Assembly (NCBI GenBank): GCA_016936275.1
Contig: JAFGPJ010000114.1
Span: forward strand, 1 to 49,793
Source: Sedimentisphaerales bacterium
GTDB taxonomy: Bacteria > Planctomycetota > Phycisphaerae > Sedimentisphaerales > Anaerobacaceae
DNA: 49,793 bases
Reading direction: 5' to 3'
Shown: in pieces, positions 1 through 49,793 of the stretch
Layout of the letters: every line of letters starts with the position of its first letter
How positions within the stretch are numbered: the first letter of the stretch is position 1
The notes under the pieces: model-generated
What the model saw: the letters and a program-made list of their open reading frames with translations, nothing else
The model's database searches: none
Told to the model about the DNA's origin: nothing
Program-made: the position numbers and the translations under genes

Positions 1-1176
1 AGCACTCTTGTAGAATATTACATCGGGAGAGGCGGCGGTACTTCCGCAGGTTCATATAGTACCACTAAGGGCACATTCACCTTATATACTAAATCCTGTA
101 ACGGACCTAATATTACCGGTACCGGGCCTTTTACACAGTACAATGCCGACGGGAGTGGTTCAAGCGGCCAACCTATGGGCGAGCACTTTAACGGGTGGAG
201 CAGTATAGGAAAGGGCTTAAGCAGTCAAAACTACCAGGTAGTAATGGTAGAGTCATGGAGCAGCGGCACCGGCAGCGCCGTTGTGTCAGTCGCCAGCAGC
301 AACTGGTATACAAACTGGTGGGGTTCGGGGTCGGCTTCCTTTACCTGTGGCGGCGGCGGCACACTCCCCGATCAGGCGAGCAATCCTGGGCCGGCCAATG
401 GAGCAACCGGCGTTGGCATAACGACCGACCTGAGCTGGAATGCGGGCTCAGGCGCTACTTCACACGACGTATACTTCGGCACGGCAATCCCAATCACATA
501 CCGGGGCAACCGGACGACAACAACCTACGACACAGGCACGATGGCCGGTAATACGACTTATTACTGGCGAATAGACGAGAAGAACGGCACCGGAACTACC
601 ACCGGCAACATCTGGAGCTTTACTACAACCATCGTCGCAGCCCCCGGCAAGGCGACATCGCCCAGTCCCTCTAACGGCGAGACCGGCGTAGGCATAACAA
701 CCGACCTAAGCTGGACGGCGGGCTCAGGCGCTACTTCGCACGACGTTTATTTCGGCACTTCCTATCCGCCGCAGTCCCGCGGAAACCAGACAGGCACAAG
801 CTACGACACGGGTACTATGGCGAACAACACGACCTACTACTGGCGTATCGATGAGAAGAATGACGGGGGCACTACCACCGGCGACCTCTGGAGCTTCACA
901 ACTGCCTCAGCAGAGCCCGAGACCTGCGCAGATGTCCATACAGGCGGCTATGGTCTGCTCTCAGACCTCAATAACGACTGCTACGTTGATGAACTTGACC
1001 TGTGGATTGTAACCGACTACTGGCTTGAGACGGATTGTGGCGGATTTGACGATTGTGAAGGCAGCGATTTTGAACCCGACGGCGACGTTGATTTTGCCGA
1101 TTTTGCCGACTTTGCCCTGTTGTGGCTGGAGTGCAATGACCCCGAGAACCTCGACTACTGCACGCCTAACTGGTAA
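1..1176 (+). CDS. Secreted glycoside hydrolase, 5'-truncated by the window edge: C-terminal half of a GH11-like xylanase domain, two FN3-like modules and a dockerin-like C-terminus
   Basis: Frame 1 is open from nt 1, with no stop before the ORF-track Met at 175. The translation STLVEYYIGRGGG...TFTQYNADGSG...HFNGWSSIGKGL..YQVVMVESWSSGTGSAVVSV fits the GH11 pattern (EYYIV ... TFxQYWSVR ... HFxAW ... YQxxAxEGyxSSGS), including both catalytic Glu positions; the pattern is recalled from memory. Two ~90-aa repeats follow (DLSW.AGSGATSHDVYFGT...TTYYWRIDEKN...WSFTT), then DLNNDCYVDELDL and EPDGDVDFADFADF Ca-binding dockerin-like repeats. A strong terminator follows. Confidence 0.75.
   Translation, partial: STLVEYYIGRGGGTSAGSYSTTKGTFTLYTKSCNGPNITGTGPFTQYNADGSGSSGQPMGEHFNGWSSIGKGLSSQNYQVVMVESWSSGTGSAVVSVASSNWYTNWWGSGSASFTCGGGGTLPDQASNPGPANGATGVGITTDLSWNAGSGATSHDVYFGTAIPITYRGNRTTTTYDTGTMAGNTTYYWRIDEKNGTGTTTGNIWSFTTTIVAAPGKATSPSPSNGETGVGITTDLSWTAGSGATSHDVYFGTSYPPQSRGNQTGTSYDTGTMANNTTYYWRIDEKNDGGTTTGDLWSFTTASAEPETCADVHTGGYGLLSDLNNDCYVDELDLWIVTDYWLETDCGGFDDCEGSDFEPDGDVDFADFADFALLWLECNDPENLDYCTPNW
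367..906 (+). repeat. Tandem in-frame duplication (2 x ~270 bp) encoding two FN3-like 'YYWRIDEKN' modules
   Basis: The nucleotide blocks are near-identical. Example: accggcgttggcataacgaccgacctgagctgg...ggctcaggcgctacttcacacgacgtatacttcggcac versus accggcgtaggcataacaaccgacctaagctgg...ggctcaggcgctacttcgcacgacgtttatttcggcac. The protein units start at PDQASNPGPANGATGV and APGKATSPSPSNGETGV. Confidence 0.8.
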
Positions 1177-1203
1177 AGCAAAACTGAAATTTTACGCAAA
1201 AAA

Positions 1204-1237
1204 CAAGCCCGTCCTTGTCAGGGCGGGCTTGTTTTTT
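1204..1237 (+). terminator. Rho-independent terminator
   Basis: An 11-bp GC-rich stem, caagcccgtcc / gggcgggcttg (one G-U pair), with loop ttgtca, followed by tttttt. It lies 28 nt after the stop at 1176. Confidence 0.75.
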
Positions 1238-1267
1238 AGAAAATACTTCGAAAAACGGGCAAAAAGC

Positions 1268-1296
1268 TTGACTTTTTAGAACTCAAGTGATATTCT
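1268..1296 (+). promoter_or_regulatory. Sigma70-type promoter candidate (TTGACT-17-TATTCT, TGn extended -10)
   Basis: ttgact at 1268-1273, a 17-nt spacer ending in tga, and tattct at 1291-1296. It lies about 95 nt upstream of the ATG at 1393. Confidence 0.4.
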
Positions 1297-1392
1297 GACT
1301 GTAGAAATGTATGACAATATCGTTAAGAGCGCCAAAAGGCACCCCATATGTGGCTTTTCTTATAATTAACGGCCTTTTTGGGAGTGGTTACG

Positions 1393-3924
1393 ATGAGAAG
1401 GCGAAGGTCATATCCATCGGTCCAAACCGAGTCGAGAGGGCTTTCCCAGAGAAAAGTAATTGCGATTTTGGTAATATGCCTGTGTCTGGCTCAGTCGTCA
1501 ATAGCCGCGACGGGAACAGTTGATTATAACACCGTTTATCAGCAGCTCGAGGGCTTTGGCGGAGCTGCCTGTTACGAAGCTCAGTCTTTGCCAGGCCATC
1601 CAAACAAAGAAACGATTTATAACCTGTTGTTTACAAACCTCGGACTCGACGTTTTAAGGATAAAAAACACGTATCAAATCAACTCCGCCGATGTAATCGC
1701 GACGGGGCAAATCGTCGCTGCCGGCAAATCGCGTAATCCGGCGTTAAAAACTGAACTGGTTCCCTGGTCGCCACCTATTTCTCTTAAAAGTACGGGTGCC
1801 TTAGATAGCGGAACCCTTAAAAAAGACACTTACGGCAATTATATGTACGCCGAATATGCCGACTGGTGGGCAACCAGTTTAACGGGCTCAGGCGGATGGC
1901 ACAGCTACGGCGTTTACCCAGACTACATAAGTATCCAGAACGAGCCGGACTGGGCAATCCAGGACCAGGTGTGCAGATTCAATCCTACGGAAAACTCGTC
2001 CTACGCCGGCTATGACAAGGCGTTCGAGGCGGTTTATAACAGGATGGACGGAAACGTTTCACCTATGCCTAAGATGCTCGCCCCCGAGTCGATTGGAATG
2101 GGCAATTCCCAGGGGTATATAAATGCATTGGTAAACAGAGGTCAGACAAGCCGTATCTATGGCTTTTCGCACCATCTTTACAGCGACGGCAGCTACAGTA
2201 ACCCCGACAATATGATTTCGGCGATGCAAGATTACAACGAAATTAACGGCTATAAGCCCTTGTTTATGACTGAGTATGGCGCCGAGGACACACCGACATT
2301 TGAACATGCCGTATTAATGGCACGACATATTCACAATTGCCTTGTTTATGAAGGCGTAACTTCGTATTATCACTGGTCTCTGTTTAGGGGCTGGGGAGGC
2401 GGAGGCATGATAAATATTGAGGGCGGCACCTACGATGTTCGAGAACTTTACTGGTTTTTTAAGCATTTCGCGTATTTCACAGACCCGAACTGGTATCGCA
2501 TCAACGCCACCCCAAGTCCATCTACCAATCTGCGAATGACCGCGTTTAAGGACCCCGACGGCGAATCACTTACGATAGTGATACTCAATAAATCGACCAG
2601 CAGTGAAAGCATAACGCTTACTATAAATGATTTCCCACAAAACGACTCGCCCCTTTTCACGGAAATTTACCGAAGCAGCCAGATGGAGCACTGGGCATAT
2701 ATCGGAACATTCAATCCCTCCGAGGCGCTTACGCTGCCGGCAGAGTCAATCACAACAATAAGTATGATCAACTGCCCTGCAAGCAGCAGTTGGAAAATCC
2801 TCGACAGCGGGATGAATGCCGACGTTCAGGTTGCGACTGTTTACAACAGTGAGCTGATTGCCGGAGGCGACTTTACTACAGCCGGCGGAGCCGCAGCCAA
2901 CCGTATCGCCCGCTGGGACGGCAGTAGCTGGCAGCCGCTTGGCAGCGGAATGGACAACACCGTTTACGCCCTGACGGTTTACAACGGGGAATTGATTGCC
3001 GGAGGTTGGTTCAATTCAGCCGGCGGAACCGCCGCAAGCTACATTGCCCGATGGGACGGCTCAAATTGGCAGCCGGTGGGTAGTGGATTTTATGATGCGG
3101 TATTTGCCTTAACAGTTTACAACGGAAAGTTGATAGCAGGTGGCGCTTTCGGTATTGCTCAGTGGAACGGCTCAAACTGGCAGCCGCTGGGCAGCGGAAT
3201 GAATGACGTGGTCATTTCCTTGACGGTTTACGACGGCAATCTGGCAGCGGGCGGTTTTTTCACTTCCGCAGGCGAGGTTGCCTGCAATTATATCGCAGAG
3301 TGGAACGGAAGCGAATGGCAGCCATTAGGCGACGGTTTAGATAATGCAGTATATGCCCTGACGGCTTCAGATGATGGATTGATTGCCGGCGGTGAATTTA
3401 CATCAGCGGGGGGCTCCCCGGCGAATTATATTGCCCGCTGGGACGGCTCAAACTGGCAGCCGATGGGCGACGGAATGAATAGTTACGTTTACATCAACGA
3501 CTTAACAGTTTACAGCGGGAATGTGATAGCAGGAGGTTCTTTCACAACGGCGGGCGGTTCTGGAGCCAATTATATCGCCCGATGGGACGGCTTAGGGTGG
3601 CATTCGCTGGGCAGCGGGGTGAATAACCATGTTTCAGGCCTGACTGTTTACGAAGGCGAGCTGATTGCCGGAGGCAGTTTTACGGCAGCAGGGGGCACTT
3701 CGGCGGCTCGTGTGGCAAGGTGGGGCCTGCCTGTTATATACAAGGGCGATTTGAATCACGATTGTGTTGTGAACTGGCTTGATTTGAAATGGCTCGTAGA
3801 TAGGTGGCTCGACGAGGATTGTATATCAAACGGCTGGTGCTATGAGGCCGACTTGAATTATGACTTTATAGTGAATTTTGAGGACTCTGCTAATCTTGGA
3901 GATAACTGGTTGCAGGCGCCATAA
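1393..3924 (+). CDS. Secreted GH30-like glycoside hydrolase (xylanase/glucosylceramidase-type clan A fold) fused to a 7-blade beta-propeller and a dockerin-like C-terminus
   Basis: The ORF track begins at a TTG (1378). The ATG at 1393 gives MRRRRSYPS...VIAILVICLCLAQSSIAATG, a signal-peptide-like N-terminus. YQQLEGFGGAACY, ISIQNEPDW (acid/base Glu context) and LFMTEYG (nucleophile context) fit GH30. Seven repeats follow of the form ARWDGSNWQPLGSGMN.VYALTVYNGELIAGG.FTSAGG. The C-terminus has GDLNHDCVVNWLDLKWLVDRWL and EADLNYDFIVNFEDSANL dockerin-like repeats. Confidence 0.8.
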   Translation: MRRRRSYPSVQTESRGLSQRKVIAILVICLCLAQSSIAATGTVDYNTVYQQLEGFGGAACYEAQSLPGHPNKETIYNLLFTNLGLDVLRIKNTYQINSADVIATGQIVAAGKSRNPALKTELVPWSPPISLKSTGALDSGTLKKDTYGNYMYAEYADWWATSLTGSGGWHSYGVYPDYISIQNEPDWAIQDQVCRFNPTENSSYAGYDKAFEAVYNRMDGNVSPMPKMLAPESIGMGNSQGYINALVNRGQTSRIYGFSHHLYSDGSYSNPDNMISAMQDYNEINGYKPLFMTEYGAEDTPTFEHAVLMARHIHNCLVYEGVTSYYHWSLFRGWGGGGMINIEGGTYDVRELYWFFKHFAYFTDPNWYRINATPSPSTNLRMTAFKDPDGESLTIVILNKSTSSESITLTINDFPQNDSPLFTEIYRSSQMEHWAYIGTFNPSEALTLPAESITTISMINCPASSSWKILDSGMNADVQVATVYNSELIAGGDFTTAGGAAANRIARWDGSSWQPLGSGMDNTVYALTVYNGELIAGGWFNSAGGTAASYIARWDGSNWQPVGSGFYDAVFALTVYNGKLIAGGAFGIAQWNGSNWQPLGSGMNDVVISLTVYDGNLAAGGFFTSAGEVACNYIAEWNGSEWQPLGDGLDNAVYALTASDDGLIAGGEFTSAGGSPANYIARWDGSNWQPMGDGMNSYVYINDLTVYSGNVIAGGSFTTAGGSGANYIARWDGLGWHSLGSGVNNHVSGLTVYEGELIAGGSFTAAGGTSAARVARWGLPVIYKGDLNHDCVVNWLDLKWLVDRWLDEDCISNGWCYEADLNYDFIVNFEDSANLGDNWLQAP
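2808..3725 (+). repeat. Seven tandem ~46-48-aa blade repeats (beta-propeller) within the GH30-like gene
   Basis: The units begin MNADVQVATVYNSELIAGG, MDNTVYALTVYNGELIAGG, FYDAVFALTVYNGKLIAGG, MNDVVISLTVYDGNLAAGG, LDNAVYALTASDDGLIAGG, MNSYVYINDLTVYSGNVIAGG and VNNHVSGLTVYEGELIAGG. Each ends in (A/E)(R/Q/E)W(D/N)GS.WQP(L/V/M)G(S/D)G. Confidence 0.8.
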
Positions 3925-4085
3925 TCTGTAAAATGCCCTATTAAAAAAGAATGCGGTTTTGTAATACTTTGTAAATAAAAGAGTTATGTTATAAACTTGG
4001 CAGCCGGGATGGCTGGAAGTGTATTATTATTACGCATTTGAAAGGGAATATCGTCTGAAAAAAAGCGGAAATTTATTAAAAAAAC

Positions 4086-4114
4086 TTGATTTTTCGTAGT
4101 ACTTGTGGTATGCT
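4086..4114 (+). promoter_or_regulatory. Sigma70-type promoter candidate (TTGATT-17-TATGCT, TGn extended -10)
   Basis: ttgatt at 4086-4091, a 17-nt spacer ending in tgg, and tatgct at 4109-4114. The flanking sequence (aaaaaacttgattttt) resembles the promoter at 1268 (aaaaagcttgacttttt). Confidence 0.4.
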
Positions 4115-4206
4115 AATTGAAGTAATATTGCCTGGCGGTGTAGCCCGGCACATTATAAGAAGTGTTACTGGTATAAATGAACTTGGGTGATAAGGAGGAA
4201 AGAGTT

Positions 4207-7200
4207 ATGTTGAAAAAAAGTATTTTTTATTGTTTTGCATCAATGTTGTTAGTTTCAGTATTGGGCACGCCTTGTTTTGCGGGGATGACGGCCGACCGTG
4301 TTCCTATCGCGCACACGTGGCCAGCCATAGCGGGTGTTACGCGGGAAATAGAGACTTACGTCGACCCCAACTCCCCTACGGGAACAACCGGTGCCGGACA
4401 GAGGGTTCAGGAAAACTTTGATGGCGGCAGAGCCGTGACTCAGTCATTCACGAACCCAATCGAGAATGACGGTTTCAATCTCAGAAACATGGTTATCACC
4501 GATGGCGGAGCGACCGGCGACGAGGAAAACGTATTTACCCTGCACCTTTTTGACCTCGACGTGTCCAGAGAGGCGAGCGGTGGTGGAAGCGGCCTGCCAG
4601 TATGGCAGTTAACGGGCGGTTACCGCCCCGACACCGATGCGATGCCCCCACGCTATGACTGGTTTTCAACGGAATGCGAATTTATTTTCTGGCCAGACGA
4701 GAACGAACCGGATCCGAATGATTACTTTGTGATATTCAGTTTCACGGAGTACGACTGCATGGACATCGAACCCAATCATCTTTATGCATTCGAGATTTGG
4801 GGGCCCGATGCGGCCACTGCGGGTATGTACTGGATACGCGACGCCGTGGACAACGGATATACGGGCGGCCGCGCTTACGAATGCTCAGGCACCGCTGACG
4901 GTCCCGACCCAGGCGTAGGTCCTCCGGACCTCAGCGCCACTCGATCGGGTATTGCAGGTAATCAACGCGATATGACACTTGCCGTTTATGGCGTGCTTGC
5001 CAACGGCAACGCATACCATCCGCTTCCTCGTGATTACGAGCCGGAAGCAGATGTGACTCCAGTATTGAAATGGTCGCCCGGTAAATGGGTTGCGGATACC
5101 CAAGGCCACCAGCTGTGGTTAAGCACGGCTAAGGCTTTTGTGGACAACCGTATGCCCGGTGCAAATAAGGGCAAGATGGATGCCAACGAGTATCCTGCTG
5201 GAACGCTTGCATTCGAAACAACCTACTATTGGAGAGTTGACGAGTACAACTCCGTTAGTAATCCAGGCAGTTATTGGGGAGGCCCGGTCTGGCGATTTAC
5301 GACCATTGGTCCAAAAGCCCGAAAACCTGTTCCGACTTCAGGAAAAACCGCTGAGTTCTCTCTAACCTCATTTAACCTCAGCTGGACAAAGGGCGCATGG
5401 GCAGCGGATATTAATGGTCACAGGGTTTACTTCGGCACAGATGAAAATGATGTGAACGTCGCTGACACTAATACCCCCACGATTTACAGGGGCCAGCAGA
5501 CGCCTGATTTCTATAGCCTTCTCGACCTGGCTGGGGATTACACTTTAGAAGGTGGGTCAACTTACTACTGGCGCGTCGATGAAGTAAACGACGGCACCGC
5601 GGGCAGCCCGTGGAAAGGGCCTGTATGGAACTTCACAATGCCTACGTTTGTCGTTGTTGAAAACTTCGTCTATGGCAGTCAGTCGGATATGAACTCGGTA
5701 TGGAAAGCACCTACAACGAACTATTGCTTCCCTGCGTGTACTGCCAATCCAGGCGGCGCAATCACTTTGGACAGCGGCAGGATGCGGTTCGAATTCGATA
5801 ACAGGGGTACAATAGCTTGTCCGTGGTCGGAAGCGAAGGCGGATAACAATGGCACCGGCCTCGGAATGGACTGGACCATCAGCGGAATTGTCAACACAGT
5901 ATCTCTTGCAGTCGGCGTCGACGGAAATATCGCCAGCTCAATCAAACCCGATTATGACCATTTGTATTTGGCGATAGAGGACAGCGTCGGCAACTTCGGG
6001 GCTGTCTATTGCGACGACACCATCATTCAGAAAAGACAGTTCGGCAGTGTTGAAGGCAATATATGGAATATTTCCCTTGCTGACCTTGTCAATAACGGCA
6101 CTCCGAGTCCGGTTGACCTGACGGACATCAACGCAATGTATATAGGATTTGGCCCCAGATGTAGTTGGGGACCTCCTCCTTATACATACGGCGGGCAGGG
6201 CGTTATTCGCATCGACAACATCCGGCTGTATATGCCGAGATGTCTGACGGAGTACGGCGGACACAAAGGTCCTCCCGGTTCAGCCGACCTTGCCGGCGTT
6301 TACAATGGAGCCGGTAACTGGATGCCAGGCGATTGCACAGTGAACCTGTTCGACATTGATTACATGTTCCACGTTAATTCGGAAACTGATACCAGACACT
6401 GGCTCGATACAGACGTTACATTGAACTATGCCGGCGCGACCGCGCCGCTGAACGATTCCAGTCATTTGATGCTCTGGTACAAGTTCGATACCGAGACCGG
6501 TACAACTGGAACCGTGTCGGTAATCGATTCTTCAGGAAACGCCAGGCACGGCACAATCGGCAACCCACATCAATTACTGTGGGACCCAAACGGCGCCAGC
6601 GGTCAATGCCTCAATACCGAGGCAGGTTTAATGACATGGGTAGAAGTTCCAACTTCAGCATATCCCGACCCCAATACTAATCCAAGCGTCCATGGCGTTA
6701 CTTTCAGCTTCTGGACCGCGGCGGATATGAACTATGAGATGACGGGCCTTTTAAATGCGGAATGGCCTTCAGTGTTAATGATGCACTACAAGGAACCGAA
6801 CGAGAATAATGCGTTCACAACCGCTGACGATGGTCAGATGCTTGAGACGCAGTTCCCGACGCCGTGGCCTCCAAACCATCAATGGGGTCCGCAGATCCGC
6901 TTCGTAGATCAAAGAAACAACTCCGGTCCGCACGTTGGTCGTCCAGGTTCACCATGGGTCAGACCCGATCACTTCGGAAGACGCTGGAACCACTATGCCC
7001 TCACATTTGATGATGTCAACAGAATCAAAGAGGTCTGGGAAAACGGTGTACGCGTTGCTGTTGTTGAGCATAACTTCCTTGACCCCAACGATGTCAACGT
7101 ACCGTTGCCGTTATGGCCCAAACCTGGTTCACTACGTCTTTGCACCCGCAGCAACAGGTACTATGACCCGGGCCCGGGCCGCGGATTTACGGGTCCGAAC

Positions 7201-7413
7201 TGGGGATTCTGGTACGGCAAGCTGGATGAGGTCAGAATTTACAACTACAGATTGCATGAAAACGAGATACAGTGGCTCGCCACTAATGGCGCACCTACTC
7301 GTGCTGTGAATATCGAGGACAACGCTAACCTCAACAATGACAATGCTATTGACTTCAAAGATTTTGCTATACTCGCACAACAGTGGTTAGCTCCGGCAAT
7401 TTTGTGGCCGTAA
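4207..7413 (+). CDS. Secreted LamG/concanavalin-A-like lectin-domain protein with FN3-like 'YYWRVDE' modules and a dockerin-like C-terminus
   Basis: An aaggagg RBS precedes the ATG at 4207, so the track start at 4177 is less likely. The signal peptide is MLKKSIFYCFASMLLVSVLGTPCFAG. There are two modules ending TTYYWRVDEYN..GPVWRFTT and STYYWRVDEVN..GPVWNFT. LamG-type signatures are LMLWYKFDTETGTTG..VIDSSGNARHGTIGN near the start and WYGKLDEVRIYNYRLHENEI at the end. The C-terminus is NLNNDNAIDFKDFAILAQQWL. Confidence 0.78.
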   Translation: MLKKSIFYCFASMLLVSVLGTPCFAGMTADRVPIAHTWPAIAGVTREIETYVDPNSPTGTTGAGQRVQENFDGGRAVTQSFTNPIENDGFNLRNMVITDGGATGDEENVFTLHLFDLDVSREASGGGSGLPVWQLTGGYRPDTDAMPPRYDWFSTECEFIFWPDENEPDPNDYFVIFSFTEYDCMDIEPNHLYAFEIWGPDAATAGMYWIRDAVDNGYTGGRAYECSGTADGPDPGVGPPDLSATRSGIAGNQRDMTLAVYGVLANGNAYHPLPRDYEPEADVTPVLKWSPGKWVADTQGHQLWLSTAKAFVDNRMPGANKGKMDANEYPAGTLAFETTYYWRVDEYNSVSNPGSYWGGPVWRFTTIGPKARKPVPTSGKTAEFSLTSFNLSWTKGAWAADINGHRVYFGTDENDVNVADTNTPTIYRGQQTPDFYSLLDLAGDYTLEGGSTYYWRVDEVNDGTAGSPWKGPVWNFTMPTFVVVENFVYGSQSDMNSVWKAPTTNYCFPACTANPGGAITLDSGRMRFEFDNRGTIACPWSEAKADNNGTGLGMDWTISGIVNTVSLAVGVDGNIASSIKPDYDHLYLAIEDSVGNFGAVYCDDTIIQKRQFGSVEGNIWNISLADLVNNGTPSPVDLTDINAMYIGFGPRCSWGPPPYTYGGQGVIRIDNIRLYMPRCLTEYGGHKGPPGSADLAGVYNGAGNWMPGDCTVNLFDIDYMFHVNSETDTRHWLDTDVTLNYAGATAPLNDSSHLMLWYKFDTETGTTGTVSVIDSSGNARHGTIGNPHQLLWDPNGASGQCLNTEAGLMTWVEVPTSAYPDPNTNPSVHGVTFSFWTAADMNYEMTGLLNAEWPSVLMMHYKEPNENNAFTTADDGQMLETQFPTPWPPNHQWGPQIRFVDQRNNSGPHVGRPGSPWVRPDHFGRRWNHYALTFDDVNRIKEVWENGVRVAVVEHNFLDPNDVNVPLPLWPKPGSLRLCTRSNRYYDPGPGRGFTGPNWGFWYGKLDEVRIYNYRLHENEIQWLATNGAPTRAVNIEDNANLNNDNAIDFKDFAILAQQWLAPAILWP

Positions 7414-7436
7414 TAGAAGTTTCCATTTGAATTTTC

Positions 7437-7477
7437 GGGGCCTGCATCGTAAAACGCGGTGCAGGCCCCGTGTTTTT
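7437..7477 (+). terminator. Rho-independent terminator
   Basis: A perfect 10-bp stem, ggggcctgca / tgcaggcccc, with a 13-nt loop, followed by gtgttttt. It lies 24 nt after the stop at 7413. Confidence 0.8.
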
Positions 7478-7658
7478 GGGGATTTGCTGTTTCAGTCAAA
7501 CAAGGAATTGAAATTCGTTGTACCCGATATCACAACATATCACCGGTGGGACATACGTCAAGAAGGATAATCCGGCGACATTGGCATTGTCTCGACAAGT
7601 TGACAATATCGCTTGAACCAGTGATATTTACATAAGCTATTGCATACATGTCCCATTA

Positions 7659-8087
7659 CTAAAAAGAATCAATCCAGTGTTCTGCAAATGCAGTGAGGTC
7701 ATTGTTGTCCACGACACCATCCGGCCCGCAACCGGCTCCGCCACACCAGCATGGCTCAACGCAATTGACATCTTGCCATTTGTTCGCAAACAAGGAGTAG
7801 TCAATAAAATCGACATTTTGGCTGTTGTCGAAATCCCCAAGCAATTGGTGGAAGTCATATATATAATCATCGCCACCACTGCCATCACCGTTGCCATCCA
7901 AGTAATTATCGCCGGTATCAATGATAAGCGAAGCCAGTATAGTAGCTGTGTGATTGCCATCGTTGAAATCAACAACTGACAGGTCCCACATCGCGTTCCA
8001 AGTTGACTCGACATAGTTGAAGTCGGCGGGAGTCAGACCTGAGAGATTTACCGGGGCGCTGGTTGTATTATTGTACAGTGTTCGAAC
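7659..8087 (-). pseudogene. Start-less C-terminal fragment of a dockerin-bearing secreted protein (gene remnant), or possibly a 110-aa orphan dockerin ORF
   Basis: The minus-strand frame stays open for 32 codons upstream of the track Met (7991), back to a TAG at 8088-8090. That stretch reads VRTLYNNTTSAPVNLSGLTPADFNYVESTWNA-MWDLSVVDF..., with no ATG/GTG/TTG and no signal peptide. The C-terminus carries two dockerin-like loops (GDFDNSQNVDFIDYSLFANKW and GPDGVVDNNDLTAFAEHW), like the three intact genes to the left. Confidence 0.45.
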
Positions 8088-8230
8088 CTACAAACTACGG
8101 ATTAGAAAGTCTTGACATAGGGTTGTAACATATTGTAAATAAAACACTTATGATTATCAAATGCAGTTGGAACTCATTCTCGGTAATCAATTGCACGGCT
8201 AAAGAATTGTTGCACAGGCCGAGCCGTTAG

Positions 8231-9202
8231 CTAAGAGCTCGCCGTTTCCTCGCCTCGCGATTCCTCAATAAGCTTGTTGGCTCGTGCGATGAACTCTGAG
8301 CCCATGTTATACGGGATTGTGCTGGTAAGGGGAATCATCCGCAGAGACGCCCGCAGACAATACAACTGCGACTCCGTGGGTTCGCCTATAATGATATCAA
8401 TCCAGGAATTTTCGAGCGACATGAGCACAAGGACAGGCGTATCCTTCATGAGCTTGTTCAGTAGAAAACCGAACCATAGAAGCGTATTTTGCAGCATTGT
8501 GGACGCAGAGACAGAAACGCGCAGCAGCGTCGGCCGCACAGTTTCTCCCTTACTCGCATCTGGTCTATAACGAGTAATTTCGCGCTCAATATGATACAGG
8601 ATACGGAGCAGACCCTCATGGTCAGCGCCCATTTCGGGATACTCAGCCAGCTTCGCCAGAACATCACGCGGCACAACCGACAAATCAGTGATGGGCGGAT
8701 TTTGCTGAATCAACCTGCGAAATTCCGTCTGGGCATTTTCAAGGGCCTCCTTGACTTCTGTTGGTGAAGTTGTCGCAACACAGATTTTCTCGATGTTTTC
8801 CAAGGAAGGCAGGATATGCTCAAAGACCCACTCAAGGGGCAATTGACGGCACTGGACACAGACCACCATTGGATAACTTGTGCGTCCTTTGCCGTCCCGA
8901 GACGACCACAGGCGCCCAACGACGAGATTGTCGTCCATACGCCACACAAACAAATGTCTAAATCTTTCTAATCGCTGATCATCCTGAAGTTTCTCCCAAT
9001 TTCCGGAGTCGATATTCCCGCCGATGCCCTGAACATAAAGAATGCGTTTAACGGCCACGAGAATATCGGTTTCGAGACCAATGTCATCAATATGGTCGTC
9101 CCAGCCCGGATGCTTGCCAAACGCGGCAACAAATACCCTTTCAAACGCTTGCTGCCCTCTTGCGTTAAAACGTGCGACAATCTTTTTCAAAATTGAACTC
9201 AA
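8231..9202 (-). CDS. tagF: TagF-like T6SS accessory protein (DUF2094 family), extended C-terminus
   Basis: FVAAFGKHPGWDDHIDDIGL resembles the TagF N-terminal motif (G.(F/Y)GKLP..GDF(I/V)). It lies immediately downstream of tssM (22-nt gap), which is the classical tssM/tagF neighbourhood. The start is a TTG, and no in-frame ATG is nearby. Confidence 0.6.
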   Translation of the reverse strand: MSSILKKIVARFNARGQQAFERVFVAAFGKHPGWDDHIDDIGLETDILVAVKRILYVQGIGGNIDSGNWEKLQDDQRLERFRHLFVWRMDDNLVVGRLWSSRDGKGRTSYPMVVCVQCRQLPLEWVFEHILPSLENIEKICVATTSPTEVKEALENAQTEFRRLIQQNPPITDLSVVPRDVLAKLAEYPEMGADHEGLLRILYHIEREITRYRPDASKGETVRPTLLRVSVSASTMLQNTLLWFGFLLNKLMKDTPVLVLMSLENSWIDIIIGEPTESQLYCLRASLRMIPLTSTIPYNMGSEFIARANKLIEESRGEETASS

Positions 9203-9224
9203 AATCTCTTACCCCAGAAGGAAA

Positions 9225-12200
9225 TCAATGTTGCCGCGATAACGGCCACTCGCTGAGCTTCGGCAAGTCAATGTCGCACTTGCCGTCATATTCTCTGCAA
9301 AACTCATGTCGGAGATACAGCACCCCTCCGGAACCCTGGTCGTCTTTGACGTCCAGCTTGATACATTCCTTACCCTTGTCGGGCTCGGCCAAACACAGCA
9401 TCCGCAGACATGCCCATGGCTGTGAAAAATCAAGTCTCGCACTCGGCTGGTCGTCCGGGACAGAGGGATGCGAATAAAACTCAATCCCGATTGGCGGACC
9501 AGGGTACTGGAGCATACATACGGTCGTACCTTTTTCATCCACCGAATCCGTTCGGAGTCGCGGAAACGACTTAGTCCCCTGAACAATCCTGAACTCTCTG
9601 AATAGATCCGATAGCAAAGTTTCGTTTTCCCGCAGAAGGCGCTTCTGCTCCTTAACGTTAGGGAGGATTATCCTGCAGTAGTAAGAAGCCGGTGGTTCGG
9701 GAAGACCACGGAAGAGTTTTTTGATTGCCTGGAACCATTTATCTGATGTGACGGCCGGCCGCAACTGCTTAAGCTGCTTATCTACACTGGATAGCTCCGT
9801 ATCAGCCCCACTGCCAACTGTTATCGGGTCCAAATCTCCCTGCAGTCCTGCTTTGCTCAACGACTGATACAACTCCTTAAATTCATCGTATGTCAAATCA
9901 ATCGCGCCGTCTCGTGCAAGCGGAAACTTGCCACCATACTGCGTTCTCAGCTTGTTGAGCACCTCGGATTCGTAGGCCTTTGTTTCATTAGCGAGGATAC
10001 TGACAGAAACTTCGGGCAGAACGGTCCAGTACATATCCGCAAATTCCACTGTTGAGTCGGAAGCAAATGGGAAGTAACCCTTAACAAGAAGGCCGGGCTT
10101 ATTGTTCAGCAGTGTATTCCTCGCCTTGAATGGGTCATCGCTCAAGGTTGCCCATTTTTCGATCAGTGCATCGCATTTTCTTTGGAACAATTTGTCGTTA
10201 AATTTCTCCTTGCTGTCACGAAATTGCTTTAGTATTTCATCGCCTGCCTGGATATGATTTTCGAATTTACCGAGGGCCTCCTCAATGCACCTTCCAAACT
10301 TGTTTAACTCGAGAAGAACGTCCCAGACGACCAGCTTCTCAAACCGGTCGCGCTGCGCTTTCCAGCTCTTTTCATGCGGGGTCATACTTCTAACCAGGCG
10401 GTCAGGCGCTTTATCGAGCCAGTATTCTGTATATCGCCTGGCATATTCCGTGTAAAATGCTCCGGTTGCATTGTGCTTTTCCCTGAGTTCTGCGGGCAAG
10501 ACGTGTTTTGACGTATCTGCCAACGTATCTCCAAGAACCTTCCAGCCATCGAATACAGATGCAGCTGCGTTGGGGTCAAATTTCTTTTCGATGACTTCTG
10601 GCGGGACGCAGGCCCAATCCCATCCTGCCTGGCTTTCTATAAGATTTTCGAGTTCATCGGTCTTTTCGGGAGCTGCTTCCAAGCCACCTCTTACAATATC
10701 GCATACTCGCATTTGCTCGGCTGTGTCAACAATATACATTGAAACATCAGCAGCTTTCTGAATACGAAAAGCAGCGGGGTCAAGGTTCAGCGATTCGTTT
10801 ATATGAAGCCGTGCCTCCCCGGCCGCCTTCTCCAGCCCTCTGACGGCTCCGGGCACCTCTTCCACTCTGGAGACAGTCCTAACCGAACCAATCTGCTCGT
10901 TTGCGTGTGAATACATATCAAAACGGACTTGATATAAATGCCGGCTGTCCTTAACCTGATGATAAAAGTTTTTATCGAGCAGTTTAAGTCTTTCTTCAAT
11001 GTCGGTGTTTCGCAGCTTTTTGACGACCTCGACATGACTTTTCTGCAACTTGTCTCGAATAATGCCGAGGAAGTGCACCTTGTCGGCGTCATTAATTTCG
11101 TTAAGAAGGCACGCGTAATTCTTGTTGACATCATGTGTGACGGCGTTCGCCTCCTTTGCCCAGCGTTCTTCAAGCAAAAGAGGGGTCTTAATCGCGCTAT
11201 CGCAGGCCTGGATGTTTTCACTTGCTTCACGGAGAATTGCAAAGTTCTCGCTCCAGACGCCGACGGATTTTTCCCATTGTTTATCTGCAAAAGGTCTGGC
11301 AGATTTAGGTTCAGAACGGTCGCCTACGTTTAAGCTCAGGATATGTTCTTCGGCGGTATCGAATCTATCCAAATTGCCCTTGAGCTTCCTTATTGTCTCG
11401 ACCTGAGCCCAGTCCTGACTATTTCCACCAACGCGGTTCGTATCCGTCCAATATTCATTGAAAAGCTCTACACCGCGCAAAATGGCAGCGTCCCCAAAAC
11501 TAGGGTCAGCTCTCAGAAAGGCCGGAGGCCAGGCGCCGCCATAAGTGCCGGCTATGGGCTCATGAAGCTGTTTCTTGTCTTCTTCGAATGTTTTTAGTTT
11601 CCCAGAGTTTTCCTTATCTTCATCATCCGCTACGCGTCCAAAAACGTACTCAAAAAAAGGATAAAGTAAAGTAGCGGCAGAATACTCACCTTCCTTATTC
11701 AAGGGCTTATTCGCTCTAATCTGGAGCAGTTGACGCAACGCCTTTGTCTCAGCGTAATCACATCTCCACCTGCCATCCTGCTGTGAGTCCATCATGTCGA
11801 TAGTCGCCCTCAAAAATGGCTTAAGAACACTTATTTCATAGATAACCGCTTCGGCTTTCCTCAATCTGTCAGGAGTAATATCCCTTGCGACCCAGGCGAC
11901 AGGCCAGAAAATCCATGGCACGCCACCTTCACTCTCCCATCGGTTTATCGCACTATCAAGCCGCGTGCAGAAATTAGCTCTATAGACATCAGCCGGCATC
12001 CCGCGTATCCCGGACCGGCCGATATATCTATAGCTGTCGTCGCCTTCTTTCTGTATGACCTGAAGCTCCTCATCAAGCTTTTCCGAATTTAGCACCTCGG
12101 TTCCGAGTATGTCGCTCAAGACACGAACGCTTGTGCTAAAGCAGCGGTTCGCATACAAGGTCCACAACAAAAGCAATACTACACTGGCGGCGGCCGAAAT

Positions 12201-13544
12201 CAGCATGGCTGCTTTTCGGCGTGTATGCTGTTTCGTTGCATTTGTTGCGTGGGTGACCAGCCCCTTCTCACGGAAAACCTTTTTCATAAAAAGGTCCCGG
12301 AGAAAGTAAGCCCTGTCTCGTTCCCAGACCTGTCCCTCCGGCAAAGACTCCACCGGAACTCCGAGCGACTCGGCAAGGTCCTCATCCAAAGCCGACCCTT
12401 CCCGCATTGAAGATGTGAAATAGATACCGCGGAAGAACAACGGCTTACAGGACCACTTACTGCCTACACTAAAGATGAGCTCGAGGTATTGGGCCAGGCG
12501 AGGCGCCATTTTGGCAAGACTCTGAGGAAAAGCATACAACATGCTAATCGCCCGCTTCTCCCTGATTCCGGGCTCTTCAGATATTATCTCCTGCATCAGC
12601 CCGAGTCTGCGTCGATAAAGGCGTTCCTGGATTGTTTTCAAGTGCTGCCCAACAGACTCAGGGTCGTAAGGTTCATCGAGCGGCGCCGGGTTGGACCATC
12701 CGAATATCTGGTGCTGCAATTGGGGGTCATCGAGACCTTCAAAGAACTCACGGAACCCGACAATCAGGTCACTTTTCGTAACGACTACAAATACGGGGAA
12801 CCGCACGTCGAGGGTCCGCTGTATAACATCAAACTGACGTGCGATTTTGGACGCTTTTCGCTCAATTTCATCGGCAGTATCCGTAATGAGACTGTCGGCA
12901 GGTATGACCAGGAATACACCGTTAATTGGGCATCGAGGCCTATATTTCTTCATGAGTTTCAGGAACTCTTTCCACTCACTGGAGCCCCCCGTTTCAACCT
13001 CCTCGAACATAAGACGGCCGGCCGTGTCGAGAATAACGGCATGGTCTGTAAACCACCAGTTCATATTGAGTGTGCCGCCGGCGCCTTGAAACTGGTCTTG
13101 CAGGCCTGGTGGAAAACCAACATTGCAATGGCGTATAGCCTCGGTCTTTCCCGATCCCGGTTCTCCCACAATCATATACCAGGGGAAGTTATAAAGACTC
13201 TTGCCGGCAGCGTGGAAGTTTTTGATGCCATCTTCGAACTTCTTGCGTAAATCGTCGAGCCGGGCCACCTGTGCCGCTTCGCCGATTCCCTGCGGCGTCG
13301 CCGAGGTATTTTCAATAACACCTCGCTCCATCGGGGCGGCCTTTCGTTTCTTCAACCATTTCAAGAGCCGCCAGTACGCCAGAAGAAGAACCGCTACAAC
13401 GGCAATACCACCAAACAGAACCATACATAGGCGCGGCGGGAAAATAAGCACCATTGCGGTCAAAATGCCGCCGCCCGACGCTATCACCAGTCCGGCCTTT
13501 ACAGGCGTTGAAAGATTTGCAAAATTCGGAATTTCGGGTTTCAT
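9225..13544 (-). CDS. tssM: T6SS membrane complex protein TssM (IcmF family), 1439 aa
   Basis: N-terminal TM hairpin (AGLVIASGGGILTAMVLIF and LFGGIAVVAVLLLAYW). Walker A motif GEPGSGKTEA. A third TM helix (AAMLISAAASVVLLLLWTLYA), then a periplasmic region of about 950 aa. It sits between tssL and tagF. Confidence 0.9.
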   Translation of the reverse strand: MKPEIPNFANLSTPVKAGLVIASGGGILTAMVLIFPPRLCMVLFGGIAVVAVLLLAYWRLLKWLKKRKAAPMERGVIENTSATPQGIGEAAQVARLDDLRKKFEDGIKNFHAAGKSLYNFPWYMIVGEPGSGKTEAIRHCNVGFPPGLQDQFQGAGGTLNMNWWFTDHAVILDTAGRLMFEEVETGGSSEWKEFLKLMKKYRPRCPINGVFLVIPADSLITDTADEIERKASKIARQFDVIQRTLDVRFPVFVVVTKSDLIVGFREFFEGLDDPQLQHQIFGWSNPAPLDEPYDPESVGQHLKTIQERLYRRRLGLMQEIISEEPGIREKRAISMLYAFPQSLAKMAPRLAQYLELIFSVGSKWSCKPLFFRGIYFTSSMREGSALDEDLAESLGVPVESLPEGQVWERDRAYFLRDLFMKKVFREKGLVTHATNATKQHTRRKAAMLISAAASVVLLLLWTLYANRCFSTSVRVLSDILGTEVLNSEKLDEELQVIQKEGDDSYRYIGRSGIRGMPADVYRANFCTRLDSAINRWESEGGVPWIFWPVAWVARDITPDRLRKAEAVIYEISVLKPFLRATIDMMDSQQDGRWRCDYAETKALRQLLQIRANKPLNKEGEYSAATLLYPFFEYVFGRVADDEDKENSGKLKTFEEDKKQLHEPIAGTYGGAWPPAFLRADPSFGDAAILRGVELFNEYWTDTNRVGGNSQDWAQVETIRKLKGNLDRFDTAEEHILSLNVGDRSEPKSARPFADKQWEKSVGVWSENFAILREASENIQACDSAIKTPLLLEERWAKEANAVTHDVNKNYACLLNEINDADKVHFLGIIRDKLQKSHVEVVKKLRNTDIEERLKLLDKNFYHQVKDSRHLYQVRFDMYSHANEQIGSVRTVSRVEEVPGAVRGLEKAAGEARLHINESLNLDPAAFRIQKAADVSMYIVDTAEQMRVCDIVRGGLEAAPEKTDELENLIESQAGWDWACVPPEVIEKKFDPNAAASVFDGWKVLGDTLADTSKHVLPAELREKHNATGAFYTEYARRYTEYWLDKAPDRLVRSMTPHEKSWKAQRDRFEKLVVWDVLLELNKFGRCIEEALGKFENHIQAGDEILKQFRDSKEKFNDKLFQRKCDALIEKWATLSDDPFKARNTLLNNKPGLLVKGYFPFASDSTVEFADMYWTVLPEVSVSILANETKAYESEVLNKLRTQYGGKFPLARDGAIDLTYDEFKELYQSLSKAGLQGDLDPITVGSGADTELSSVDKQLKQLRPAVTSDKWFQAIKKLFRGLPEPPASYYCRIILPNVKEQKRLLRENETLLSDLFREFRIVQGTKSFPRLRTDSVDEKGTTVCMLQYPGPPIGIEFYSHPSVPDDQPSARLDFSQPWACLRMLCLAEPDKGKECIKLDVKDDQGSGGVLYLRHEFCREYDGKCDIDLPKLSEWPLSRQH

Positions 13545-13565
13545 ATTAGTTACACGTTCTCCAGT

Positions 13566-14279
13566 CTAATTTTCGGTACTGTTGTCAGTTGACCAACTGG
13601 CAGAAGAAGATTTTTGAACGATTCTATCGAGCGATTTATTCACATCCTGTGACGTCCACTTAAACAGTAAAATATAGACGATGCCCCAAACAACGATTAG
13701 CCCTATCAAGGCAATTCCTATACCCACTAACTTCGCGCTTGGCGGCTCAACAAAGTCTCTTGAATCCACATTTTCATAGGCCTCCGGACAAACATGAGAT
13801 TTTGCGTCAGCATCTATCTGACCCGAGATGCGAGACGAAATTTTCGACATTAATTTGCGGATGTCTTCCGGTTGGCCGGTATAAATTCCCGTAAAGCCCA
13901 AGCCAATACATATGTAGAAAATTACCAGCCGCTTTGTTGCGGCATCGCTTGGGTCAGCCAAGGTCTCATCCAGCAGGTCAAAGAACTTTTCATCCCCGGC
14001 CAGTTGTTTTCTTTCACGGCCAAGCTCGGACCACTCAGCTGCAAAGTTCAGTTTGCTCTCTTTAATCATGAAATCAACGAAGAAAATAAGAGGCAATTCA
14101 ACCTTATCATACTGAGCGCTAAGCTCGGCAATGTCAGATGCGCTTGTTTTCATCTCTTCGCATATTTTCTTAATATCGTTGCGCACCTGGTCCATTTCCG
14201 GACTGCGTCCCTTTTGTGCCGCCCGGATAAGACGACAAACATACTGGAAAAGCGGCTCACACAATTCAGAAAGTGTCAT
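13566..14279 (-). CDS. tssL: T6SS membrane complex protein TssL (DotU family), no peptidoglycan-binding extension
   Basis: DotU-like cytoplasmic domain (LSELCEPLFQYVCRLIRAA..., FFVDFMI, VIFYICIGLGFTGIY). A single C-terminal TM helix, LVGIGIALIGLIVVWGIVYILLF, with only a ~30-aa tail. It sits between tssK and tssM. Confidence 0.82.
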   Translation of the reverse strand: MTLSELCEPLFQYVCRLIRAAQKGRSPEMDQVRNDIKKICEEMKTSASDIAELSAQYDKVELPLIFFVDFMIKESKLNFAAEWSELGRERKQLAGDEKFFDLLDETLADPSDAATKRLVIFYICIGLGFTGIYTGQPEDIRKLMSKISSRISGQIDADAKSHVCPEAYENVDSRDFVEPPSAKLVGIGIALIGLIVVWGIVYILLFKWTSQDVNKSLDRIVQKSSSASWSTDNSTEN

Positions 14280-14282
14280 AGG

Positions 14283-15668
14283 TTACGACTCCGTATCTGG
14301 AACAGTCATATATAACGTTATTTCGAAATCAGATGAATCAATCCCCGGCCAGCGCACAGCGATTGACTTCTCCTGTGTTATGCGCTCCCACAGCCGGGCG
14401 CTTTCGCCGCGCATCAGCCGAAAATAATGAAGGCCTATCTGTGCTGGCAGCTCGACAGGCGGATACAACTCCTGGGCAAGCTGGACCCCGAAAATCCGCT
14501 GACTTGCAAGACTCTGCGGCATAAGCTTGAACTTATCGCGGTCAAGGACCAGCTTCGCCAGTTCCGAAGGGTCCTGCTTCGTTTTTATAGCAAGAAAATA
14601 CTCATTCGGCAAAGATAATGCCTCGTCGCTTAGCGTTGCCAGCAGAATTTTCTGCTCCTGATTCATTGTAAAGGCAACCTTAAGGAATCTGGCCCGGACC
14701 ACGCCCTTGAGCAGTCCGCGAATTTTAGTGGAAATCTCGTTGAAAGCAATTGCGGGATTATCATGGTCATACTCGGCAACCTCAAACTGGTCACGGTCAG
14801 GACGCAGGGCTGCAAGCTCGGCAAGCAGTTGTCTCAATATCAAATACATTCCAAACGGTGTAACGCCGCCAGGGGCCTTAATGAGAGAGCCAAGATGAGC
14901 ACTGAAACGATTAAGGGTTCTCAGACGAAGCATCTGCTCAAATTGCACACCACGCATGTTTTCAATACTGAATCCCCCGCGGTTTATTTGAACGACCAGT
15001 TCGTTCCTGCTGGCCACGACCTGATTGACCAAATCCCTCACCAGTTCTCTCAGAACCGGCGAGGCGTTAATAACCATACACGGGGGAATGAATGCCGGGT
15101 CCCGCCGGGGCAATTCCATATCCTCAGCAACCCCGCGGACGATTCTAATCAACGGCAGCACTTCAAGGTCGGAGCGGTCATCATTGTTCAGCAAAAGTCT
15201 CGCATTTATCTGGCGAACAAAGATTGGCTGTGGGTTATCGCCTGTGTTTTCATCGGGTCTCTCTATTTCGGCTAATCTATAAGTGCGCTTCGCCCGCCAG
15301 TCTTCCCCGGTGCCCTTCTCGATAACGTTGCCCCGCGAAGGCGACCACAACGGCACACCAAGGCCTACGGTTAGTGGACTGCTGCCCGATGCAAATGCTT
15401 CTTTGATATCAAGTGAAGGAAGATTAGTGTTGTCAGGAACATCTACTTCAAGCCCACTGGGCATTATAGCCCGAAGCTTATCAAAGGAGACCCGCATGTT
15501 TTCCAGCTCATCATCTGAAATCCTTGCCTCTATCACGCCGTACGGATAGCTCAGGCCGAGGCGGCGCTCTTGTATGAATCTCTCGACGATACCCCTTTGC
15601 ATGAACTGAAGATGATGCGGCTGAAGGAAGAGGCCCTCACACCAGTGAATTTGGCCTTTTGTCGTCAT
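14283..15668 (-). CDS. tssK: T6SS baseplate protein TssK
   Basis: The N-terminus IHWCEGLFLQPHHLQFMQR matches the TssK signature (W.EGM.L.PQHFQQ). It is 461 aa and lies directly upstream of tssL. Confidence 0.88.
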   Translation of the reverse strand: MTTKGQIHWCEGLFLQPHHLQFMQRGIVERFIQERRLGLSYPYGVIEARISDDELENMRVSFDKLRAIMPSGLEVDVPDNTNLPSLDIKEAFASGSSPLTVGLGVPLWSPSRGNVIEKGTGEDWRAKRTYRLAEIERPDENTGDNPQPIFVRQINARLLLNNDDRSDLEVLPLIRIVRGVAEDMELPRRDPAFIPPCMVINASPVLRELVRDLVNQVVASRNELVVQINRGGFSIENMRGVQFEQMLRLRTLNRFSAHLGSLIKAPGGVTPFGMYLILRQLLAELAALRPDRDQFEVAEYDHDNPAIAFNEISTKIRGLLKGVVRARFLKVAFTMNQEQKILLATLSDEALSLPNEYFLAIKTKQDPSELAKLVLDRDKFKLMPQSLASQRIFGVQLAQELYPPVELPAQIGLHYFRLMRGESARLWERITQEKSIAVRWPGIDSSDFEITLYMTVPDTES

Positions 15669-15690
15669 AGATTATTTCCCTTTATTAAAG

Positions 15691-16629
15691 TCATAGACCC
15701 ATTCCTTTCCGCAAAGATTCCACGTAACCAACAATATTATTCCTTATTTCCGTCTCGATGGAATCTTCGTTCAGGCCACCGGCCAGTTCGAGATATTTTC
15801 GCCAGCATTTCACTTCGTGGCTGATTAAGACGCTGCCTCGCTCTACTTTGACGAGGGCCGAAATCTCAGATGGCGCAAATCTTGCAAGATGATTCTTAGC
15901 AAACTGACTACCTACTCGACCGACAGCCGTAATAATCGCAGCTATAAGCCTCTGGAGCACCTTCAGTTCATTGTCAATTTGCTCTTGAGACGCATCGGGG
16001 TCTTTGAAAACAAACCGCCCCATAGCGTCTTTCATACTAACTGACTGACGAATGCTCGACCGCGAGGACAACGTGCGCCATATATTCCAAACCAGGGGTT
16101 CAAGCTTACATACAAAATTCGCGAGCAGAATCGATAGCTCCATCAGCCGGTCGATATCGACACTCCGCCCGTCGCCGACCTGAATCGCGGCCTTCAACCG
16201 TTGGACCGACTCATCGGAATAATGGCCTTGGGCCTTCGATGTCAGCGTAAATCCCGCCTTGTGCAAACTTTTTACCACATGCTCCTTCCGCTCGCGGGAA
16301 AGTGTCGGGGCAATCGCTAACAGGTTTCGAACAAGAAATTCGGCATCCTTAAGCTTATCCGGCTCAATCACGGGGGCACTTGGGGCTGCCTTGCCTTTCT
16401 GCAGGGGTTTGGAGCCGAAGCTGCCGACAGGAAATCTAACCATAAGTTTCTTCAAAAATTCGTTTCTTTGGTCGGGTAGAACCGTTTTAAGTGCCCGTTC
16501 AACCTCCTCGCAGAGATACTCCATTCTCGTCTGCTCGCTCTCGTCTGCGAAATCCACCAGTATCAAACGAAAACGGTTTGCCGTCTCAAGGACATGACTT
16601 TCCAATTTTTCACTGTTGACCTCAGACAT
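15691..16629 (-). CDS. Hypothetical predicted-helical protein embedded in the T6SS core operon (312 aa)
   Basis: An intact ORF with an ATG start, 22 nt upstream of tssK. It has no TM helix or signal peptide and no motif I can recognise. It occupies the position where fha/tssJ sit in H1-type clusters. Confidence 0.6.
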   Translation of the reverse strand: MSEVNSEKLESHVLETANRFRLILVDFADESEQTRMEYLCEEVERALKTVLPDQRNEFLKKLMVRFPVGSFGSKPLQKGKAAPSAPVIEPDKLKDAEFLVRNLLAIAPTLSRERKEHVVKSLHKAGFTLTSKAQGHYSDESVQRLKAAIQVGDGRSVDIDRLMELSILLANFVCKLEPLVWNIWRTLSSRSSIRQSVSMKDAMGRFVFKDPDASQEQIDNELKVLQRLIAAIITAVGRVGSQFAKNHLARFAPSEISALVKVERGSVLISHEVKCWRKYLELAGGLNEDSIETEIRNNIVGYVESLRKGMGL

Positions 16630-16756
16630 AATCTTTCGGCCCTGCCGGAATATAGGTATCTAAATGAAAACAATCATTTTCAATTAATCAGCATTGTCAA
16701 CTAAAATATGGTCGCAAAGATAACTTTGGCCGAGCACTGCATCTCCGTAAATACTG

Positions 16757-17776
16757 CTAAACCGCCGGATTTCTCAAAATAAGGTCATCCTTATCTTTTT
16801 CAAACTGCCCGCTGCCAAGCCACGTCGACCACCCTAATTGGCCCATTTTACCCAAACAAATACGCGGAACCTCTCGAGCAACCAATATAAGCTGCAGTTC
16901 CCAACTAAATTCATCACCGACGTAATTCTTGACCCATGCGACAAGCCGGCTAATACTTTCGCCCTTCGGCAGCATGCGCTGATAATCAGAAAAGCCCATA
17001 GGCCCAAACTTAATCCTGAATTTTTGCTGACACTCCCAGAAACGCGCCCCCACAACCAATGTGCACCCCAATTTGCCGCTTTCAGCAGTTTCCCCGAGCC
17101 GACAGCGATGCGCCGGCGAAAGCTCAATCCACTGCCCGATAAATTGTGCTATATCAACTTTTATTCCGAAATAATCCTGTAGAATCTCTCGCAGTCCCTC
17201 CACATTCTTAGTCTGGCAGAAAAGACGCCCTGAATAGTAAAGTTTGGCTATGTCTGGCACAGCATCCCTGTTTCGAAATGAGTCCGTACCGATTCCGAAT
17301 ATGCTGCCTATGTAGCCCGCGAACGTGTCTTTTTCTTTCCGGTCGCGGCTCACACTTTGCTGATTACAAGCCCATGCGCGATAAAACAGAGATGTCATGC
17401 GATGATTAAAAATATCAAGAAATGCTGCAAGCGTTACATCCTTATGGGTGCGCAATCGGTCGTAGATATATTCGGTTATGACCAAAGGCATAGGCCCGTT
17501 TGGTCCGAGAAGCCCGAAAAAGTTAACGAGCATACGAGCAGGATGTTCGTCTCCGGCTTCATAGTAGGCACAAAGAGATGATGGCGCAAAAGCTAAAGAC
17601 ACATTCTGGCAAAACCTGACGGGGTCATCCTGCGGCCTCTGTGATTGCCCTATCCTCGGTAGATTTGGATTGGCGCATTCGAGCAATCTCACGGCCCGGA
17701 AGAAGTCGAAATCGTAAGGCCTGTTGTGCAATGTTTTATTCAAAGAATAGAACGAAGCCCCTCTCTCATAGCCCAT
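16757..17776 (-). CDS. tssG: T6SS baseplate protein TssG
   Basis: YDFDFFRAVRLLE matches the TssG N-terminal signature (F.FFQAVRLLE). The start overlaps the tssF 3' end by 37 nt. Confidence 0.88.
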   Translation of the reverse strand: MGYERGASFYSLNKTLHNRPYDFDFFRAVRLLECANPNLPRIGQSQRPQDDPVRFCQNVSLAFAPSSLCAYYEAGDEHPARMLVNFFGLLGPNGPMPLVITEYIYDRLRTHKDVTLAAFLDIFNHRMTSLFYRAWACNQQSVSRDRKEKDTFAGYIGSIFGIGTDSFRNRDAVPDIAKLYYSGRLFCQTKNVEGLREILQDYFGIKVDIAQFIGQWIELSPAHRCRLGETAESGKLGCTLVVGARFWECQQKFRIKFGPMGFSDYQRMLPKGESISRLVAWVKNYVGDEFSWELQLILVAREVPRICLGKMGQLGWSTWLGSGQFEKDKDDLILRNPAV

Positions 17777-19626
17777 CGCATGATTTCTCCACGTTCAATT
17801 GTTTTCACTACGGTTTCGGTAAAGGAATTAATCGAAACATATCTTGCAAAAAACTGCTCAAGAACAGAACCAAGCAGAAACACCCCACTTCCCTCAAATG
17901 ATGCTTCGTCGAGAGTTACCGTCACCTCCAGTCCGCGAGCAAATGCTATCGAGCCAGATGTTATAATTCTGCGAGTGGTCGGCCTGCAGCTTATGAACCT
18001 AACGCCGTCAATCTGCTTGCGAGTTTGCAGGTCAGTGGTGCTGCCGTACAGTCGCAAAATATCGCGAAGAGCTGACGCACCCTCGTGCTCATTGGTATTA
18101 GTGAGCGAAAGATAATTCAACGACAAATGATTAATGATACGCCAGGCAGTTTCACCCTCGGCATAAGAGGGTTTGGGCGCCGTTGGAGCTCCCAAACAAC
18201 GAATCGAGGTGTATGGCGCGGTCTTATCCATAGTAAAATCATAGGTCCCCAGTCCAATTGGCATATGGAGGGGCAAATCACGGTTGGTGCACAGAGCTTC
18301 CACGCCCAACTGTTTCAAATCATCGCTATAAGGTGTGCCCGTTGAATCAACAAGAGACAGGTAAACTTCGCTGCCTGCATAAGTCCTCGACCTTCGCCCG
18401 CGAAGCCCCGGTCCCTGTGCCAGAGACCTTGGAACTCGATTTACAACATAATAGCTGCCGGTACTACTGTCTCCCGAGTCCTTTGCGAGGTAAAAAGGGA
18501 GAAACTCCTGCAACTGGTCTGACCGGGCCCCATAACCAACGACCTTCGTAATCTTGTAAACCTCGAAATCCTGCGACCTGGTTCGGTCCGGAATAACATG
18601 AAACTCAGAGAATTTATCTGATACAAGTATGCGGTCCAGCCGCTTCTCAAAAAGGTTTATGGCAGGTGAACAAAATAACCGAAAATTGTCAGCGCTCACC
18701 GCCCCTTCAAGTCCGGCGTTCAACTCTCGAAACAATATAATGATATCCAACTGGTTCTCATTACAGCGCTGGATTGCCCCGCCCAAATCGGCAAGCTCAA
18801 CAAACATAAATCGTTGTGGAAACGCGAAGTATTCATGCAGCAGTCGATATCCCTGAAAAGACCGTGCATCGTAGGGCAGCAGTTTTTGTTTATTCTCAAA
18901 ACCCACACGGTGGATGCACAAAGCGTCGAGTGTCCTCTGCCACTTTATGGGTTTGGTCGCCGGTTGAACCACAATTGACGCGGTGTTAGCAAAGAACTGT
19001 TCGTACAAACGCATCGGGGTCTCACCGACTCCGACAAGGTGCAGGGTCAAAGAATCTATTTTCAACTGGTTGATTGGAAGTCCCGGCGGCGATTGGATTC
19101 GGATTCTTATTCCGGCCTTAACGTCGGGCAGGTTTGGAAGTCCAAGCGATGGCAACTCACGGGTGTAGTAATTTGCCTGGCTCACCTTGATGGGCCAAAG
19201 AGTAACATCGTGAGCGGTTTTATACTCACACTTGGTTTGGTCCGATTCACCCAGAAGACTATGGAGTGAAGAACCACGCGGAATCAGGAAACCATCCGCC
19301 AATCCCTTTTCGTTTAAGTCCGGTTCAAACTGGACGATGCACATAGACGGCGTTGGCGCCAGATAGTGGGAATAGACGGTCTCGAGCAAGGATTGAGTAA
19401 ACCTGGGAAATTCTGCATTGAGTTTGAGTTGCACCCGCGCAGCGAGAAATGCAAAACCTTCAAGCAGGCGTTCAACAAAGGGGTCCTGGCACGGCTGAAA
19501 CTCGTCCAGTCCGCCGAGACGGCCCGCAATTTTGGGGAATTCCTTCGCAAACTCAGCTCCCATTGCGCGTAGATGTGCAAGTTCGGAATTGTACAAATCC
19601 AGCAGCCGTCTATCCACCTGACTCAC
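17740..19626 (-). CDS. tssF: T6SS baseplate protein TssF
   Basis: LLDLYNSELAHLRAMGAEFAKEFPKIAGRLG matches the TssF N-terminal signature (YY..EL.YLRE.G.EFA..HP..A..L). It is 628 aa, with a GTG start overlapping the tssE stop. Confidence 0.9.
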   Translation of the reverse strand: MSQVDRRLLDLYNSELAHLRAMGAEFAKEFPKIAGRLGGLDEFQPCQDPFVERLLEGFAFLAARVQLKLNAEFPRFTQSLLETVYSHYLAPTPSMCIVQFEPDLNEKGLADGFLIPRGSSLHSLLGESDQTKCEYKTAHDVTLWPIKVSQANYYTRELPSLGLPNLPDVKAGIRIRIQSPPGLPINQLKIDSLTLHLVGVGETPMRLYEQFFANTASIVVQPATKPIKWQRTLDALCIHRVGFENKQKLLPYDARSFQGYRLLHEYFAFPQRFMFVELADLGGAIQRCNENQLDIIILFRELNAGLEGAVSADNFRLFCSPAINLFEKRLDRILVSDKFSEFHVIPDRTRSQDFEVYKITKVVGYGARSDQLQEFLPFYLAKDSGDSSTGSYYVVNRVPRSLAQGPGLRGRRSRTYAGSEVYLSLVDSTGTPYSDDLKQLGVEALCTNRDLPLHMPIGLGTYDFTMDKTAPYTSIRCLGAPTAPKPSYAEGETAWRIINHLSLNYLSLTNTNEHEGASALRDILRLYGSTTDLQTRKQIDGVRFISCRPTTRRIITSGSIAFARGLEVTVTLDEASFEGSGVFLLGSVLEQFFARYVSINSFTETVVKTIERGEIMRWAMREGLRSIL

Positions 19627-20131
19627 CCTTCAATTTGTGGTGACCCGTTTCCAAGTCAACTTCTGTCTTAACATAAAGATGGTCCGGCAAGGGTTGCGCC
19701 CACAGTTCGCCTTCTATTTCAAACGAAATAGTACGTATGTATTGCGAATCCAGCGGGGAGATAATGCGAACGGTGAATTGCTTACGTGAAATTCGAGGTT
19801 CAAAATTCAAAATGGCCTGCTTTACCTGTGCTTCAAAATCGCCTGGGTTGACTGCTGAGATAGTTGCACCGCACAAGGCCGGTATGCCGTAATTCAGCAC
19901 CGACCGCACCGCTTCAGTGAATTCGTATATTTCATCACCAAGGGGATGTGCCTTCGAGTTTAAAAGCATCGCCAGGTCACGAAGCACTGCGTTTTTGTAT
20001 CTTCGCAAGGATGTTATACGTTGGTCTCGGCTTTCCTTTTTCACCTCCGGTTCATCGTCAGTGAGGCGGTCAAGCAGGCACGGCTGCAGATGCTCCATTG
20101 GCGCAAGCTCACCCATCGGCTGCCTCACCAC
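19610..20131 (-). CDS. tssE: T6SS baseplate protein TssE (gp25-like)
   Basis: LQPCLLDRLTDDEP is the typical TssE N-terminal motif. Its size (168-173 aa) and its position upstream of tssF both fit. The start is either the GTG at 20131 or the ATG at 20116, and both overlap the tagJ end. Confidence 0.85.
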   Translation of the reverse strand: MVRQPMGELAPMEHLQPCLLDRLTDDEPEVKKESRDQRITSLRRYKNAVLRDLAMLLNSKAHPLGDEIYEFTEAVRSVLNYGIPALCGATISAVNPGDFEAQVKQAILNFEPRISRKQFTVRIISPLDSQYIRTISFEIEGELWAQPLPDHLYVKTEVDLETGHHKLKGESGG

Positions 20132-20936
20132 CTTGTTGTTTTGTTTCCGGGTGATTCAAATCTATCTGTCGTATCTGCAGCAGCGGGAATTCGTCTTTGT
20201 CAGTGGCAAACATGCGCTGTCCGAGGCCAAGGTAAATCTCCCCCGGTCGTTCCAACCATTCGGTTTTGCGTGCGAGTCGAATAGCATTATCTTTGCTGGA
20301 TTCGGAGCCCGGATACCGCGTCGGTATCAGGCCCGCTGTTTCACCGTCATTGACCCACGTGAAATAGGTCGAAATCCAGACCACATCGCGAAGGTCAGCA
20401 GGCGGTTCAATCTTAATCCGCCTGATGGCAGTGAACGGCACCCAATAATACTTGCCGTCAAAAATGGCCTCCAGCATCGGTCCCAGTCGGGTGTCAGCAT
20501 CAGCAATCCAGTCGAAAGCCACACCATTAACAGAACCAGCAATAGATGGGGCCAAGCCAAATGCCTGCTCTCTCAGTTTCTGCGACGCTTTGAATTTCCC
20601 TTCCGCAATCATCTGGTTGGCCTGCACCAATAAGCCAATCCACTCATCCGGCTCGCCAAACACAAGCGGTGAGCGTTTGCCGGCAAAGATTTCAGCCCGC
20701 AGCGCCTCACAATTGATTGCCGCCCGGCAAACCTGAGCCATAAGCAGGTTCATGGCATCAAGCTCCGCTGTGATGTTCAATTGACTTAGGGCCCGTTCCC
20801 AATCGCCCATAGCAGACAACAATTGAAAGAGGAAGACCCTGAGTTTGGCATTGGCCGGGTCGGCACGAACCTGAGCTTCAAGAGCAGTCAATGCATCATC
20901 AAGCCGGCCGGCCTGCAAAAACTCTTCGCTTCGCAT
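20109..20936 (-). CDS. tagJ: TagJ / ImpE-family T6SS accessory protein
   Basis: The TPR-like N-terminus FLQAGRLDDALTALEAQVRADPANAKLRVFLFQLLSAMGDWERALSQL is typical of ImpE/TagJ. It is 275 aa and sits between hcp and tssE, as tagJ1 does in the P. aeruginosa H1-T6SS. Confidence 0.75.
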   Translation of the reverse strand: MRSEEFLQAGRLDDALTALEAQVRADPANAKLRVFLFQLLSAMGDWERALSQLNITAELDAMNLLMAQVCRAAINCEALRAEIFAGKRSPLVFGEPDEWIGLLVQANQMIAEGKFKASQKLREQAFGLAPSIAGSVNGVAFDWIADADTRLGPMLEAIFDGKYYWVPFTAIRRIKIEPPADLRDVVWISTYFTWVNDGETAGLIPTRYPGSESSKDNAIRLARKTEWLERPGEIYLGLGQRMFATDKDEFPLLQIRQIDLNHPETKQQGGEAADG

Positions 20937-21029
20937 AGTATCTACCCCTGTCGCTGGGCACAGTACACCAGCTTCTCCAATCTCGGCGCACGAGCCAGCT
21001 AACCTTAATAACCCGTGAATGTGGCAGTA

Positions 21030-21524
21030 TTAACCACCCTTGTTCTGTTTCGTGTCCCAGTGGGCCTTAACGTCGCCTTTGGGTGCGCCGGTTGCGTGGT
21101 CGGTGAGGGTGTAGATCCATTCGATCTTGCCATAGTTGAAGCTTACACTTTCGACAGGTAGCGCTTCACCGCTTGCCGAGCCGCCTGGCCTAACGCTGCT
21201 GACAATCACATCCGACATCGTAAATTCCATATACTTCGTTTTGTCCTTCGTCGCACGGCACAACTCCACTTGGATTTTCTTGATGTGCTCTCCAGTGCAG
21301 CAAGCCAATGCCAGCTTCGGCGAAGATTTGTCGAGTGCCTTTACAACAGAAAAATCCTGGTGGTCACACCGCTGGGAAGAGGCGGCGCCGCCGCTGCTTC
21401 TCGACCCCGATGACATCTGAGAAAGACCGTGATTGAACGACGATATCTCAATCCAATCTTTATGCTTGTCGTCGGTGCTCTCACCCGGTATTACGTCAAT
21501 TTTCAAAAACGCATCAAAAGCCAT
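21030..21524 (-). CDS. hcp: T6SS inner tube protein Hcp (TssD)
   Basis: MAFDAFLKIDVIPGESTDDKHKDWIEISSFNHGLSQ is the canonical Hcp1-family N-terminus. It is 164 aa, with an aaggaaaggag RBS. Confidence 0.93.
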   Translation of the reverse strand: MAFDAFLKIDVIPGESTDDKHKDWIEISSFNHGLSQMSSGSRSSGGAASSQRCDHQDFSVVKALDKSSPKLALACCTGEHIKKIQVELCRATKDKTKYMEFTMSDVIVSSVRPGGSASGEALPVESVSFNYGKIEWIYTLTDHATGAPKGDVKAHWDTKQNKGG

Positions 21525-21580
21525 TTTATCAACTCCTTTCCTTAATAAATAACCAACTCACTTTCCATTCTTAATTTTTC

Positions 21581-21603
21581 TAACAAAAACGCCTTCAGGC
21601 GTT
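21581..21603 (-). terminator. Weak intrinsic terminator/attenuator hairpin between tssC and hcp
   Basis: The minus strand reads aacgcc-tgaa-ggcgtt followed by tttgtta (T-tract TTTTTGTT including the last stem bases). It is located in the 111-nt tssC-hcp gap. The stem is only 6 bp. Confidence 0.35.
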
Positions 21604-21635
21604 CCATTCATGTTAGGCATAGCAACTAATCAATA

Positions 21636-23138
21636 TTAACTACCACTCTTGACCGAAGGCAGCTTGGATACCAGTCGCAGCGATACAGAAAGACCTTCGA
21701 GCTGGTAATGAGGTCTGAGGTAAAACTTGGCCGAGTAATAGCCAGGGTCTCCTTCCACCTCGTCAACTACAACTTCTGCCGCCGCCAGAGGATACTGGGC
21801 TTTAGTTTCCTCTGAGGCGTGCGGGTCGATTGTAACATATTTTGTTATCCATTTATTGAGCCATGTCGCCATATCCTCGCGCTCTTTGAAAGAGCCAATC
21901 TTATCCCGCACGAGGCACTTGAGGTAATGTGCGAACCGGCACGTTGCGAAAAGATACGGCAGCCTCGCCGCCAGATTTGCATTTGCGGTCGCATCGGGGT
22001 CGTCATATTCGGCCGGATTTTGCAGCGACTGTGCACCAATAAAACATGCAAAATCTTCGTTCTTCCAGTGCGATAGGGGCATCATGCCGTTTTTGGCTAA
22101 TTCCGCTTCTCTTCTGTCTGTTATACCAATCTCTGTCGGGCATTTCATATCAACACCGCCGTCATCGGTTGGGAAAGTATGGCAGGGAAGCCCTTCAACT
22201 AATCCGCCGCTCTCAACTCCGCGGATATTCGCACACCACCCAAACTGCTTAAACGAACGGTTGATATTCACTCCCATTGCATACGCCGCGTTGGTCCAGA
22301 GATATTTTGAATGGTCGCCTGCCGCCGTTTCTTCCTCAAAATCAAATTCTTCGCAGGGATTTGTCTTGGCGCCGTAAGGCAGTCTGCCGAGAAACCTTGG
22401 CATTGTTAAACCAACGTACCTGGCATCATCGGATTCACGCAGAGAACGCCACGGCGCATAGTCGGCCGTCTGGAAAATCTTCGTCAGGTCACGAGGATTG
22501 CTGAGCTCCTGCCAGGAATCCATGTTCATCAATGAAGGAGCGGCTGCGCTAATAAACGGCGAATGAGCTGCTGCCGCAATCTGGGCCACTCCGCCAAGTA
22601 TCTCAACATCCGGAGGACTATGGTCAAAATAGTAGTCACCGACGAGACAGCCGTATGGTTCACCGCCCGGCGAGCCGTATTCCTCCTCGTAGAGCTTTTT
22701 GAAAAGCGGGCTTTGGTCCCAGGCAGTGCCTTTGTACTTCTTTATCGTCTTTGCCAAATCGTTCTTGCTGATATCAAGCACACGTATCTTCAGTGTTTCG
22801 TCCGTTTCAGTGTTGTTTACCATATAATGCAGACCTCGCCATGAGCCCTCAAGCGCCTGGAAATCCTCGTGATGCATTATCATATTAATCTGTTCGGACA
22901 ACTTGCGGTCTATCTCGGCAATAATCGCCTCGATTGTCGTGACTGCATCTTCGGAAACGAGTGATGTCTCCGCCAGGGCCTGCTCAGCCAGGGTTCGCAC
23001 CGCCAAGCTAATGGTCTCCTTGACATGTTCCGATTTAGGCTTAAACTCCTTCTTAAGGAGCGACTCGAACTCATTCGGCTGTATGGCTACCCCCTCAGCA
23101 CCGGCGGCCTGTCTTTGTTGTTCTTGATTTTCAACCAT
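21636..23138 (-). CDS. tssC: T6SS contractile sheath large subunit TssC (VipB)
   Basis: 500 aa, with HHEDFQALEGSWRGLHYMV, MPRFLGRLPYG, YLWTNAAYAMG and the C-terminal YYSAKFYLRPHYQLEGLSVSLRLVSKLP, all typical of VipB/TssC. The start overlaps the tssB stop. Confidence 0.95.
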   Translation of the reverse strand: MVENQEQQRQAAGAEGVAIQPNEFESLLKKEFKPKSEHVKETISLAVRTLAEQALAETSLVSEDAVTTIEAIIAEIDRKLSEQINMIMHHEDFQALEGSWRGLHYMVNNTETDETLKIRVLDISKNDLAKTIKKYKGTAWDQSPLFKKLYEEEYGSPGGEPYGCLVGDYYFDHSPPDVEILGGVAQIAAAAHSPFISAAAPSLMNMDSWQELSNPRDLTKIFQTADYAPWRSLRESDDARYVGLTMPRFLGRLPYGAKTNPCEEFDFEEETAAGDHSKYLWTNAAYAMGVNINRSFKQFGWCANIRGVESGGLVEGLPCHTFPTDDGGVDMKCPTEIGITDRREAELAKNGMMPLSHWKNEDFACFIGAQSLQNPAEYDDPDATANANLAARLPYLFATCRFAHYLKCLVRDKIGSFKEREDMATWLNKWITKYVTIDPHASEETKAQYPLAAAEVVVDEVEGDPGYYSAKFYLRPHYQLEGLSVSLRLVSKLPSVKSGS

Positions 23139-23670
23139 TGGACTTCACCTCCTTACCGCCCTCGGCGGATTCAGCTCCTGGTTTCGGCGCAGAGGTCAGG
23201 GCCGTCAGTAATGCCTTGTCTTTGAGGACCTTGGCCATCAGTTCCTCCGCACCACTTTTACCATCCATATACGACAACAAATTTGAAAGATCCGTCCGAG
23301 CCTTCAACAGCTTGTTCAAAGCATCAACCTTACGCGCTACCGCCGCCGGGGAAAAATCATCCATGCTCTCAAACGTGATGTCAACGCTCATATTGCCCTC
23401 GCCGGTTAATGCGTTCGGGACCTGGAATGCTACTCTCGGCTTCATTGCTTTGAGTCGTTCGTCGAAATTGTCGACGTCGATTCCGAGGAATTTTCGGTCT
23501 GCAACCGACGGCAAGGCCTCGGCCGGCTTGCCGGACAAATCGGCCATCACGCCCATCACGAAGGGCAGATTGACCGTTTTCTCTGCGCCGTACAGTTCCA
23601 AATCATACTCTATCTGCACACGCGGTGCTCGGTTGCGAGCTATGAATTTTTGACTGCTTTTTTTCGCCAT
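23131..23670 (-). CDS. tssB: T6SS contractile sheath small subunit TssB (VipA)
   Basis: IARNRAPRVQIEYDLELYGAEKTVNLPFVMGVMADLSG is the canonical TssB N-terminus. It is 179 aa. Confidence 0.95.
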   Translation of the reverse strand: MAKKSSQKFIARNRAPRVQIEYDLELYGAEKTVNLPFVMGVMADLSGKPAEALPSVADRKFLGIDVDNFDERLKAMKPRVAFQVPNALTGEGNMSVDITFESMDDFSPAAVARKVDALNKLLKARTDLSNLLSYMDGKSGAEELMAKVLKDKALLTALTSAPKPGAESAEGGKEVKSNG

Positions 23671-23744
23671 GTTCTTTCCCCTTTCTCAAAAATATTATAA
23701 GCACCGATGACTGTTCACATCCATAAACCTGCCAATTCCTGTCT

Positions 23745-24818
23745 CTAAACCGGCTGTCCGGTATCAGAATCCGTTTTTTTAATCCCGCCAATGGCCTCAA
23801 CCTGATTCATGGCATCCGGGCAAAAATCCTCAATGACCTCCACGAAAGTTCTCGAAACCAATCTTTGCGCCCTTCGCAGAAGCAGAGGCACCGGACTGGA
23901 AGGCTCCTGCCGCTCGAAATAATTACATATCTTCTCCATGGCCAAAATGGCTTCTTTGGGAGACCCAATCTCACCTGCCAATGACATTTTTGCGCCTCCT
24001 TCCCCGGCATCCACTGCTCCGCCCTGCTCTGTATTCATACCTGCGGCACCTTTAGCCAGGTGTCCCTGAACATACTTGTGGATATTCCCCAGAAGCGTCT
24101 GTAAACCACTAAAGTTGGGGCTCTGCCCTTTGGAAGCACGTTCCGAAAACACCTTCTCTATGGCGGTGACATGCCCAATGGCCTCTTCGGTGGCCTGTGA
24201 TGCTGCCTGCAGATGCTCAGCCGGGGTATCTTGAAAAGCCGCATCAATTACCGACATCTTAGGTGCATTTGCCTGCTGGTCGCCCGAAACCGTAATCTCT
24301 CCCTTTGCAATCTGGATATCTCTGAGACCGAATTTGCCCATCTTTGGCGAGTTGCACAGTGGGACTTCCAGAAGTCGCTGCCTGAACTTCATCGGGTCCT
24401 GAACACTGACGGTGGCCGGAGACAACGACTGCAGAATATTTATTCGCTCAAGTGGGTCGTAATCATCATCCACGTCAAGTTGAGGGTAAAGTTTGTCCCA
24501 GAAACGCTCCAGCAGCTCGCGCAGCAGAAGCAATCCATCGCGCAGGCCGGGAATACCATCGAGTTTAAGGAGTGCAAGTGTAAGATATATTGCGATTCTG
24601 AGGTCTTTCGAACGTTTCAACAATTCGAAGCTTTTTTCGCTAACTTCCCGCCAGTTCGGCTCCTCCGCAACTTCCTCTTTGCCCAAGACGCTGCCCGTCG
24701 GCTTTTTTTGAACCATGCGTTCGAGAGCAAGATAAGACTGGTCGTATGAGAGGTCTTCACCACAAGGAGACTCAGCGCTCACCTCGGTTAACAGGTTTTG
24801 GATATCAATCTTGGCCAT
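23745..24818 (-). CDS. tssA: T6SS protein TssA (ImpA N-terminal domain, short TssA1 type)
   Basis: VSAESPCGEDLSYDQSYLALE matches the ImpA_N signature (P.G.DL.YD..F..L). It is 357 aa and is the first gene of the minus-strand operon. Confidence 0.85.
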   Translation of the reverse strand: MAKIDIQNLLTEVSAESPCGEDLSYDQSYLALERMVQKKPTGSVLGKEEVAEEPNWREVSEKSFELLKRSKDLRIAIYLTLALLKLDGIPGLRDGLLLLRELLERFWDKLYPQLDVDDDYDPLERINILQSLSPATVSVQDPMKFRQRLLEVPLCNSPKMGKFGLRDIQIAKGEITVSGDQQANAPKMSVIDAAFQDTPAEHLQAASQATEEAIGHVTAIEKVFSERASKGQSPNFSGLQTLLGNIHKYVQGHLAKGAAGMNTEQGGAVDAGEGGAKMSLAGEIGSPKEAILAMEKICNYFERQEPSSPVPLLLRRAQRLVSRTFVEVIEDFCPDAMNQVEAIGGIKKTDSDTGQPV

Positions 24819-25099
24819 GCGCTCTCCACCAGATTAACACCGTTGTAACATACTAAGCTGACGGTTCAATCGGCTTAACTTACATTTACGTTGGCCGTTC
24901 GAATCGAATCGTCAGACGAAAAACTCTGAGTTCCTCTAACCGCCGTCAAAATCAGCCATAAATCCTTGCTCACAAATAAATCATTTTGCTCATCTTAGCA
25001 TTCTAATGGCCGGCTCGGCAGTTTTTTATCGTACCCCGGCACTGCCTCGAAGTCTTCCAGAATAGAAACCTTCTATAGGCTCCTCTGCGACTGTCTGTG

Positions 25100-25128
25100 A
25101 TTTTACACCGGTTGGCACAGGATGTCAA
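25100..25128 (-). promoter_or_regulatory. Sigma70-type promoter candidate for the tssA operon (TTGACA-17-TAAAAT)
   Basis: The minus strand reads ttgaca (25128-25123), a 17-nt spacer, then taaaat (25105-25100). This implies a 5' leader of about 275 nt before the tssA ATG at 24818. Confidence 0.45.
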
Positions 25129-25300
25129 GCGCCTTCTTTTCTTTTTTTGGGCAAAGATTTGCCGCTAAATCTTTACCGCTGAGTGCGCCATAATGGTACT
25201 AAGACAAAGAGAAAATGTTGGTTGCGCCACCCCCGGTGAAATTCATTGGACCACACTTAGCCAATGCAGGATAAAATGCAAATCTTTCGACAAATTCCCC

Positions 25301-25328
25301 TTGACATACATTCGCCCCCGGCGAGAAT
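25301..25328 (+). promoter_or_regulatory. Weak sigma70-type promoter candidate for the DUF4157 gene (TTGACA-16-GAGAAT)
   Basis: ttgaca at 25301-25306, a 16-nt spacer, and gagaat at 25323-25328. It lies about 130 nt upstream of the ATG at 25460. Confidence 0.3.
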
Positions 25329-25459
25329 GTAAGTGCCAGTGCGACTACTGTGCCTCGAGGAAGCATCTATTCGAGATGGTGCAAATCACATTGGCGTCTG
25401 CTGGTGGTTAAAAATAGTCCTAATTTGTTTCTAAACTTCCTAAATTTGGAGGCAAAGTC

Positions 25460-26536
25460 ATGACAAGTCACTATAATTTGTGTTTGTTCTGGGTATTGGA
25501 ACCGCTGGTTCAGTGGCAGAATATGCCTGAAGAAGCTCGGATAAAGCCGGACATCAAGCCGGTGGGGCCTGAGGGCGGGCGAGTTCCCCCAGAAGTGGAG
25601 TCCGCCATTGAACGGGCCTGTGGCGGTGGCCAGCATCTGGAAGGCGCCCTGCAGGAGCAGATGATGGCGAGTTTGAGCTACGATTTCAGTGATGTGCGTA
25701 TCCATACGGGTCCCGAAGCGGACGAGATTTCCCGCCGGTTGACTGCGAAGTCCTTTACGGTAGGTAGGGATATATTCTTCGCGCAAGGCGCATATGACCC
25801 CGCCTCCATTAGCGGTAGGGAGTTGATAGCCCACGAACTAATCCATGTGGTGCAGCAGGACTCCGGTCGATTAACGGAGCCGGGAACAGGAATGAAGGTA
25901 AGTTCAACAGCAGACGCCCTGGAGTATGAGGCCGAGGCCCTGGCCCCTATCGTGGCCAGGACCGGAAGAGCAGTGGGGATGCCGTGCGTTCAATTCTCGC
26001 TCAGCGAGGGGGCCGTAGTACATCGAGCACTGGCGGATCGCGTGGGAAATATCCCGGACGGATTTTGGAATATTGGAATACAGCAGCTTCGTCCGGCTTG
26101 CCTTCCTTCAGTGATATACTGGGTGCTCCACGAAATTTATGGTTATGCACCCCCTACCAATATTGCCCAAAATACCGCCGTCAAAAGCCAGGAACTGTTC
26201 AATTTGATGCTGAAAAAAGCGATTCAGAAACATCGGCCTGTTGCCGGCGACCTCGTTCTCACAAGAGGGTCGATACTGGCGTTCCAGATCGGGAAACAAA
26301 CCGCACACGCCGGCGTAGCAACTCAAACAACAATCGTCAGTGGGTACAATCAATATGGGTGGTTCAAACCTATATTAGAGGCACCATGTACTTTCAGTGC
26401 CCGGTATACAGAAGACCTTGACTGGGTGCAGAATACCAGTCAAGTCAAAAGCGCAAACAATGATTCCGCCTTCTTGTATGAAATCCCCGAAGCCGCCGCA
26501 AGGGGAATCGTGGCTGCGCGAATTACATATAAGTGA
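25460..26536 (+). CDS. DUF4157 (zincin-like HExxH) domain protein with an uncharacterised ~180-aa C-terminal domain; candidate secreted cargo/toxin
   Basis: A ggagg RBS lies 7 nt before the ATG. LSYDFSDVRIHTGPEADEISRRLTAKSFTVGRDIFFAQGAYDPASISGRELIAHELIHVVQQ is the characteristic DUF4157 core, including HELIH (nt 25832-25846) and the trailing VVQQ. The protein has no signal peptide and no TM helix. Confidence 0.8.
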   Translation: MTSHYNLCLFWVLEPLVQWQNMPEEARIKPDIKPVGPEGGRVPPEVESAIERACGGGQHLEGALQEQMMASLSYDFSDVRIHTGPEADEISRRLTAKSFTVGRDIFFAQGAYDPASISGRELIAHELIHVVQQDSGRLTEPGTGMKVSSTADALEYEAEALAPIVARTGRAVGMPCVQFSLSEGAVVHRALADRVGNIPDGFWNIGIQQLRPACLPSVIYWVLHEIYGYAPPTNIAQNTAVKSQELFNLMLKKAIQKHRPVAGDLVLTRGSILAFQIGKQTAHAGVATQTTIVSGYNQYGWFKPILEAPCTFSARYTEDLDWVQNTSQVKSANNDSAFLYEIPEAAARGIVAARITYK

Positions 26537-26703
26537 TGCTAACCGAATCAGATACACTCAGCAGCCCCAAGCCCGAAATAAGCGAAATAGGTTGTAGTCA
26601 AATTCCTATATCGTATTATCCTGCCTGAAGCTGTGCGCATTACCCCAGGCATCTCGCATCTCCACCCGCATATAACGCTTCCATAGAAAAGTTGAATAAA
26701 GTG

Positions 26704-26732
26704 TTGCGTTCGTCAAATGAATGGACTATTCT
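26704..26732 (+). promoter_or_regulatory. Sigma70-type promoter candidate for the methyltransferase gene (TTGCGT-17-TATTCT)
   Basis: ttgcgt at 26704-26709, a 17-nt spacer, and tattct at 26727-26732. If real, it argues for the ATG at 26773 rather than the TTG at 26692 as the start. Confidence 0.3.
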
Positions 26733-26772
26733 CACAGCAAATCGATTCTATATCGGTTCATTCATAATAACT

Positions 26773-28338
26773 ATGGCAAAAAACTATAAAGATAAATCGC
26801 GAGCCAAGATTGCAGCACAAACCCAAAACACAAAAGTTTTTTGTCTGGACAGGCGGTTCGACGTCAAGACGTTCAAAAGGGTAATTGAGGACGCGGGCTA
26901 CTGTGAAAAGGCGCTGGCCGAGACGCTGGGTATATCGTGTGTTCATGAACGGCAAGACGTGGATGTGGTCTATAGGCGCGTAAAAACAGACAGCCCATAT
27001 AATATCCTTGTGCGGTTATTCTGGCTCGGACTATCGGTCCCGGAGTCCATTGCTCGTAAGTCCTTGTCAGGGCTTGACATAGAGGACCTTGAAGCAATCG
27101 GCCTACTAAACCGGCACAACGGCAAAATAAGGTCTGTTGCCAGATTGGCGCCATATCATGACCTGATGCTGGCAAGCGATTTCGGACCGGAAATCCACCG
27201 CAAGCTCTCTGCAGACCACGTTCTTGGCGTAGGCGCAGCTTCCGTAACGCTGGCTAATTTAACTGTTCGCCGAAATGTTAAAATCGCTCTTGATATCGGC
27301 AGCGGCGCAGGCATACAGTCATTCCTTGCTGCACGCCACGCCGAGCATGTCGTCGGAACGGATATCAGCCAGCGGGCGATAAACTTTGCCAGATTCAATG
27401 CAATGCTGAATGACATCAGCGGTATTGAATGGCGCCAAGGCGGTCTCTACGAACCCGTCGCCGGTCAACAATTTGACCTGATTGTATCTAATCCTCCGTT
27501 TGTGATTTCCCCGGAGTCACGATTCGTCTTCCGCGACGCCGGTATGCCGGGCGATGCCATCTCAGAACAAGTAATCCGCGGGGCCGGTGAGTGGCTGAAT
27601 GCAGGCGGTTTTGCCTGTATATTGTTTAACTGGCATCACTCCGATGATACGGATTGGGATGCTCGGCCCCGTAGCTGGGTATCCAGGACCGGCTGCGATG
27701 CCTGGATGATAAGCTTCAAGTCCGCAGACCCATTGACGTATGCGGCTGAATGGCTGGGAAGCTGTGTCGGACGGAGTCAACCCGAGTATGGGAGCCGTCT
27801 GGATGAATGGATGGCGTATTACGAAAAGATGCAAATCGGGCGCATAAGCGCCGGCGCAATTATTATGCGAAAGAGACCTAATAGTTCAAACTGGTTCCAA
27901 GCACACGTTATAGACAGAGGTCGCTGTACAGGACCCGCGGCTGACCAGATTGAGCGAATATTCGCGGCTGAAGATATGCTTGAGACGCTCGACGACCGAC
28001 AGTTGCTGCAGCAGCGTCTCGCTTTCGCCAATAACCATCGTCTGGAACATCAGTTGGTGGTTGAGGACGGCCGATGGGTCATCCGTGCCGAACACCTCTA
28101 CGCCGTTAATGGCATCCCATTTGCCGGCAACGTGGATATGTATATCGCGAACCTTCTGGCCGGCTGCAACGGCAAATGGACATTAGGCGAGGTTGTCGGG
28201 AAAGCGGCCGAGCGGATACAGACCAATCGGGAAGAATTCACGCGTGCCTGTCTGGCCGCCGTCCGCAAGCTTATGCAGTCAGGATTCCTGAGTCCAGTCT
28301 CAAATCCCTGCACGTCGGTCAACCAAAAGAGTAAGTAA
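26773..28338 (+). CDS. Large class I SAM-dependent methyltransferase (NPPF-type; substrate unknown)
   Basis: Motif I is LDIGSGAGIQSFLAA. Motif IV is DLIVSNPPFV, an N-methyltransferase-type (D/N)PP(F/Y) motif as in the PrmC/RsmC/N6-adenine MTase classes. There are long N- and C-terminal extensions and no signal peptide. The start is uncertain: ATG at 26773 versus the track TTG at 26692. Confidence 0.72.
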   Translation: MAKNYKDKSRAKIAAQTQNTKVFCLDRRFDVKTFKRVIEDAGYCEKALAETLGISCVHERQDVDVVYRRVKTDSPYNILVRLFWLGLSVPESIARKSLSGLDIEDLEAIGLLNRHNGKIRSVARLAPYHDLMLASDFGPEIHRKLSADHVLGVGAASVTLANLTVRRNVKIALDIGSGAGIQSFLAARHAEHVVGTDISQRAINFARFNAMLNDISGIEWRQGGLYEPVAGQQFDLIVSNPPFVISPESRFVFRDAGMPGDAISEQVIRGAGEWLNAGGFACILFNWHHSDDTDWDARPRSWVSRTGCDAWMISFKSADPLTYAAEWLGSCVGRSQPEYGSRLDEWMAYYEKMQIGRISAGAIIMRKRPNSSNWFQAHVIDRGRCTGPAADQIERIFAAEDMLETLDDRQLLQQRLAFANNHRLEHQLVVEDGRWVIRAEHLYAVNGIPFAGNVDMYIANLLAGCNGKWTLGEVVGKAAERIQTNREEFTRACLAAVRKLMQSGFLSPVSNPCTSVNQKSK

Positions 28339-28458
28339 GACAGCTTCGCGTAATTCGTACCACCTGACACGATTCACCGATATGTATGCCCCTTGTGCAG
28401 CTTTCACGCCGGTGCCCCCCGCAAACTTGTTAAGGGCGTCGGTAGTCTATCGCCGAAA

Positions 28459-29469
28459 TCATGGAATTTGCAACACAACGCCGGGAAGAATAAAGTCCGG
28501 GTTATTGCCGATAACGCCATAATTTTTAAGATAGATTACATCCCAATAGCCCTCGCTACCATAGAATATTTTAGATATGCCGGAAAGCGTATCACCCGGC
28601 GCAACGGTGTGTGGGCCCGGCGGCCGGAGACGTTTAACGCCGCAAAGCGGGTCTTCCTCTGAACCGCCAAGGGCTTGGTGGTCGGCCTTTTTGTCAAGCA
28701 ATTTCTTGAAATTTTCTTTAGTGGGCGTGCTGCGAAATGTTTTTTCGCTTTTATCTTTCAATATCCCGTTACATTCAACCGCCGCGTCCATTCCTTCTTT
28801 TTCTTCTTCTTCATCGCCGCCCAACAACTGCACTGATGCAATATCGCCGACAAGACCGCGAAGCGCCTTTTCGGAAGGATTCTTCCTGGCCCATTCTTTG
28901 GACCGTTTTAACATCTCGACGGCTGCTGCCCTTGCCGCTTCCAACCAAGATTGGGCGCCGGTTTCGTCCTCGCCCTTTAGCAGCTTTTGCTCAGCTTCAC
29001 GCAGCGCCTTTCTTATATCCTCTTTTGTTGGTTTAACAACAACAGCAGGAGGTTGTGGTTTTGGTGGAACAGGCGGCCGGGAAGTCATCCCCGTCGGCCC
29101 GCGAGGTACTCCCTGCTCAGGTCCGCCAGAAGACAATGAGGGACGTTTGGGGCCCTCCAAAAGTTCCTGTTTATTCGAATCCGCAGAGAGTCTCTCGAAC
29201 TCGAGTTTGGCAATAATATAATTTTTGAAGGCCTCGAGATAATCCTGGACCACCATTTTTTTTGAAAAATTGTCGATAAACTTTATATCCGGTGCTGTGG
29301 CGTTCATCGGGCGATATGAGTTCGAAGGTGCAAGCTGCTCGTCATAGTTCTGCATTGCTGCTCGTGCTTCCTCAAGCTGATTTTTTGCTAAAATGTAGCG
29401 CTTTTCGGCCAGTTGAACGCGTAGTTTCGGTGATGCATTATGCCACGTTTCGTTATAGTATGTAGCCAT
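28459..29469 (-). CDS. Leaderless coiled-coil / Pro-rich protein with a C-terminal LysM peptidoglycan-binding domain
   Basis: The C-terminal HTVAPGDTLSGISKIFYGSEGYWDVIYLKNYGVIGNNPDFILPGVVLQIP fits the LysM consensus (Y.V..GDTL..IA...YG....W..I...N......I.PGQ.L.IP). There is a Pro-rich linker, RPPVPPKPQPPAVVVKP. The N-terminus (MATYYNETWHNASPKLRV...) shows no signal peptide or TM helix. Confidence 0.8.
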   Translation of the reverse strand: MATYYNETWHNASPKLRVQLAEKRYILAKNQLEEARAAMQNYDEQLAPSNSYRPMNATAPDIKFIDNFSKKMVVQDYLEAFKNYIIAKLEFERLSADSNKQELLEGPKRPSLSSGGPEQGVPRGPTGMTSRPPVPPKPQPPAVVVKPTKEDIRKALREAEQKLLKGEDETGAQSWLEAARAAAVEMLKRSKEWARKNPSEKALRGLVGDIASVQLLGGDEEEEKEGMDAAVECNGILKDKSEKTFRSTPTKENFKKLLDKKADHQALGGSEEDPLCGVKRLRPPGPHTVAPGDTLSGISKIFYGSEGYWDVIYLKNYGVIGNNPDFILPGVVLQIP

Positions 29470-29544
29470 AACGGCCTCCCTATTCTACCTGTCGAATCTC
29501 GGGAAAACCAATTTCGCAAACAACGCATTAACACCGTAATCAGT

Positions 29545-29573
29545 ATTTTATCTAAAATCAATGACAGGTGCAA
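29545..29573 (-). promoter_or_regulatory. Sigma70-type promoter candidate for the LysM gene (TTGCAC-17-TAAAAT)
   Basis: The minus strand reads ttgcac (29573-29568), a 17-nt spacer, then taaaat (29550-29545). It lies about 75 nt upstream of the ATG at 29469. Confidence 0.4.
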
Positions 29574-29652
29574 GAAAGATAACCGGGGGATAGCGTCAAG
29601 TATTTTGTGTAAGCGCTCACAAACATCTTCGATTGATTAAATAAAAATTGTT

Positions 29653-29681
29653 TTGACGCGAAGTTGATAGTTTGATATAAG
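29653..29681 (+). promoter_or_regulatory. Sigma70-type promoter candidate for clpV-vgrG (TTGACG-17-TATAAG, TGn extended -10)
   Basis: ttgacg at 29653-29658, a 17-nt spacer ending in tga, and tataag at 29676-29681. It lies about 85 nt upstream of the clpV ATG. Confidence 0.45.
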
Positions 29682-29766
29682 TAGTTTGTTAAGGCCTGTT
29701 TAGGAAAGGCCTTGATTTCCAGGTGCCTGTTAATCCGGCTTATGTCAAATAGTAGAGGGTAAGATA

Positions 29767-32553
29767 ATGGCTGAAATCACACGCACATCTTTATTCGGCA
29801 AGCTAAACAGTTTAGGTTACAAGGCCATCGAAAGCGCCACGATTTTCTGCAAAATGCGGGGTAATCCGTACGTGGAGCTGGTGCACTGGCTGCACCAGAT
29901 TCTGCATCAGCAGGACTCAGACCTTCACCGTATAATACGGCACTTCGGCATAGACCCCTCCCGGCTCGCCAAGGATATGACAGAGGAATTGGACCGGCTG
30001 CCGAGGGGAGCGACGTCGATTTCGGACCTGTCGAGCCATCTGGAAGAGGCAGTCGAACGAGGGTGGGTTTACGGGAGCTTGTTATTCGGTGAATCACAGA
30101 TTCGCACAGGGCATCTGATAGTGGGCACCCTCAAGACAAGCGGCCTCAAGAACGTTCTTCTGCGGATATCGAAGGAGTTCGACAAAATCAAACTGGAACA
30201 GTTAACCGACGATTTCGCAAAAATTGTGGGGGGTTCTCCCGAGGAATCCCTGTCTGCGACCGACGGCACTTCGCTGCGAGCCGAGGGCGAAGCCGCCGGC
30301 GGCACCTCTGAAATGGCGCCAGCGGCAATGGGCAAACAAGAGGCATTGGCGAAATTTTCTGTGGACCTGACTGCAAAGGCACGAAGCGGTGAAATGGACC
30401 CTATTGTCGGTCGCGACGTGGAAATCCGCCAGATTATCGATATTCTGATGCGTCGTCGTCAGAACAACCCGATACTTACCGGCGAGGCGGGGGTCGGGAA
30501 AACGGCAGTGGTTGAGGGTTTCGCACAGCGGATTGCCGCCGGTGATGTGCCGCCGTCGCTAAAGGACGTAACACTACGTGTGCTCGATGTAGGGCTGCTT
30601 CAGGCCGGGGCCAGTATGAAGGGCGAATTTGAAAATCGGCTTCGACAAGTCATAGAAGAGGTTCAAAGCTCACCTAAACCAATTATTCTTTTCATAGATG
30701 AAGCACATACTCTTATTGGGGCCGGAGGTTCTGCGGGGACCGGCGACGCCGCCAACTTGCTTAAGCCGGCGCTGGCTCGCGGCACATTGCGGACGATTGC
30801 GGCCACCACCTGGGCGGAGTATAAAAAATACATCGAGAAAGACCCGGCGCTTACCCGCAGATTCCAGGTAGTCAAGGTTGAAGAGCCCTCGGAAGGTAAC
30901 GCTTTGATTATGATGCGAGCAGTGGCCTCTAACTTAGAGAAGCATCACCTCGTCCAGGTACTGGACGAGGCCCTCGATGCAGCGGTCCGTCTTTCGCACC
31001 GGTATATCCCTGAGCGTCAACTGCCGGACAAAGCGGTTAGCTTGACCGATACCGCATGTGCCAGGGTTGCCATAAGCCAGCATGCCGTCCCGCCAGAGCT
31101 GGAGGACTGCCGGCGTCGAATTCAGGCGCTTGAAACGGAGCTGGAAATCATTGGCAGAGAAACGTCAATGGGAATGGACCACCGTTCCCGCGAATCCGAA
31201 AACACAGAGAAACTCGAAACGGAACACAAAAGATTAGCCGAACTGGAAGGTCGCTGGTCAAAAGAAAAGGAGCTGGTCAATGCTGTCCTGGATATTCGGG
31301 CCAGGTTGCGCAAAACCGGCGGGGGCACTGTCGAAAAGACAGAGATTGCCGGAAAAGAATCTGAGAAAACCAAGGACCGTGCCAAGGACGTGCGTCAGGC
31401 CGATGCAAGTCAGCCGGCTGAGGTCGCAGCCGCAGGTTCAGCCGACGCGGAGGAAAAAGAGGACAGAGAAGGATTACTCAAACAACTCATTTCGCTGCAG
31501 AAACAGCTCAGGGAGCTGCAAGGAGAAAGGCCACTGATTCTTCCCTGTGTTGATGCAGTAGCGGTTGGTTCAGTGGTTGCCGATTGGACCGGGATTCCGG
31601 TCGGGGGAATGGTAAAGAATGATATCGAGGCGGTTCTGCATCTGGAGGACAAGCTTCGGCAGCGTGTAATAGGCCAGGACCATGCCCTGGCGGCAGTTGC
31701 CAAACGCATCAGAACATCCCGTGCCGGCGTGGAGAATCCGAACAAGCCGATTGCTGTGATGTTCCTGGTCGGTCCGAGCGGCGTGGGAAAAACCGAGACG
31801 GCGATTGCCTTGGCCGAAGCCCTGTACGGCGGTGAGAGCAACCTGATAACCATCAATATGAGTGAGTTCCAGGAAGCCCACACGGTTTCAACACTTAAGG
31901 GTTCGCCTCCCGGGTACGTCGGCTATGGCGAAGGAGGCGTCCTGACCGAGGCGGTGCGTCGGCGCCCTTATAGCATTGTTTTGTTAGACGAAGTCGAGAA
32001 GGCGCATCGCGACGTCCACGAGATATTTTTCCAGGTGTTCGACAAAGGCCGGATGGAAGACGCCGAAGGACGCCTGATAGATTTCAAGAATACAATTATT
32101 CTGCTGACCAGCAACGTCGGCACCGACCTCATTATGGAGATGTTCAAAGACCCGAAGCTGAGGCCTGATTCTGAAGGGATATGTAAGGCCCTCCGCAAGC
32201 CCCTGCTTAAGGTCTTTCCCGCCGCCCTTCTCGGTCGTCTCGTTGTCGTGCCCTACTACCCAATTAGTGATGAAACGATGCGGCTCATTATTCGCCTCCA
32301 GTTGAACCGAATTGGGCGTCGGACCAGGGAGAATCATAAGATACCGTTCAGCTTCGATGATAAAGTCGTGGAGCTTATTGCCAGCCGTTGCACTGAGCTC
32401 GAAAGCGGAGCTCGGATGGTGGACGCCATTCTGACCAATACGCTGCTTCCGGAAATCAGCCAGGAGCTCCTGACCCGGCTGATGGAAGGTAAAATCGCTA
32501 AACGCGTGCATATAGGGACCAAAGACAGCGAGTTTACTTATTCGTTCGACTAA
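29767..32553 (+). CDS. clpV: T6SS AAA+ sheath-recycling ATPase ClpV (TssH)
   Basis: 928 aa with a Clp N-domain. Two AAA+ modules carry Walker A motifs GEAGVGKTA and GPSGVGKTE, and Walker B motifs ILFIDEAH and IVLLDEVEKAH. A coiled-coil middle insert is present. It lies directly upstream of vgrG. Confidence 0.93.
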   Translation: MAEITRTSLFGKLNSLGYKAIESATIFCKMRGNPYVELVHWLHQILHQQDSDLHRIIRHFGIDPSRLAKDMTEELDRLPRGATSISDLSSHLEEAVERGWVYGSLLFGESQIRTGHLIVGTLKTSGLKNVLLRISKEFDKIKLEQLTDDFAKIVGGSPEESLSATDGTSLRAEGEAAGGTSEMAPAAMGKQEALAKFSVDLTAKARSGEMDPIVGRDVEIRQIIDILMRRRQNNPILTGEAGVGKTAVVEGFAQRIAAGDVPPSLKDVTLRVLDVGLLQAGASMKGEFENRLRQVIEEVQSSPKPIILFIDEAHTLIGAGGSAGTGDAANLLKPALARGTLRTIAATTWAEYKKYIEKDPALTRRFQVVKVEEPSEGNALIMMRAVASNLEKHHLVQVLDEALDAAVRLSHRYIPERQLPDKAVSLTDTACARVAISQHAVPPELEDCRRRIQALETELEIIGRETSMGMDHRSRESENTEKLETEHKRLAELEGRWSKEKELVNAVLDIRARLRKTGGGTVEKTEIAGKESEKTKDRAKDVRQADASQPAEVAAAGSADAEEKEDREGLLKQLISLQKQLRELQGERPLILPCVDAVAVGSVVADWTGIPVGGMVKNDIEAVLHLEDKLRQRVIGQDHALAAVAKRIRTSRAGVENPNKPIAVMFLVGPSGVGKTETAIALAEALYGGESNLITINMSEFQEAHTVSTLKGSPPGYVGYGEGGVLTEAVRRRPYSIVLLDEVEKAHRDVHEIFFQVFDKGRMEDAEGRLIDFKNTIILLTSNVGTDLIMEMFKDPKLRPDSEGICKALRKPLLKVFPAALLGRLVVVPYYPISDETMRLIIRLQLNRIGRRTRENHKIPFSFDDKVVELIASRCTELESGARMVDAILTNTLLPEISQELLTRLMEGKIAKRVHIGTKDSEFTYSFD

Positions 32554-32598
32554 TACCTGTGATATTAATTCAAGGAATACGTTTAAAGAACATGGCTG

Positions 32599-32627
32599 TT
32601 GAAAACAGGCGGCTTTCCGCGTAAGAT
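32599..32627 (+). promoter_or_regulatory. Possible internal promoter for vgrG (TTGAAA-17-TAAGAT)
   Basis: ttgaaa at 32599-32604, a 17-nt spacer, and taagat at 32622-32627, located in the 98-nt clpV-vgrG gap. The implied leader is very short. Confidence 0.3.
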
Positions 32628-32651
32628 GAAGTTTATTAGGCGTTAATCCCA

Positions 32652-34742
32652 ATGGCAATAACTCAGGAAAACAGGGAGATTGCGATAGCGACCCCTTTAG
32701 GGGATGACGTTCTTTTGCTTAAAAGCATTTCGGGCACAGAGCAGCTTGGCAGGCCATTTGAGTTTCATCTTGAACTGGCCAGCGAGGATAACCAGATTAA
32801 ACCTCAGGACATTGTCGGCCAGAACGTGACAATCCGGCTCAACCTTTTCGAAAAAGACAAGATTCGCTATTTCAACGGCTATATCAGCCGATTTGTCCAG
32901 ACGGCCGGGGCCGGCCGATTGGCAGGATACCGCGCAACCGTCGTGCCATGGCTGTGGTTTTTGACCCGAACCGCTGATTGTCGTATATTCCAGAAAATGA
33001 CGGTTCCCGATATTATCAAGCAGGTTTTTCGAGACCTTGGATTTACCGATATTGAGGACGCCCTCAGCAGCAGCTATCGAACCTGGGAGTATTGCGTTCA
33101 ATACCGCGAGACGGACTTCAACTTTGTCAGCCGACTTATGGAGCAGGAGGGAATATATTACTTTTTCAAGCACGAGAACGGCAAACACTCGCTGGTCCTG
33201 GCCGATTCGGCCAGCGCGCATCAGCCATATCCCGATTATGACCAAATCAAATACCGGCCCCACGGCAGTCAGGTCGATAACGACAAGTGCATTTCCGACT
33301 GGATAGTTGAAACCTGTGTTCAGCCCGGTTCGTATGCCCTGAAGGATTTTGACTTCAAGAACACTAAAAAGGACCTCCAGTCAAGGGCGAACTTGATTCA
33401 ACAACACGCCGCGGCGGACTTCGAGATATACGATTACCCCGGCGAATACACCGAATCCCCTGACGGCGACGAATATGCCAAGAAACGTATCGAGGAGATG
33501 CACACGCAGTATGAGGTGGCCACGGCCGATTCCGAAGCCAGGGGCATTAGTGCCGGCTGCACGTTCAACTTCATCGAGCATCCCCGCGACGACCAGAACA
33601 AGCAATACCTTATTACCTCTGCAAGCTATAATATAGACGCCGGCGACTTCTACTCGCAGGAAAAAGGCGGCGCCTGTGCCTATTCGTGCAGCTTTGCTGC
33701 TATCGATGCAACGCAGCAGTTCCGTTCAATGCGCATCACTCCCAAACCCTCAATTCCAGGCCCACAAACGGCTATGGTTGTCGGTCCATCGGGTGAAGAG
33801 GTCCACACCGACGAATATGGCCGGGTCAAGGTGCAATTCCACTGGGACAGGCACGGTAAAGCCGACGAAAACAGCTCCTGCTGGATTAGGGTGGCGCAGG
33901 TCTGGGCCGGCAAGAAATGGGGCGCGATGTATATCCCGCGAATCGGCCAGGAGGTTATTGTTGAGTTCCTCGAGGGCGACCCGGACCAGCCGATTATTAC
34001 GGGCCGGGTCTATAACGCCCAGGCAATGCCGCCTTACGACCTGCCGACCAATAAGACGATGTCAACGCTCAAATCCGACTCCAGCAAGGGCAGCGGGGGC
34101 TTCAACGAAATCCGCTTCGAGGACAAAAAGGGTGATGAGCAAATCTTCATACACGCCGAAAAAAACGAGGATATCAGGGTCAAAAACGACTGTCTCGAAT
34201 GGATTGGAAATGAGCGGCATTTGATAGTTAAAAAAGACCAGCTCGAACAAGTCGATGGCGATAAGCACCTGACGGTCAAGGGAGACCAGAACGAAAAGAT
34301 AAACGGAACCATATCCGTTGAGGCGGGTATGGATATGCAGCAGAAGGTTGGTATGAAGCACGCCCTTGATGCAGGGATGGAGATTCACCTAAAGGGCGGA
34401 ATGAAGGTAATTGTCGAAGCCGGAATGCAGCTAACGCTCAAAGGAGCTGGTGGCTTTGTTGATATCGGCCCAGCAGGCGTAACGATACAAGGCAACCTAG
34501 TGAATATAAATAGCGGCGGCGCTGCTGGCGCCGGCTCGGGCTGCTCGCCTGATGCCGCCAAGGCCCCGAAAGAAGCCGATAAAGCCGACCCGGGCGAAAA
34601 GCTTGAGCCGGCAAAACCGCCCAAACCGCCAACGCCCGTTACTTTCAGCCCGCAGGCGACAACTATGCAACAGGCGGCTAAGGACGGCACACCATTTTGT
34701 GAGGAATGTGAAAAGGCAAAGAAACAACAGCAAGCCGGTTAA
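32652..34742 (+). CDS. vgrG: T6SS spike protein VgrG (TssI) with a Lys/Pro-rich C-terminal tail
   Basis: IATPLGDDVLLLKSISGTEQLGRPFEFHLELAS is the gp27-like N-terminus. Also present are GRVKVQFHWDR and WIRVAQVWAGKKWGAMYIPRIGQEVIVEFLEGDPDQPIITGRVYN (the gp5 OB-fold signature), followed by beta-helix repeats. The tail is APKEADKADPGEKLEPAKPPKPPTPV...GTPFCEECEKAKKQQQAG. Confidence 0.93.
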   Translation: MAITQENREIAIATPLGDDVLLLKSISGTEQLGRPFEFHLELASEDNQIKPQDIVGQNVTIRLNLFEKDKIRYFNGYISRFVQTAGAGRLAGYRATVVPWLWFLTRTADCRIFQKMTVPDIIKQVFRDLGFTDIEDALSSSYRTWEYCVQYRETDFNFVSRLMEQEGIYYFFKHENGKHSLVLADSASAHQPYPDYDQIKYRPHGSQVDNDKCISDWIVETCVQPGSYALKDFDFKNTKKDLQSRANLIQQHAAADFEIYDYPGEYTESPDGDEYAKKRIEEMHTQYEVATADSEARGISAGCTFNFIEHPRDDQNKQYLITSASYNIDAGDFYSQEKGGACAYSCSFAAIDATQQFRSMRITPKPSIPGPQTAMVVGPSGEEVHTDEYGRVKVQFHWDRHGKADENSSCWIRVAQVWAGKKWGAMYIPRIGQEVIVEFLEGDPDQPIITGRVYNAQAMPPYDLPTNKTMSTLKSDSSKGSGGFNEIRFEDKKGDEQIFIHAEKNEDIRVKNDCLEWIGNERHLIVKKDQLEQVDGDKHLTVKGDQNEKINGTISVEAGMDMQQKVGMKHALDAGMEIHLKGGMKVIVEAGMQLTLKGAGGFVDIGPAGVTIQGNLVNINSGGAAGAGSGCSPDAAKAPKEADKADPGEKLEPAKPPKPPTPVTFSPQATTMQQAAKDGTPFCEECEKAKKQQQAG

Positions 34743-34768
34743 TAAGTTAGTTGGTCGGAAAGAATTTG

Positions 34769-35317
34769 ATGGATGAAAAAGCTGTAGCTCAGTCGCTTCT
34801 TACAAATCTGTTCTCGCAGCCACAAACTAATGTTTTTGCGATTTTAGACGGAGCTTCGGTTGAGCAGTTGCCGCAGTTACTCTGGGAATACGAGCCGCAG
34901 AACGTTTGCCTGTATCGTGGCGAGCTCGAGCCGGATATGGCCTCAGTCGCGCCGTATTTAGTCAAACTGGAGTTTGACCACCGTTTCACAAAATTAGTTT
35001 GCGAAAAGGGCTGGGGCAAACACTGGGGCATATTCGCCATAACGCCCGCTGATGTGGATATTCGAGCACTCCGTCAGCATTTTCGTAAGTTCTTAATGGT
35101 ACTCAGTCCTGAGAATAAAACCTTGTATTTTCGCTACTATGACCCGCGGGTACTGATGGTTTATCTGCCGACCTGCAACGCCGAAGAAATGAAGACCCTT
35201 TTTGGTCCCGTGAGTAACTATATTGTAGAGGATGAGGATTCGTCTGTGCTCCTGCGGCTGTCGTATGATGGTGAGAAAGTCCGAACAGAAAAAATATCTT
35301 TTACTCAGCCGAGATAA
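34769..35317 (+). CDS. DUF4123-family T6SS effector adaptor/chaperone (Tap/Tec type)
   Basis: NVFAILDGASVEQLPQLL...CLYRGELEPDMASVAPYLVKL and LYFRYYDPRVLMVYL fit the DUF4123 pattern as I remember it. It lies immediately downstream of vgrG. The ATG at 34769 is preferred over the track TTG at 34751. Confidence 0.75.
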   Translation: MDEKAVAQSLLTNLFSQPQTNVFAILDGASVEQLPQLLWEYEPQNVCLYRGELEPDMASVAPYLVKLEFDHRFTKLVCEKGWGKHWGIFAITPADVDIRALRQHFRKFLMVLSPENKTLYFRYYDPRVLMVYLPTCNAEEMKTLFGPVSNYIVEDEDSSVLLRLSYDGEKVRTEKISFTQPR

Positions 35318-35331
35318 GCGGCAGAAAAAAT

Positions 35332-36087
35332 ATGTTAAAAATTCGCAAAGAACAAAATGACGAGCTGGCAAAAGTCGCGCTCAAACGATTTGAGGACGAT
35401 ATGGTCATCCATATCAAAAAGTATTTTCCTAAGTACTATGAAATTATGGGGGAACCTACAGTCCGAAAGGTAATCCAATATAGCATCGAAAAGGCAGAAA
35501 CTTATGGCTTCACAACAGAGCGGGATGTATGCCTGTATATAAATTTAGTATTTCTGTTAGGCAGTAATTTCGATACAGACCTGCAGATTCCCTGGGCGGC
35601 GGCAACCCTCAAAGATGAGACGATAACGGACTCAGTCATACGAATTAACAAAATCTATGAAATCGCGATGGATTATCTTGACCGGGTAAACGGCAAGAAT
35701 AATCTTTACCTTGCATTAGCACTTCGCAAAATCCGCGAAGTTCCTTTTGGTGAGTTTTCAAACGCGGTCTTGGAAAATGTTGACCAAAAGGTGATTAGCC
35801 AGCTCAAAAACATTTGGCCGGAGAAATGCCAGCACCTGGGGAATTCGATTTCGCACCAACTGGTACAGCGTGGTATCGAATCTGCACGCCGTTACAATAT
35901 CACAGGAGAGAAAGGTCTCGTCTTATATATTGGCTTAATGTTTATGCTGGGAAGTGGGTTTGACCACGACCCGCAGTTTACCTGGACAACTGCGGTCTTG
36001 AAGAACAAGGATTTAATAGAACAGACGCCAAAGATTGAGCGGCTTTACACCGAGAGTATGACCTTCCTCAACAAATGGTTGACTTGA
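35332..36087 (+). CDS. Hypothetical protein made of two homologous ~115-aa helical repeats (251 aa)
   Basis: The internal duplication is visible by eye. Repeat 1: KAETYGFTTERDVCLYINLVFLLGSNFDTDLQIPWAAATLKDETI. Repeat 2: SARRYNITGEKGLVLYIGLMFMLGSGFDHDPQFTWTTAVLKNKDL. It has no signal peptide or TM helix and starts 14 nt after the DUF4123 gene. Confidence 0.6.
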   Translation: MLKIRKEQNDELAKVALKRFEDDMVIHIKKYFPKYYEIMGEPTVRKVIQYSIEKAETYGFTTERDVCLYINLVFLLGSNFDTDLQIPWAAATLKDETITDSVIRINKIYEIAMDYLDRVNGKNNLYLALALRKIREVPFGEFSNAVLENVDQKVISQLKNIWPEKCQHLGNSISHQLVQRGIESARRYNITGEKGLVLYIGLMFMLGSGFDHDPQFTWTTAVLKNKDLIEQTPKIERLYTESMTFLNKWLT

Positions 36088-36116
36088 ATTACAAACGGAA
36101 GCAGTAAGGAATACTT

Positions 36117-37064
36117 ATGCCGGAAGGATGTAGCGATAAAGATGGAGCAAAAACAGCTGCTGAAAAAAAACCAGCAACGTCTGTTGGTGCAACGGAAAAA
36201 GGATGTCCTCTCAAGCCCAAACTGGTTAATATCACTGTAACGAAGAACGCTGCTCAAACCAATGTTACTGGCGCCAAAAACTGGGCGTGTATCAAGAAAG
36301 CAACCGATGATGTGATTGTGGAGGCAACGACCAGCCCAAACACCGAAGACGCCTGGAAACAAATCAAGTGGTCGGGTGACTCAGGCGCCGCCGTTCCAGG
36401 TAAACTCAATCAAAGGAAATTATCTCGCTCCGATAGTAAAAAGTACCACGTCGAAGCCGAATTGGGAGGGGTAAAAGACGATTTATACGTTTGGGTTCTC
36501 TGGGCTGAAGTCACTATCCTCACAAGCGGCACCACACCCAAAAATGCTGTTCAATTTGGGGCAGATTATGATGGCACAGAAAATCTAGGCGCCAAATCCT
36601 ATAATGGAGGCAAAGAGGCAAGAGGAAAGATAGTGCCCGTTGCTAAAATCTCTCCAGCCGGAGTTTACAACATCGTTAAGTCTGGTTGGGCCTTTAAGCG
36701 GGAGCGTATGAGCCATGATTGGGATGATGGTAACAAAACCAAACCTGGAAATAGTACTAGTGATTACTGGAATACAGCTTGGGTCGATGACACGTCGTAT
36801 GCCGTATATCAGAAATTAACGCCGGATGCCGATGATAAAATCTATGACAGGGATGCTCCAAACATTGCAGCTTTTGGGACCAATGATGCTGAAACATATA
36901 ATAATTTTCAACAATGGGTCGAATGGGGTGGAGACGTCTGTTCGGACAAAGCCGGTTGGTATTGGAAAGGCCGATGGGACAAATCAAAGGCGCCCCAGGT
37001 AACGCTGAAGGACGTCGGTACAGGAAGTATAGCCCTTCCCAACAAGTCGCACTTCCATCCATAG
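36117..37064 (+). CDS. Hypothetical 315-aa protein, candidate T6SS cargo effector (no recognisable catalytic motif)
   Basis: An intact ORF with a taaggaat RBS-like sequence. It has no signal peptide or TM helix. The composition is Trp/Asp/Gly-rich and looks beta-type (WVLWAEVTILTSG, SHDWDDGNKTKPGN, WYWKGRWDKSK). It sits between an adaptor gene and a lipoprotein gene. Confidence 0.5.
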   Translation: MPEGCSDKDGAKTAAEKKPATSVGATEKGCPLKPKLVNITVTKNAAQTNVTGAKNWACIKKATDDVIVEATTSPNTEDAWKQIKWSGDSGAAVPGKLNQRKLSRSDSKKYHVEAELGGVKDDLYVWVLWAEVTILTSGTTPKNAVQFGADYDGTENLGAKSYNGGKEARGKIVPVAKISPAGVYNIVKSGWAFKRERMSHDWDDGNKTKPGNSTSDYWNTAWVDDTSYAVYQKLTPDADDKIYDRDAPNIAAFGTNDAETYNNFQQWVEWGGDVCSDKAGWYWKGRWDKSKAPQVTLKDVGTGSIALPNKSHFHP

Positions 37065-37102
37065 AATCCGTTTATTGGGAGAAAGGAAAAGGTTGTATTA
37101 TT

Positions 37103-37714
37103 ATGGGCTTTCGGGCAAGCGTTTTAAGTGTTATTGTTCTGAATATTTTTATGGTGGGTTGCCATGCTAACAACGCCAAGAAAGGAGACGTGAAAGTGAT
37201 AGAACAGGAAATGATGAACTTAATGAGAAGAATGGATACGTTAGACGAACGTTCCAAGATGACACTTCTCTCTAAAGTAGATGAGCAGCGCAATGAACTG
37301 CTTGGCGTGCTTCTCAAACACATAGGTACGAGTGAATCCAAAAACGTGCAAGCAGCTGCGATATATCTTATTGGGCGCCACCGTCTCTCAGACGGCGTTC
37401 AGGAGCTTATTCAGCGTATCGATTTTACGCCTGGAGGACAACCAACGCGCGGGCCTGAGCCGCTTTGGGAGCAATATCCGGCTATGGAGGCGTTAATAAC
37501 CATTGGATGGTCATCTGTACCGGCTGCGGTCGAGCTCCTCGCAAAGGATACAAATGATGTTCGTCGTGATTTGGCGGTAAAAGTTATCCGTTACGCTACG
37601 GATGCAGAAGTTGCTAAATTTATTTTGGAACGGGCTCATAAGATTGAGAGCGACCCAACTCGCAAAGCTAATTTACAAAATGCCTTGGTACGTCTTGACA
37701 AGCTACCACAGTGA
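37103..37714 (+). CDS. Lipoprotein with HEAT-like repeats, candidate periplasmic immunity protein
   Basis: The ATG at 37103, preceded by ggagaaaggaaaagg, gives MGFRASVLSVIVLNIFMVGC, a lipobox (FMVG|C). HEAT/PBS-lyase-like repeats follow (NVQAAAIYLIGRHRLSDGVQELIQRI and VPAAVELLAKDTNDVRRDLAVKVIRYA). The track ORF start at 36914 would overlap the upstream gene in another frame and is rejected. Confidence 0.7.
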   Translation: MGFRASVLSVIVLNIFMVGCHANNAKKGDVKVIEQEMMNLMRRMDTLDERSKMTLLSKVDEQRNELLGVLLKHIGTSESKNVQAAAIYLIGRHRLSDGVQELIQRIDFTPGGQPTRGPEPLWEQYPAMEALITIGWSSVPAAVELLAKDTNDVRRDLAVKVIRYATDAEVAKFILERAHKIESDPTRKANLQNALVRLDKLPQ

Positions 37715-37795
37715 AAACCAAGTGTTTGCGTTAAAGAGAAGTGACAACGATTAAGGTTTGCCCAGCCATCCACCATGAAACTCATCTGAGGGCAT

Positions 37796-37824
37796 TTGTC
37801 AAGATGATATGTTTTTGATATAAT
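37796..37824 (+). promoter_or_regulatory. Strong sigma70-type promoter candidate for the PAAR gene (TTGTCA-17-TATAAT, TGn extended -10)
   Basis: ttgtca at 37796-37801, a 17-nt spacer ending in tga, and a consensus tataat at 37819-37824. An aaggag RBS sits at about 37856-37861, and the ATG is at 37870. Confidence 0.55.
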
Positions 37825-37869
37825 TGGTAGAGCCCAAGAAAAAAAAGGCAGATAGAAGGAGAATATAAG

Positions 37870-38169
37870 ATGCCTCCTGCAGCAAGAGTTGGTGATATGC
37901 ACGTCTGCCCGATGCAAACACCGGGCGTACCGCCCATTCCGCACGTCGGCGGGCCAATTTTGCCGCCGGGCTGCCCGACCGTGCTGATTGGTATGATGCC
38001 CGCCGCACGGGTTGGTGATATGGCCACCTGCGTCGGGCCGCCGGATGTGATAGCCAAAGGGTCCGCTACGGTAATGATTGGAATGATGCCCGCCGCACGC
38101 ATAGGCGATACGACCGCTCACGGCGGCTCTATCGTTGTCGGCTGCCCTACCGTCATGATTGGCGGCTGA
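37870..38169 (+). CDS. Minimal PAAR-domain spike-tip protein (99 aa)
   Basis: There are three PAAR motifs: MPPAARVGDMHVCP, GMMPAARVGDMATCVGP and GMMPAARIGDTTAHGG. The protein ends GCPTVMIGG and has no extension domain. Confidence 0.93.
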   Translation: MPPAARVGDMHVCPMQTPGVPPIPHVGGPILPPGCPTVLIGMMPAARVGDMATCVGPPDVIAKGSATVMIGMMPAARIGDTTAHGGSIVVGCPTVMIGG

Positions 38170-38186
38170 CGGCGATTACCCCACAA

Positions 38187-39752
38187 CTATCGCCAGGGGC
38201 CGGCTAATGGGGCGAGGGGAGAGGAAATCGACTGAAAACGGGGGAGACGAACCGAATCCCGGCCTTTTACGGAAACTACCGGCATAAGCCCCTTGTCAAT
38301 AAGGATACCAAAAGCCCTCTCCGTGAGGATTGTCTCAGCACAGGGGGTAACGTGCTTTTGGCCATCGGACTCGTATATGTGCATCGGCAAGCCCGACAGG
38401 TCGCAGCCGAGGCCGTTTGTAAGGTTCCAGCCGAATTCACTAAAGGCCTGGGCCAAGAGGCAGGCACATAAGCCAGCGGAATTGCCCCATAGATATTGCT
38501 CGTGACCGGTCAAAGGCGAAAATTCCTCAAAACTGAACCGCTCAACGGGGTCGGTCTTGCTGCCGTAAGGCAGGCGCAGCAGGAACCGGGGCAGCAATAG
38601 GCCGATATAGGCGGCCTCAGGCGTGCCTCGAAGCTGCTGCCATAATTTTAGGGCGTCCGGCCTGGATTGCCATTGCCAGTCATTCGGGTCGGGCGTGGCG
38701 GCAAGCGACGGGCAGCCGGCAAAGTGAGAATCAGCACAAGCGACCAATGGCGCACCGGCGGCCTGGGCAATTTGGGCAAGCTGATGCAGCAAGGCGATAT
38801 CCTCAGAGGTCTGGTCAAAGGTGTAGCAGCCGACCAAAAGGGCGTAGGGATTTGCACCCGGGACGCCGACGCTTCGCTCGACAATAAGCCGATATATACC
38901 TGCTGATTGCAGACCCTCCTGCGAGGCCAAATCCGCTACCAGTTCCGCCTTGCTGATGTCGATTATATATATTTTGAGCGTTTCGTTTGTTTCGACCTGG
39001 CTGACTATGAATCGAAGCAACAGCCATGCCGCCTCAAGCTCCTTGAAGTCCGGCTGATGCAGAATCGCCCGCATCTGGCCGCTGATGGCCTGGTCAACCT
39101 GGGCAACAAGCTCTGGCTGCTGCGGGTCGGTGGCGGGAACGATGTAGGGCTTTACGACCTCGGCAATGAGCTTTTCTATATTGATTTGTCGGCCTGTCGG
39201 ACTGAAAGACGGTTTTTTACCCGGCTGCTTTCCAAGCAGTCGCTCGATTGTATCAGCGTCGGGTTCTGCTTTTGCCGGAGTGCCTGGTGTTTCTCCGGCC
39301 TCTAATTTGCCGGCTTCCTGACCACCCATTAGCCATGACCGCACCTGCGAAGCCGCCTCGGCAAACGTGGCTGGGTCCTGAAGGCGATTTCGGAGCATCT
39401 TTAGCTTCTGAAAGATTTCCAGACGGTCGAAAATCCGGTCCGGGTGAAAGTCGGTTAGCTCTCCAAATCCAATTGCTATACGAGAACCATCCCCACCGCC
39501 TACGGGTATATTAAGCTCGCAGCCAAGCTGCTTAGGCAGATTCTCCAGGTTGTCAACGTCAACCGCTATTCGCCTACTGGCAGCAAGCAAAGGACCGGTT
39601 TCGCACAAGCCGCGGTTGCCCCGTCCGCTGAAATCGGAAAGAACGGCTATGCAAAATGGCGTGTTTTCCATGGCCTTGCGGGGTGCAAATGACGTTTGAG
39701 CGCCTAATTCAAATTCAAAATCCATCCCCCTCGAAGAGCTCTGTATAGGCAT
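38187..39752 (-). CDS. Single-chain TssB-TssC-like contractile-sheath paralog lacking the TssC C-terminal region (521 aa)
   Basis: Residues ~30-130 align with the cluster's own TssB: TPFCIAVLSDFSG / LPFVMGVMADLSG; VDVDNLENL / IDVDNFDERL; IGFGELTDFHPDRI / ITFESMDDFSPAAV. Residues ~165-510 align with TssC: HQPDFKELEAAW / HHEDFQALEGSW; ETNETLKIYIIDISKAEL / ETDETLKIRVLDISKNDL; LLPRFLLRLPYGSKTDPVERFSFEE / TMPRFLGRLPYGAKTNPCEEFDFEE; YLWGNSAGL / YLWTNAAYA; SEFGW / KQFGW. The ORF stops where TssC still has about 115 more residues. Confidence 0.82.
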   Translation of the reverse strand: MPIQSSSRGMDFEFELGAQTSFAPRKAMENTPFCIAVLSDFSGRGNRGLCETGPLLAASRRIAVDVDNLENLPKQLGCELNIPVGGGDGSRIAIGFGELTDFHPDRIFDRLEIFQKLKMLRNRLQDPATFAEAASQVRSWLMGGQEAGKLEAGETPGTPAKAEPDADTIERLLGKQPGKKPSFSPTGRQINIEKLIAEVVKPYIVPATDPQQPELVAQVDQAISGQMRAILHQPDFKELEAAWLLLRFIVSQVETNETLKIYIIDISKAELVADLASQEGLQSAGIYRLIVERSVGVPGANPYALLVGCYTFDQTSEDIALLHQLAQIAQAAGAPLVACADSHFAGCPSLAATPDPNDWQWQSRPDALKLWQQLRGTPEAAYIGLLLPRFLLRLPYGSKTDPVERFSFEEFSPLTGHEQYLWGNSAGLCACLLAQAFSEFGWNLTNGLGCDLSGLPMHIYESDGQKHVTPCAETILTERAFGILIDKGLMPVVSVKGRDSVRLPRFQSISSPLAPLAGPWR

Positions 39753-39860
39753 AACTTTTCACTCCATAACGGAACCTGATTCTGCCGAGAAACGCCTGAA
39801 TGTTTCTTTTTTCAAAATAGCTAAGGTTTATCATCTTGAGCGAAAGCAATTTCAGCGGTA

Positions 39861-39889
39861 ATTGTAACACAACTTATGAAAATACTCAA
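39861..39889 (-). promoter_or_regulatory. Sigma70-type promoter candidate for the sheath paralog (TTGAGT-17-TACAAT, TGn extended -10)
   Basis: The minus strand reads ttgagt (39889-39884), a 17-nt spacer ending in tgt, then tacaat (39866-39861). It lies about 105 nt upstream of the ATG at 39752. Confidence 0.45.
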
Positions 39890-39986
39890 GAACGTTTGGT
39901 AATCTTTGCACATCAAGGCGAGACAATCAAATCCCGGCTGTAAACGCCGCCCCCAAAAAACCACACAGGCAAAATCAATATACCGC

Positions 39987-40014
39987 TTGACAGGGAAGCG
40001 CCTGCGATTAGAAT
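39987..40014 (+). promoter_or_regulatory. Sigma70-type promoter candidate for the 654-aa gene/tssJ/pseudokinase unit (TTGACA-16-TAGAAT)
   Basis: ttgaca at 39987-39992, a 16-nt spacer, and tagaat at 40009-40014. It lies about 75 nt upstream of the ATG at 40092. Confidence 0.4.
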
Positions 40015-40091
40015 TAGTTCAAGCTGACCCTGAGAGGTCCTGGATATAGCGAATATATAGTGACAGTCAGGTTTATTAAGGTAATTTAACT

Positions 40092-42056
40092 ATGTCGTCT
40101 TCTGATACCTATAACCGTATTAAAACAGTACCTAATGGCTATGTCGCCATACCCATCACAGAAGACCAAAAATCGGCGATATTAAAAATATGCGTCCTGA
40201 TAAGACCCGACCCCGACCCTGTTGGCGGTCACCTCGTCGTCATCCGGGACACAACAGACGCCAGGGTGTTTATGGGGTGCGTCATTGACATTTGCGGATG
40301 CATTCATGAGTGGCTGGAATTGTGGGTTCAGAATACCGGGCAATTAATTGACAGGGCGTCTGCATATCGCCAGTCGCTTTCAAACGCCATGCTGGATGAC
40401 CGATGGCGTCAGCAATGTCAGGCATTTGAACAGCTCGATGAGGGAGTGGTGGTGAAAACCGGCTGGGAGTCCGAGCATCCCCTGCCGATGTTCTTAGACA
40501 TCTCTACATGTTCGCCGCTCCATCCGACTGATACTAATTCCGGCGCACCGTGGAAGCTGTGCAAGGATGAAGGTTTGCTACAGCAGAAGGGCCTGCCGAG
40601 CTATTGCGGTTCGCTGCATCGCTACCTATACATACCGGCGGCGGGCACTGATTCACAGTTTGCTCCCGTTACCCCGGGGGCACCAACGAACGCTTTCACA
40701 AAACCGATGTCCGAGATTTGCGGCGACCCCCGGCAGATTATCCCCTTTAATCCCGGAGCGGGTCTGATGCTGGTAAAGAAACACAATCCCATCGGGCTGG
40801 AGACCTTCATTGATATTCTAAGCGGCAGTATATGGGACGGGCTAAAACATGGAAGGTCGGTCCTTGACCTCGGCGAACAGGTTGACGCGCTGAGGAAGGA
40901 CAAGACCATTTTGATTGCGAATGGCCGACTTTTCCTGGACTCTCAGGGCCGGCGAGGGCGACTGGTCGAGACATTTCACTTAAAGCTTCGACTGCTCGCT
41001 GACATTGTATCTTCCGTTCATTCGATGGTGCATCATCTCCAACGACCGCTTCTAAACATCAATCCGAACAACTGGCAGATTAAGCTCGGTGAGCCCGGAC
41101 GTGGGCTGCCTTTCTTATGGACGGCCAAGCCGGTGCTTAGCGACCCAGGTGACGCAATTCCACTGGCAATCGAAAAAACCGACGTGCAATATTATCTGCA
41201 ATCGTCCGCTCCCGGAACATCGATATATCGGCCGGCGATTATTTCTCTGCCAACCAGAGGACATGCATCCGTCCGTATAAGGCAGGTCTTGCCCGACACC
41301 GACGTTGCAATAATCGTTGAGGGTACATTTACAACCCAGGAACGTATCGAGATAGCCAGTCGCGATCTCGTCTGGTTTCGACTTAACCTTACTCATGGCA
41401 GCGTAAATCTGTATGCACATATCGAAGCGGACTCGGCGATGGCGGCCGGTGAGTGGCGATTTCGAACTGTCACACAGAGCGTTAATGATGTCGAGGTTTC
41501 GGATTTGCACGCCGCCGAAGGAGTGCCCATGCCAGGCATTCCGTTCGAGATTATACCGCTTTTGAGCACCCCCTGTGACCTGTACTCACTGGCGGTCGTA
41601 GCAGTGAGGGTTCTTCTTGTTGATGATACTACGACTTTGCCCGTGGCACTTGATGAAATTCTCAGTCTTTCACGCCAAACACGGACTGATTCAGATGCGT
41701 CCACCAGCTTGGATGCCCGTATTAGCGATATATTCAGCAAGGACAACCGATGGCTTGAATCGCTGGGGCCGCACCATTTAGCTTTTGACAAAATGACCCC
41801 TGACGAAGCTTTTGGTCTGATTCCACACGAGTTGTGGTGGAAGACAGTGGCCATAATCCTGCGGATGTTCCCAGGGGCGGGGCCGGAAAGTGAATGCAAA
41901 GATTTTGGCGACGCCCAACAAGGGGGTCTCCACAAGGTTTTTGAACGAACTATGGCCGATCTGGATAACCTTATATTAAGAACTCGCGGCCTTATAATAA
42001 CGGACTGGAAATCAAACCAGGAAGTTGCCGATGTCATACAAAGGTATCTGTCGTAA
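40092..42056 (+). CDS. Hypothetical 654-aa cytoplasmic protein, T6SS-linked; possibly contains a highly degenerate kinase-like fold
   Basis: An intact ORF with no TM helix or signal peptide. LRLLADIVSSVHSMVHHLQRPLLNINPNNWQIKLG loosely resembles a kinase alpha-E/catalytic-loop segment, and PCDLYSLAVVAVRVLL resembles kinase subdomain IX. The spacing between them is atypically long, so the resemblance is weak. Confidence 0.55.
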   Translation: MSSSDTYNRIKTVPNGYVAIPITEDQKSAILKICVLIRPDPDPVGGHLVVIRDTTDARVFMGCVIDICGCIHEWLELWVQNTGQLIDRASAYRQSLSNAMLDDRWRQQCQAFEQLDEGVVVKTGWESEHPLPMFLDISTCSPLHPTDTNSGAPWKLCKDEGLLQQKGLPSYCGSLHRYLYIPAAGTDSQFAPVTPGAPTNAFTKPMSEICGDPRQIIPFNPGAGLMLVKKHNPIGLETFIDILSGSIWDGLKHGRSVLDLGEQVDALRKDKTILIANGRLFLDSQGRRGRLVETFHLKLRLLADIVSSVHSMVHHLQRPLLNINPNNWQIKLGEPGRGLPFLWTAKPVLSDPGDAIPLAIEKTDVQYYLQSSAPGTSIYRPAIISLPTRGHASVRIRQVLPDTDVAIIVEGTFTTQERIEIASRDLVWFRLNLTHGSVNLYAHIEADSAMAAGEWRFRTVTQSVNDVEVSDLHAAEGVPMPGIPFEIIPLLSTPCDLYSLAVVAVRVLLVDDTTTLPVALDEILSLSRQTRTDSDASTSLDARISDIFSKDNRWLESLGPHHLAFDKMTPDEAFGLIPHELWWKTVAIILRMFPGAGPESECKDFGDAQQGGLHKVFERTMADLDNLILRTRGLIITDWKSNQEVADVIQRYLS

Positions 42057-42113
42057 AAGCGTCAAAAAAAATATGTCGGGTAAACATTTGTGGGGAATTG
42101 AAAGGGATTGACA

Positions 42114-42635
42114 ATGAGAAAAGCATTATTGAAAGGTCACGTCTTTGCGGTGCTTTTGGTTAATCTTCTTCTGGCAGGAGGATGCCAAATTGGCAGGCGT
42201 GTTAACGTAATTGCTACCGATGAGATTTGCAGGAAATCGGTTGAGGTCCATCTGGTAGAAATCAACAGATTCGAAAAGGACCTATGGGAGCAGATGTCTA
42301 TGACCGATTACTGGACCCCCGGAAACCAAGTGCGACAGAGCGCCAAGCACTATACCTGGGCCATCCAATTCGGACAAGGGGCTTGCAAGCAGATTCTCAG
42401 CCCGAGGCATCCGATTCAAAAAATATGGCGGGACAGGAACGCGGAATACCTGTTCGTTCTGGCGGACCTGCCCGGCACATTTTCCGACATGCCCGGTAAT
42501 GCCGACGCAAGGCGCGTGCGGCTGCCCGCTCTGGACTCAAAATGCTGGGGATTATTACAGAGAGAAATCAATATCAGCATCGAAAGCGGCAAGGTTGTCC
42601 CTTTAACCATCTCAAAGTCAAAAAACTGTGATTAG
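42114..42635 (+). CDS. tssJ: TssJ-like T6SS outer-membrane lipoprotein
   Basis: The ATG at 42114 gives MRKALLKGHVFAVLLVNLLLAGGC, a lipobox (LAGG|C). The ~173-aa size and the segment pattern SVEVHLVEINRFEKDLWEQMSMTDYW ... AEYLFVLADLPG ... REINISIESGKV parallel the TssJ pattern (V.V..Y.L.....F....F..L ... Y.GV.A.(Y/F)R ... L.LD). It is the only lipoprotein of suitable size in the cluster and would complete the 13-gene core. Confidence 0.55.
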   Translation: MRKALLKGHVFAVLLVNLLLAGGCQIGRRVNVIATDEICRKSVEVHLVEINRFEKDLWEQMSMTDYWTPGNQVRQSAKHYTWAIQFGQGACKQILSPRHPIQKIWRDRNAEYLFVLADLPGTFSDMPGNADARRVRLPALDSKCWGLLQREINISIESGKVVPLTISKSKNCD

Positions 42636-42664
42636 AATCTTGTTTCTTTTCCGGTCACGAAAGT

Positions 42665-49793: not shown

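Follow-up and report, generated by a model that had tools for sequence, protein, structure and literature searches.

A DUF4157 protein with a papain-like C-terminal domain in T6SS loci: a candidate effector on the cargo plan of contractile injection systems

Our analysis of a 49,793-nt stretch of bacterial DNA (the window) suggests that the gene at 25460..26536 (+) encodes a T6SS-associated effector built on the cargo plan of contractile injection systems. We put the probability of this reading at about 0.5. The effector would consist of a short conserved N-terminal leader, a DUF4157 module that would handle, process or mask the payload, and a papain-fold hydrolase of about 20 kDa. This hydrolase, with a putative catalytic centre made up of Cys214, His283 and Asn297 or Gln298, would be the active payload. 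It could act as an amidase, a deamidase or a protease on a substrate in the target cell. We infer that the protein is secreted and that it is toxic.

The open reading frame that an earlier note on this DNA had picked out is real. It starts with ATG, encodes 358 amino acids and is made up of the leader, the DUF4157 domain, a linker and the papain-like C-terminal domain. The protein has 69 homologues, and an identical copy is present in a second assembly. A Shine-Dalgarno sequence (GGAGG, 25448..25452, +) lies 7 nt 5' of the start codon. The divergent intergenic region of 641 bp contains a sigma-70-like promoter match (TTGACA-16-GAGAAT, 25301..25328, +) and a partner match that faces tssA (25128-25100, -). 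Both are consensus matches only, and the region holds no more such matches than expected from shuffled sequence. No signal peptide is seen in the protein by inspection, in line with what had been noted before.

The leader (residues 1-59; 25460..25636, +) includes a GPEGG...GGGQ stretch that is conserved in the alignment. It is followed by the DUF4157 or "eCIS core" domain (PF13699, residues 60-136; 25637..25867, +), whose Pfam match (E 8e-28; 96.9 bits against a cut-off of 22; profile positions 2-78 of 79) is far above chance. The same domain had been recognized in the earlier note, which placed it at residues 45 to 133 or thereabouts; the identity stands and the boundaries move. The HExxH motif (H125-E126-L-I-H129) lies at 25832-25846, and its H125, E126 and H129 do not vary among 22 homologues. 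Within the family the DUF4157 region is 68-72% identical. In the linker (residues 137-177; 25868..25990, +) there is an ExEA motif with two invariant alignment columns, E155 and A158, in the same 22 homologues. From general knowledge of gluzincin metallopeptidases we take E155 to be a candidate for the third zinc ligand. With HExxH and an invariant downstream Glu, the DUF4157 module resembles a complete zinc metallopeptidase.

DUF4157 is strongly enriched in loci of extracellular contractile injection systems (eCIS), where it forms the N-terminal domain of associated toxins (Geller et al. 2021, PMC8213781). [quoted passage not shown] In a haloarchaeal CIS, five DUF4157 proteins are secreted in a sheath-dependent manner (Sci Adv 2024, PMC11566945). 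The view in the earlier note that DUF4157 had not been described as a T6SS-linked marker turned out to be wrong. Wood et al. 2019 (PMC6899460) reported that T6SS clusters encode DUF4157 metallopeptidases fused to VgrG, fused to PAAR or as cargo, Danov 2024 also describes the link, and later papers treat DUF4157 as a domain of toxins of "eCIS and T6SSs". The general idea of DUF4157 cargo common to both machines is already in the literature. The precedents for DUF4157 proteins as loaded or secreted CIS cargo (AlgoCIS, haloarchaeal), together with the DUF4157 T6SS effectors, support the effector reading.

Like the eCIS toxins and AlgoCIS Cgo1 and Cgo2, our protein begins with a leader, continues with DUF4157 and its HExxH, and ends in a variable C-terminal effector domain. 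It differs from them in three ways. First, its gene belongs to a canonical T6SS locus, and eCIS genes are absent from the surroundings. Second, its leader is about 70 residues shorter than that of eCIS or AlgoCIS cargo: the distance from the start to HExxH is 110-125 aa in T6SS-linked proteins, as against a median of 195 aa (115-650) for eCIS-linked proteins. Judged by length, the long N-terminal extension typical of eCIS cargo is thus missing. Third, the C-termini of the T6SS-linked proteins form one homologous family instead of diverse toxins. With neither eCIS adjacency nor a long N-terminal loading sequence, the protein does not appear to be an eCIS-associated toxin. The T6SS effector VgrG2b and its relatives are also DUF4157/HExxH proteins from T6SS clusters, with a free-standing cargo form among them, but in VgrG2b the DUF4157 metallopeptidase is the toxin itself, is C-terminal and has an immunity partner (PMC6899460). 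In our protein a second domain of catalytic type follows DUF4157, and the locus shows no immunity gene. PDB searches found no sequence match between the protein and solved structures, VgrG2b included. The haloarchaeal DUF4157 proteins are likewise encoded in or around a cell-anchored contractile system, yet that system is archaeal and CIS-derived, not canonical TssA-M, and immunity partners are encoded downstream of several of its toxic members (PMC11566945).

Upstream of the gene, and transcribed divergently from it, lies a T6SS core operon identified by Pfam (9225..24818, -): tssM, tssL, tssK, an unknown gene of 312 aa, tssG, tssF, tssE, tagJ, hcp, tssC, tssB and tssA. On the 3' side Pfam places clpV, vgrG and a DUF4123 adaptor gene (29767..35317, +). 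This bears out the placement in a T6SS locus, divergent from tssA. The gene does lie between tssA and clpV, but it does not adjoin clpV, as two genes intervene. One encodes a 544-aa DUF7059-MTS-DUF7782 N-methyltransferase with an NPPF motif (26704..28338, +; Pfam, NCBIfam). Its best family matches are HemK/PrmC-type N5-glutamine methyltransferases, and its PDB relatives are GenN, RsmC and HemK. The 167-nt gap before it contains no terminator-like site, and the methyltransferase is probably co-transcribed with our gene. The other encodes a 336-aa LysM-like protein (28459..29469, -; Pfam, NCBIfam) with a weak C-terminal LysM match and neither signal peptide nor TM segment.

A search for an immunity gene found none adjacent to the gene in the window, in locus L007 or in the other loci, and the 167-nt gap holds no ORF of at least 20 aa. 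In the window the vgrG and DUF4123 genes lie about 6 kb downstream, and the gene stands beside neither vgrG nor a PAAR or adaptor gene. The vgrG-DUF4123 island has candidate effectors of its own. The lack of an adjacent immunity-like gene and, in the window, of an adjacent vgrG, PAAR or adaptor gene both count against the effector reading.

One could argue that the gene encodes eCIS cargo and only happens to sit among T6SS genes, or that it encodes a cytoplasmic enzyme with no connection to the system, which has hitch-hiked there. The strong enrichment of DUF4157 in eCIS loci speaks for this reading: eCIS genes occur at about 40 of 80 genome loci and 27 of 80 metagenome loci with DUF4157. Moreover, P0014, whose N-terminal module is 61% identical to that of our protein, lies in a true eCIS locus. 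However, Pfam on all large ORFs and tblastn with eCIS queries found no eCIS genes in the window. Ten fusion loci have 6 kb or more of flank (the window, L002-L007, L087, L092 and L098); all ten lie among canonical T6SS genes and none has eCIS genes, and the fusion proteins are without the long extension that is the eCIS loading signal. These loci include Aegiribacteria-like and Desulfobacteraceae MAGs (taxonomy from L006 and L007 only), and synteny kept across two phyla argues against chance hitch-hiking. We therefore give very little credence to either version. The T6SS linkage of the gene is conserved across genomes, and the P0014 locus agrees with the idea in the earlier note of a module found beside both machines.

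The payload is expected in the C-terminal domain (residues 178-358; 25991..26533, +), for which the evidence comes from an AF2 model, Foldseek, conservation and stand-alone homologues. Its 181 residues match nothing in Pfam, NCBIfam, PHROGs, PADLOC or a PDB sequence search and thus remain as unassigned as they were at first sight. The full protein and the queries A1, A3 and A4, compared with the PDB by sequence and by profile, returned only noise (e.g., designed proteins, antibody light chains, SdeA and HACE1). The residues that had been proposed as a papain-like pair hold up. Candidate catalytic residues C214 (26099-26101, +) and H283 (26306-26308, +) are both invariant in the 22 full-length homologues; across 39 sequences of the domain, H283 never varies and at least 90% have C214. 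A third candidate is N297 or Q298 (26348-26353, +). The AF2 model of the domain (pLDDT 87.2, pTM 0.84) has C214 at the start of a helix (37-50, domain numbering), H283 within a strand (103-112) and Q298 directly after the next strand. The single-sequence model of the full protein (pLDDT 34) is unusable. Taken together, the conserved residues and the model support a papain-like Cys-His fold class.

Membership of a particular family, on the other hand, is not supported. The top PDB match by Foldseek is TecA (7pzt; probability 0.98, TM 0.47-0.52, E 0.08), followed by NlpC/P60 entries (4xcm, Spr 2k1g, MepS and Acd autolysins; probability 0.3-0.7). The viral library returned mostly CHAP and NlpC/P60 lysins. 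Matches to cyclic-nucleotide-binding domains were discarded as noise (rmsd above 11 Å, probability at or below 0.25). All Foldseek matches are weak, with E values of 0.03-0.3 and none at or below 0.001, and because of this the chemistry of the domain cannot be assigned. The structural search thus agrees with the fold class that had been suggested, and it puts TecA, not a cell-wall amidase, closest.

TecA is an asparagine deamidase of Burkholderia and Alcaligenes T6SSs. Its nucleophile C41 has a position in the domain similar to that of C214, and its chain in 7pzt (160 aa) is close in size to the stand-alone homologues described below. We take it to have a papain-type fold with a catalytic His at a spacing similar to that in our protein. 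The likeness stops at the sequence level, with no 7pzt match in profile searches. Of the Cys-His-Asp triad of TecA, candidate equivalents of Cys and His were found in our protein, but not of Asp; its third catalytic residue is probably an Asn or Gln soon after the His, and not a distal Asp. TecA also has no DUF4157 fusion. It is T6SS-delivered and, as an anti-eukaryotic effector, has no immunity gene. Amide hydrolysis of the TecA kind on a non-self target would explain why no immunity gene is found here.

Alternatively, the domain could cleave peptidoglycan as an amidase or endopeptidase of the NlpC/P60-CHAP type, acting either as a Tae-like periplasmic antibacterial effector or as a TagX/MltE-like opener of the sacculus for T6SS assembly. 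The weaker Foldseek matches are mostly of this kind. Our protein and these hydrolases, the T6SS Tae amidases among them, share the predicted fold class, a Cys that opens a helix and precedes an aromatic residue, and a GD-hydrophobic strand, a turn and a His strand. The GD-LVLF...H motif can be aligned to Spr and MepS: in a comparison of the domain profile with the PDB (E about 1), the invariant His falls on the His of their GDLVLF...RHVGIY strand, which is the catalytic one. The conserved LysM-like neighbour is also of a peptidoglycan-binding type. Against this, the NlpC/P60 (PF00877) and CHAP (PF05257) HMMs do not match the protein even at E values up to 10, and the CHAP HMM matches only 1 of 21 family members (E 0.11). 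TM scores to these hydrolases are only 0.25-0.37, and the top structural match is a deamidase. Tae-type effectors normally come with a periplasmic immunity gene, and none is found at our locus. Neither our protein nor the LysM-like protein has a signal peptide or TM segment, which argues against remodelling of the producer's own cell wall. We consider this alternative unlikely, and the proposal of an NlpC/P60- or CHAP-like amidase, as far as family membership is concerned, is not supported.

How the domain evolves bears on its role. Between loci, T6SS core proteins share 64-90% identity and the DUF4157 modules about 70%, whereas the C-terminal domains share only about 26%; where the core machinery is 80-90% identical, the domain is at 16-30%. 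Such fast divergence is the usual pattern of effectors. Short and long C-terminal variants are nevertheless homologous (hhalign probability 95.8%, E 7e-9) and make up one superfamily in the T6SS-linked group. Other C-termini occur only in relatives (P0032, P0035) whose long eCIS-type leaders suggest eCIS linkage.

The main rival to an effector is a conserved T6SS accessory or modifying module. The protein, a dual peptidase, would then stay in the producer and join the N-methyltransferase(s) and the LysM-like protein in processing T6SS components or substrates or in modifying them post-translationally. In several assemblies the gene has kept its place between tssA and clpV, and in these the methyltransferase is about 70% identical; the LysM-like protein has 59% identical copies in the same place in L003-L005 and L092. 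The methyltransferase adjoins the fusion gene in L001-L005, L087, L092 and L098. In L087 the locus is rearranged, with the fusion gene among hcp, PAAR-like and DUF2169 genes, and still the methyltransferase (32% identical) adjoins it; in L098 a second, PrmA-like methyltransferase stands beside the first. The N-terminal module is 58% identical between phyla, on a par with the best T6SS core proteins. The failure to find an immunity gene and the single C-terminal superfamily, with no swapped unrelated toxins, fit an accessory role too. A fixed position by tssA and a fixed two-domain architecture fit an accessory gene better than a polymorphic toxin, and the missing immunity gene, the fixed position and the single superfamily argue against a polymorphic toxin of the classic type.

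Nevertheless, we regard an accessory role as possible but doubtful. The fast divergence of the C-terminal domain beside conserved machinery is hard to square with action on conserved machine parts. In L007 the fusion gene, here about 2 kb upstream of vgrG, occurs without the methyltransferase and the LysM protein. We know of no described T6SS accessory family with DUF4157, and every experimental precedent for DUF4157 is a cargo or a toxin.

The methyltransferase also allows a further proposal, namely that it forms a functional pair with the DUF4157-papain protein, with immunity by modification of the target or with modification of the effector. In one version, the papain domain would hydrolyse side-chain amides as a Gln/Asn deamidase like TecA, Cif or CNF, and the methyltransferase would shield the producer by methylating the same target amide, a role that otherwise falls to an immunity protein that binds the toxin. 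In the other, the methyltransferase would modify the effector itself, for example at the conserved GGGQ motif. We hold such a pair to be quite improbable. If it were true, either version would represent a new logic of self-protection or maturation of T6SS effectors.

The relatives of the C-terminal domain bear on the effector reading in both directions. A word-indexed search with the domain alone found nothing and one with a 39-sequence profile found a single protein; an exhaustive HMMER search recovered the family, including about 40 stand-alone homologues of 160-180 aa. Such a length is typical of T6SS effectors that travel on Hcp, for example TecA and the Tae amidases, and speaks for the effector reading. 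The stand-alone homologues lie in unrelated, housekeeping contexts. Small ORFs that follow them were considered as immunity genes and rejected (the 81-aa ORF of L088 is a CMD/AhpD-like fragment), as was the neighbour of P0115, which is on the opposite strand. A second Cys, near-invariant in the family, is absent from the window protein, which has HAG where others have HSC. These housekeeping contexts, the HAG variant and the weak structural matches count against the effector reading. Based on the predicted fold, the proteins recovered make up a papain-fold family that lacks annotation, with some 45 clusters at 50% identity in a set of 1.8 billion representative proteins.

What do these results mean for DUF4157 proteins? 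They show that this module, familiar above all from extracellular injection systems, also occurs at canonical T6SS loci in uncultured bacteria of the FCB group and of Desulfobacterota. With their shorter leader, the T6SS-linked proteins offer a natural experiment that bears on what governs loading into each machine and on the role of DUF4157. The papain-fold family exists both on its own and fused to DUF4157, and it offers clear catalytic candidates for mutagenesis. Finally, the missing immunity gene and the conserved methyltransferase neighbour suggest that the protein may have a non-bacterial target or that the producer may protect itself in an unusual way.

Our results suggest, with a probability of roughly one half, that the open reading frame at 25460-26536 (+) encodes a T6SS-associated effector. 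Its start is preceded, at a distance of 7 nt, by the ribosome-binding site GGAGG, and an independent short-read assembly (SRR13394437) yields the identical 358-aa protein. The N-terminal half indeed contains a DUF4157 domain, as the earlier note had proposed: Pfam places PF13699 at residues 60-136 (E 8e-28). PF13699 is the former DUF4157 and is now called 'eCIS core domain' (eCIS, extracellular contractile injection system). Judged by metallopeptidases in general, its HExxH motif would form a full zinc site of the gluzincin type together with an invariant Glu that follows 26 residues later. Residues 137-358 gave zero matches in Pfam, NCBIfam, PHROGs, PADLOC and a PDB sequence search.

The leader contains a conserved R-G-G-G-Q-P-L motif (GGGQ at residues 55-58, 25622-25633) that resembles the GGQ of release factors, which is methylated by PrmC. 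Among homologues G55 and G57 are invariant, but roughly one in four has K, H or A in place of the Gln. As a sequence likeness this is intriguing beside a HemK-like neighbour, and it may be a coincidence.

A search with the full-length protein returned 69 relatives, and we aligned the 22 that span both halves. Six C-terminal columns are invariant (R189, L191, C214, W221, G270 and H283), including the Cys and His that had been nominated from the sequence before. Used by itself as the query of a word-indexed search, the C-terminal half gave zero matches; an exhaustive HMMER search with the domain gave 44 cluster representatives, most of them stand-alone proteins, 160-180 aa long, which contain nothing but this domain and have no Pfam match. 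Across a 39-sequence domain alignment W221, H283 and G295 are invariant, and C214, G270, N297, Q298 and W301 are kept in at least 90%. The family has a near-invariant H-S-C, with a second Cys two residues past the catalytic-type His; the window protein reads H283-A-G here (26306-26314) and lacks that Cys.

The AlphaFold2 model built from the domain alignment is confident (pLDDT 87.2, pTM 0.84). It places C214 at a helix N-terminus, H283 on a beta-strand and Q298 just past the next strand, a papain-type layout. The top Foldseek match in the PDB, weak in score, is TecA (7pzt; probability 0.98, TM 0.47/0.52), a T6SS-delivered asparagine deamidase, followed by the NlpC/P60 enzymes 4xcm, Spr, MepS and Acd autolysins; the viral library returned chiefly CHAP and NlpC/P60 lysins. 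The domain's sequence profile aligns its His with that of the Spr/MepS GDLVLF...RHVGIY strand (E ~1), which is the catalytic His of those enzymes. All structural and profile matches are weak, none reaches E <=0.001, and CHAP matches only one of 21 family members (E 0.11). Hence, we accept papain-like Cys-His hydrolase as the predicted fold class but not membership of the NlpC/P60, CHAP or TecA families, so that the earlier idea of an NlpC/P60- or CHAP-like domain is supported for the fold and not for the family. Amidase, deamidase and protease are the candidate chemistries of the predicted domain. One could also argue that the protein is a peptidoglycan amidase, which would fit the weaker structural matches, but there is no HMM support, no periplasmic immunity gene and no export signal, and we consider this quite unlikely.

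Pfam shows that a canonical T6SS is present in full in the window. The minus strand carries tssM, L and K, then an unknown 312-aa gene, then tssG, F, E, tagJ, hcp, tssC, B and A; clpV, vgrG and a DUF4123 adaptor gene are on the plus strand. Our gene had been placed between tssA and clpV. It is divergent from tssA, over a 641-bp spacer with one promoter-like match per strand (consensus matches only), but two genes intervene before clpV: a 544-aa DUF7059-MTS-DUF7782 methyltransferase (26704-28338, +) and a 336-aa LysM-like protein (28459-29469, -). The latter combines a helical N-terminal part with a Pro-rich linker; its C-terminal LysM match is weak (E 8e-4, under the Pfam cut-off), and it lacks both a signal peptide and TM segments. 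The baseplates of eCIS and phage tails typically include LysM proteins, and such a part would be odd in a canonical T6SS.

The 312-aa ORF between tssK and tssG (15691-16629, -) has no Pfam or NCBIfam match and is 56-61% identical at the same place in four homologous loci (L002-L005). Because no tssJ was recognised within the window, this ORF might encode a divergent TssJ or some other accessory component. After vgrG and the adaptor gene follow three ORFs without a family match (35332-37714, +; 251, 315 and 266 aa, the last with a weak HEAT match), which are the more conventional cargo effector and immunity candidates. Since the second and third share about 150 nt, one of their starts has probably been called wrongly. 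A 521-aa fused sheath-like protein (38187-39752, -) joins a partial VipA/TssB match to a VipB/TssC N-terminal domain, lacks VipB_2 and is encoded in addition to ordinary tssB and tssC genes; in a Desulfobacteraceae T6SS locus a copy with 45% identity lies directly after the DUF4157 gene (L007, 11324-12991, +). The TssM homologue (9225-13544, -) is unusually long (1439 aa), with only the IcmF-related N-terminal domain recognised. The window also encodes a 1465-aa protein with a C-terminal FGE-sulfatase domain (42665-47062, +) and an 848-aa protein with DUF5122 beta-propeller repeats (1378-3924, +).

The divergent order of tssA (leftward), DUF4157-papain gene and methyltransferase (rightward), LysM-like gene (leftward) and clpV (rightward) recurs in L003-L005 and L092, all MAG assemblies, where the LysM-like protein is kept at 59% identity. 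L002 shows the same order until its contig stops after the methyltransferase. L006 is labelled as Candidatus Aegiribacteria (FCB-group lineage); in L007, from a MAG, a 430-aa homologue sits between clpV and vgrG; L087 and L098 are additional T6SS-linked fusions. In our tblastn survey of 170 fetched loci, canonical T6SS genes occur in 10/10 fusion loci that have 6 kb or more of flanking sequence and eCIS genes in none, the ten including near-identical loci (L003-L005 and L092) and an assembly that duplicates the window (L001). Other DUF4157 loci carry eCIS genes in about 40 of 80 genome-derived and 27 of 80 metagenome-derived cases, and T6SS genes in none of either set. The linkage to tss genes, which the earlier note had seen at this one locus, is thus conserved. 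That the protein is an eCIS cargo or hitch-hiker is contradicted by this survey and very improbable.

A homologue whose N-terminal module is 61% identical to ours (P0014) lies in a textbook eCIS locus with two more DUF4157 genes alongside. Another eCIS locus (GCA_034415575.1, contig DAOULW010000070, 7744-16203) carries three DUF4157 genes in a row (440, 609 and 609 aa); next to them, on the opposite strand, comes a reverse-transcriptase (RVT_1) gene that may be a retroelement diversifying cargo genes.

In T6SS-linked proteins HExxH lies 110-125 aa past the first ATG; for eCIS-linked ones the median is 195 aa (Mann-Whitney p ~8e-7, with closely related loci in the sample and the first ATG standing in for the start). 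AlgoCIS cargo (bioRxiv 10.64898/2026.05.27.728243) is loaded through a long disordered N-terminal region and does not need DUF4157 for this, whereas the T6SS-linked DUF4157-papain proteins have a short leader. Judging from this comparison, it appears that the eCIS loading signal has been lost from the T6SS-linked subfamily or exchanged for another.

A 500-545-aa methyltransferase of the DUF7059-MTS-DUF7782 type accompanies the fusion gene in 8 of the 10 T6SS-linked loci (the window; L002-L005; L087, 8421-9920; L092; L098, 2841-4358) and is never present at eCIS-linked DUF4157 loci. This N-methyltransferase, which has the motif NPPF, matches HemK/PrmC-type N5-glutamine MTases best in NCBIfam, and its top PDB match is the aminoglycoside N-MTase GenN. 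Our literature search found no mention of DUF7059 or DUF7782. The enzyme's gene still adjoins the fusion gene in the rearranged L087, at 32% identity, and in L098, a metagenome contig, a second, PrmA/Methyltransf_16-like methyltransferase (1887-2666, +; 259 aa) separates the DUF4157-papain homologue from the DUF7059 enzyme. Such tight coupling, the fixed gene position and the invariant two-domain architecture argue for the main rival explanation, an accessory or modifying module, which we regard as possible if somewhat unlikely.

The evolutionary pattern bears on the effector reading. Against Aegiribacteria-type loci, TssC, TssB, ClpV and TssF of the window are 80-90% identical, the methyltransferase about 70%, TssA 67% and the LysM-like protein 59%; for the DUF4157 core the value is 68-72% and for the C-terminal domain a median of 26%. 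This domain retains only its catalytic-type residues, a pattern characteristic of effectors. The C-terminal domain occurs in a 'long' form (P0012, P0015-18, L007 and others) and a 'short' form, and the two are homologous (hhalign probability 95.8%, E 7e-9). Hence, the two-domain architecture is fixed and not that of a polymorphic toxin with swapped unrelated tips. No immunity-like ORF follows the fusion gene in any locus examined; a small ORF after a stand-alone homologue, considered as an immunity gene, is instead a CMD/AhpD-like fragment.

If the protein is an effector, leader and DUF4157 would form a conserved handling or processing module, and the papain-fold domain of about 20 kDa would be the active payload. 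The missing immunity gene might be explained by a non-self target, as for TecA, or by DUF4157 masking the payload, a speculation of Geller et al. 2021 (PMC8213781).

The earlier belief that DUF4157 had not been linked to T6SSs was wrong. Metallopeptidases of this type have been described in T6SS clusters, both as cargo and fused to evolved VgrG or to PAAR (Wood et al. 2019, PMC6899460), the domain is 'sometimes present in T6SS effectors' (Danov et al. 2024), and a 2025 metagenome survey lists it as a characteristic toxin domain 'in eCIS and T6SSs'. One haloarchaeal cell-anchored CIS secretes five DUF4157 proteins (PMC11566945). What is new here is an unannotated papain-fold domain family, a coherent short-leader DUF4157 subfamily whose linkage to canonical T6SS loci is strict in two uncultured lineages, and the conserved methyltransferase partner of that subfamily.

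Follow-up and report, generated by a model that had tools for sequence, protein, structure and literature searches.

A probable VgrG-linked T6SS cargo module with a split Tap adaptor and an exchangeable effector–immunity cassette in a Sedimentisphaerales bacterium

VgrG cargo effectors that depend on an adaptor are known from the Tap/TEC (DUF4123) systems, described examples being Tap6-Ptx2, Tap14-RhsP2, Tap3-Tke5 and Tap-1-TseL (PMC11582642, PMC12909789). [quoted passage not shown] According to the account in that paper, TecT/co-TecT of Pseudomonas aeruginosa is a split DUF4123 adaptor for TseT (Burkinshaw 2018, via PMC11582642). Polymorphic T6SS cargo effectors also carry N-terminal markers, namely MIX, FIX, RIX, PIX and WHIX (RIX, PMC10435454; WHIX, PMC12135965).

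The window, the whole stretch of 49,793 nucleotides analysed here, contains a full T6SS (TssB, C, F, G, K, M, A, Hcp and ClpV) around a module whose genes, all on the + strand, run VgrG, DUF4123, 251-aa protein, 315-aa protein, exported HEAT lipoprotein and PAAR. We consider it likely that these genes make up a VgrG-linked T6SS cargo module combining a split Tap adaptor with a polymorphic effector–immunity cassette. The VgrG spike (696 aa, 32652..34742; Phage_GPD 1.5e-101, Gp5_trimer_C 5.2e-34, Phage_base_V 2.6e-16) is encoded just upstream of the stretch 34769-38169 covered by an initial annotation. The order vgrG / DUF4123 / effector / immunity recognised in that annotation recurs in unrelated phyla. 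The 251-aa and 315-aa proteins, in which it saw no recognisable signature, gave no match in Pfam, NCBIfam or PDB sequences, and individual scans of members of the two families (55 and 57) gave no consistent match. Structure prediction and Foldseek, which it had advised, made the 315-aa protein all-beta and the 251-aa protein all-helical, and neither gave a confident functional match.

The C-terminal tail of VgrG (SPQATTMQQAAKDGTPFCEECEKAKKQQQAG, 34647..34739, + strand) may form a helix-turn-helix on which the DUF4123 protein would dock; its pattern ...SPQAxxLxxAAxxGTPFCExCExA is kept in most VgrGs ahead of a short DUF4123 and fam251, the family of the 251-aa protein. The DUF4123 protein (PF13503, 1.8e-31, residues 28-147) is 182 aa long from the ATG at 34769 (34769..35317, + strand) and 188 aa from the TTG at 34751, where the ORF opens. 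It has a weak Tla1 match and aligns with residues 73-176 of Tap3 (PDB 9r8g_B); the helical C-lobe is absent. We propose that it represents the N-lobe of a Tap adaptor only, and from the published Tap-VgrG work we infer that this N-lobe would dock on the tail of the upstream-encoded VgrG as the first step of loading.

The right-hand part of the module is exchanged between close relatives. By blastn, the window is 87% identical to locus L031 over 32001-36193, shows no homology over 36194-37869 and is 84% identical from 37870 on, homology returning exactly at the start of PAAR (spike tip, 99 aa, 37870..38169, + strand; PAAR_motif 1.5e-24), the right-hand boundary. Two further pairs of relatives (L036 vs L007 and L042 vs L034) have the same type of breakpoint; in all three pairs, the DNA homology crosses the effector leader, breaks, and returns at PAAR or a little ahead of it. 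The effector body past the leader and the immunity gene, with the spacer up to PAAR (36194..37869, + strand), form a cassette that is replaced by recombination. This replacement, whose breakpoints fall immediately behind the leader and at PAAR or slightly ahead of it, is the step of the proposed mechanism that the DNA comparison shows directly. In relatives, the same putative loading module serves two dozen or more toxin candidates that are unannotated and unrelated to one another. GC content is 0.41-0.48 over 35.2-37.8 kb versus 0.50-0.59 in the flanks. The cassette is AT-richer at third codon positions (GC/GC3 of 0.47/0.44 for the 315-aa gene and 0.47/0.43 for the lipoprotein gene) than the VgrG (0.53/0.63) and PAAR (0.63/0.64) genes, that is, GC3 of 0.43-0.44 versus 0.63-0.64. 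The computation also confirms the by-eye impression in the initial annotation that the 251-aa gene is AT-richer than the core genes (GC/GC3 0.43/0.50). The horizontally exchanged cargo cassette suggested there holds for the effector body and the HEAT gene but does not extend to the 251-aa gene, which is ruled out as part of it by 87% DNA conservation with a relative that carries different cargo.

fam251 (35332..36087, + strand) has an all-helical AlphaFold model of 12 helices (pLDDT 92). It is a tandem duplication of a unit of about 120 aa (repeat 1, ~35332-35706; repeat 2, ~35707-36084) whose repeats are 30% identical (E=4e-24), and one-repeat versions of ~120 aa exist. Among 55 metagenome loci, a VgrG and a DUF4123 protein of 175-200 aa almost always stand ahead of fam251; in an earlier set of 30 loci, fam251 lies behind a short DUF4123 wherever VgrG or DUF4123 is present. 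fam251 stands ahead of 24 different cargo families, and the two-cargo loci L036, L042 and L044 have a separate fam251 copy for each cargo, an arrangement that speaks for a stoichiometric role close to the cargo. In loci L001-L003, the trio 251-315-HEAT is present with no VgrG nearby. Foldseek gave a weak local match of fam251 to Tap3 9r8g_B (114 columns, rmsd 2.8, probability 0.82, E=6.2), which is not statistically significant as a structural match to the Tap C-lobe. Judging from gene association and architecture, the duplicated helical bundle is most likely a co-adaptor, the detached effector-binding half (C-lobe) of the adaptor, like co-TecT, rather than a second toxin or immunity protein.

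The 315-aa protein starts with a leader (MPEGCSDKDGAKTAAEKKPATSVGATEKGCPLK, residues 1-33, 36117..36215, + strand) that is predicted to be disordered (pLDDT <50 for residues 1-25). The motif MPxGC...Lys-rich...CPL, 20-35 residues at the N-terminus, is common to cargo proteins of unrelated families, and leader-bearing effectors occur in Planctomycetota, Acidobacteriota, Deltaproteobacteria and other environmental lineages; the leader could be used as a marker for effector discovery. 'CP' is found within the first 95 aa of 44/56 cargo-slot proteins, being absent from the other 12, as compared with 244/1875 background ORFs (odds ratio 24.5). The leader region has no Pfam match in the window effector or in 20 other scanned cargo proteins. 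Where VgrG, DUF4123 and fam251 are all missing from the neighbourhood, copies of fam315, the family of the 315-aa protein, begin only at profile position 34-35, which leaves them without the leader; fam251 is not found where fam315 stands alone or has a signal peptide. We suggest that the 251-aa protein would grip the effector by the disordered leader of ~30 residues and not by the toxin fold, since the 24 unrelated cargo families behind fam251 have only the leader in common and since fam315 copies outside T6SS contexts have neither leader nor co-adaptor.

The 251-aa protein might instead be a general chaperone or assembly factor for DUF4123-VgrG that does not read the leader, which could then have another function, for example as a targeting signal for the membrane or periplasm of the prey or as a recombination site. 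The leader is indeed low-complexity, basic, Cys-containing and variable among cargo proteins, certain variants (MG..C together with a polybasic stretch) look like membrane-targeting motifs, and the left recombination breakpoints lie directly behind it. Its length covaries only weakly with the fam251 type (median CP position 46 with one-repeat fam251 versus 31; p=0.04, the sequences not being independent). We nevertheless hold this explanation doubtful, because multi-cargo loci keep one fam251 gene per cargo gene, the leader is absent exactly where fam251 is absent, and co-TecT, as described in PMC11582642, offers a published precedent for an effector-binding half. The linkage between leader and fam251 could also stem from a recombination hot spot instead of binding.

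The 315-aa effector candidate (fam315, 36117..37064, + strand) has an all-beta model (pLDDT 92) in which the leader is followed by an Ig-like beta-sandwich (~35-135) and a Trp/Asp-rich beta-sandwich (~140-310), the conserved core; the body has 14 Trp per 282 residues. A search at E up to 0.001 gave 552 relatives. The core is C-terminal, ending ≤15 residues from the C-terminus in 198/207 full-length relatives, and the parts ahead of it differ (nothing at all, signal peptide and giant Ig-repeat proteins, one Rhs end). As in the window, 108/207 full-length relatives stand alone, their N-terminal extension being short and free of a signal peptide, and the remainder are Sec-type or Rhs-type fusions, which is the pattern of a polymorphic toxin domain; homologs mainly outside T6SS contexts, the outcome that the initial annotation had set against its own proposal, were thus not what was found. 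Two paralogs in L024 share 56% identity across their N-terminal 246 residues and then continue into fam315 in one and Ntox16 in the other, with a small gene behind each. In P0315, fam315 comes after an Rhs-type core end (...YAYVENDPINSTDPHGL), and L015 has fam315-HEAT copies in tandem. By these sequence relationships, fam315 behaves as a polymorphic-toxin C-terminal cassette, and the 315-aa protein, already named as the best effector candidate, is probably the effector and a putative toxin.

The gene that follows (37103..37714, + strand) encodes an exported HEAT-repeat protein of 203 aa, the putative immunity protein. Its N-terminus, MGFRASVLSVIVLNIFMVGC followed by HANN, contains a hydrophobic segment and then a lipobox-like MVGC with Cys20. 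HEAT_2 is below threshold in the window protein alone (22.3 bits versus a cut-off of 27.7); it is matched by 13/16 family members (best 2.8e-8), and the family profile matches alphaRep HEAT-like repeat proteins (2.5e-12), which makes the profile-based HEAT assignment solid for the family. The lipoprotein with HEAT repeats read initially therefore stands for the repeats and for the MVGC of the window, but the family as a whole does not conserve the lipobox: nearly all homologs have a signal peptide or a lipobox, several have a plain signal peptide, and the called ORFs of L010 and L028 have no signal peptide. In most loci, the gene right behind fam315 encodes a HEAT homolog irrespective of the delivery mode. 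A HEAT partner adjoins fam315 in 17/25 distinct loci, among them the Sec-type L022, L024 and L027; no HEAT partner was detected in the stand-alone fam315 loci L008, L018, L019, L021 and L023. In cargo-slot loci generally, the next gene has a hydrophobic N-terminal segment in 33/47, versus 20% of background ORFs. The HEAT protein thus travels with fam315 and probably protects the producer; its nearly constant export fits a periplasm- or envelope-acting toxin and lends support to the periplasm-facing immunity proposed at the outset.

The fold of fam315 raises the possibility of a secreted glycan-binding or adhesive module with the HEAT protein as partner, receptor or anchor. Foldseek returned tandem-Ig / Big_2-CBM-type matches only (TM ≤0.37) with no enzyme among them, the best being Ig-like, Big_2-CBM56 and 'carbohydrate-binding' proteins, and a search for a catalytic motif recognised none. 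The domain also terminates giant, adhesin-looking surface proteins that bear a signal peptide and Kelch/HYR/LamG/PKD/Ig domains, and L022 has three additional Ig-like subdomain copies and TIG domains. Such a role is unlikely, however, given the place of Ntox16 taken by fam315 in L024, the Rhs core end in P0315, the tandem effector-partner duplicates of L015 and the T6SS cargo slot with its frequently hydrophobic-N-terminal next genes. The conserved residues are D225, D246, P248, E259, N263, Y243, S276, K171 and R195, and over 198 sequences the acidic D225 (98%), D246 (100%) and E259 (91%) are near-invariant, which points to an active or metal site more than to mere adhesion. As an effector, the 315-aa protein would ride the spike into the neighbouring cell and act in the periplasm or envelope, its Ig-like beta-sandwich serving as a spacer domain between leader and core. 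Its most likely activity, proposed with low confidence, would be to bind or cleave a glycan, for instance peptidoglycan or a different polysaccharide of the envelope; the conserved acidic/aromatic face (D225, D246, E259, Y261, N263 and W267) is the candidate site. Given the gene pairing, the exported HEAT protein would bind and neutralise the toxin in the periplasm of the producer.

It is very unlikely that the 251-aa protein is itself another effector or that it confers cytoplasmic immunity against the 315-aa protein in particular: its position between adaptor and effector, low GC (0.43), lack of a known domain and occurrence in the VgrG-less trios would suit such roles, but it precedes 24 unrelated cargo families, nearly always behind a short DUF4123, is 85% identical in L031 at the protein level although cargo and partner are replaced, is missing wherever fam315 has a signal peptide or stands alone, has only G77, K165 and G207 invariant (none catalytic-looking), and the gene after the effector already suits the immunity role.

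The module shares with Tap/TEC systems the order vgrG, DUF4123, effector, immunity, a VgrG with a conserved C-terminal tail and the DUF4123 domain (1.8e-31). Published Taps, however, have their own variable helical C-lobe that co-evolves with one effector family, whereas the DUF4123 protein of the window would be an N-lobe only (188 aa) and one accessory family serves many effector families. Like MIX, FIX, RIX, PIX and WHIX, the leader is a constant N-terminal element ahead of variable C-terminal toxin domains; unlike these folded domains, it is a predicted-disordered Lys/Ser/Pro-rich peptide, Cys-bounded and ending in CP(L), and it co-occurs with a dedicated co-adaptor gene. As in polymorphic toxins (Rhs-CT, Ntox), a C-terminal domain with variable N-terminal delivery parts and an adjacent partner gene is displaced as a cassette by recombination, but here the putative toxin domain is an unannotated two-beta-sandwich fold without enzymatic relative and the partner is an exported HEAT-repeat protein. 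By analogy, the closest precedent for the working of the module is TecT/co-TecT which, in the account available through PMC11582642, pairs a DUF4123 half with a separate effector-binding protein from adjacent genes, an arrangement that the adjacent genes of the window suggest. In that account TecT docks on a PAAR extension, whereas the likely dock in the window is the VgrG tail; and, in contrast to co-TecT as described there, fam251 consists of two tandem units, single-unit forms of ~120 aa also occurring, and comes with a leader shared by many cargo families.

The T6SS in the window is complete, with TssB, TssC, Hcp, TssF, TssG, TssK, TssM, and an ImpA_N (TssA-type) protein, and includes a ClpV-like AAA+ ORF of 928 aa. 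The six genes of the cargo module, all on the + strand, are located downstream of ClpV. VgrG (32652-34742) is followed by a DUF4123 protein (PF13503, 1.8e-31) that extends from its ATG at 34769 to 35317; as the ORF opens at 34751, the gene lies directly 3' of vgrG, which is the arrangement by which DUF4123-adaptor modules are recognised. Next are the 251-aa ORF (35332-36087, family fam251), the 315-aa ORF (36117-37064, family fam315), an exported protein of 203 aa (37103-37714; N-terminus MGFRASVLSVIVLNIFMVGC, a hydrophobic segment and then a lipobox-like MVGC), and a PAAR protein (37870-38169). The gene order proposed in the initial annotation (VgrG, DUF4123, 251 aa, 315 aa, HEAT lipoprotein, PAAR) is borne out by the ORFs and the domain matches, which establish the gene identities. 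The description of the 251-aa and 315-aa proteins as devoid of recognisable signatures also stands; searches of Pfam, NCBIfam, and PDB sequences gave no real match for either family, whether with the single sequence, with the profile, or with relatives one by one (57 for fam251 and 55 for fam315). The AT-rich stretch suspected earlier was confirmed by computation. GC drops to 0.41-0.48 across 35.2-37.8 kb, and GC3 is 0.44 in the 315-aa gene and 0.43 in the HEAT gene, as compared to 0.63 in VgrG and 0.64 in PAAR.

We searched the six-frame ORFs of two sets of loci, 30 collected via fam315 and 55 via fam251 (the latter gathered with a narrower fam251 alignment), with HMMs of the window genes and of alignments A1 and A2. 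Among the 30 fam315 loci, fam251 is present wherever fam315 co-occurs with VgrG, DUF4123, or PAAR, and absent wherever fam315 is delivered by a signal peptide or stands alone. Nearly all of the 55 fam251 loci read VgrG, a DUF4123 protein of 175-200 aa, fam251, a variable region of 2-3 kb, and PAAR; only two carry fam315. This distribution indicates that fam251 is neither the immunity protein of fam315 nor a chaperone specific to it, and establishes that it belongs with the short DUF4123 protein. Fusions of fam251 to DUF4123 were not found among the 120 matches listed or the proteins compared. The trio of fam251, fam315, and the HEAT gene also occurs in two loci (L001 912-5261 and L002 154-7129) where VgrG and DUF4123 are absent within the region examined; there it adjoins one or two group II intron reverse transcriptases and ParDE/PIN toxin-antitoxin genes, which suggests a mobile or disrupted context.

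The AlphaFold model of the 251-aa protein is all-helical (pLDDT 92). The protein is a tandem duplication, with halves that are 30% identical (E=4e-24), and single-repeat versions of 117-133 aa exist. The window DUF4123 protein is 188 aa long, and its PF13503 domain occupies residues 28-147. The N-lobes of published Taps, DUF4123 adaptors that load T6SS effectors on VgrG, comprise approximately 177 residues (PMC11582642) and, judged by its sequence, the window protein is an N-lobe only. Effector binding in published Taps is the task of a second lobe, the helical and variable C-lobe, and the account of TecT/co-TecT in the same source explicitly describes a DUF4123 split in two ORFs (PMC11582642). 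With Foldseek, fam251 aligned locally to chain B of the reported Tap3 structure (PMC12909789) over 114 columns (rmsd 2.8 Å, probability 0.82), a match that is not significant (E=6.2) and is the sole direct structural hint of a likeness to a Tap C-lobe; none of the Foldseek matches to the 251-aa model was significant. The VgrG tail SPQATTMQQAAKDGTPFCEECEKAKK is conserved across the fam251 loci, with the pattern SPQAxxLxxAAxxGTPFCExCExA in the window and most relatives. By extension from the published Tap work, the DUF4123 N-lobe would dock on this tail, and fam251 would serve as the detached C-lobe. Tvp/DUF2169 accessory proteins, which were also considered, are unrelated to the VgrG-DUF4123-fam251 module.

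Judged by their bodies, the proteins encoded directly after fam251 form 24 families. A Pfam scan of 20 of these cargo proteins gave only a weak LysM and a transthyretin-like domain, with a known toxin domain in 0/20; the gene after the cargo encodes a signal peptide or lipobox in 33/47. Most cargo N-termini are alike. The leader of the window effector (residues 1-33, 36117-36215) reads MPEGCSDKDGAKTAAEKKPATSVGATEKGCPLKP, those of the L034 and L036 cargo read MPKGCSNKKGATKAAKKKPTTACKKKEQTCPL and MPLSGCERRREVGKVGKKKPTKPVKKKEEPCPC, and what they share is an early Cys followed by a linker rich in Lys, Ser, and Pro and, immediately ahead of the first β-strand, a Cys-Pro. 'CP' occurs within the first 95 residues in 44/56 cargo-slot proteins versus 244/1875 other ORFs of the same loci (odds ratio 24.5, for sequences that are not independent). 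Sequence comparison thus shows a shared leader. It corresponds to the disordered part of the 315-aa model, and is missing from fam315 copies outside the T6SS, as those without nearby T6SS genes start at profile position 34-35. Leaders paired with one-repeat fam251 tend to be longer, with an extra helical-looking segment (median CP position 46 versus 31, p=0.04), and the two-cargo loci L036, L042, and L044 have a separate fam251 gene for each cargo. We infer that fam251 would grip the cargo by its leader, which would account for a single accessory family serving many toxins. A simple electrostatic match of leader and adaptor is unsupported by the net charges of the window proteins.

Several further features of the cargo slot and its leaders were recorded. 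Putative cargo genes directly after fam251 in L031-L085 (for example, L031 6786-7688, L034 6089-7354, L037 6518-8086, and L039 6786-8486) fall into at least 24 families and represent an uncharted effector-immunity repertoire. In P0010, P0003, P0040, P0058, and other fam315 homologs, the leader starts with MG, followed by a Cys and a polybasic run (MGTCDKQGNKEAAKKKG, MGKKKKRRKKRKNK), superficially like the acylation-plus-polybasic membrane-targeting motifs of eukaryotes; as many other leaders start with MPxGC or MC, the resemblance is probably coincidental. Pairs of Cys are found both in the window VgrG tail (CxxC in PFCEECEKA, 34647-34739) and in the leader (MPEGC...GCPL, 36117-36215). The VgrG tails of L057, L058, and L059 end early with one Cys (PFCDI, PFCDT, and PLCDT), and these loci differ in fam251 subtype and in their leaders, which are rich in Ser/Pro and richer in Cys. 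A metal site or disulfide shared between the VgrG tail and the leader is conceivable.

Comparison of close relatives establishes the boundaries at which cargo is exchanged. The DNA of L031 is 87% identical to the window over 32001-36193, a span that takes in VgrG, DUF4123, fam251, and codons 1-26 of the effector gene. There is no DNA alignment between the two over 36194-37869, where L031 has a different cargo of 300 aa and a lipoprotein of 309 aa, and homology (84%) returns exactly at the PAAR start (37870). In L036 and L007 (96% identity), homology stops after 28 codons of the cargo gene and is back 13 nt ahead of PAAR; in L042 and L034, it stops after 21 codons. In L039 and L050, the DNA ceases to align detectably where fam251 ends, ahead of the leader. 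That the cassette was imported is consistent with its low GC3. The earlier proposal of a horizontally exchanged cassette is thus upheld by the L031 breakpoints, the two further pairs, and GC3, except that the 251-aa gene, which it had included, is outside the exchanged unit.

The relatives of the 315-aa protein, 152 by word index and 552 by HMMER at E up to 0.001, are all annotated as 'hypothetical'. In the sequence searches with the 251-aa and 315-aa proteins, matches to NEDD4 HECT (E=0.04) and to DM9 (in 4/55 members) are at chance level. Models of known T6SS effector and marker families (Tle lipases, Tae/Tge, nucleases, NADases, MIX, and Rhs) gave no match to the window protein and no consistent match in the 55 relatives. 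In the AlphaFold model (pLDDT 92), a disordered stretch (residues 1-25) precedes two β-sandwiches, the first Ig-like (residues ~35-135) and the second at residues ~140-310. Foldseek searches of PDB and BFVD with the whole two-domain query returned only tandem-Ig, Big_2-CBM56, and 'carbohydrate-binding' structures (TM ≤0.37), with no enzymes among them; the low TM and generic character are partly due to the fact that whole two-domain models are not searchable by domain. Conservation centres on the second β-sandwich, the core of the family: L027 and P0323 retain only profile positions 117-310, with the partner gene still present in L027, and in L022 the Ig-like first subdomain occurs in three extra repeats. 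The polar positions conserved best over the 198 full-length domains are D225 (98%), D246 (100%, within an IYDxDAP motif), E259 (91%), N263, Y243, S276, K171, and R195. E259, Y261, N263, W267, and E269 occupy alternating positions on a single long predicted strand and should, according to the model, point to the same side. We suggest, with low confidence, that this acidic and aromatic face of the core may serve to bind or cleave a glycan of the envelope.

The context of fam315 is that expected of a toxin domain. In 198/207 proteins with a full domain, it ends ≤15 residues from the C-terminus. What precedes it varies: 108 proteins have the window's architecture, with an N-terminal extension of ≤60 residues and no signal peptide; others have a signal peptide and 60-250 residues before the domain, in which a search for known domains found none; and further carriers are signal-peptide giants of up to 2030 aa composed of Kelch, HYR, LamG, PKD, and Ig domains. 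In the fragment P0315, the end of an Rhs core (...NRYAYVENDPINSTDPHGL) lies upstream of fam315, and fusions to PAAR or VgrG were looked for and not found. In L024, a Candidatus Angelobacter MAG, two adjacent secreted paralogs are 56% identical over the first 246 residues and then diverge, one ending in fam315 and followed by a HEAT homolog gene, the other ending in Ntox16 (9.1e-18) and followed by a DUF6714 gene; on this common N-terminal scaffold, fam315 is interchangeable with a known toxin domain. The locus (9311-13798) is a Sec-type polymorphic toxin locus, with a trypsin-like protease and a protein kinase-like ORF upstream. A HEAT homolog is directly downstream of fam315 in 17/25 distinct loci, independent of the delivery mode, which establishes the pairing at the family level; L015 has two tandem fam315-HEAT pairs, and five stand-alone fam315 copies have no HEAT partner next to them. 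The fold and the giant Ig-repeat carriers favour another reading, fam315 as a lectin or adhesin and the HEAT protein as its partner. We consider it the weaker reading and improbable. The C-terminal position, the varied carriers, the Ntox16 swap, and the HEAT pairing are together what characterises a polymorphic toxin domain whose immunity protein is exported, and they support the 315-aa protein, singled out in the initial annotation, as a candidate effector.

The HEAT assignment of the 203-aa protein falls below threshold in the window protein alone (HEAT_2, 22.3 bits) and is firm for the family, as 13/16 members match HEAT_2 (best 2.8e-8) and the family profile matches alphaRep at 2.5e-12. 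The N-terminus of the window protein (...VLNIFMVGC|H) is lipobox-like, and the protein is a putative lipoprotein. A signal peptide or lipobox is found in nearly all HEAT partners of fam315; the lipobox Cys itself is variable, with several homologs having a plain signal peptide and two having none. The earlier reading as a HEAT lipoprotein applies family-wide for HEAT; the lipobox is a putative feature of the window protein and is not a family trait. The two exceptions (L010 11302-11817 and L028 8597-9115) start with MIE(E/K)Q, and could reflect a start-codon or assembly problem or be truly cytoplasmic variants. An exported immunity protein would point to the periplasm or envelope as the target, and the HEAT protein would be expected to neutralise the toxin in the periplasm. 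Together, fam315 and its partner appear to be a widespread, uncharacterised putative toxin-immunity pair (given the 552 relatives) that has T6SS, Sec-dependent giant proteins, and Rhs as delivery routes and is worth biochemical study.

Three large genes lie beyond PAAR. On the - strand, 38187-39752 encodes 521 aa with a weak VipA/TssB match (27-132) and a VipB/TssC N-terminal domain (214-504), lacking the VipB_2 C-terminal domain; normal TssB and TssC are located elsewhere in the window (21636-23670). Homologs of 519-546 aa are found, convergent and right after PAAR, in L031 (9022-10587), L034 (8940-10499), L042 (7767-9326), L039, and L067. The 654-aa protein at 40092-42056 (+) has no Pfam or NCBIfam match, is conserved in place in L006 (3115-5079), with similar N-termini in L052 and L079, and looks like an unannotated component tied to the T6SS type of the window. 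In the 1465-aa protein at 42665-47062 (+), the only domain recognised is a C-terminal FGE-sulfatase domain (1.1e-28), and L006 has a homolog of 1468 aa in the same place.

We know of no universal secretion signal on T6SS cargo effectors, so that finding them and learning how they are selected is an open problem. The locus suggests a modular answer, a probable split DUF4123 with a stand-alone conserved effector-binding half and a short cargo leader. Our proposal, tentative and with the chances somewhat against it, is that the disordered MPxGC...Lys-rich...CPL peptide is a true T6SS loading signal read by a helical co-adaptor family plugged into an N-lobe-only DUF4123. Such a portable leader plus reader would allow one spike to take dozens of unrelated toxins and would mark a large unannotated effector repertoire in environmental phyla, with the 315-aa effector being a β-sandwich toxin whose mode of action is unlike the known T6SS effector classes. 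If this is true, fam251 and the leader are practical effector markers, already flagging 24 cargo families from Planctomycetota, Acidobacteriota, Deltaproteobacteria, and related environmental bacteria, and the leader could serve as a handle to load foreign proteins on the T6SS spike.

A non-exhaustive literature search found no paper on the fam251 family, the leader, or the arrangement. The nearest genome match is L013, a Planctomycetota MAG. The module would work as a Tap-dependent cargo module does, and the split TecT/co-TecT pair appears to be its closest likeness; it differs from both in that its co-adaptor family is unannotated. The fold of the putative toxin has no characterised relative, and the hosts are environmental lineages. 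The leader would play the part of MIX, RIX, and similar domains of polymorphic cargo effectors (PMC10435454); those are folded domains, whereas the leader is a short peptide predicted to be disordered.

What the first reader, a model, noticed from the sequence alone, without database searches (positions are those of the whole stretch)
38187..39752. Single-chain TssB-TssC sheath paralog, C-terminally truncated and separately transcribed
Besides the canonical tssB/tssC pair, the cluster encodes one 521-aa polypeptide with two homologous parts. Its first ~130 residues are homologous to TssB. Residues ~165-510 are homologous to TssC residues ~60-385. The motif pairs are listed in the feature entry and are visible by direct comparison with the two genes in this same window.

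The ORF ends where TssC still has about 115 residues. That missing stretch includes the C-terminal ...YYSAKFYLRPHYQLEGLSVSLRLV segment. In VipA/VipB and other contractile sheaths, the terminal strands are exchanged between neighbouring subunits to knit the sheath mesh (established structural knowledge).

A covalently fused protomer that can accept strands but cannot donate the C-terminal one could act in several ways: as a sheath-end cap, as a baseplate-proximal starter ring, or as a length or assembly regulator. This functional reading is inference. I do not know of a characterised T6SS component of this type. The gene has its own good promoter match (39861-39889) and is divergent from the tssJ/pseudokinase unit.
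Basis: partly seen in the sequence, partly recalled or inferred. Interest (0 to 1): 0.82.

Follow-up and report, generated by a model that had tools for sequence, protein, structure and literature searches.

The report
Non-polymerising fused TssB-TssC sheath paralog
Next to a complete type VI secretion gun, this genome encodes a conserved single-chain copy of the sheath building block that has lost the inner domain needed to polymerise; this undescribed accessory family occurs in hundreds of species and probably caps the sheath or links it to its recycling ATPase ClpV.

Summary
ORF 38187-39752 (-) encodes a 521-aa protein. Residues 22-133 match TssB 25-139, and residues 160-513 match TssC 14-376. 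The last ~125 TssC residues (Pfam VipB_2, the gp25-like inner Domain 1) are absent.

It is not a remnant:
- dN/dS is 0.16-0.18.
- The C-terminal ...LAGxW tail is conserved.
- At least 150 clusters (50% identity) share the architecture.
- More than 512 species genomes across at least 6 phyla carry it, usually inside T6SS clusters that also hold canonical tssB/tssC.

By published sheath structures, the strand-accepting sheet lies in the missing domain. A probable N-terminal donor arm is kept (pattern in 110/131 members, 24 expected).

New finding: the flexible linker carries the TssC N-terminal LLDEII-type helix, which is the ClpV docking site in the Vibrio class. Its class matches the cognate TssC in 19/19 loci. 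The motif is amplified to 16 or more copies in one Rhodobacterales variant.

Best reading: a mesh-terminating sheath-subunit mimic that engages ClpV or an unknown partner. This is inferred, not shown. I found no paper, curated family model or solved structure for it. It is a new variant of a known kind, of moderate to high interest.

The parts
38187..39752 (-). Whole gene: 521-aa single-chain TssB-TssC(delta Domain 1) paralog, stop codon included
   Evidence: ORF list. Pfam VipA + VipB N-domain, no VipB_2. AF2 model pLDDT 90.1, pTM 0.88. Foldseek matches TssC/VipB chains at rmsd 2.5-2.6 A over ~303 columns.
39699..39725 (-). Residues 10-18 (MDFEFELGA): putative N-terminal donor arm, the positional equivalent of TssB strand b1
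   Evidence: An alternating hydrophobic pattern occurs in 110 of 131 family members, against 24 expected from shuffles. It peaks 20 aa upstream of the PF(R/C)I anchor; canonical TssB b1 lies 18 aa upstream. Profile methods do not align it, and the AF2 monomer gives it low pLDDT.
39354..39689 (-). Residues 22-133: TssB-like half (Domain 2 strands and Domain 3 helices)
   Evidence: hhalign to the TssB alignment, columns 25-139 of 178, E 4e-19. Pfam VipA on 27-132.
39183..39326 (-). Residues 143-190: flexible Pro/Glu/Lys-rich linker joining the two halves
   Evidence: Block-mean pLDDT 57-71 over residues 141-190, with under 50 only at 179-184, inside an otherwise >90 model. Length and sequence vary across the family.
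39225..39251 (-). Residues 168-176 (TIERLLGKQ): LL motif, homologous to the TssC N-terminal LLDEII-type helix
   Evidence: hhalign places the family consensus 'lLd~lL' on TssC 'lldqiv'. R171, L172, L173 and G174 are invariant in close relatives. The motif class matches the cognate TssC in 19/19 loci.
38223..39182 (-). Residues 191-510: TssC-like Domain 3 helices and Domain 2 core
   Evidence: Pfam VipB on 214-504. hhalign to TssC up to column 375. phmmer to PDB 5n8n_B, 5urw, 3j9g.
38190..38222 (-). Residues 511-521 (SPLAPLAGPWR): family-specific C-terminal tail that replaces TssC Domain 1
   Evidence: L516, G518 and W520 are at least 90% conserved over 145 diverse members, all of which end here or within about 12 residues. 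The stop codon lies 17 bp from the convergent PAAR gene, leaving no room for a lost domain.
39861..39889 (-). Sigma-70-like promoter match (TTGAGT-17-TACAAT, with TG)
   Evidence: Consensus scan, 9/12 matches; 5 sites found in the region against 2.4 expected. Weak evidence only.
39762..39765 (-). GGAG Shine-Dalgarno-like sequence 9 nt upstream of the ATG
   Evidence: Read directly from the sequence.
23131..23670 (-). Canonical tssB (context): its N-terminus SSQKFIARNRAPRVQ is identical to the P. aeruginosa HsiB1 TagJ-binding peptide
   Evidence: Pfam and NCBIfam hits. N-terminal sequence compared with the peptide quoted in PMC4239648.
21636..23138 (-). Canonical tssC (context): full length with the VipB_2 domain; N-terminal motif NEFESLLKKEFKPKS
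29767..32553 (+). clpV (context): N-domain about 80% identical to P. aeruginosa ClpV1-N, with Arg6 and Asp87 conserved (charged-groove, TagJ class)
   Evidence: Pfam. phmmer to 4uqw_A, E 5e-75, with the alignment shown.

Best explanation
What it is (well supported): a conserved accessory T6SS protein that reproduces the outer two-thirds of a TssB-TssC sheath protomer in one chain. It has the Domain 2 core and the Domain 3 helices. It lacks the inner gp25-like Domain 1, which forms the inter-subunit 'handshake' mesh and faces the Hcp tube.

How it most likely works (inferred): it cannot be a repeating sheath subunit. It keeps two interaction elements.
(i) An N-terminal strand-like arm at the position of the TssB donor strand.
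(ii) The amphipathic LLDEII-type helix of the TssC N-terminus, displayed on a flexible internal linker. In Vibrio-class systems that helix docks the ClpV N-domain.

I propose that it attaches by its arm and its Domain 2/3 surfaces to a sheath end. This would be the distal, growing end, because sheath linkers point toward the baseplate. With no acceptor domain it would end the mesh there. It would then present a constitutively exposed docking helix for ClpV (or, in ClpV1/TagJ-class systems such as this window, for an as yet unknown partner). In short, it would be a chain-terminating, disassembly-coupling sheath mimic.
For: Architecture and boundaries.

Fold: AF2 pLDDT 90, pTM 0.88, matching VipB/TssC at 2.5 A.

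Loss of the polymerisation module:
- VipB_2 is absent.
- The HsiC1 C-terminus is essential for tubule formation, while its N-terminal 212 aa suffice for HsiB1 binding (PMC3597794).
- Composition of the handshake sheet (PMC5807055).
- Domain 1 is TssE-like and accepts linkers that point toward the baseplate (PMC5813253).

Retained elements:
- N-arm pattern in 110/131 members against 24 expected, sharply positioned.
- The LL motif aligns to the TssC LLDEII position. Its class tracks the cognate TssC in 19/19 loci.
- The motif lies in a low-confidence linker.
- It is amplified to 16 or more copies in the Leisingera variant, 5 in Qingshengfaniella and 2 in Eleftheria, and extra copies are inserted in a loop of P0199/P0272.
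- LLDEII is the ClpV-N docking helix, with Kd of about 26-39 uM, so multivalency matters (PMC4239648; PMC5048182).

Functional gene:
- dN/dS 0.16-0.18.
- At least 150 clusters at 50% identity with end-to-end alignment.
- More than 512 species genomes.
- Embedded in T6SS clusters with canonical tssB/tssC in about 50 of 84 loci, in recurrent syntenies.
- All 23 plasmid records carrying the module show a second TssC-like match. In the one region read in full (Leisingera) that match is a canonical tssC with tssB.
Against: - No binding, localisation or phenotype data exist. Only a monomer model could be made.
- The N-arm is a pattern, not a profile-detectable homology. 14 of 145 members have short N-termini.
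- A subunit without Domain 1 has no tube contact. It is unknown whether Domain 2/3 contacts plus one arm would hold it on a sheath end.
- This window's system is ClpV1/TagJ class (Arg6 and Asp87 conserved). In that class the TssC N-terminal helix was not needed for ClpV1 binding. The ClpV link is therefore weakest for this very protein.
- Some members lie far from any T6SS gene.
- TssA and TagA already occupy the distal end in model systems.
Confidence: 0.38

Rival explanations
1. Soluble ClpV (or partner) buffer or decoy. The protein never joins the tail. Its stable TssBC-like body simply displays the TssC N-terminal docking helix, titrating or pre-positioning ClpV and so tuning when contracted sheaths are disassembled.
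For: The LL motif sits on a flexible linker and co-varies with the cognate TssC. It is strongly amplified in Rhodobacterales variants. The gene follows clpV in at least 16 loci.
Against: A single motif binds ClpV-N only at tens of uM, so most one-motif members would be poor decoys. The Domain 2 core and the positioned N-arm are conserved beyond what a mere scaffold would need. The window's ClpV is of the class that does not rely on this helix.
Confidence: 0.2
2. Baseplate 'ring zero' component. TssE supplies only a Domain-1-like module and this protein supplies only Domains 2 and 3. Together they would form a pseudo-protomer on which the first true sheath ring is laid.
For: The domain contents are complementary. 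TssE is proposed to accept linkers from ring 1, and the fused protein has a candidate donor arm. The gene often lies next to vgrG, tssK or PAAR.
Against: No co-variation or conserved adjacency with tssE. Well-studied T6SS baseplates assemble without such a protein. It would compete with ring-1 TssB arms for the same acceptor. The ClpV-type motif and its amplification are not explained.
Confidence: 0.12
3. Assembly chaperone or anti-polymerisation factor. It binds free TssB/TssC heterodimers, or nascent aberrant polymers, through Domain 2/3 surfaces or LL-motif helices. That would prevent tube-independent polymerisation or feed subunits to the growing end.
For: It keeps the Domain 2/3 surfaces used for lateral sheath contacts. 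The repeated LL helices resemble the TssC helices that pack into the Domain 3 bundle of neighbouring protomers.
Against: Purely analogical, with no partner evidence. In studied systems ClpV already suppresses non-productive tubules (my knowledge of Kapitein et al. 2013, not read here).
Confidence: 0.1
4. One reading: an acceptor-competent but donor-deficient protomer that caps or starts the sheath.
For: The C-terminal donor strand is indeed missing.
Against: The acceptor strands lie in the same missing Domain 1.
Confidence: 0.03
5. Decaying remnant of a second T6SS sheath operon (fusion and truncation by mutation).
For: It is truncated relative to TssC. Two loci show split ORFs (L064, L077).
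Against: dN/dS is 0.16-0.18. The end point and the LAGxW tail are the same in 145 diverse members. There are at least 150 clusters and more than 512 species. The fold is predicted with confidence.
Confidence: 0.01

Closest known systems
Canonical TssB/TssC (VipA/VipB, HsiB1/HsiC1) sheath protomer
   Same: The Domain 2 core and Domain 3 helices are homologous (35% identity to the window's TssC, 26% to its TssB). The predicted fold is the same (rmsd 2.5 A to VipB). It has the same N-terminal LLDEII-type helix motif and sits in the same gene clusters.
   Different: It is one chain instead of two. It lacks the gp25-like Domain 1 (PF18945), the C-terminal donor strand and the conserved RVRPPRVQITYDVE arm sequence. 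It has a family-specific ...LAGxW tail. It scores below the NCBIfam equivalog cut-offs. It is predicted unable to polymerise.
TssC40 / ImpD (Atu4340) of Agrobacterium/Rhizobium, a second TssC paralog required for Hcp secretion (PMC3702570)
   Same: It is an extra, non-redundant TssC-like gene inside a T6SS cluster beside the true tssB-tssC pair.
   Different: The truncation is the opposite one. The Rhizobium homolog (L088:6360-7748, 462 aa) keeps VipB and VipB_2 but lacks the N-terminal ~55 residues, and it has no TssB part. It is a different family.
TssE / phage T4 gp25 (sheath initiator)
   Same: It too is a partial sheath-protomer mimic used at a sheath end.
   Different: TssE is Domain-1-like only (an acceptor). 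This protein is Domains 2+3 only, with a possible donor arm. No sequence similarity was detected.
Accessory sheath paralogs of extracellular contractile injection systems (Afp3/Afp4, Pvc3/Pvc4) and tail terminator or cap proteins (T4 gp15, Afp16; T6SS TssA/TagA). Recalled from my own knowledge; not tested here.
   Same: They are specialised sheath-related or end-binding proteins that occupy the first or last rings and define sheath ends.
   Different: The eCIS paralogs retain the conserved C-terminal core and are part of the mesh. Terminators, TssA and TagA are unrelated folds. Foldseek gave only weak matches to eCIS and phage sheaths (TM 0.2-0.28).

Membership tests
TssC, T6SS contractile sheath large subunit (TIGR03355 equivalog) | Full-length match above the curated cut-off (271.5 bits) | tested here: not met
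   233.1 bits, matching model positions 23-343 of 473 only. The window's real TssC scores 727 bits.
TssC, T6SS contractile sheath large subunit | N-terminal/middle domain PF05943 (Domain 2 core) | tested here: met
   E 4.6e-70 on residues 214-504. Foldseek rmsd 2.5 A to VipB.
TssC, T6SS contractile sheath large subunit | C-terminal gp25-like domain PF18945 with handshake strands and the C-terminal linker | tested here: not met
   No hit. The profile alignment stops at TssC column 375 of 499. The ORF ends 17 bp from the PAAR gene.
TssC, T6SS contractile sheath large subunit | N-terminal amphipathic helix (LLDEII-type region) | tested here: met
   Aligned by hhalign. The class matches the cognate TssC in 19/19 loci. 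Here the motif is internal, not N-terminal.
TssC, T6SS contractile sheath large subunit | Polymerises with TssB into tubules around Hcp | not testable with these tools
   Predicted not to, because the HsiC1 C-terminus is essential for tubule formation (PMC3597794).
TssB, sheath small subunit (TIGR03358 equivalog) | Match above the cut-off (97.25 bits) as a separate ~170-aa protein | tested here: not met
   27.7 bits. Homology covers TssB 25-139 only and is fused to the TssC-like part.
TssB, sheath small subunit | Conserved N-terminal linker strand (RVRPPRVQITYDVE) | tested here: inconclusive
   The sequence is not conserved or aligned, but a hydrophobic-alternating pattern occupies the equivalent position in 110/131 members.
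TssC40/ImpD-type TssC paralog | VipB + VipB_2 domains, N-terminal ~55 aa missing, no TssB part | tested here: not met
   The Rhizobium homolog has both domains. The fused family has the opposite truncation.
ClpV substrate/ligand of the LLDEII class | The helix binds the hydrophobic groove of the ClpV N-domain | not testable with these tools
   The motif is present. The window's ClpV has the charged-groove residues Arg6 and Asp87, a class in which this binding mode was not seen.

The most novel reading that the evidence does not exclude
The family is a dedicated T6SS sheath terminator, a dominant-negative-like subunit. It binds the open distal handshake sites through its donor arm and stops mesh growth because it has no acceptor domain. 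It then provides a six-fold ring of exposed docking helices from which ClpV starts disassembly. In the variants with long repeat arrays, those helices could also concentrate partners or subunits at the sheath end, much as formin does for actin. This would be a previously unknown principle of sheath length and turnover control, used by T6SSs in Planctomycetota, Acidobacteriota, Desulfobacterota, Rhodobacterales and other groups.
Probability: 0.25. Interest if true: 0.85.

Novelty: new variant of a known kind. Interest (0 to 1): 0.62.

Why it matters
It is still open how T6SS sheaths stop growing, and how ClpV tells contracted sheath from extended sheath or free subunits. The known end-binding factors (TssA, TagA) are absent from, or different in, many lineages. 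This is a large, ancient and so far unstudied family, present in more than 500 species, including culturable Leisingera/Phaeobacter and Eleftheria terrae. It has a clear structural logic: a sheath subunit minus the mesh domain, plus the ClpV-type docking helix. That gives direct experiments. Its naturally non-polymerising single-chain TssBC body may also be useful as a soluble tool for studying sheath-ClpV recognition. Current annotation pipelines call it 'sheath large subunit/ImpC', which miscounts sheath genes.

Tried and rejected
- First AF2 run on 24 close homologs gave a poor model (pLDDT 59.6). It was replaced by a 145-sequence alignment (pLDDT 90.1).
It was repeated with 10 sequences.
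- hhalign of the TssC alignment against the window's TssE, meant to locate the gp25-like acceptor by sequence, gave no signal. The location of the acceptor therefore rests on the Pfam VipB_2 definition and on published structures.
- Clustering all neighbours within 6 kb of the fused gene in 84 loci found no conserved non-T6SS partner. The clusters at 'relative position 0' are overlapping-frame artefacts.
- Ten literature searches found no paper on a natural TssB-TssC fusion. The hits for 'fused TssB' are fluorescent tags. Two PMC ids (Kudryashev 2015, Pietrosiuk 2011) are not held.
- TssC40/ImpD was considered as the same family and rejected.
- The decay hypothesis was rejected.
- Plasmid hits H24-H30 with 90-92% coverage are adjacent tssB+tssC genes read through by tblastn, not fusions.
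- One translation was done in the wrong frame and redone.
Full report
1. What is in the sequence

The ORF at 38187..39752 on the minus strand encodes 521 aa from an ATG. A GGAG lies 9 nt upstream, and a modest sigma-70-like match (9/12, with TG) lies at 39889-39861. It converges on a PAAR gene (37870-38169) with only 17 bp between the two stops, so no lost C-terminal exon can hide downstream.

The window holds a complete T6SS:
- tssA 23745-24818
- tssB 23131-23670
- tssC 21636-23138
- hcp 21030-21524
- tagJ 20109-20936
- tssE, tssF and tssG
- an unknown 312-aa ORF
- tssK, tssL and a 1439-aa tssM
- clpV 29767-32553
- vgrG 32652-34742
- a DUF4123 gene and a PAAR gene

2. Domain boundaries

- Pfam finds T6SS_VipA on residues 27-132 and the VipB N-domain on 214-504. 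It finds no VipB_2, the gp25-like C-terminal domain, which the window's real TssC does have.
- The NCBIfam equivalog models for TssC and TssB both match, but below their cut-offs.
- BLASTP gives 35% identity to the window's TssC (215-512 vs 72-375) and 26% to its TssB.
- I built alignments of the family (145 sequences, A4) and of the canonical TssC and TssB encoded next to family members (A5, A6). With these, hhalign aligns fused 22-133 to TssB 25-139/178 (E 4e-19) and fused 157-510 to TssC 16-375/499 (E 1e-66).
- The canonical TssC runs on for about 125 more residues, ending ...YYSAKFYLRPHYQLEGLSVSLRLVSKLPSVKSGS.

One correction matters: the TssC-like part begins near TssC residue 15-20, not 60, so it includes the N-terminal helix motif.

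3. Not a remnant, but a large old family

- The word-indexed search returned more than 120 proteins of 510-536 aa at 58-86% identity from Planctomycetota MAGs.
- The exhaustive search of 50%-identity representatives returned 150 of 150 top hits with the same architecture. Nearly all were of similar length (about 480-535 aa, a few fragments and longer variants) and aligned end to end at 37-61% identity. All had E <= 1e-99, whereas the same-genome TssC scores only 190 bits.
- A scan of one genome per species found more than 512 carriers. The best 80 span Planctomycetota, Acidobacteriota, Desulfobacterota, Nitrospirota, Gemmatimonadota, Rokubacteria and Gammaproteobacteria.
- Plasmids of cultured Leisingera, Phaeobacter, Ruegeria and Eleftheria terrae also carry the module.
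- All members stop at the same place, with a conserved ...RFQSxAxPxxxLAGRW tail.
- dN/dS against the two closest DNA relatives is 0.16-0.18.

4. Genomic context

In about 50 of 84 loci the gene lies within 10 kb of T6SS genes, always alongside canonical tssB and tssC where the contig reaches them. The syntenies recur:
- Acidobacteria: tssK<- ->FUSED tssB tssC hcp tagJ tssA tssE tssF tssG clpV
- Desulfobacterota and Rhodobacterales: ...tssG clpV FUSED vgrG
- Planctomycetes: either FUSED-> <-(323-aa ORF) tssM tssL tssK, or the window's own arrangement

In other loci it stands alone among housekeeping genes. No non-T6SS neighbour is conserved. All 23 plasmid records with the module show a second TssC-like match. 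In the Leisingera region, the one read in full, that match is a canonical tssC with tssB.

5. Structure

With the 145-sequence alignment, AlphaFold2 gives pLDDT 90.1 and pTM 0.88. Confidence is low only for residues 1-16 and for the 144-190 linker. Foldseek superposes the model on VipB/TssC chains of five sheath structures at 2.5-2.6 A over about 303 columns, and nothing else matches convincingly. The protein is thus a single-chain TssB-TssC body. The fusion point joins the TssB C-terminal tail and the TssC N-terminal tail, both of which are untraceable in the TssB1C1 cryo-EM map (PMC5807055).

- In TssB1C1 the handshake sheet is made of TssC b11-b12 plus donated TssC b13 and TssB b1. It lies in the inner Domain 1.
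- Domain 1 is the part structurally homologous to TssE/gp25, which 'accepts the linkers'. [quoted passage not shown]
- The Pfam gp25-like VipB_2 domain is exactly what is missing.
- The C-terminus of HsiC1 is experimentally essential for tubule formation, whereas its N-terminal 212 aa suffice to bind HsiB1 (PMC3597794).

So the protein lacks both the acceptor and the C-terminal donor, and it should not polymerise or touch Hcp. This is an inference from homology. I could not locate the acceptor by sequence comparison with TssE.

7. What is retained: a likely N-terminal arm

The canonical TssB arm sequence (RVRPPRVQITYDVE) is not conserved, and profile methods do not align the N-terminus. However, 110 of 131 family members with at least 15 N-terminal residues carry an alternating hydrophobic pattern, against 24 expected from shuffles. 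The pattern is sharply positioned about 20 residues upstream of the PF(R/C)I anchor; TssB b1 sits 18 residues upstream. In the window this is DFEFEL (residues 11-16). A subunit that can donate but not accept would, given the linker polarity, bind on the distal side of a ring and end the mesh.

8. What is retained: the TssC N-terminal LL motif

- hhalign places the family's linker consensus 'lLDxlLG' on the TssC 'LLDQIVE' helix. This is the LLDEII motif that docks into the ClpV N-domain groove in V. cholerae-class systems (PMC4239648; PMC5048182).
- In 17 of 17 loci where TssC reads LLDQIVEQGR, the fused linker reads GSLLD[EQD]xxE.
- In the 2 loci where TssC reads EFxSLLxxExxPKS (this window and a Sedimenticola), the fused linker reads [IF][EQ]RLLGK.
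- The motif sits in the low-confidence linker, so it is probably always exposed. The sheath's own copy is thought to be hidden until contraction.
- In Rhodobacterales the module is embedded in 1063-1370-aa proteins. Their acidic extensions contain at least 16 (Leisingera) or 5 (Qingshengfaniella) strict copies of LDxLLGxL, against a shuffle mean below 1.
- Eleftheria has two extra C-terminal copies, and P0199/P0272 have one or two copies inserted in a loop.
- Independent multiplication of the motif argues that presenting it is central to function. Multivalency fits a weak (26-39 uM) helix-groove interaction with a hexameric partner.

Caveat: the window's ClpV N-domain is about 80% identical to P. 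aeruginosa ClpV1-N and keeps Arg6 and Asp87. In that TagJ-associated class the TssC N-helix was dispensable for ClpV1 binding. For this particular protein the partner of the motif is therefore unknown.

9. Comparison with known systems

- It is homologous to TssB and TssC but fails the defining tests for either: both equivalog cut-offs, the VipB_2 domain, and a separate small subunit.
- The only described extra TssC paralog I found, Agrobacterium TssC40/ImpD, is required for Hcp secretion (PMC3702570). It has the opposite truncation, with VipB and VipB_2 present and the N-terminus missing, so it is a different family.
- TssE is the complementary 'Domain 1 only' mimic.
- No Pfam or NCBIfam model, PDB entry or paper specific to this architecture was found (and ten literature searches).
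- Public annotations call it 'sheath large subunit', 'ImpC' or 'sheath domain-containing protein'.

10. Verdict

The identity and the anatomy are solid. The function is inferred. I favour a chain-terminating, ClpV/partner-engaging sheath mimic (confidence about 0.38). The alternatives are a purely soluble ClpV decoy (0.2), a baseplate ring-zero partner of TssE (0.12) and an assembly chaperone (0.1). Decay is excluded. This is a new variant of a known kind, widespread and testable in cultured hosts.

Noticed in passing
window 29767-30270 (clpV N-domain) and 23596-23670 (tssB N-terminus): In this Planctomycete-like contig, the ClpV N-domain is about 80% identical to P. aeruginosa ClpV1-N (4UQW, E 5e-75). 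The TssB N-terminus contains SSQKFIARNRAPRVQ, identical to the HsiB1 peptide that binds TagJ. That is unusually high conservation of the H1-T6SS ClpV1/TagJ/TssB interface across phyla.
   Followed up: partly
L085:17661-21773 (Leisingera plasmid NC_023136.1); L087:4498-7689; L086:11944-13722: Giant variants of the family. The VipA-VipB_N module is flanked by long acidic disordered regions built from tandem LDxLLGxL-type repeats (at least 16 strict copies in Leisingera). Eleftheria terrae has a 592-aa form with two C-terminal copies.
   Followed up: partly
window 25460-26536 (+): A 358-aa protein with an eCIS_core domain (PF13699, E 8e-28) sits between tssA and a methyltransferase gene inside the T6SS cluster. 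This domain is normally associated with extracellular contractile injection system loci.
   Followed up: no
window 26692-28338 (+); also L020, L032, L045, L053, L055, L089: A PrmA/MTS-type methyltransferase with DUF7059 and DUF7782 recurs within a few kb of the fused gene, or in T6SS clusters, in several phyla. It may be a T6SS-associated protein methyltransferase.
   Followed up: no
window 9225-13544 (tssM), 8231-9202 and 15691-16629: Only the N-terminal ~450 aa of the 1439-aa TssM match IcmF/TssM models (below the NCBIfam cut-off), and no TssJ was detected by Pfam or NCBIfam. Two unknown ORFs are syntenic in related Planctomycete clusters: 323 aa after tssM (8 loci) and 312 aa between tssG and tssK (6 loci). 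They may be lineage-specific membrane-complex or baseplate parts.
   Followed up: partly
window 40092-47062 (+): Three ORFs diverge from the fused gene: 654 aa and 175 aa with no Pfam or NCBIfam hit, and 1465 aa with a C-terminal FGE-sulfatase domain. The trio keeps this position in the closest relatives (L005, L013, L089, L090).
   Followed up: partly
L037, L044, L045 (Acidobacteria loci), upstream of the fused gene: Two separate TssK-like ORFs lie in tandem regions next to the fused gene (for example L044: 4782 and 8340), suggesting a duplicated baseplate connector in these clusters.
   Followed up: no
L053 (JAIWHJ010000401.1): A family member lies on a 2.8-kb contig, coverage 0.55 according to the contig name, binned as a Promethearchaeota (Asgard) MAG. 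It is most likely a binning contaminant rather than an archaeal T6SS gene.
   Followed up: no
L088:6360-7748 (Rhizobium beringeri plasmid): The ImpD/TssC40-type second TssC (462 aa) keeps both VipB domains but lacks the N-terminal ~55 residues that carry the ClpV/TssB-binding helices. This is the mirror-image truncation of the family studied here, and it too has no known mechanism.
   Followed up: partly
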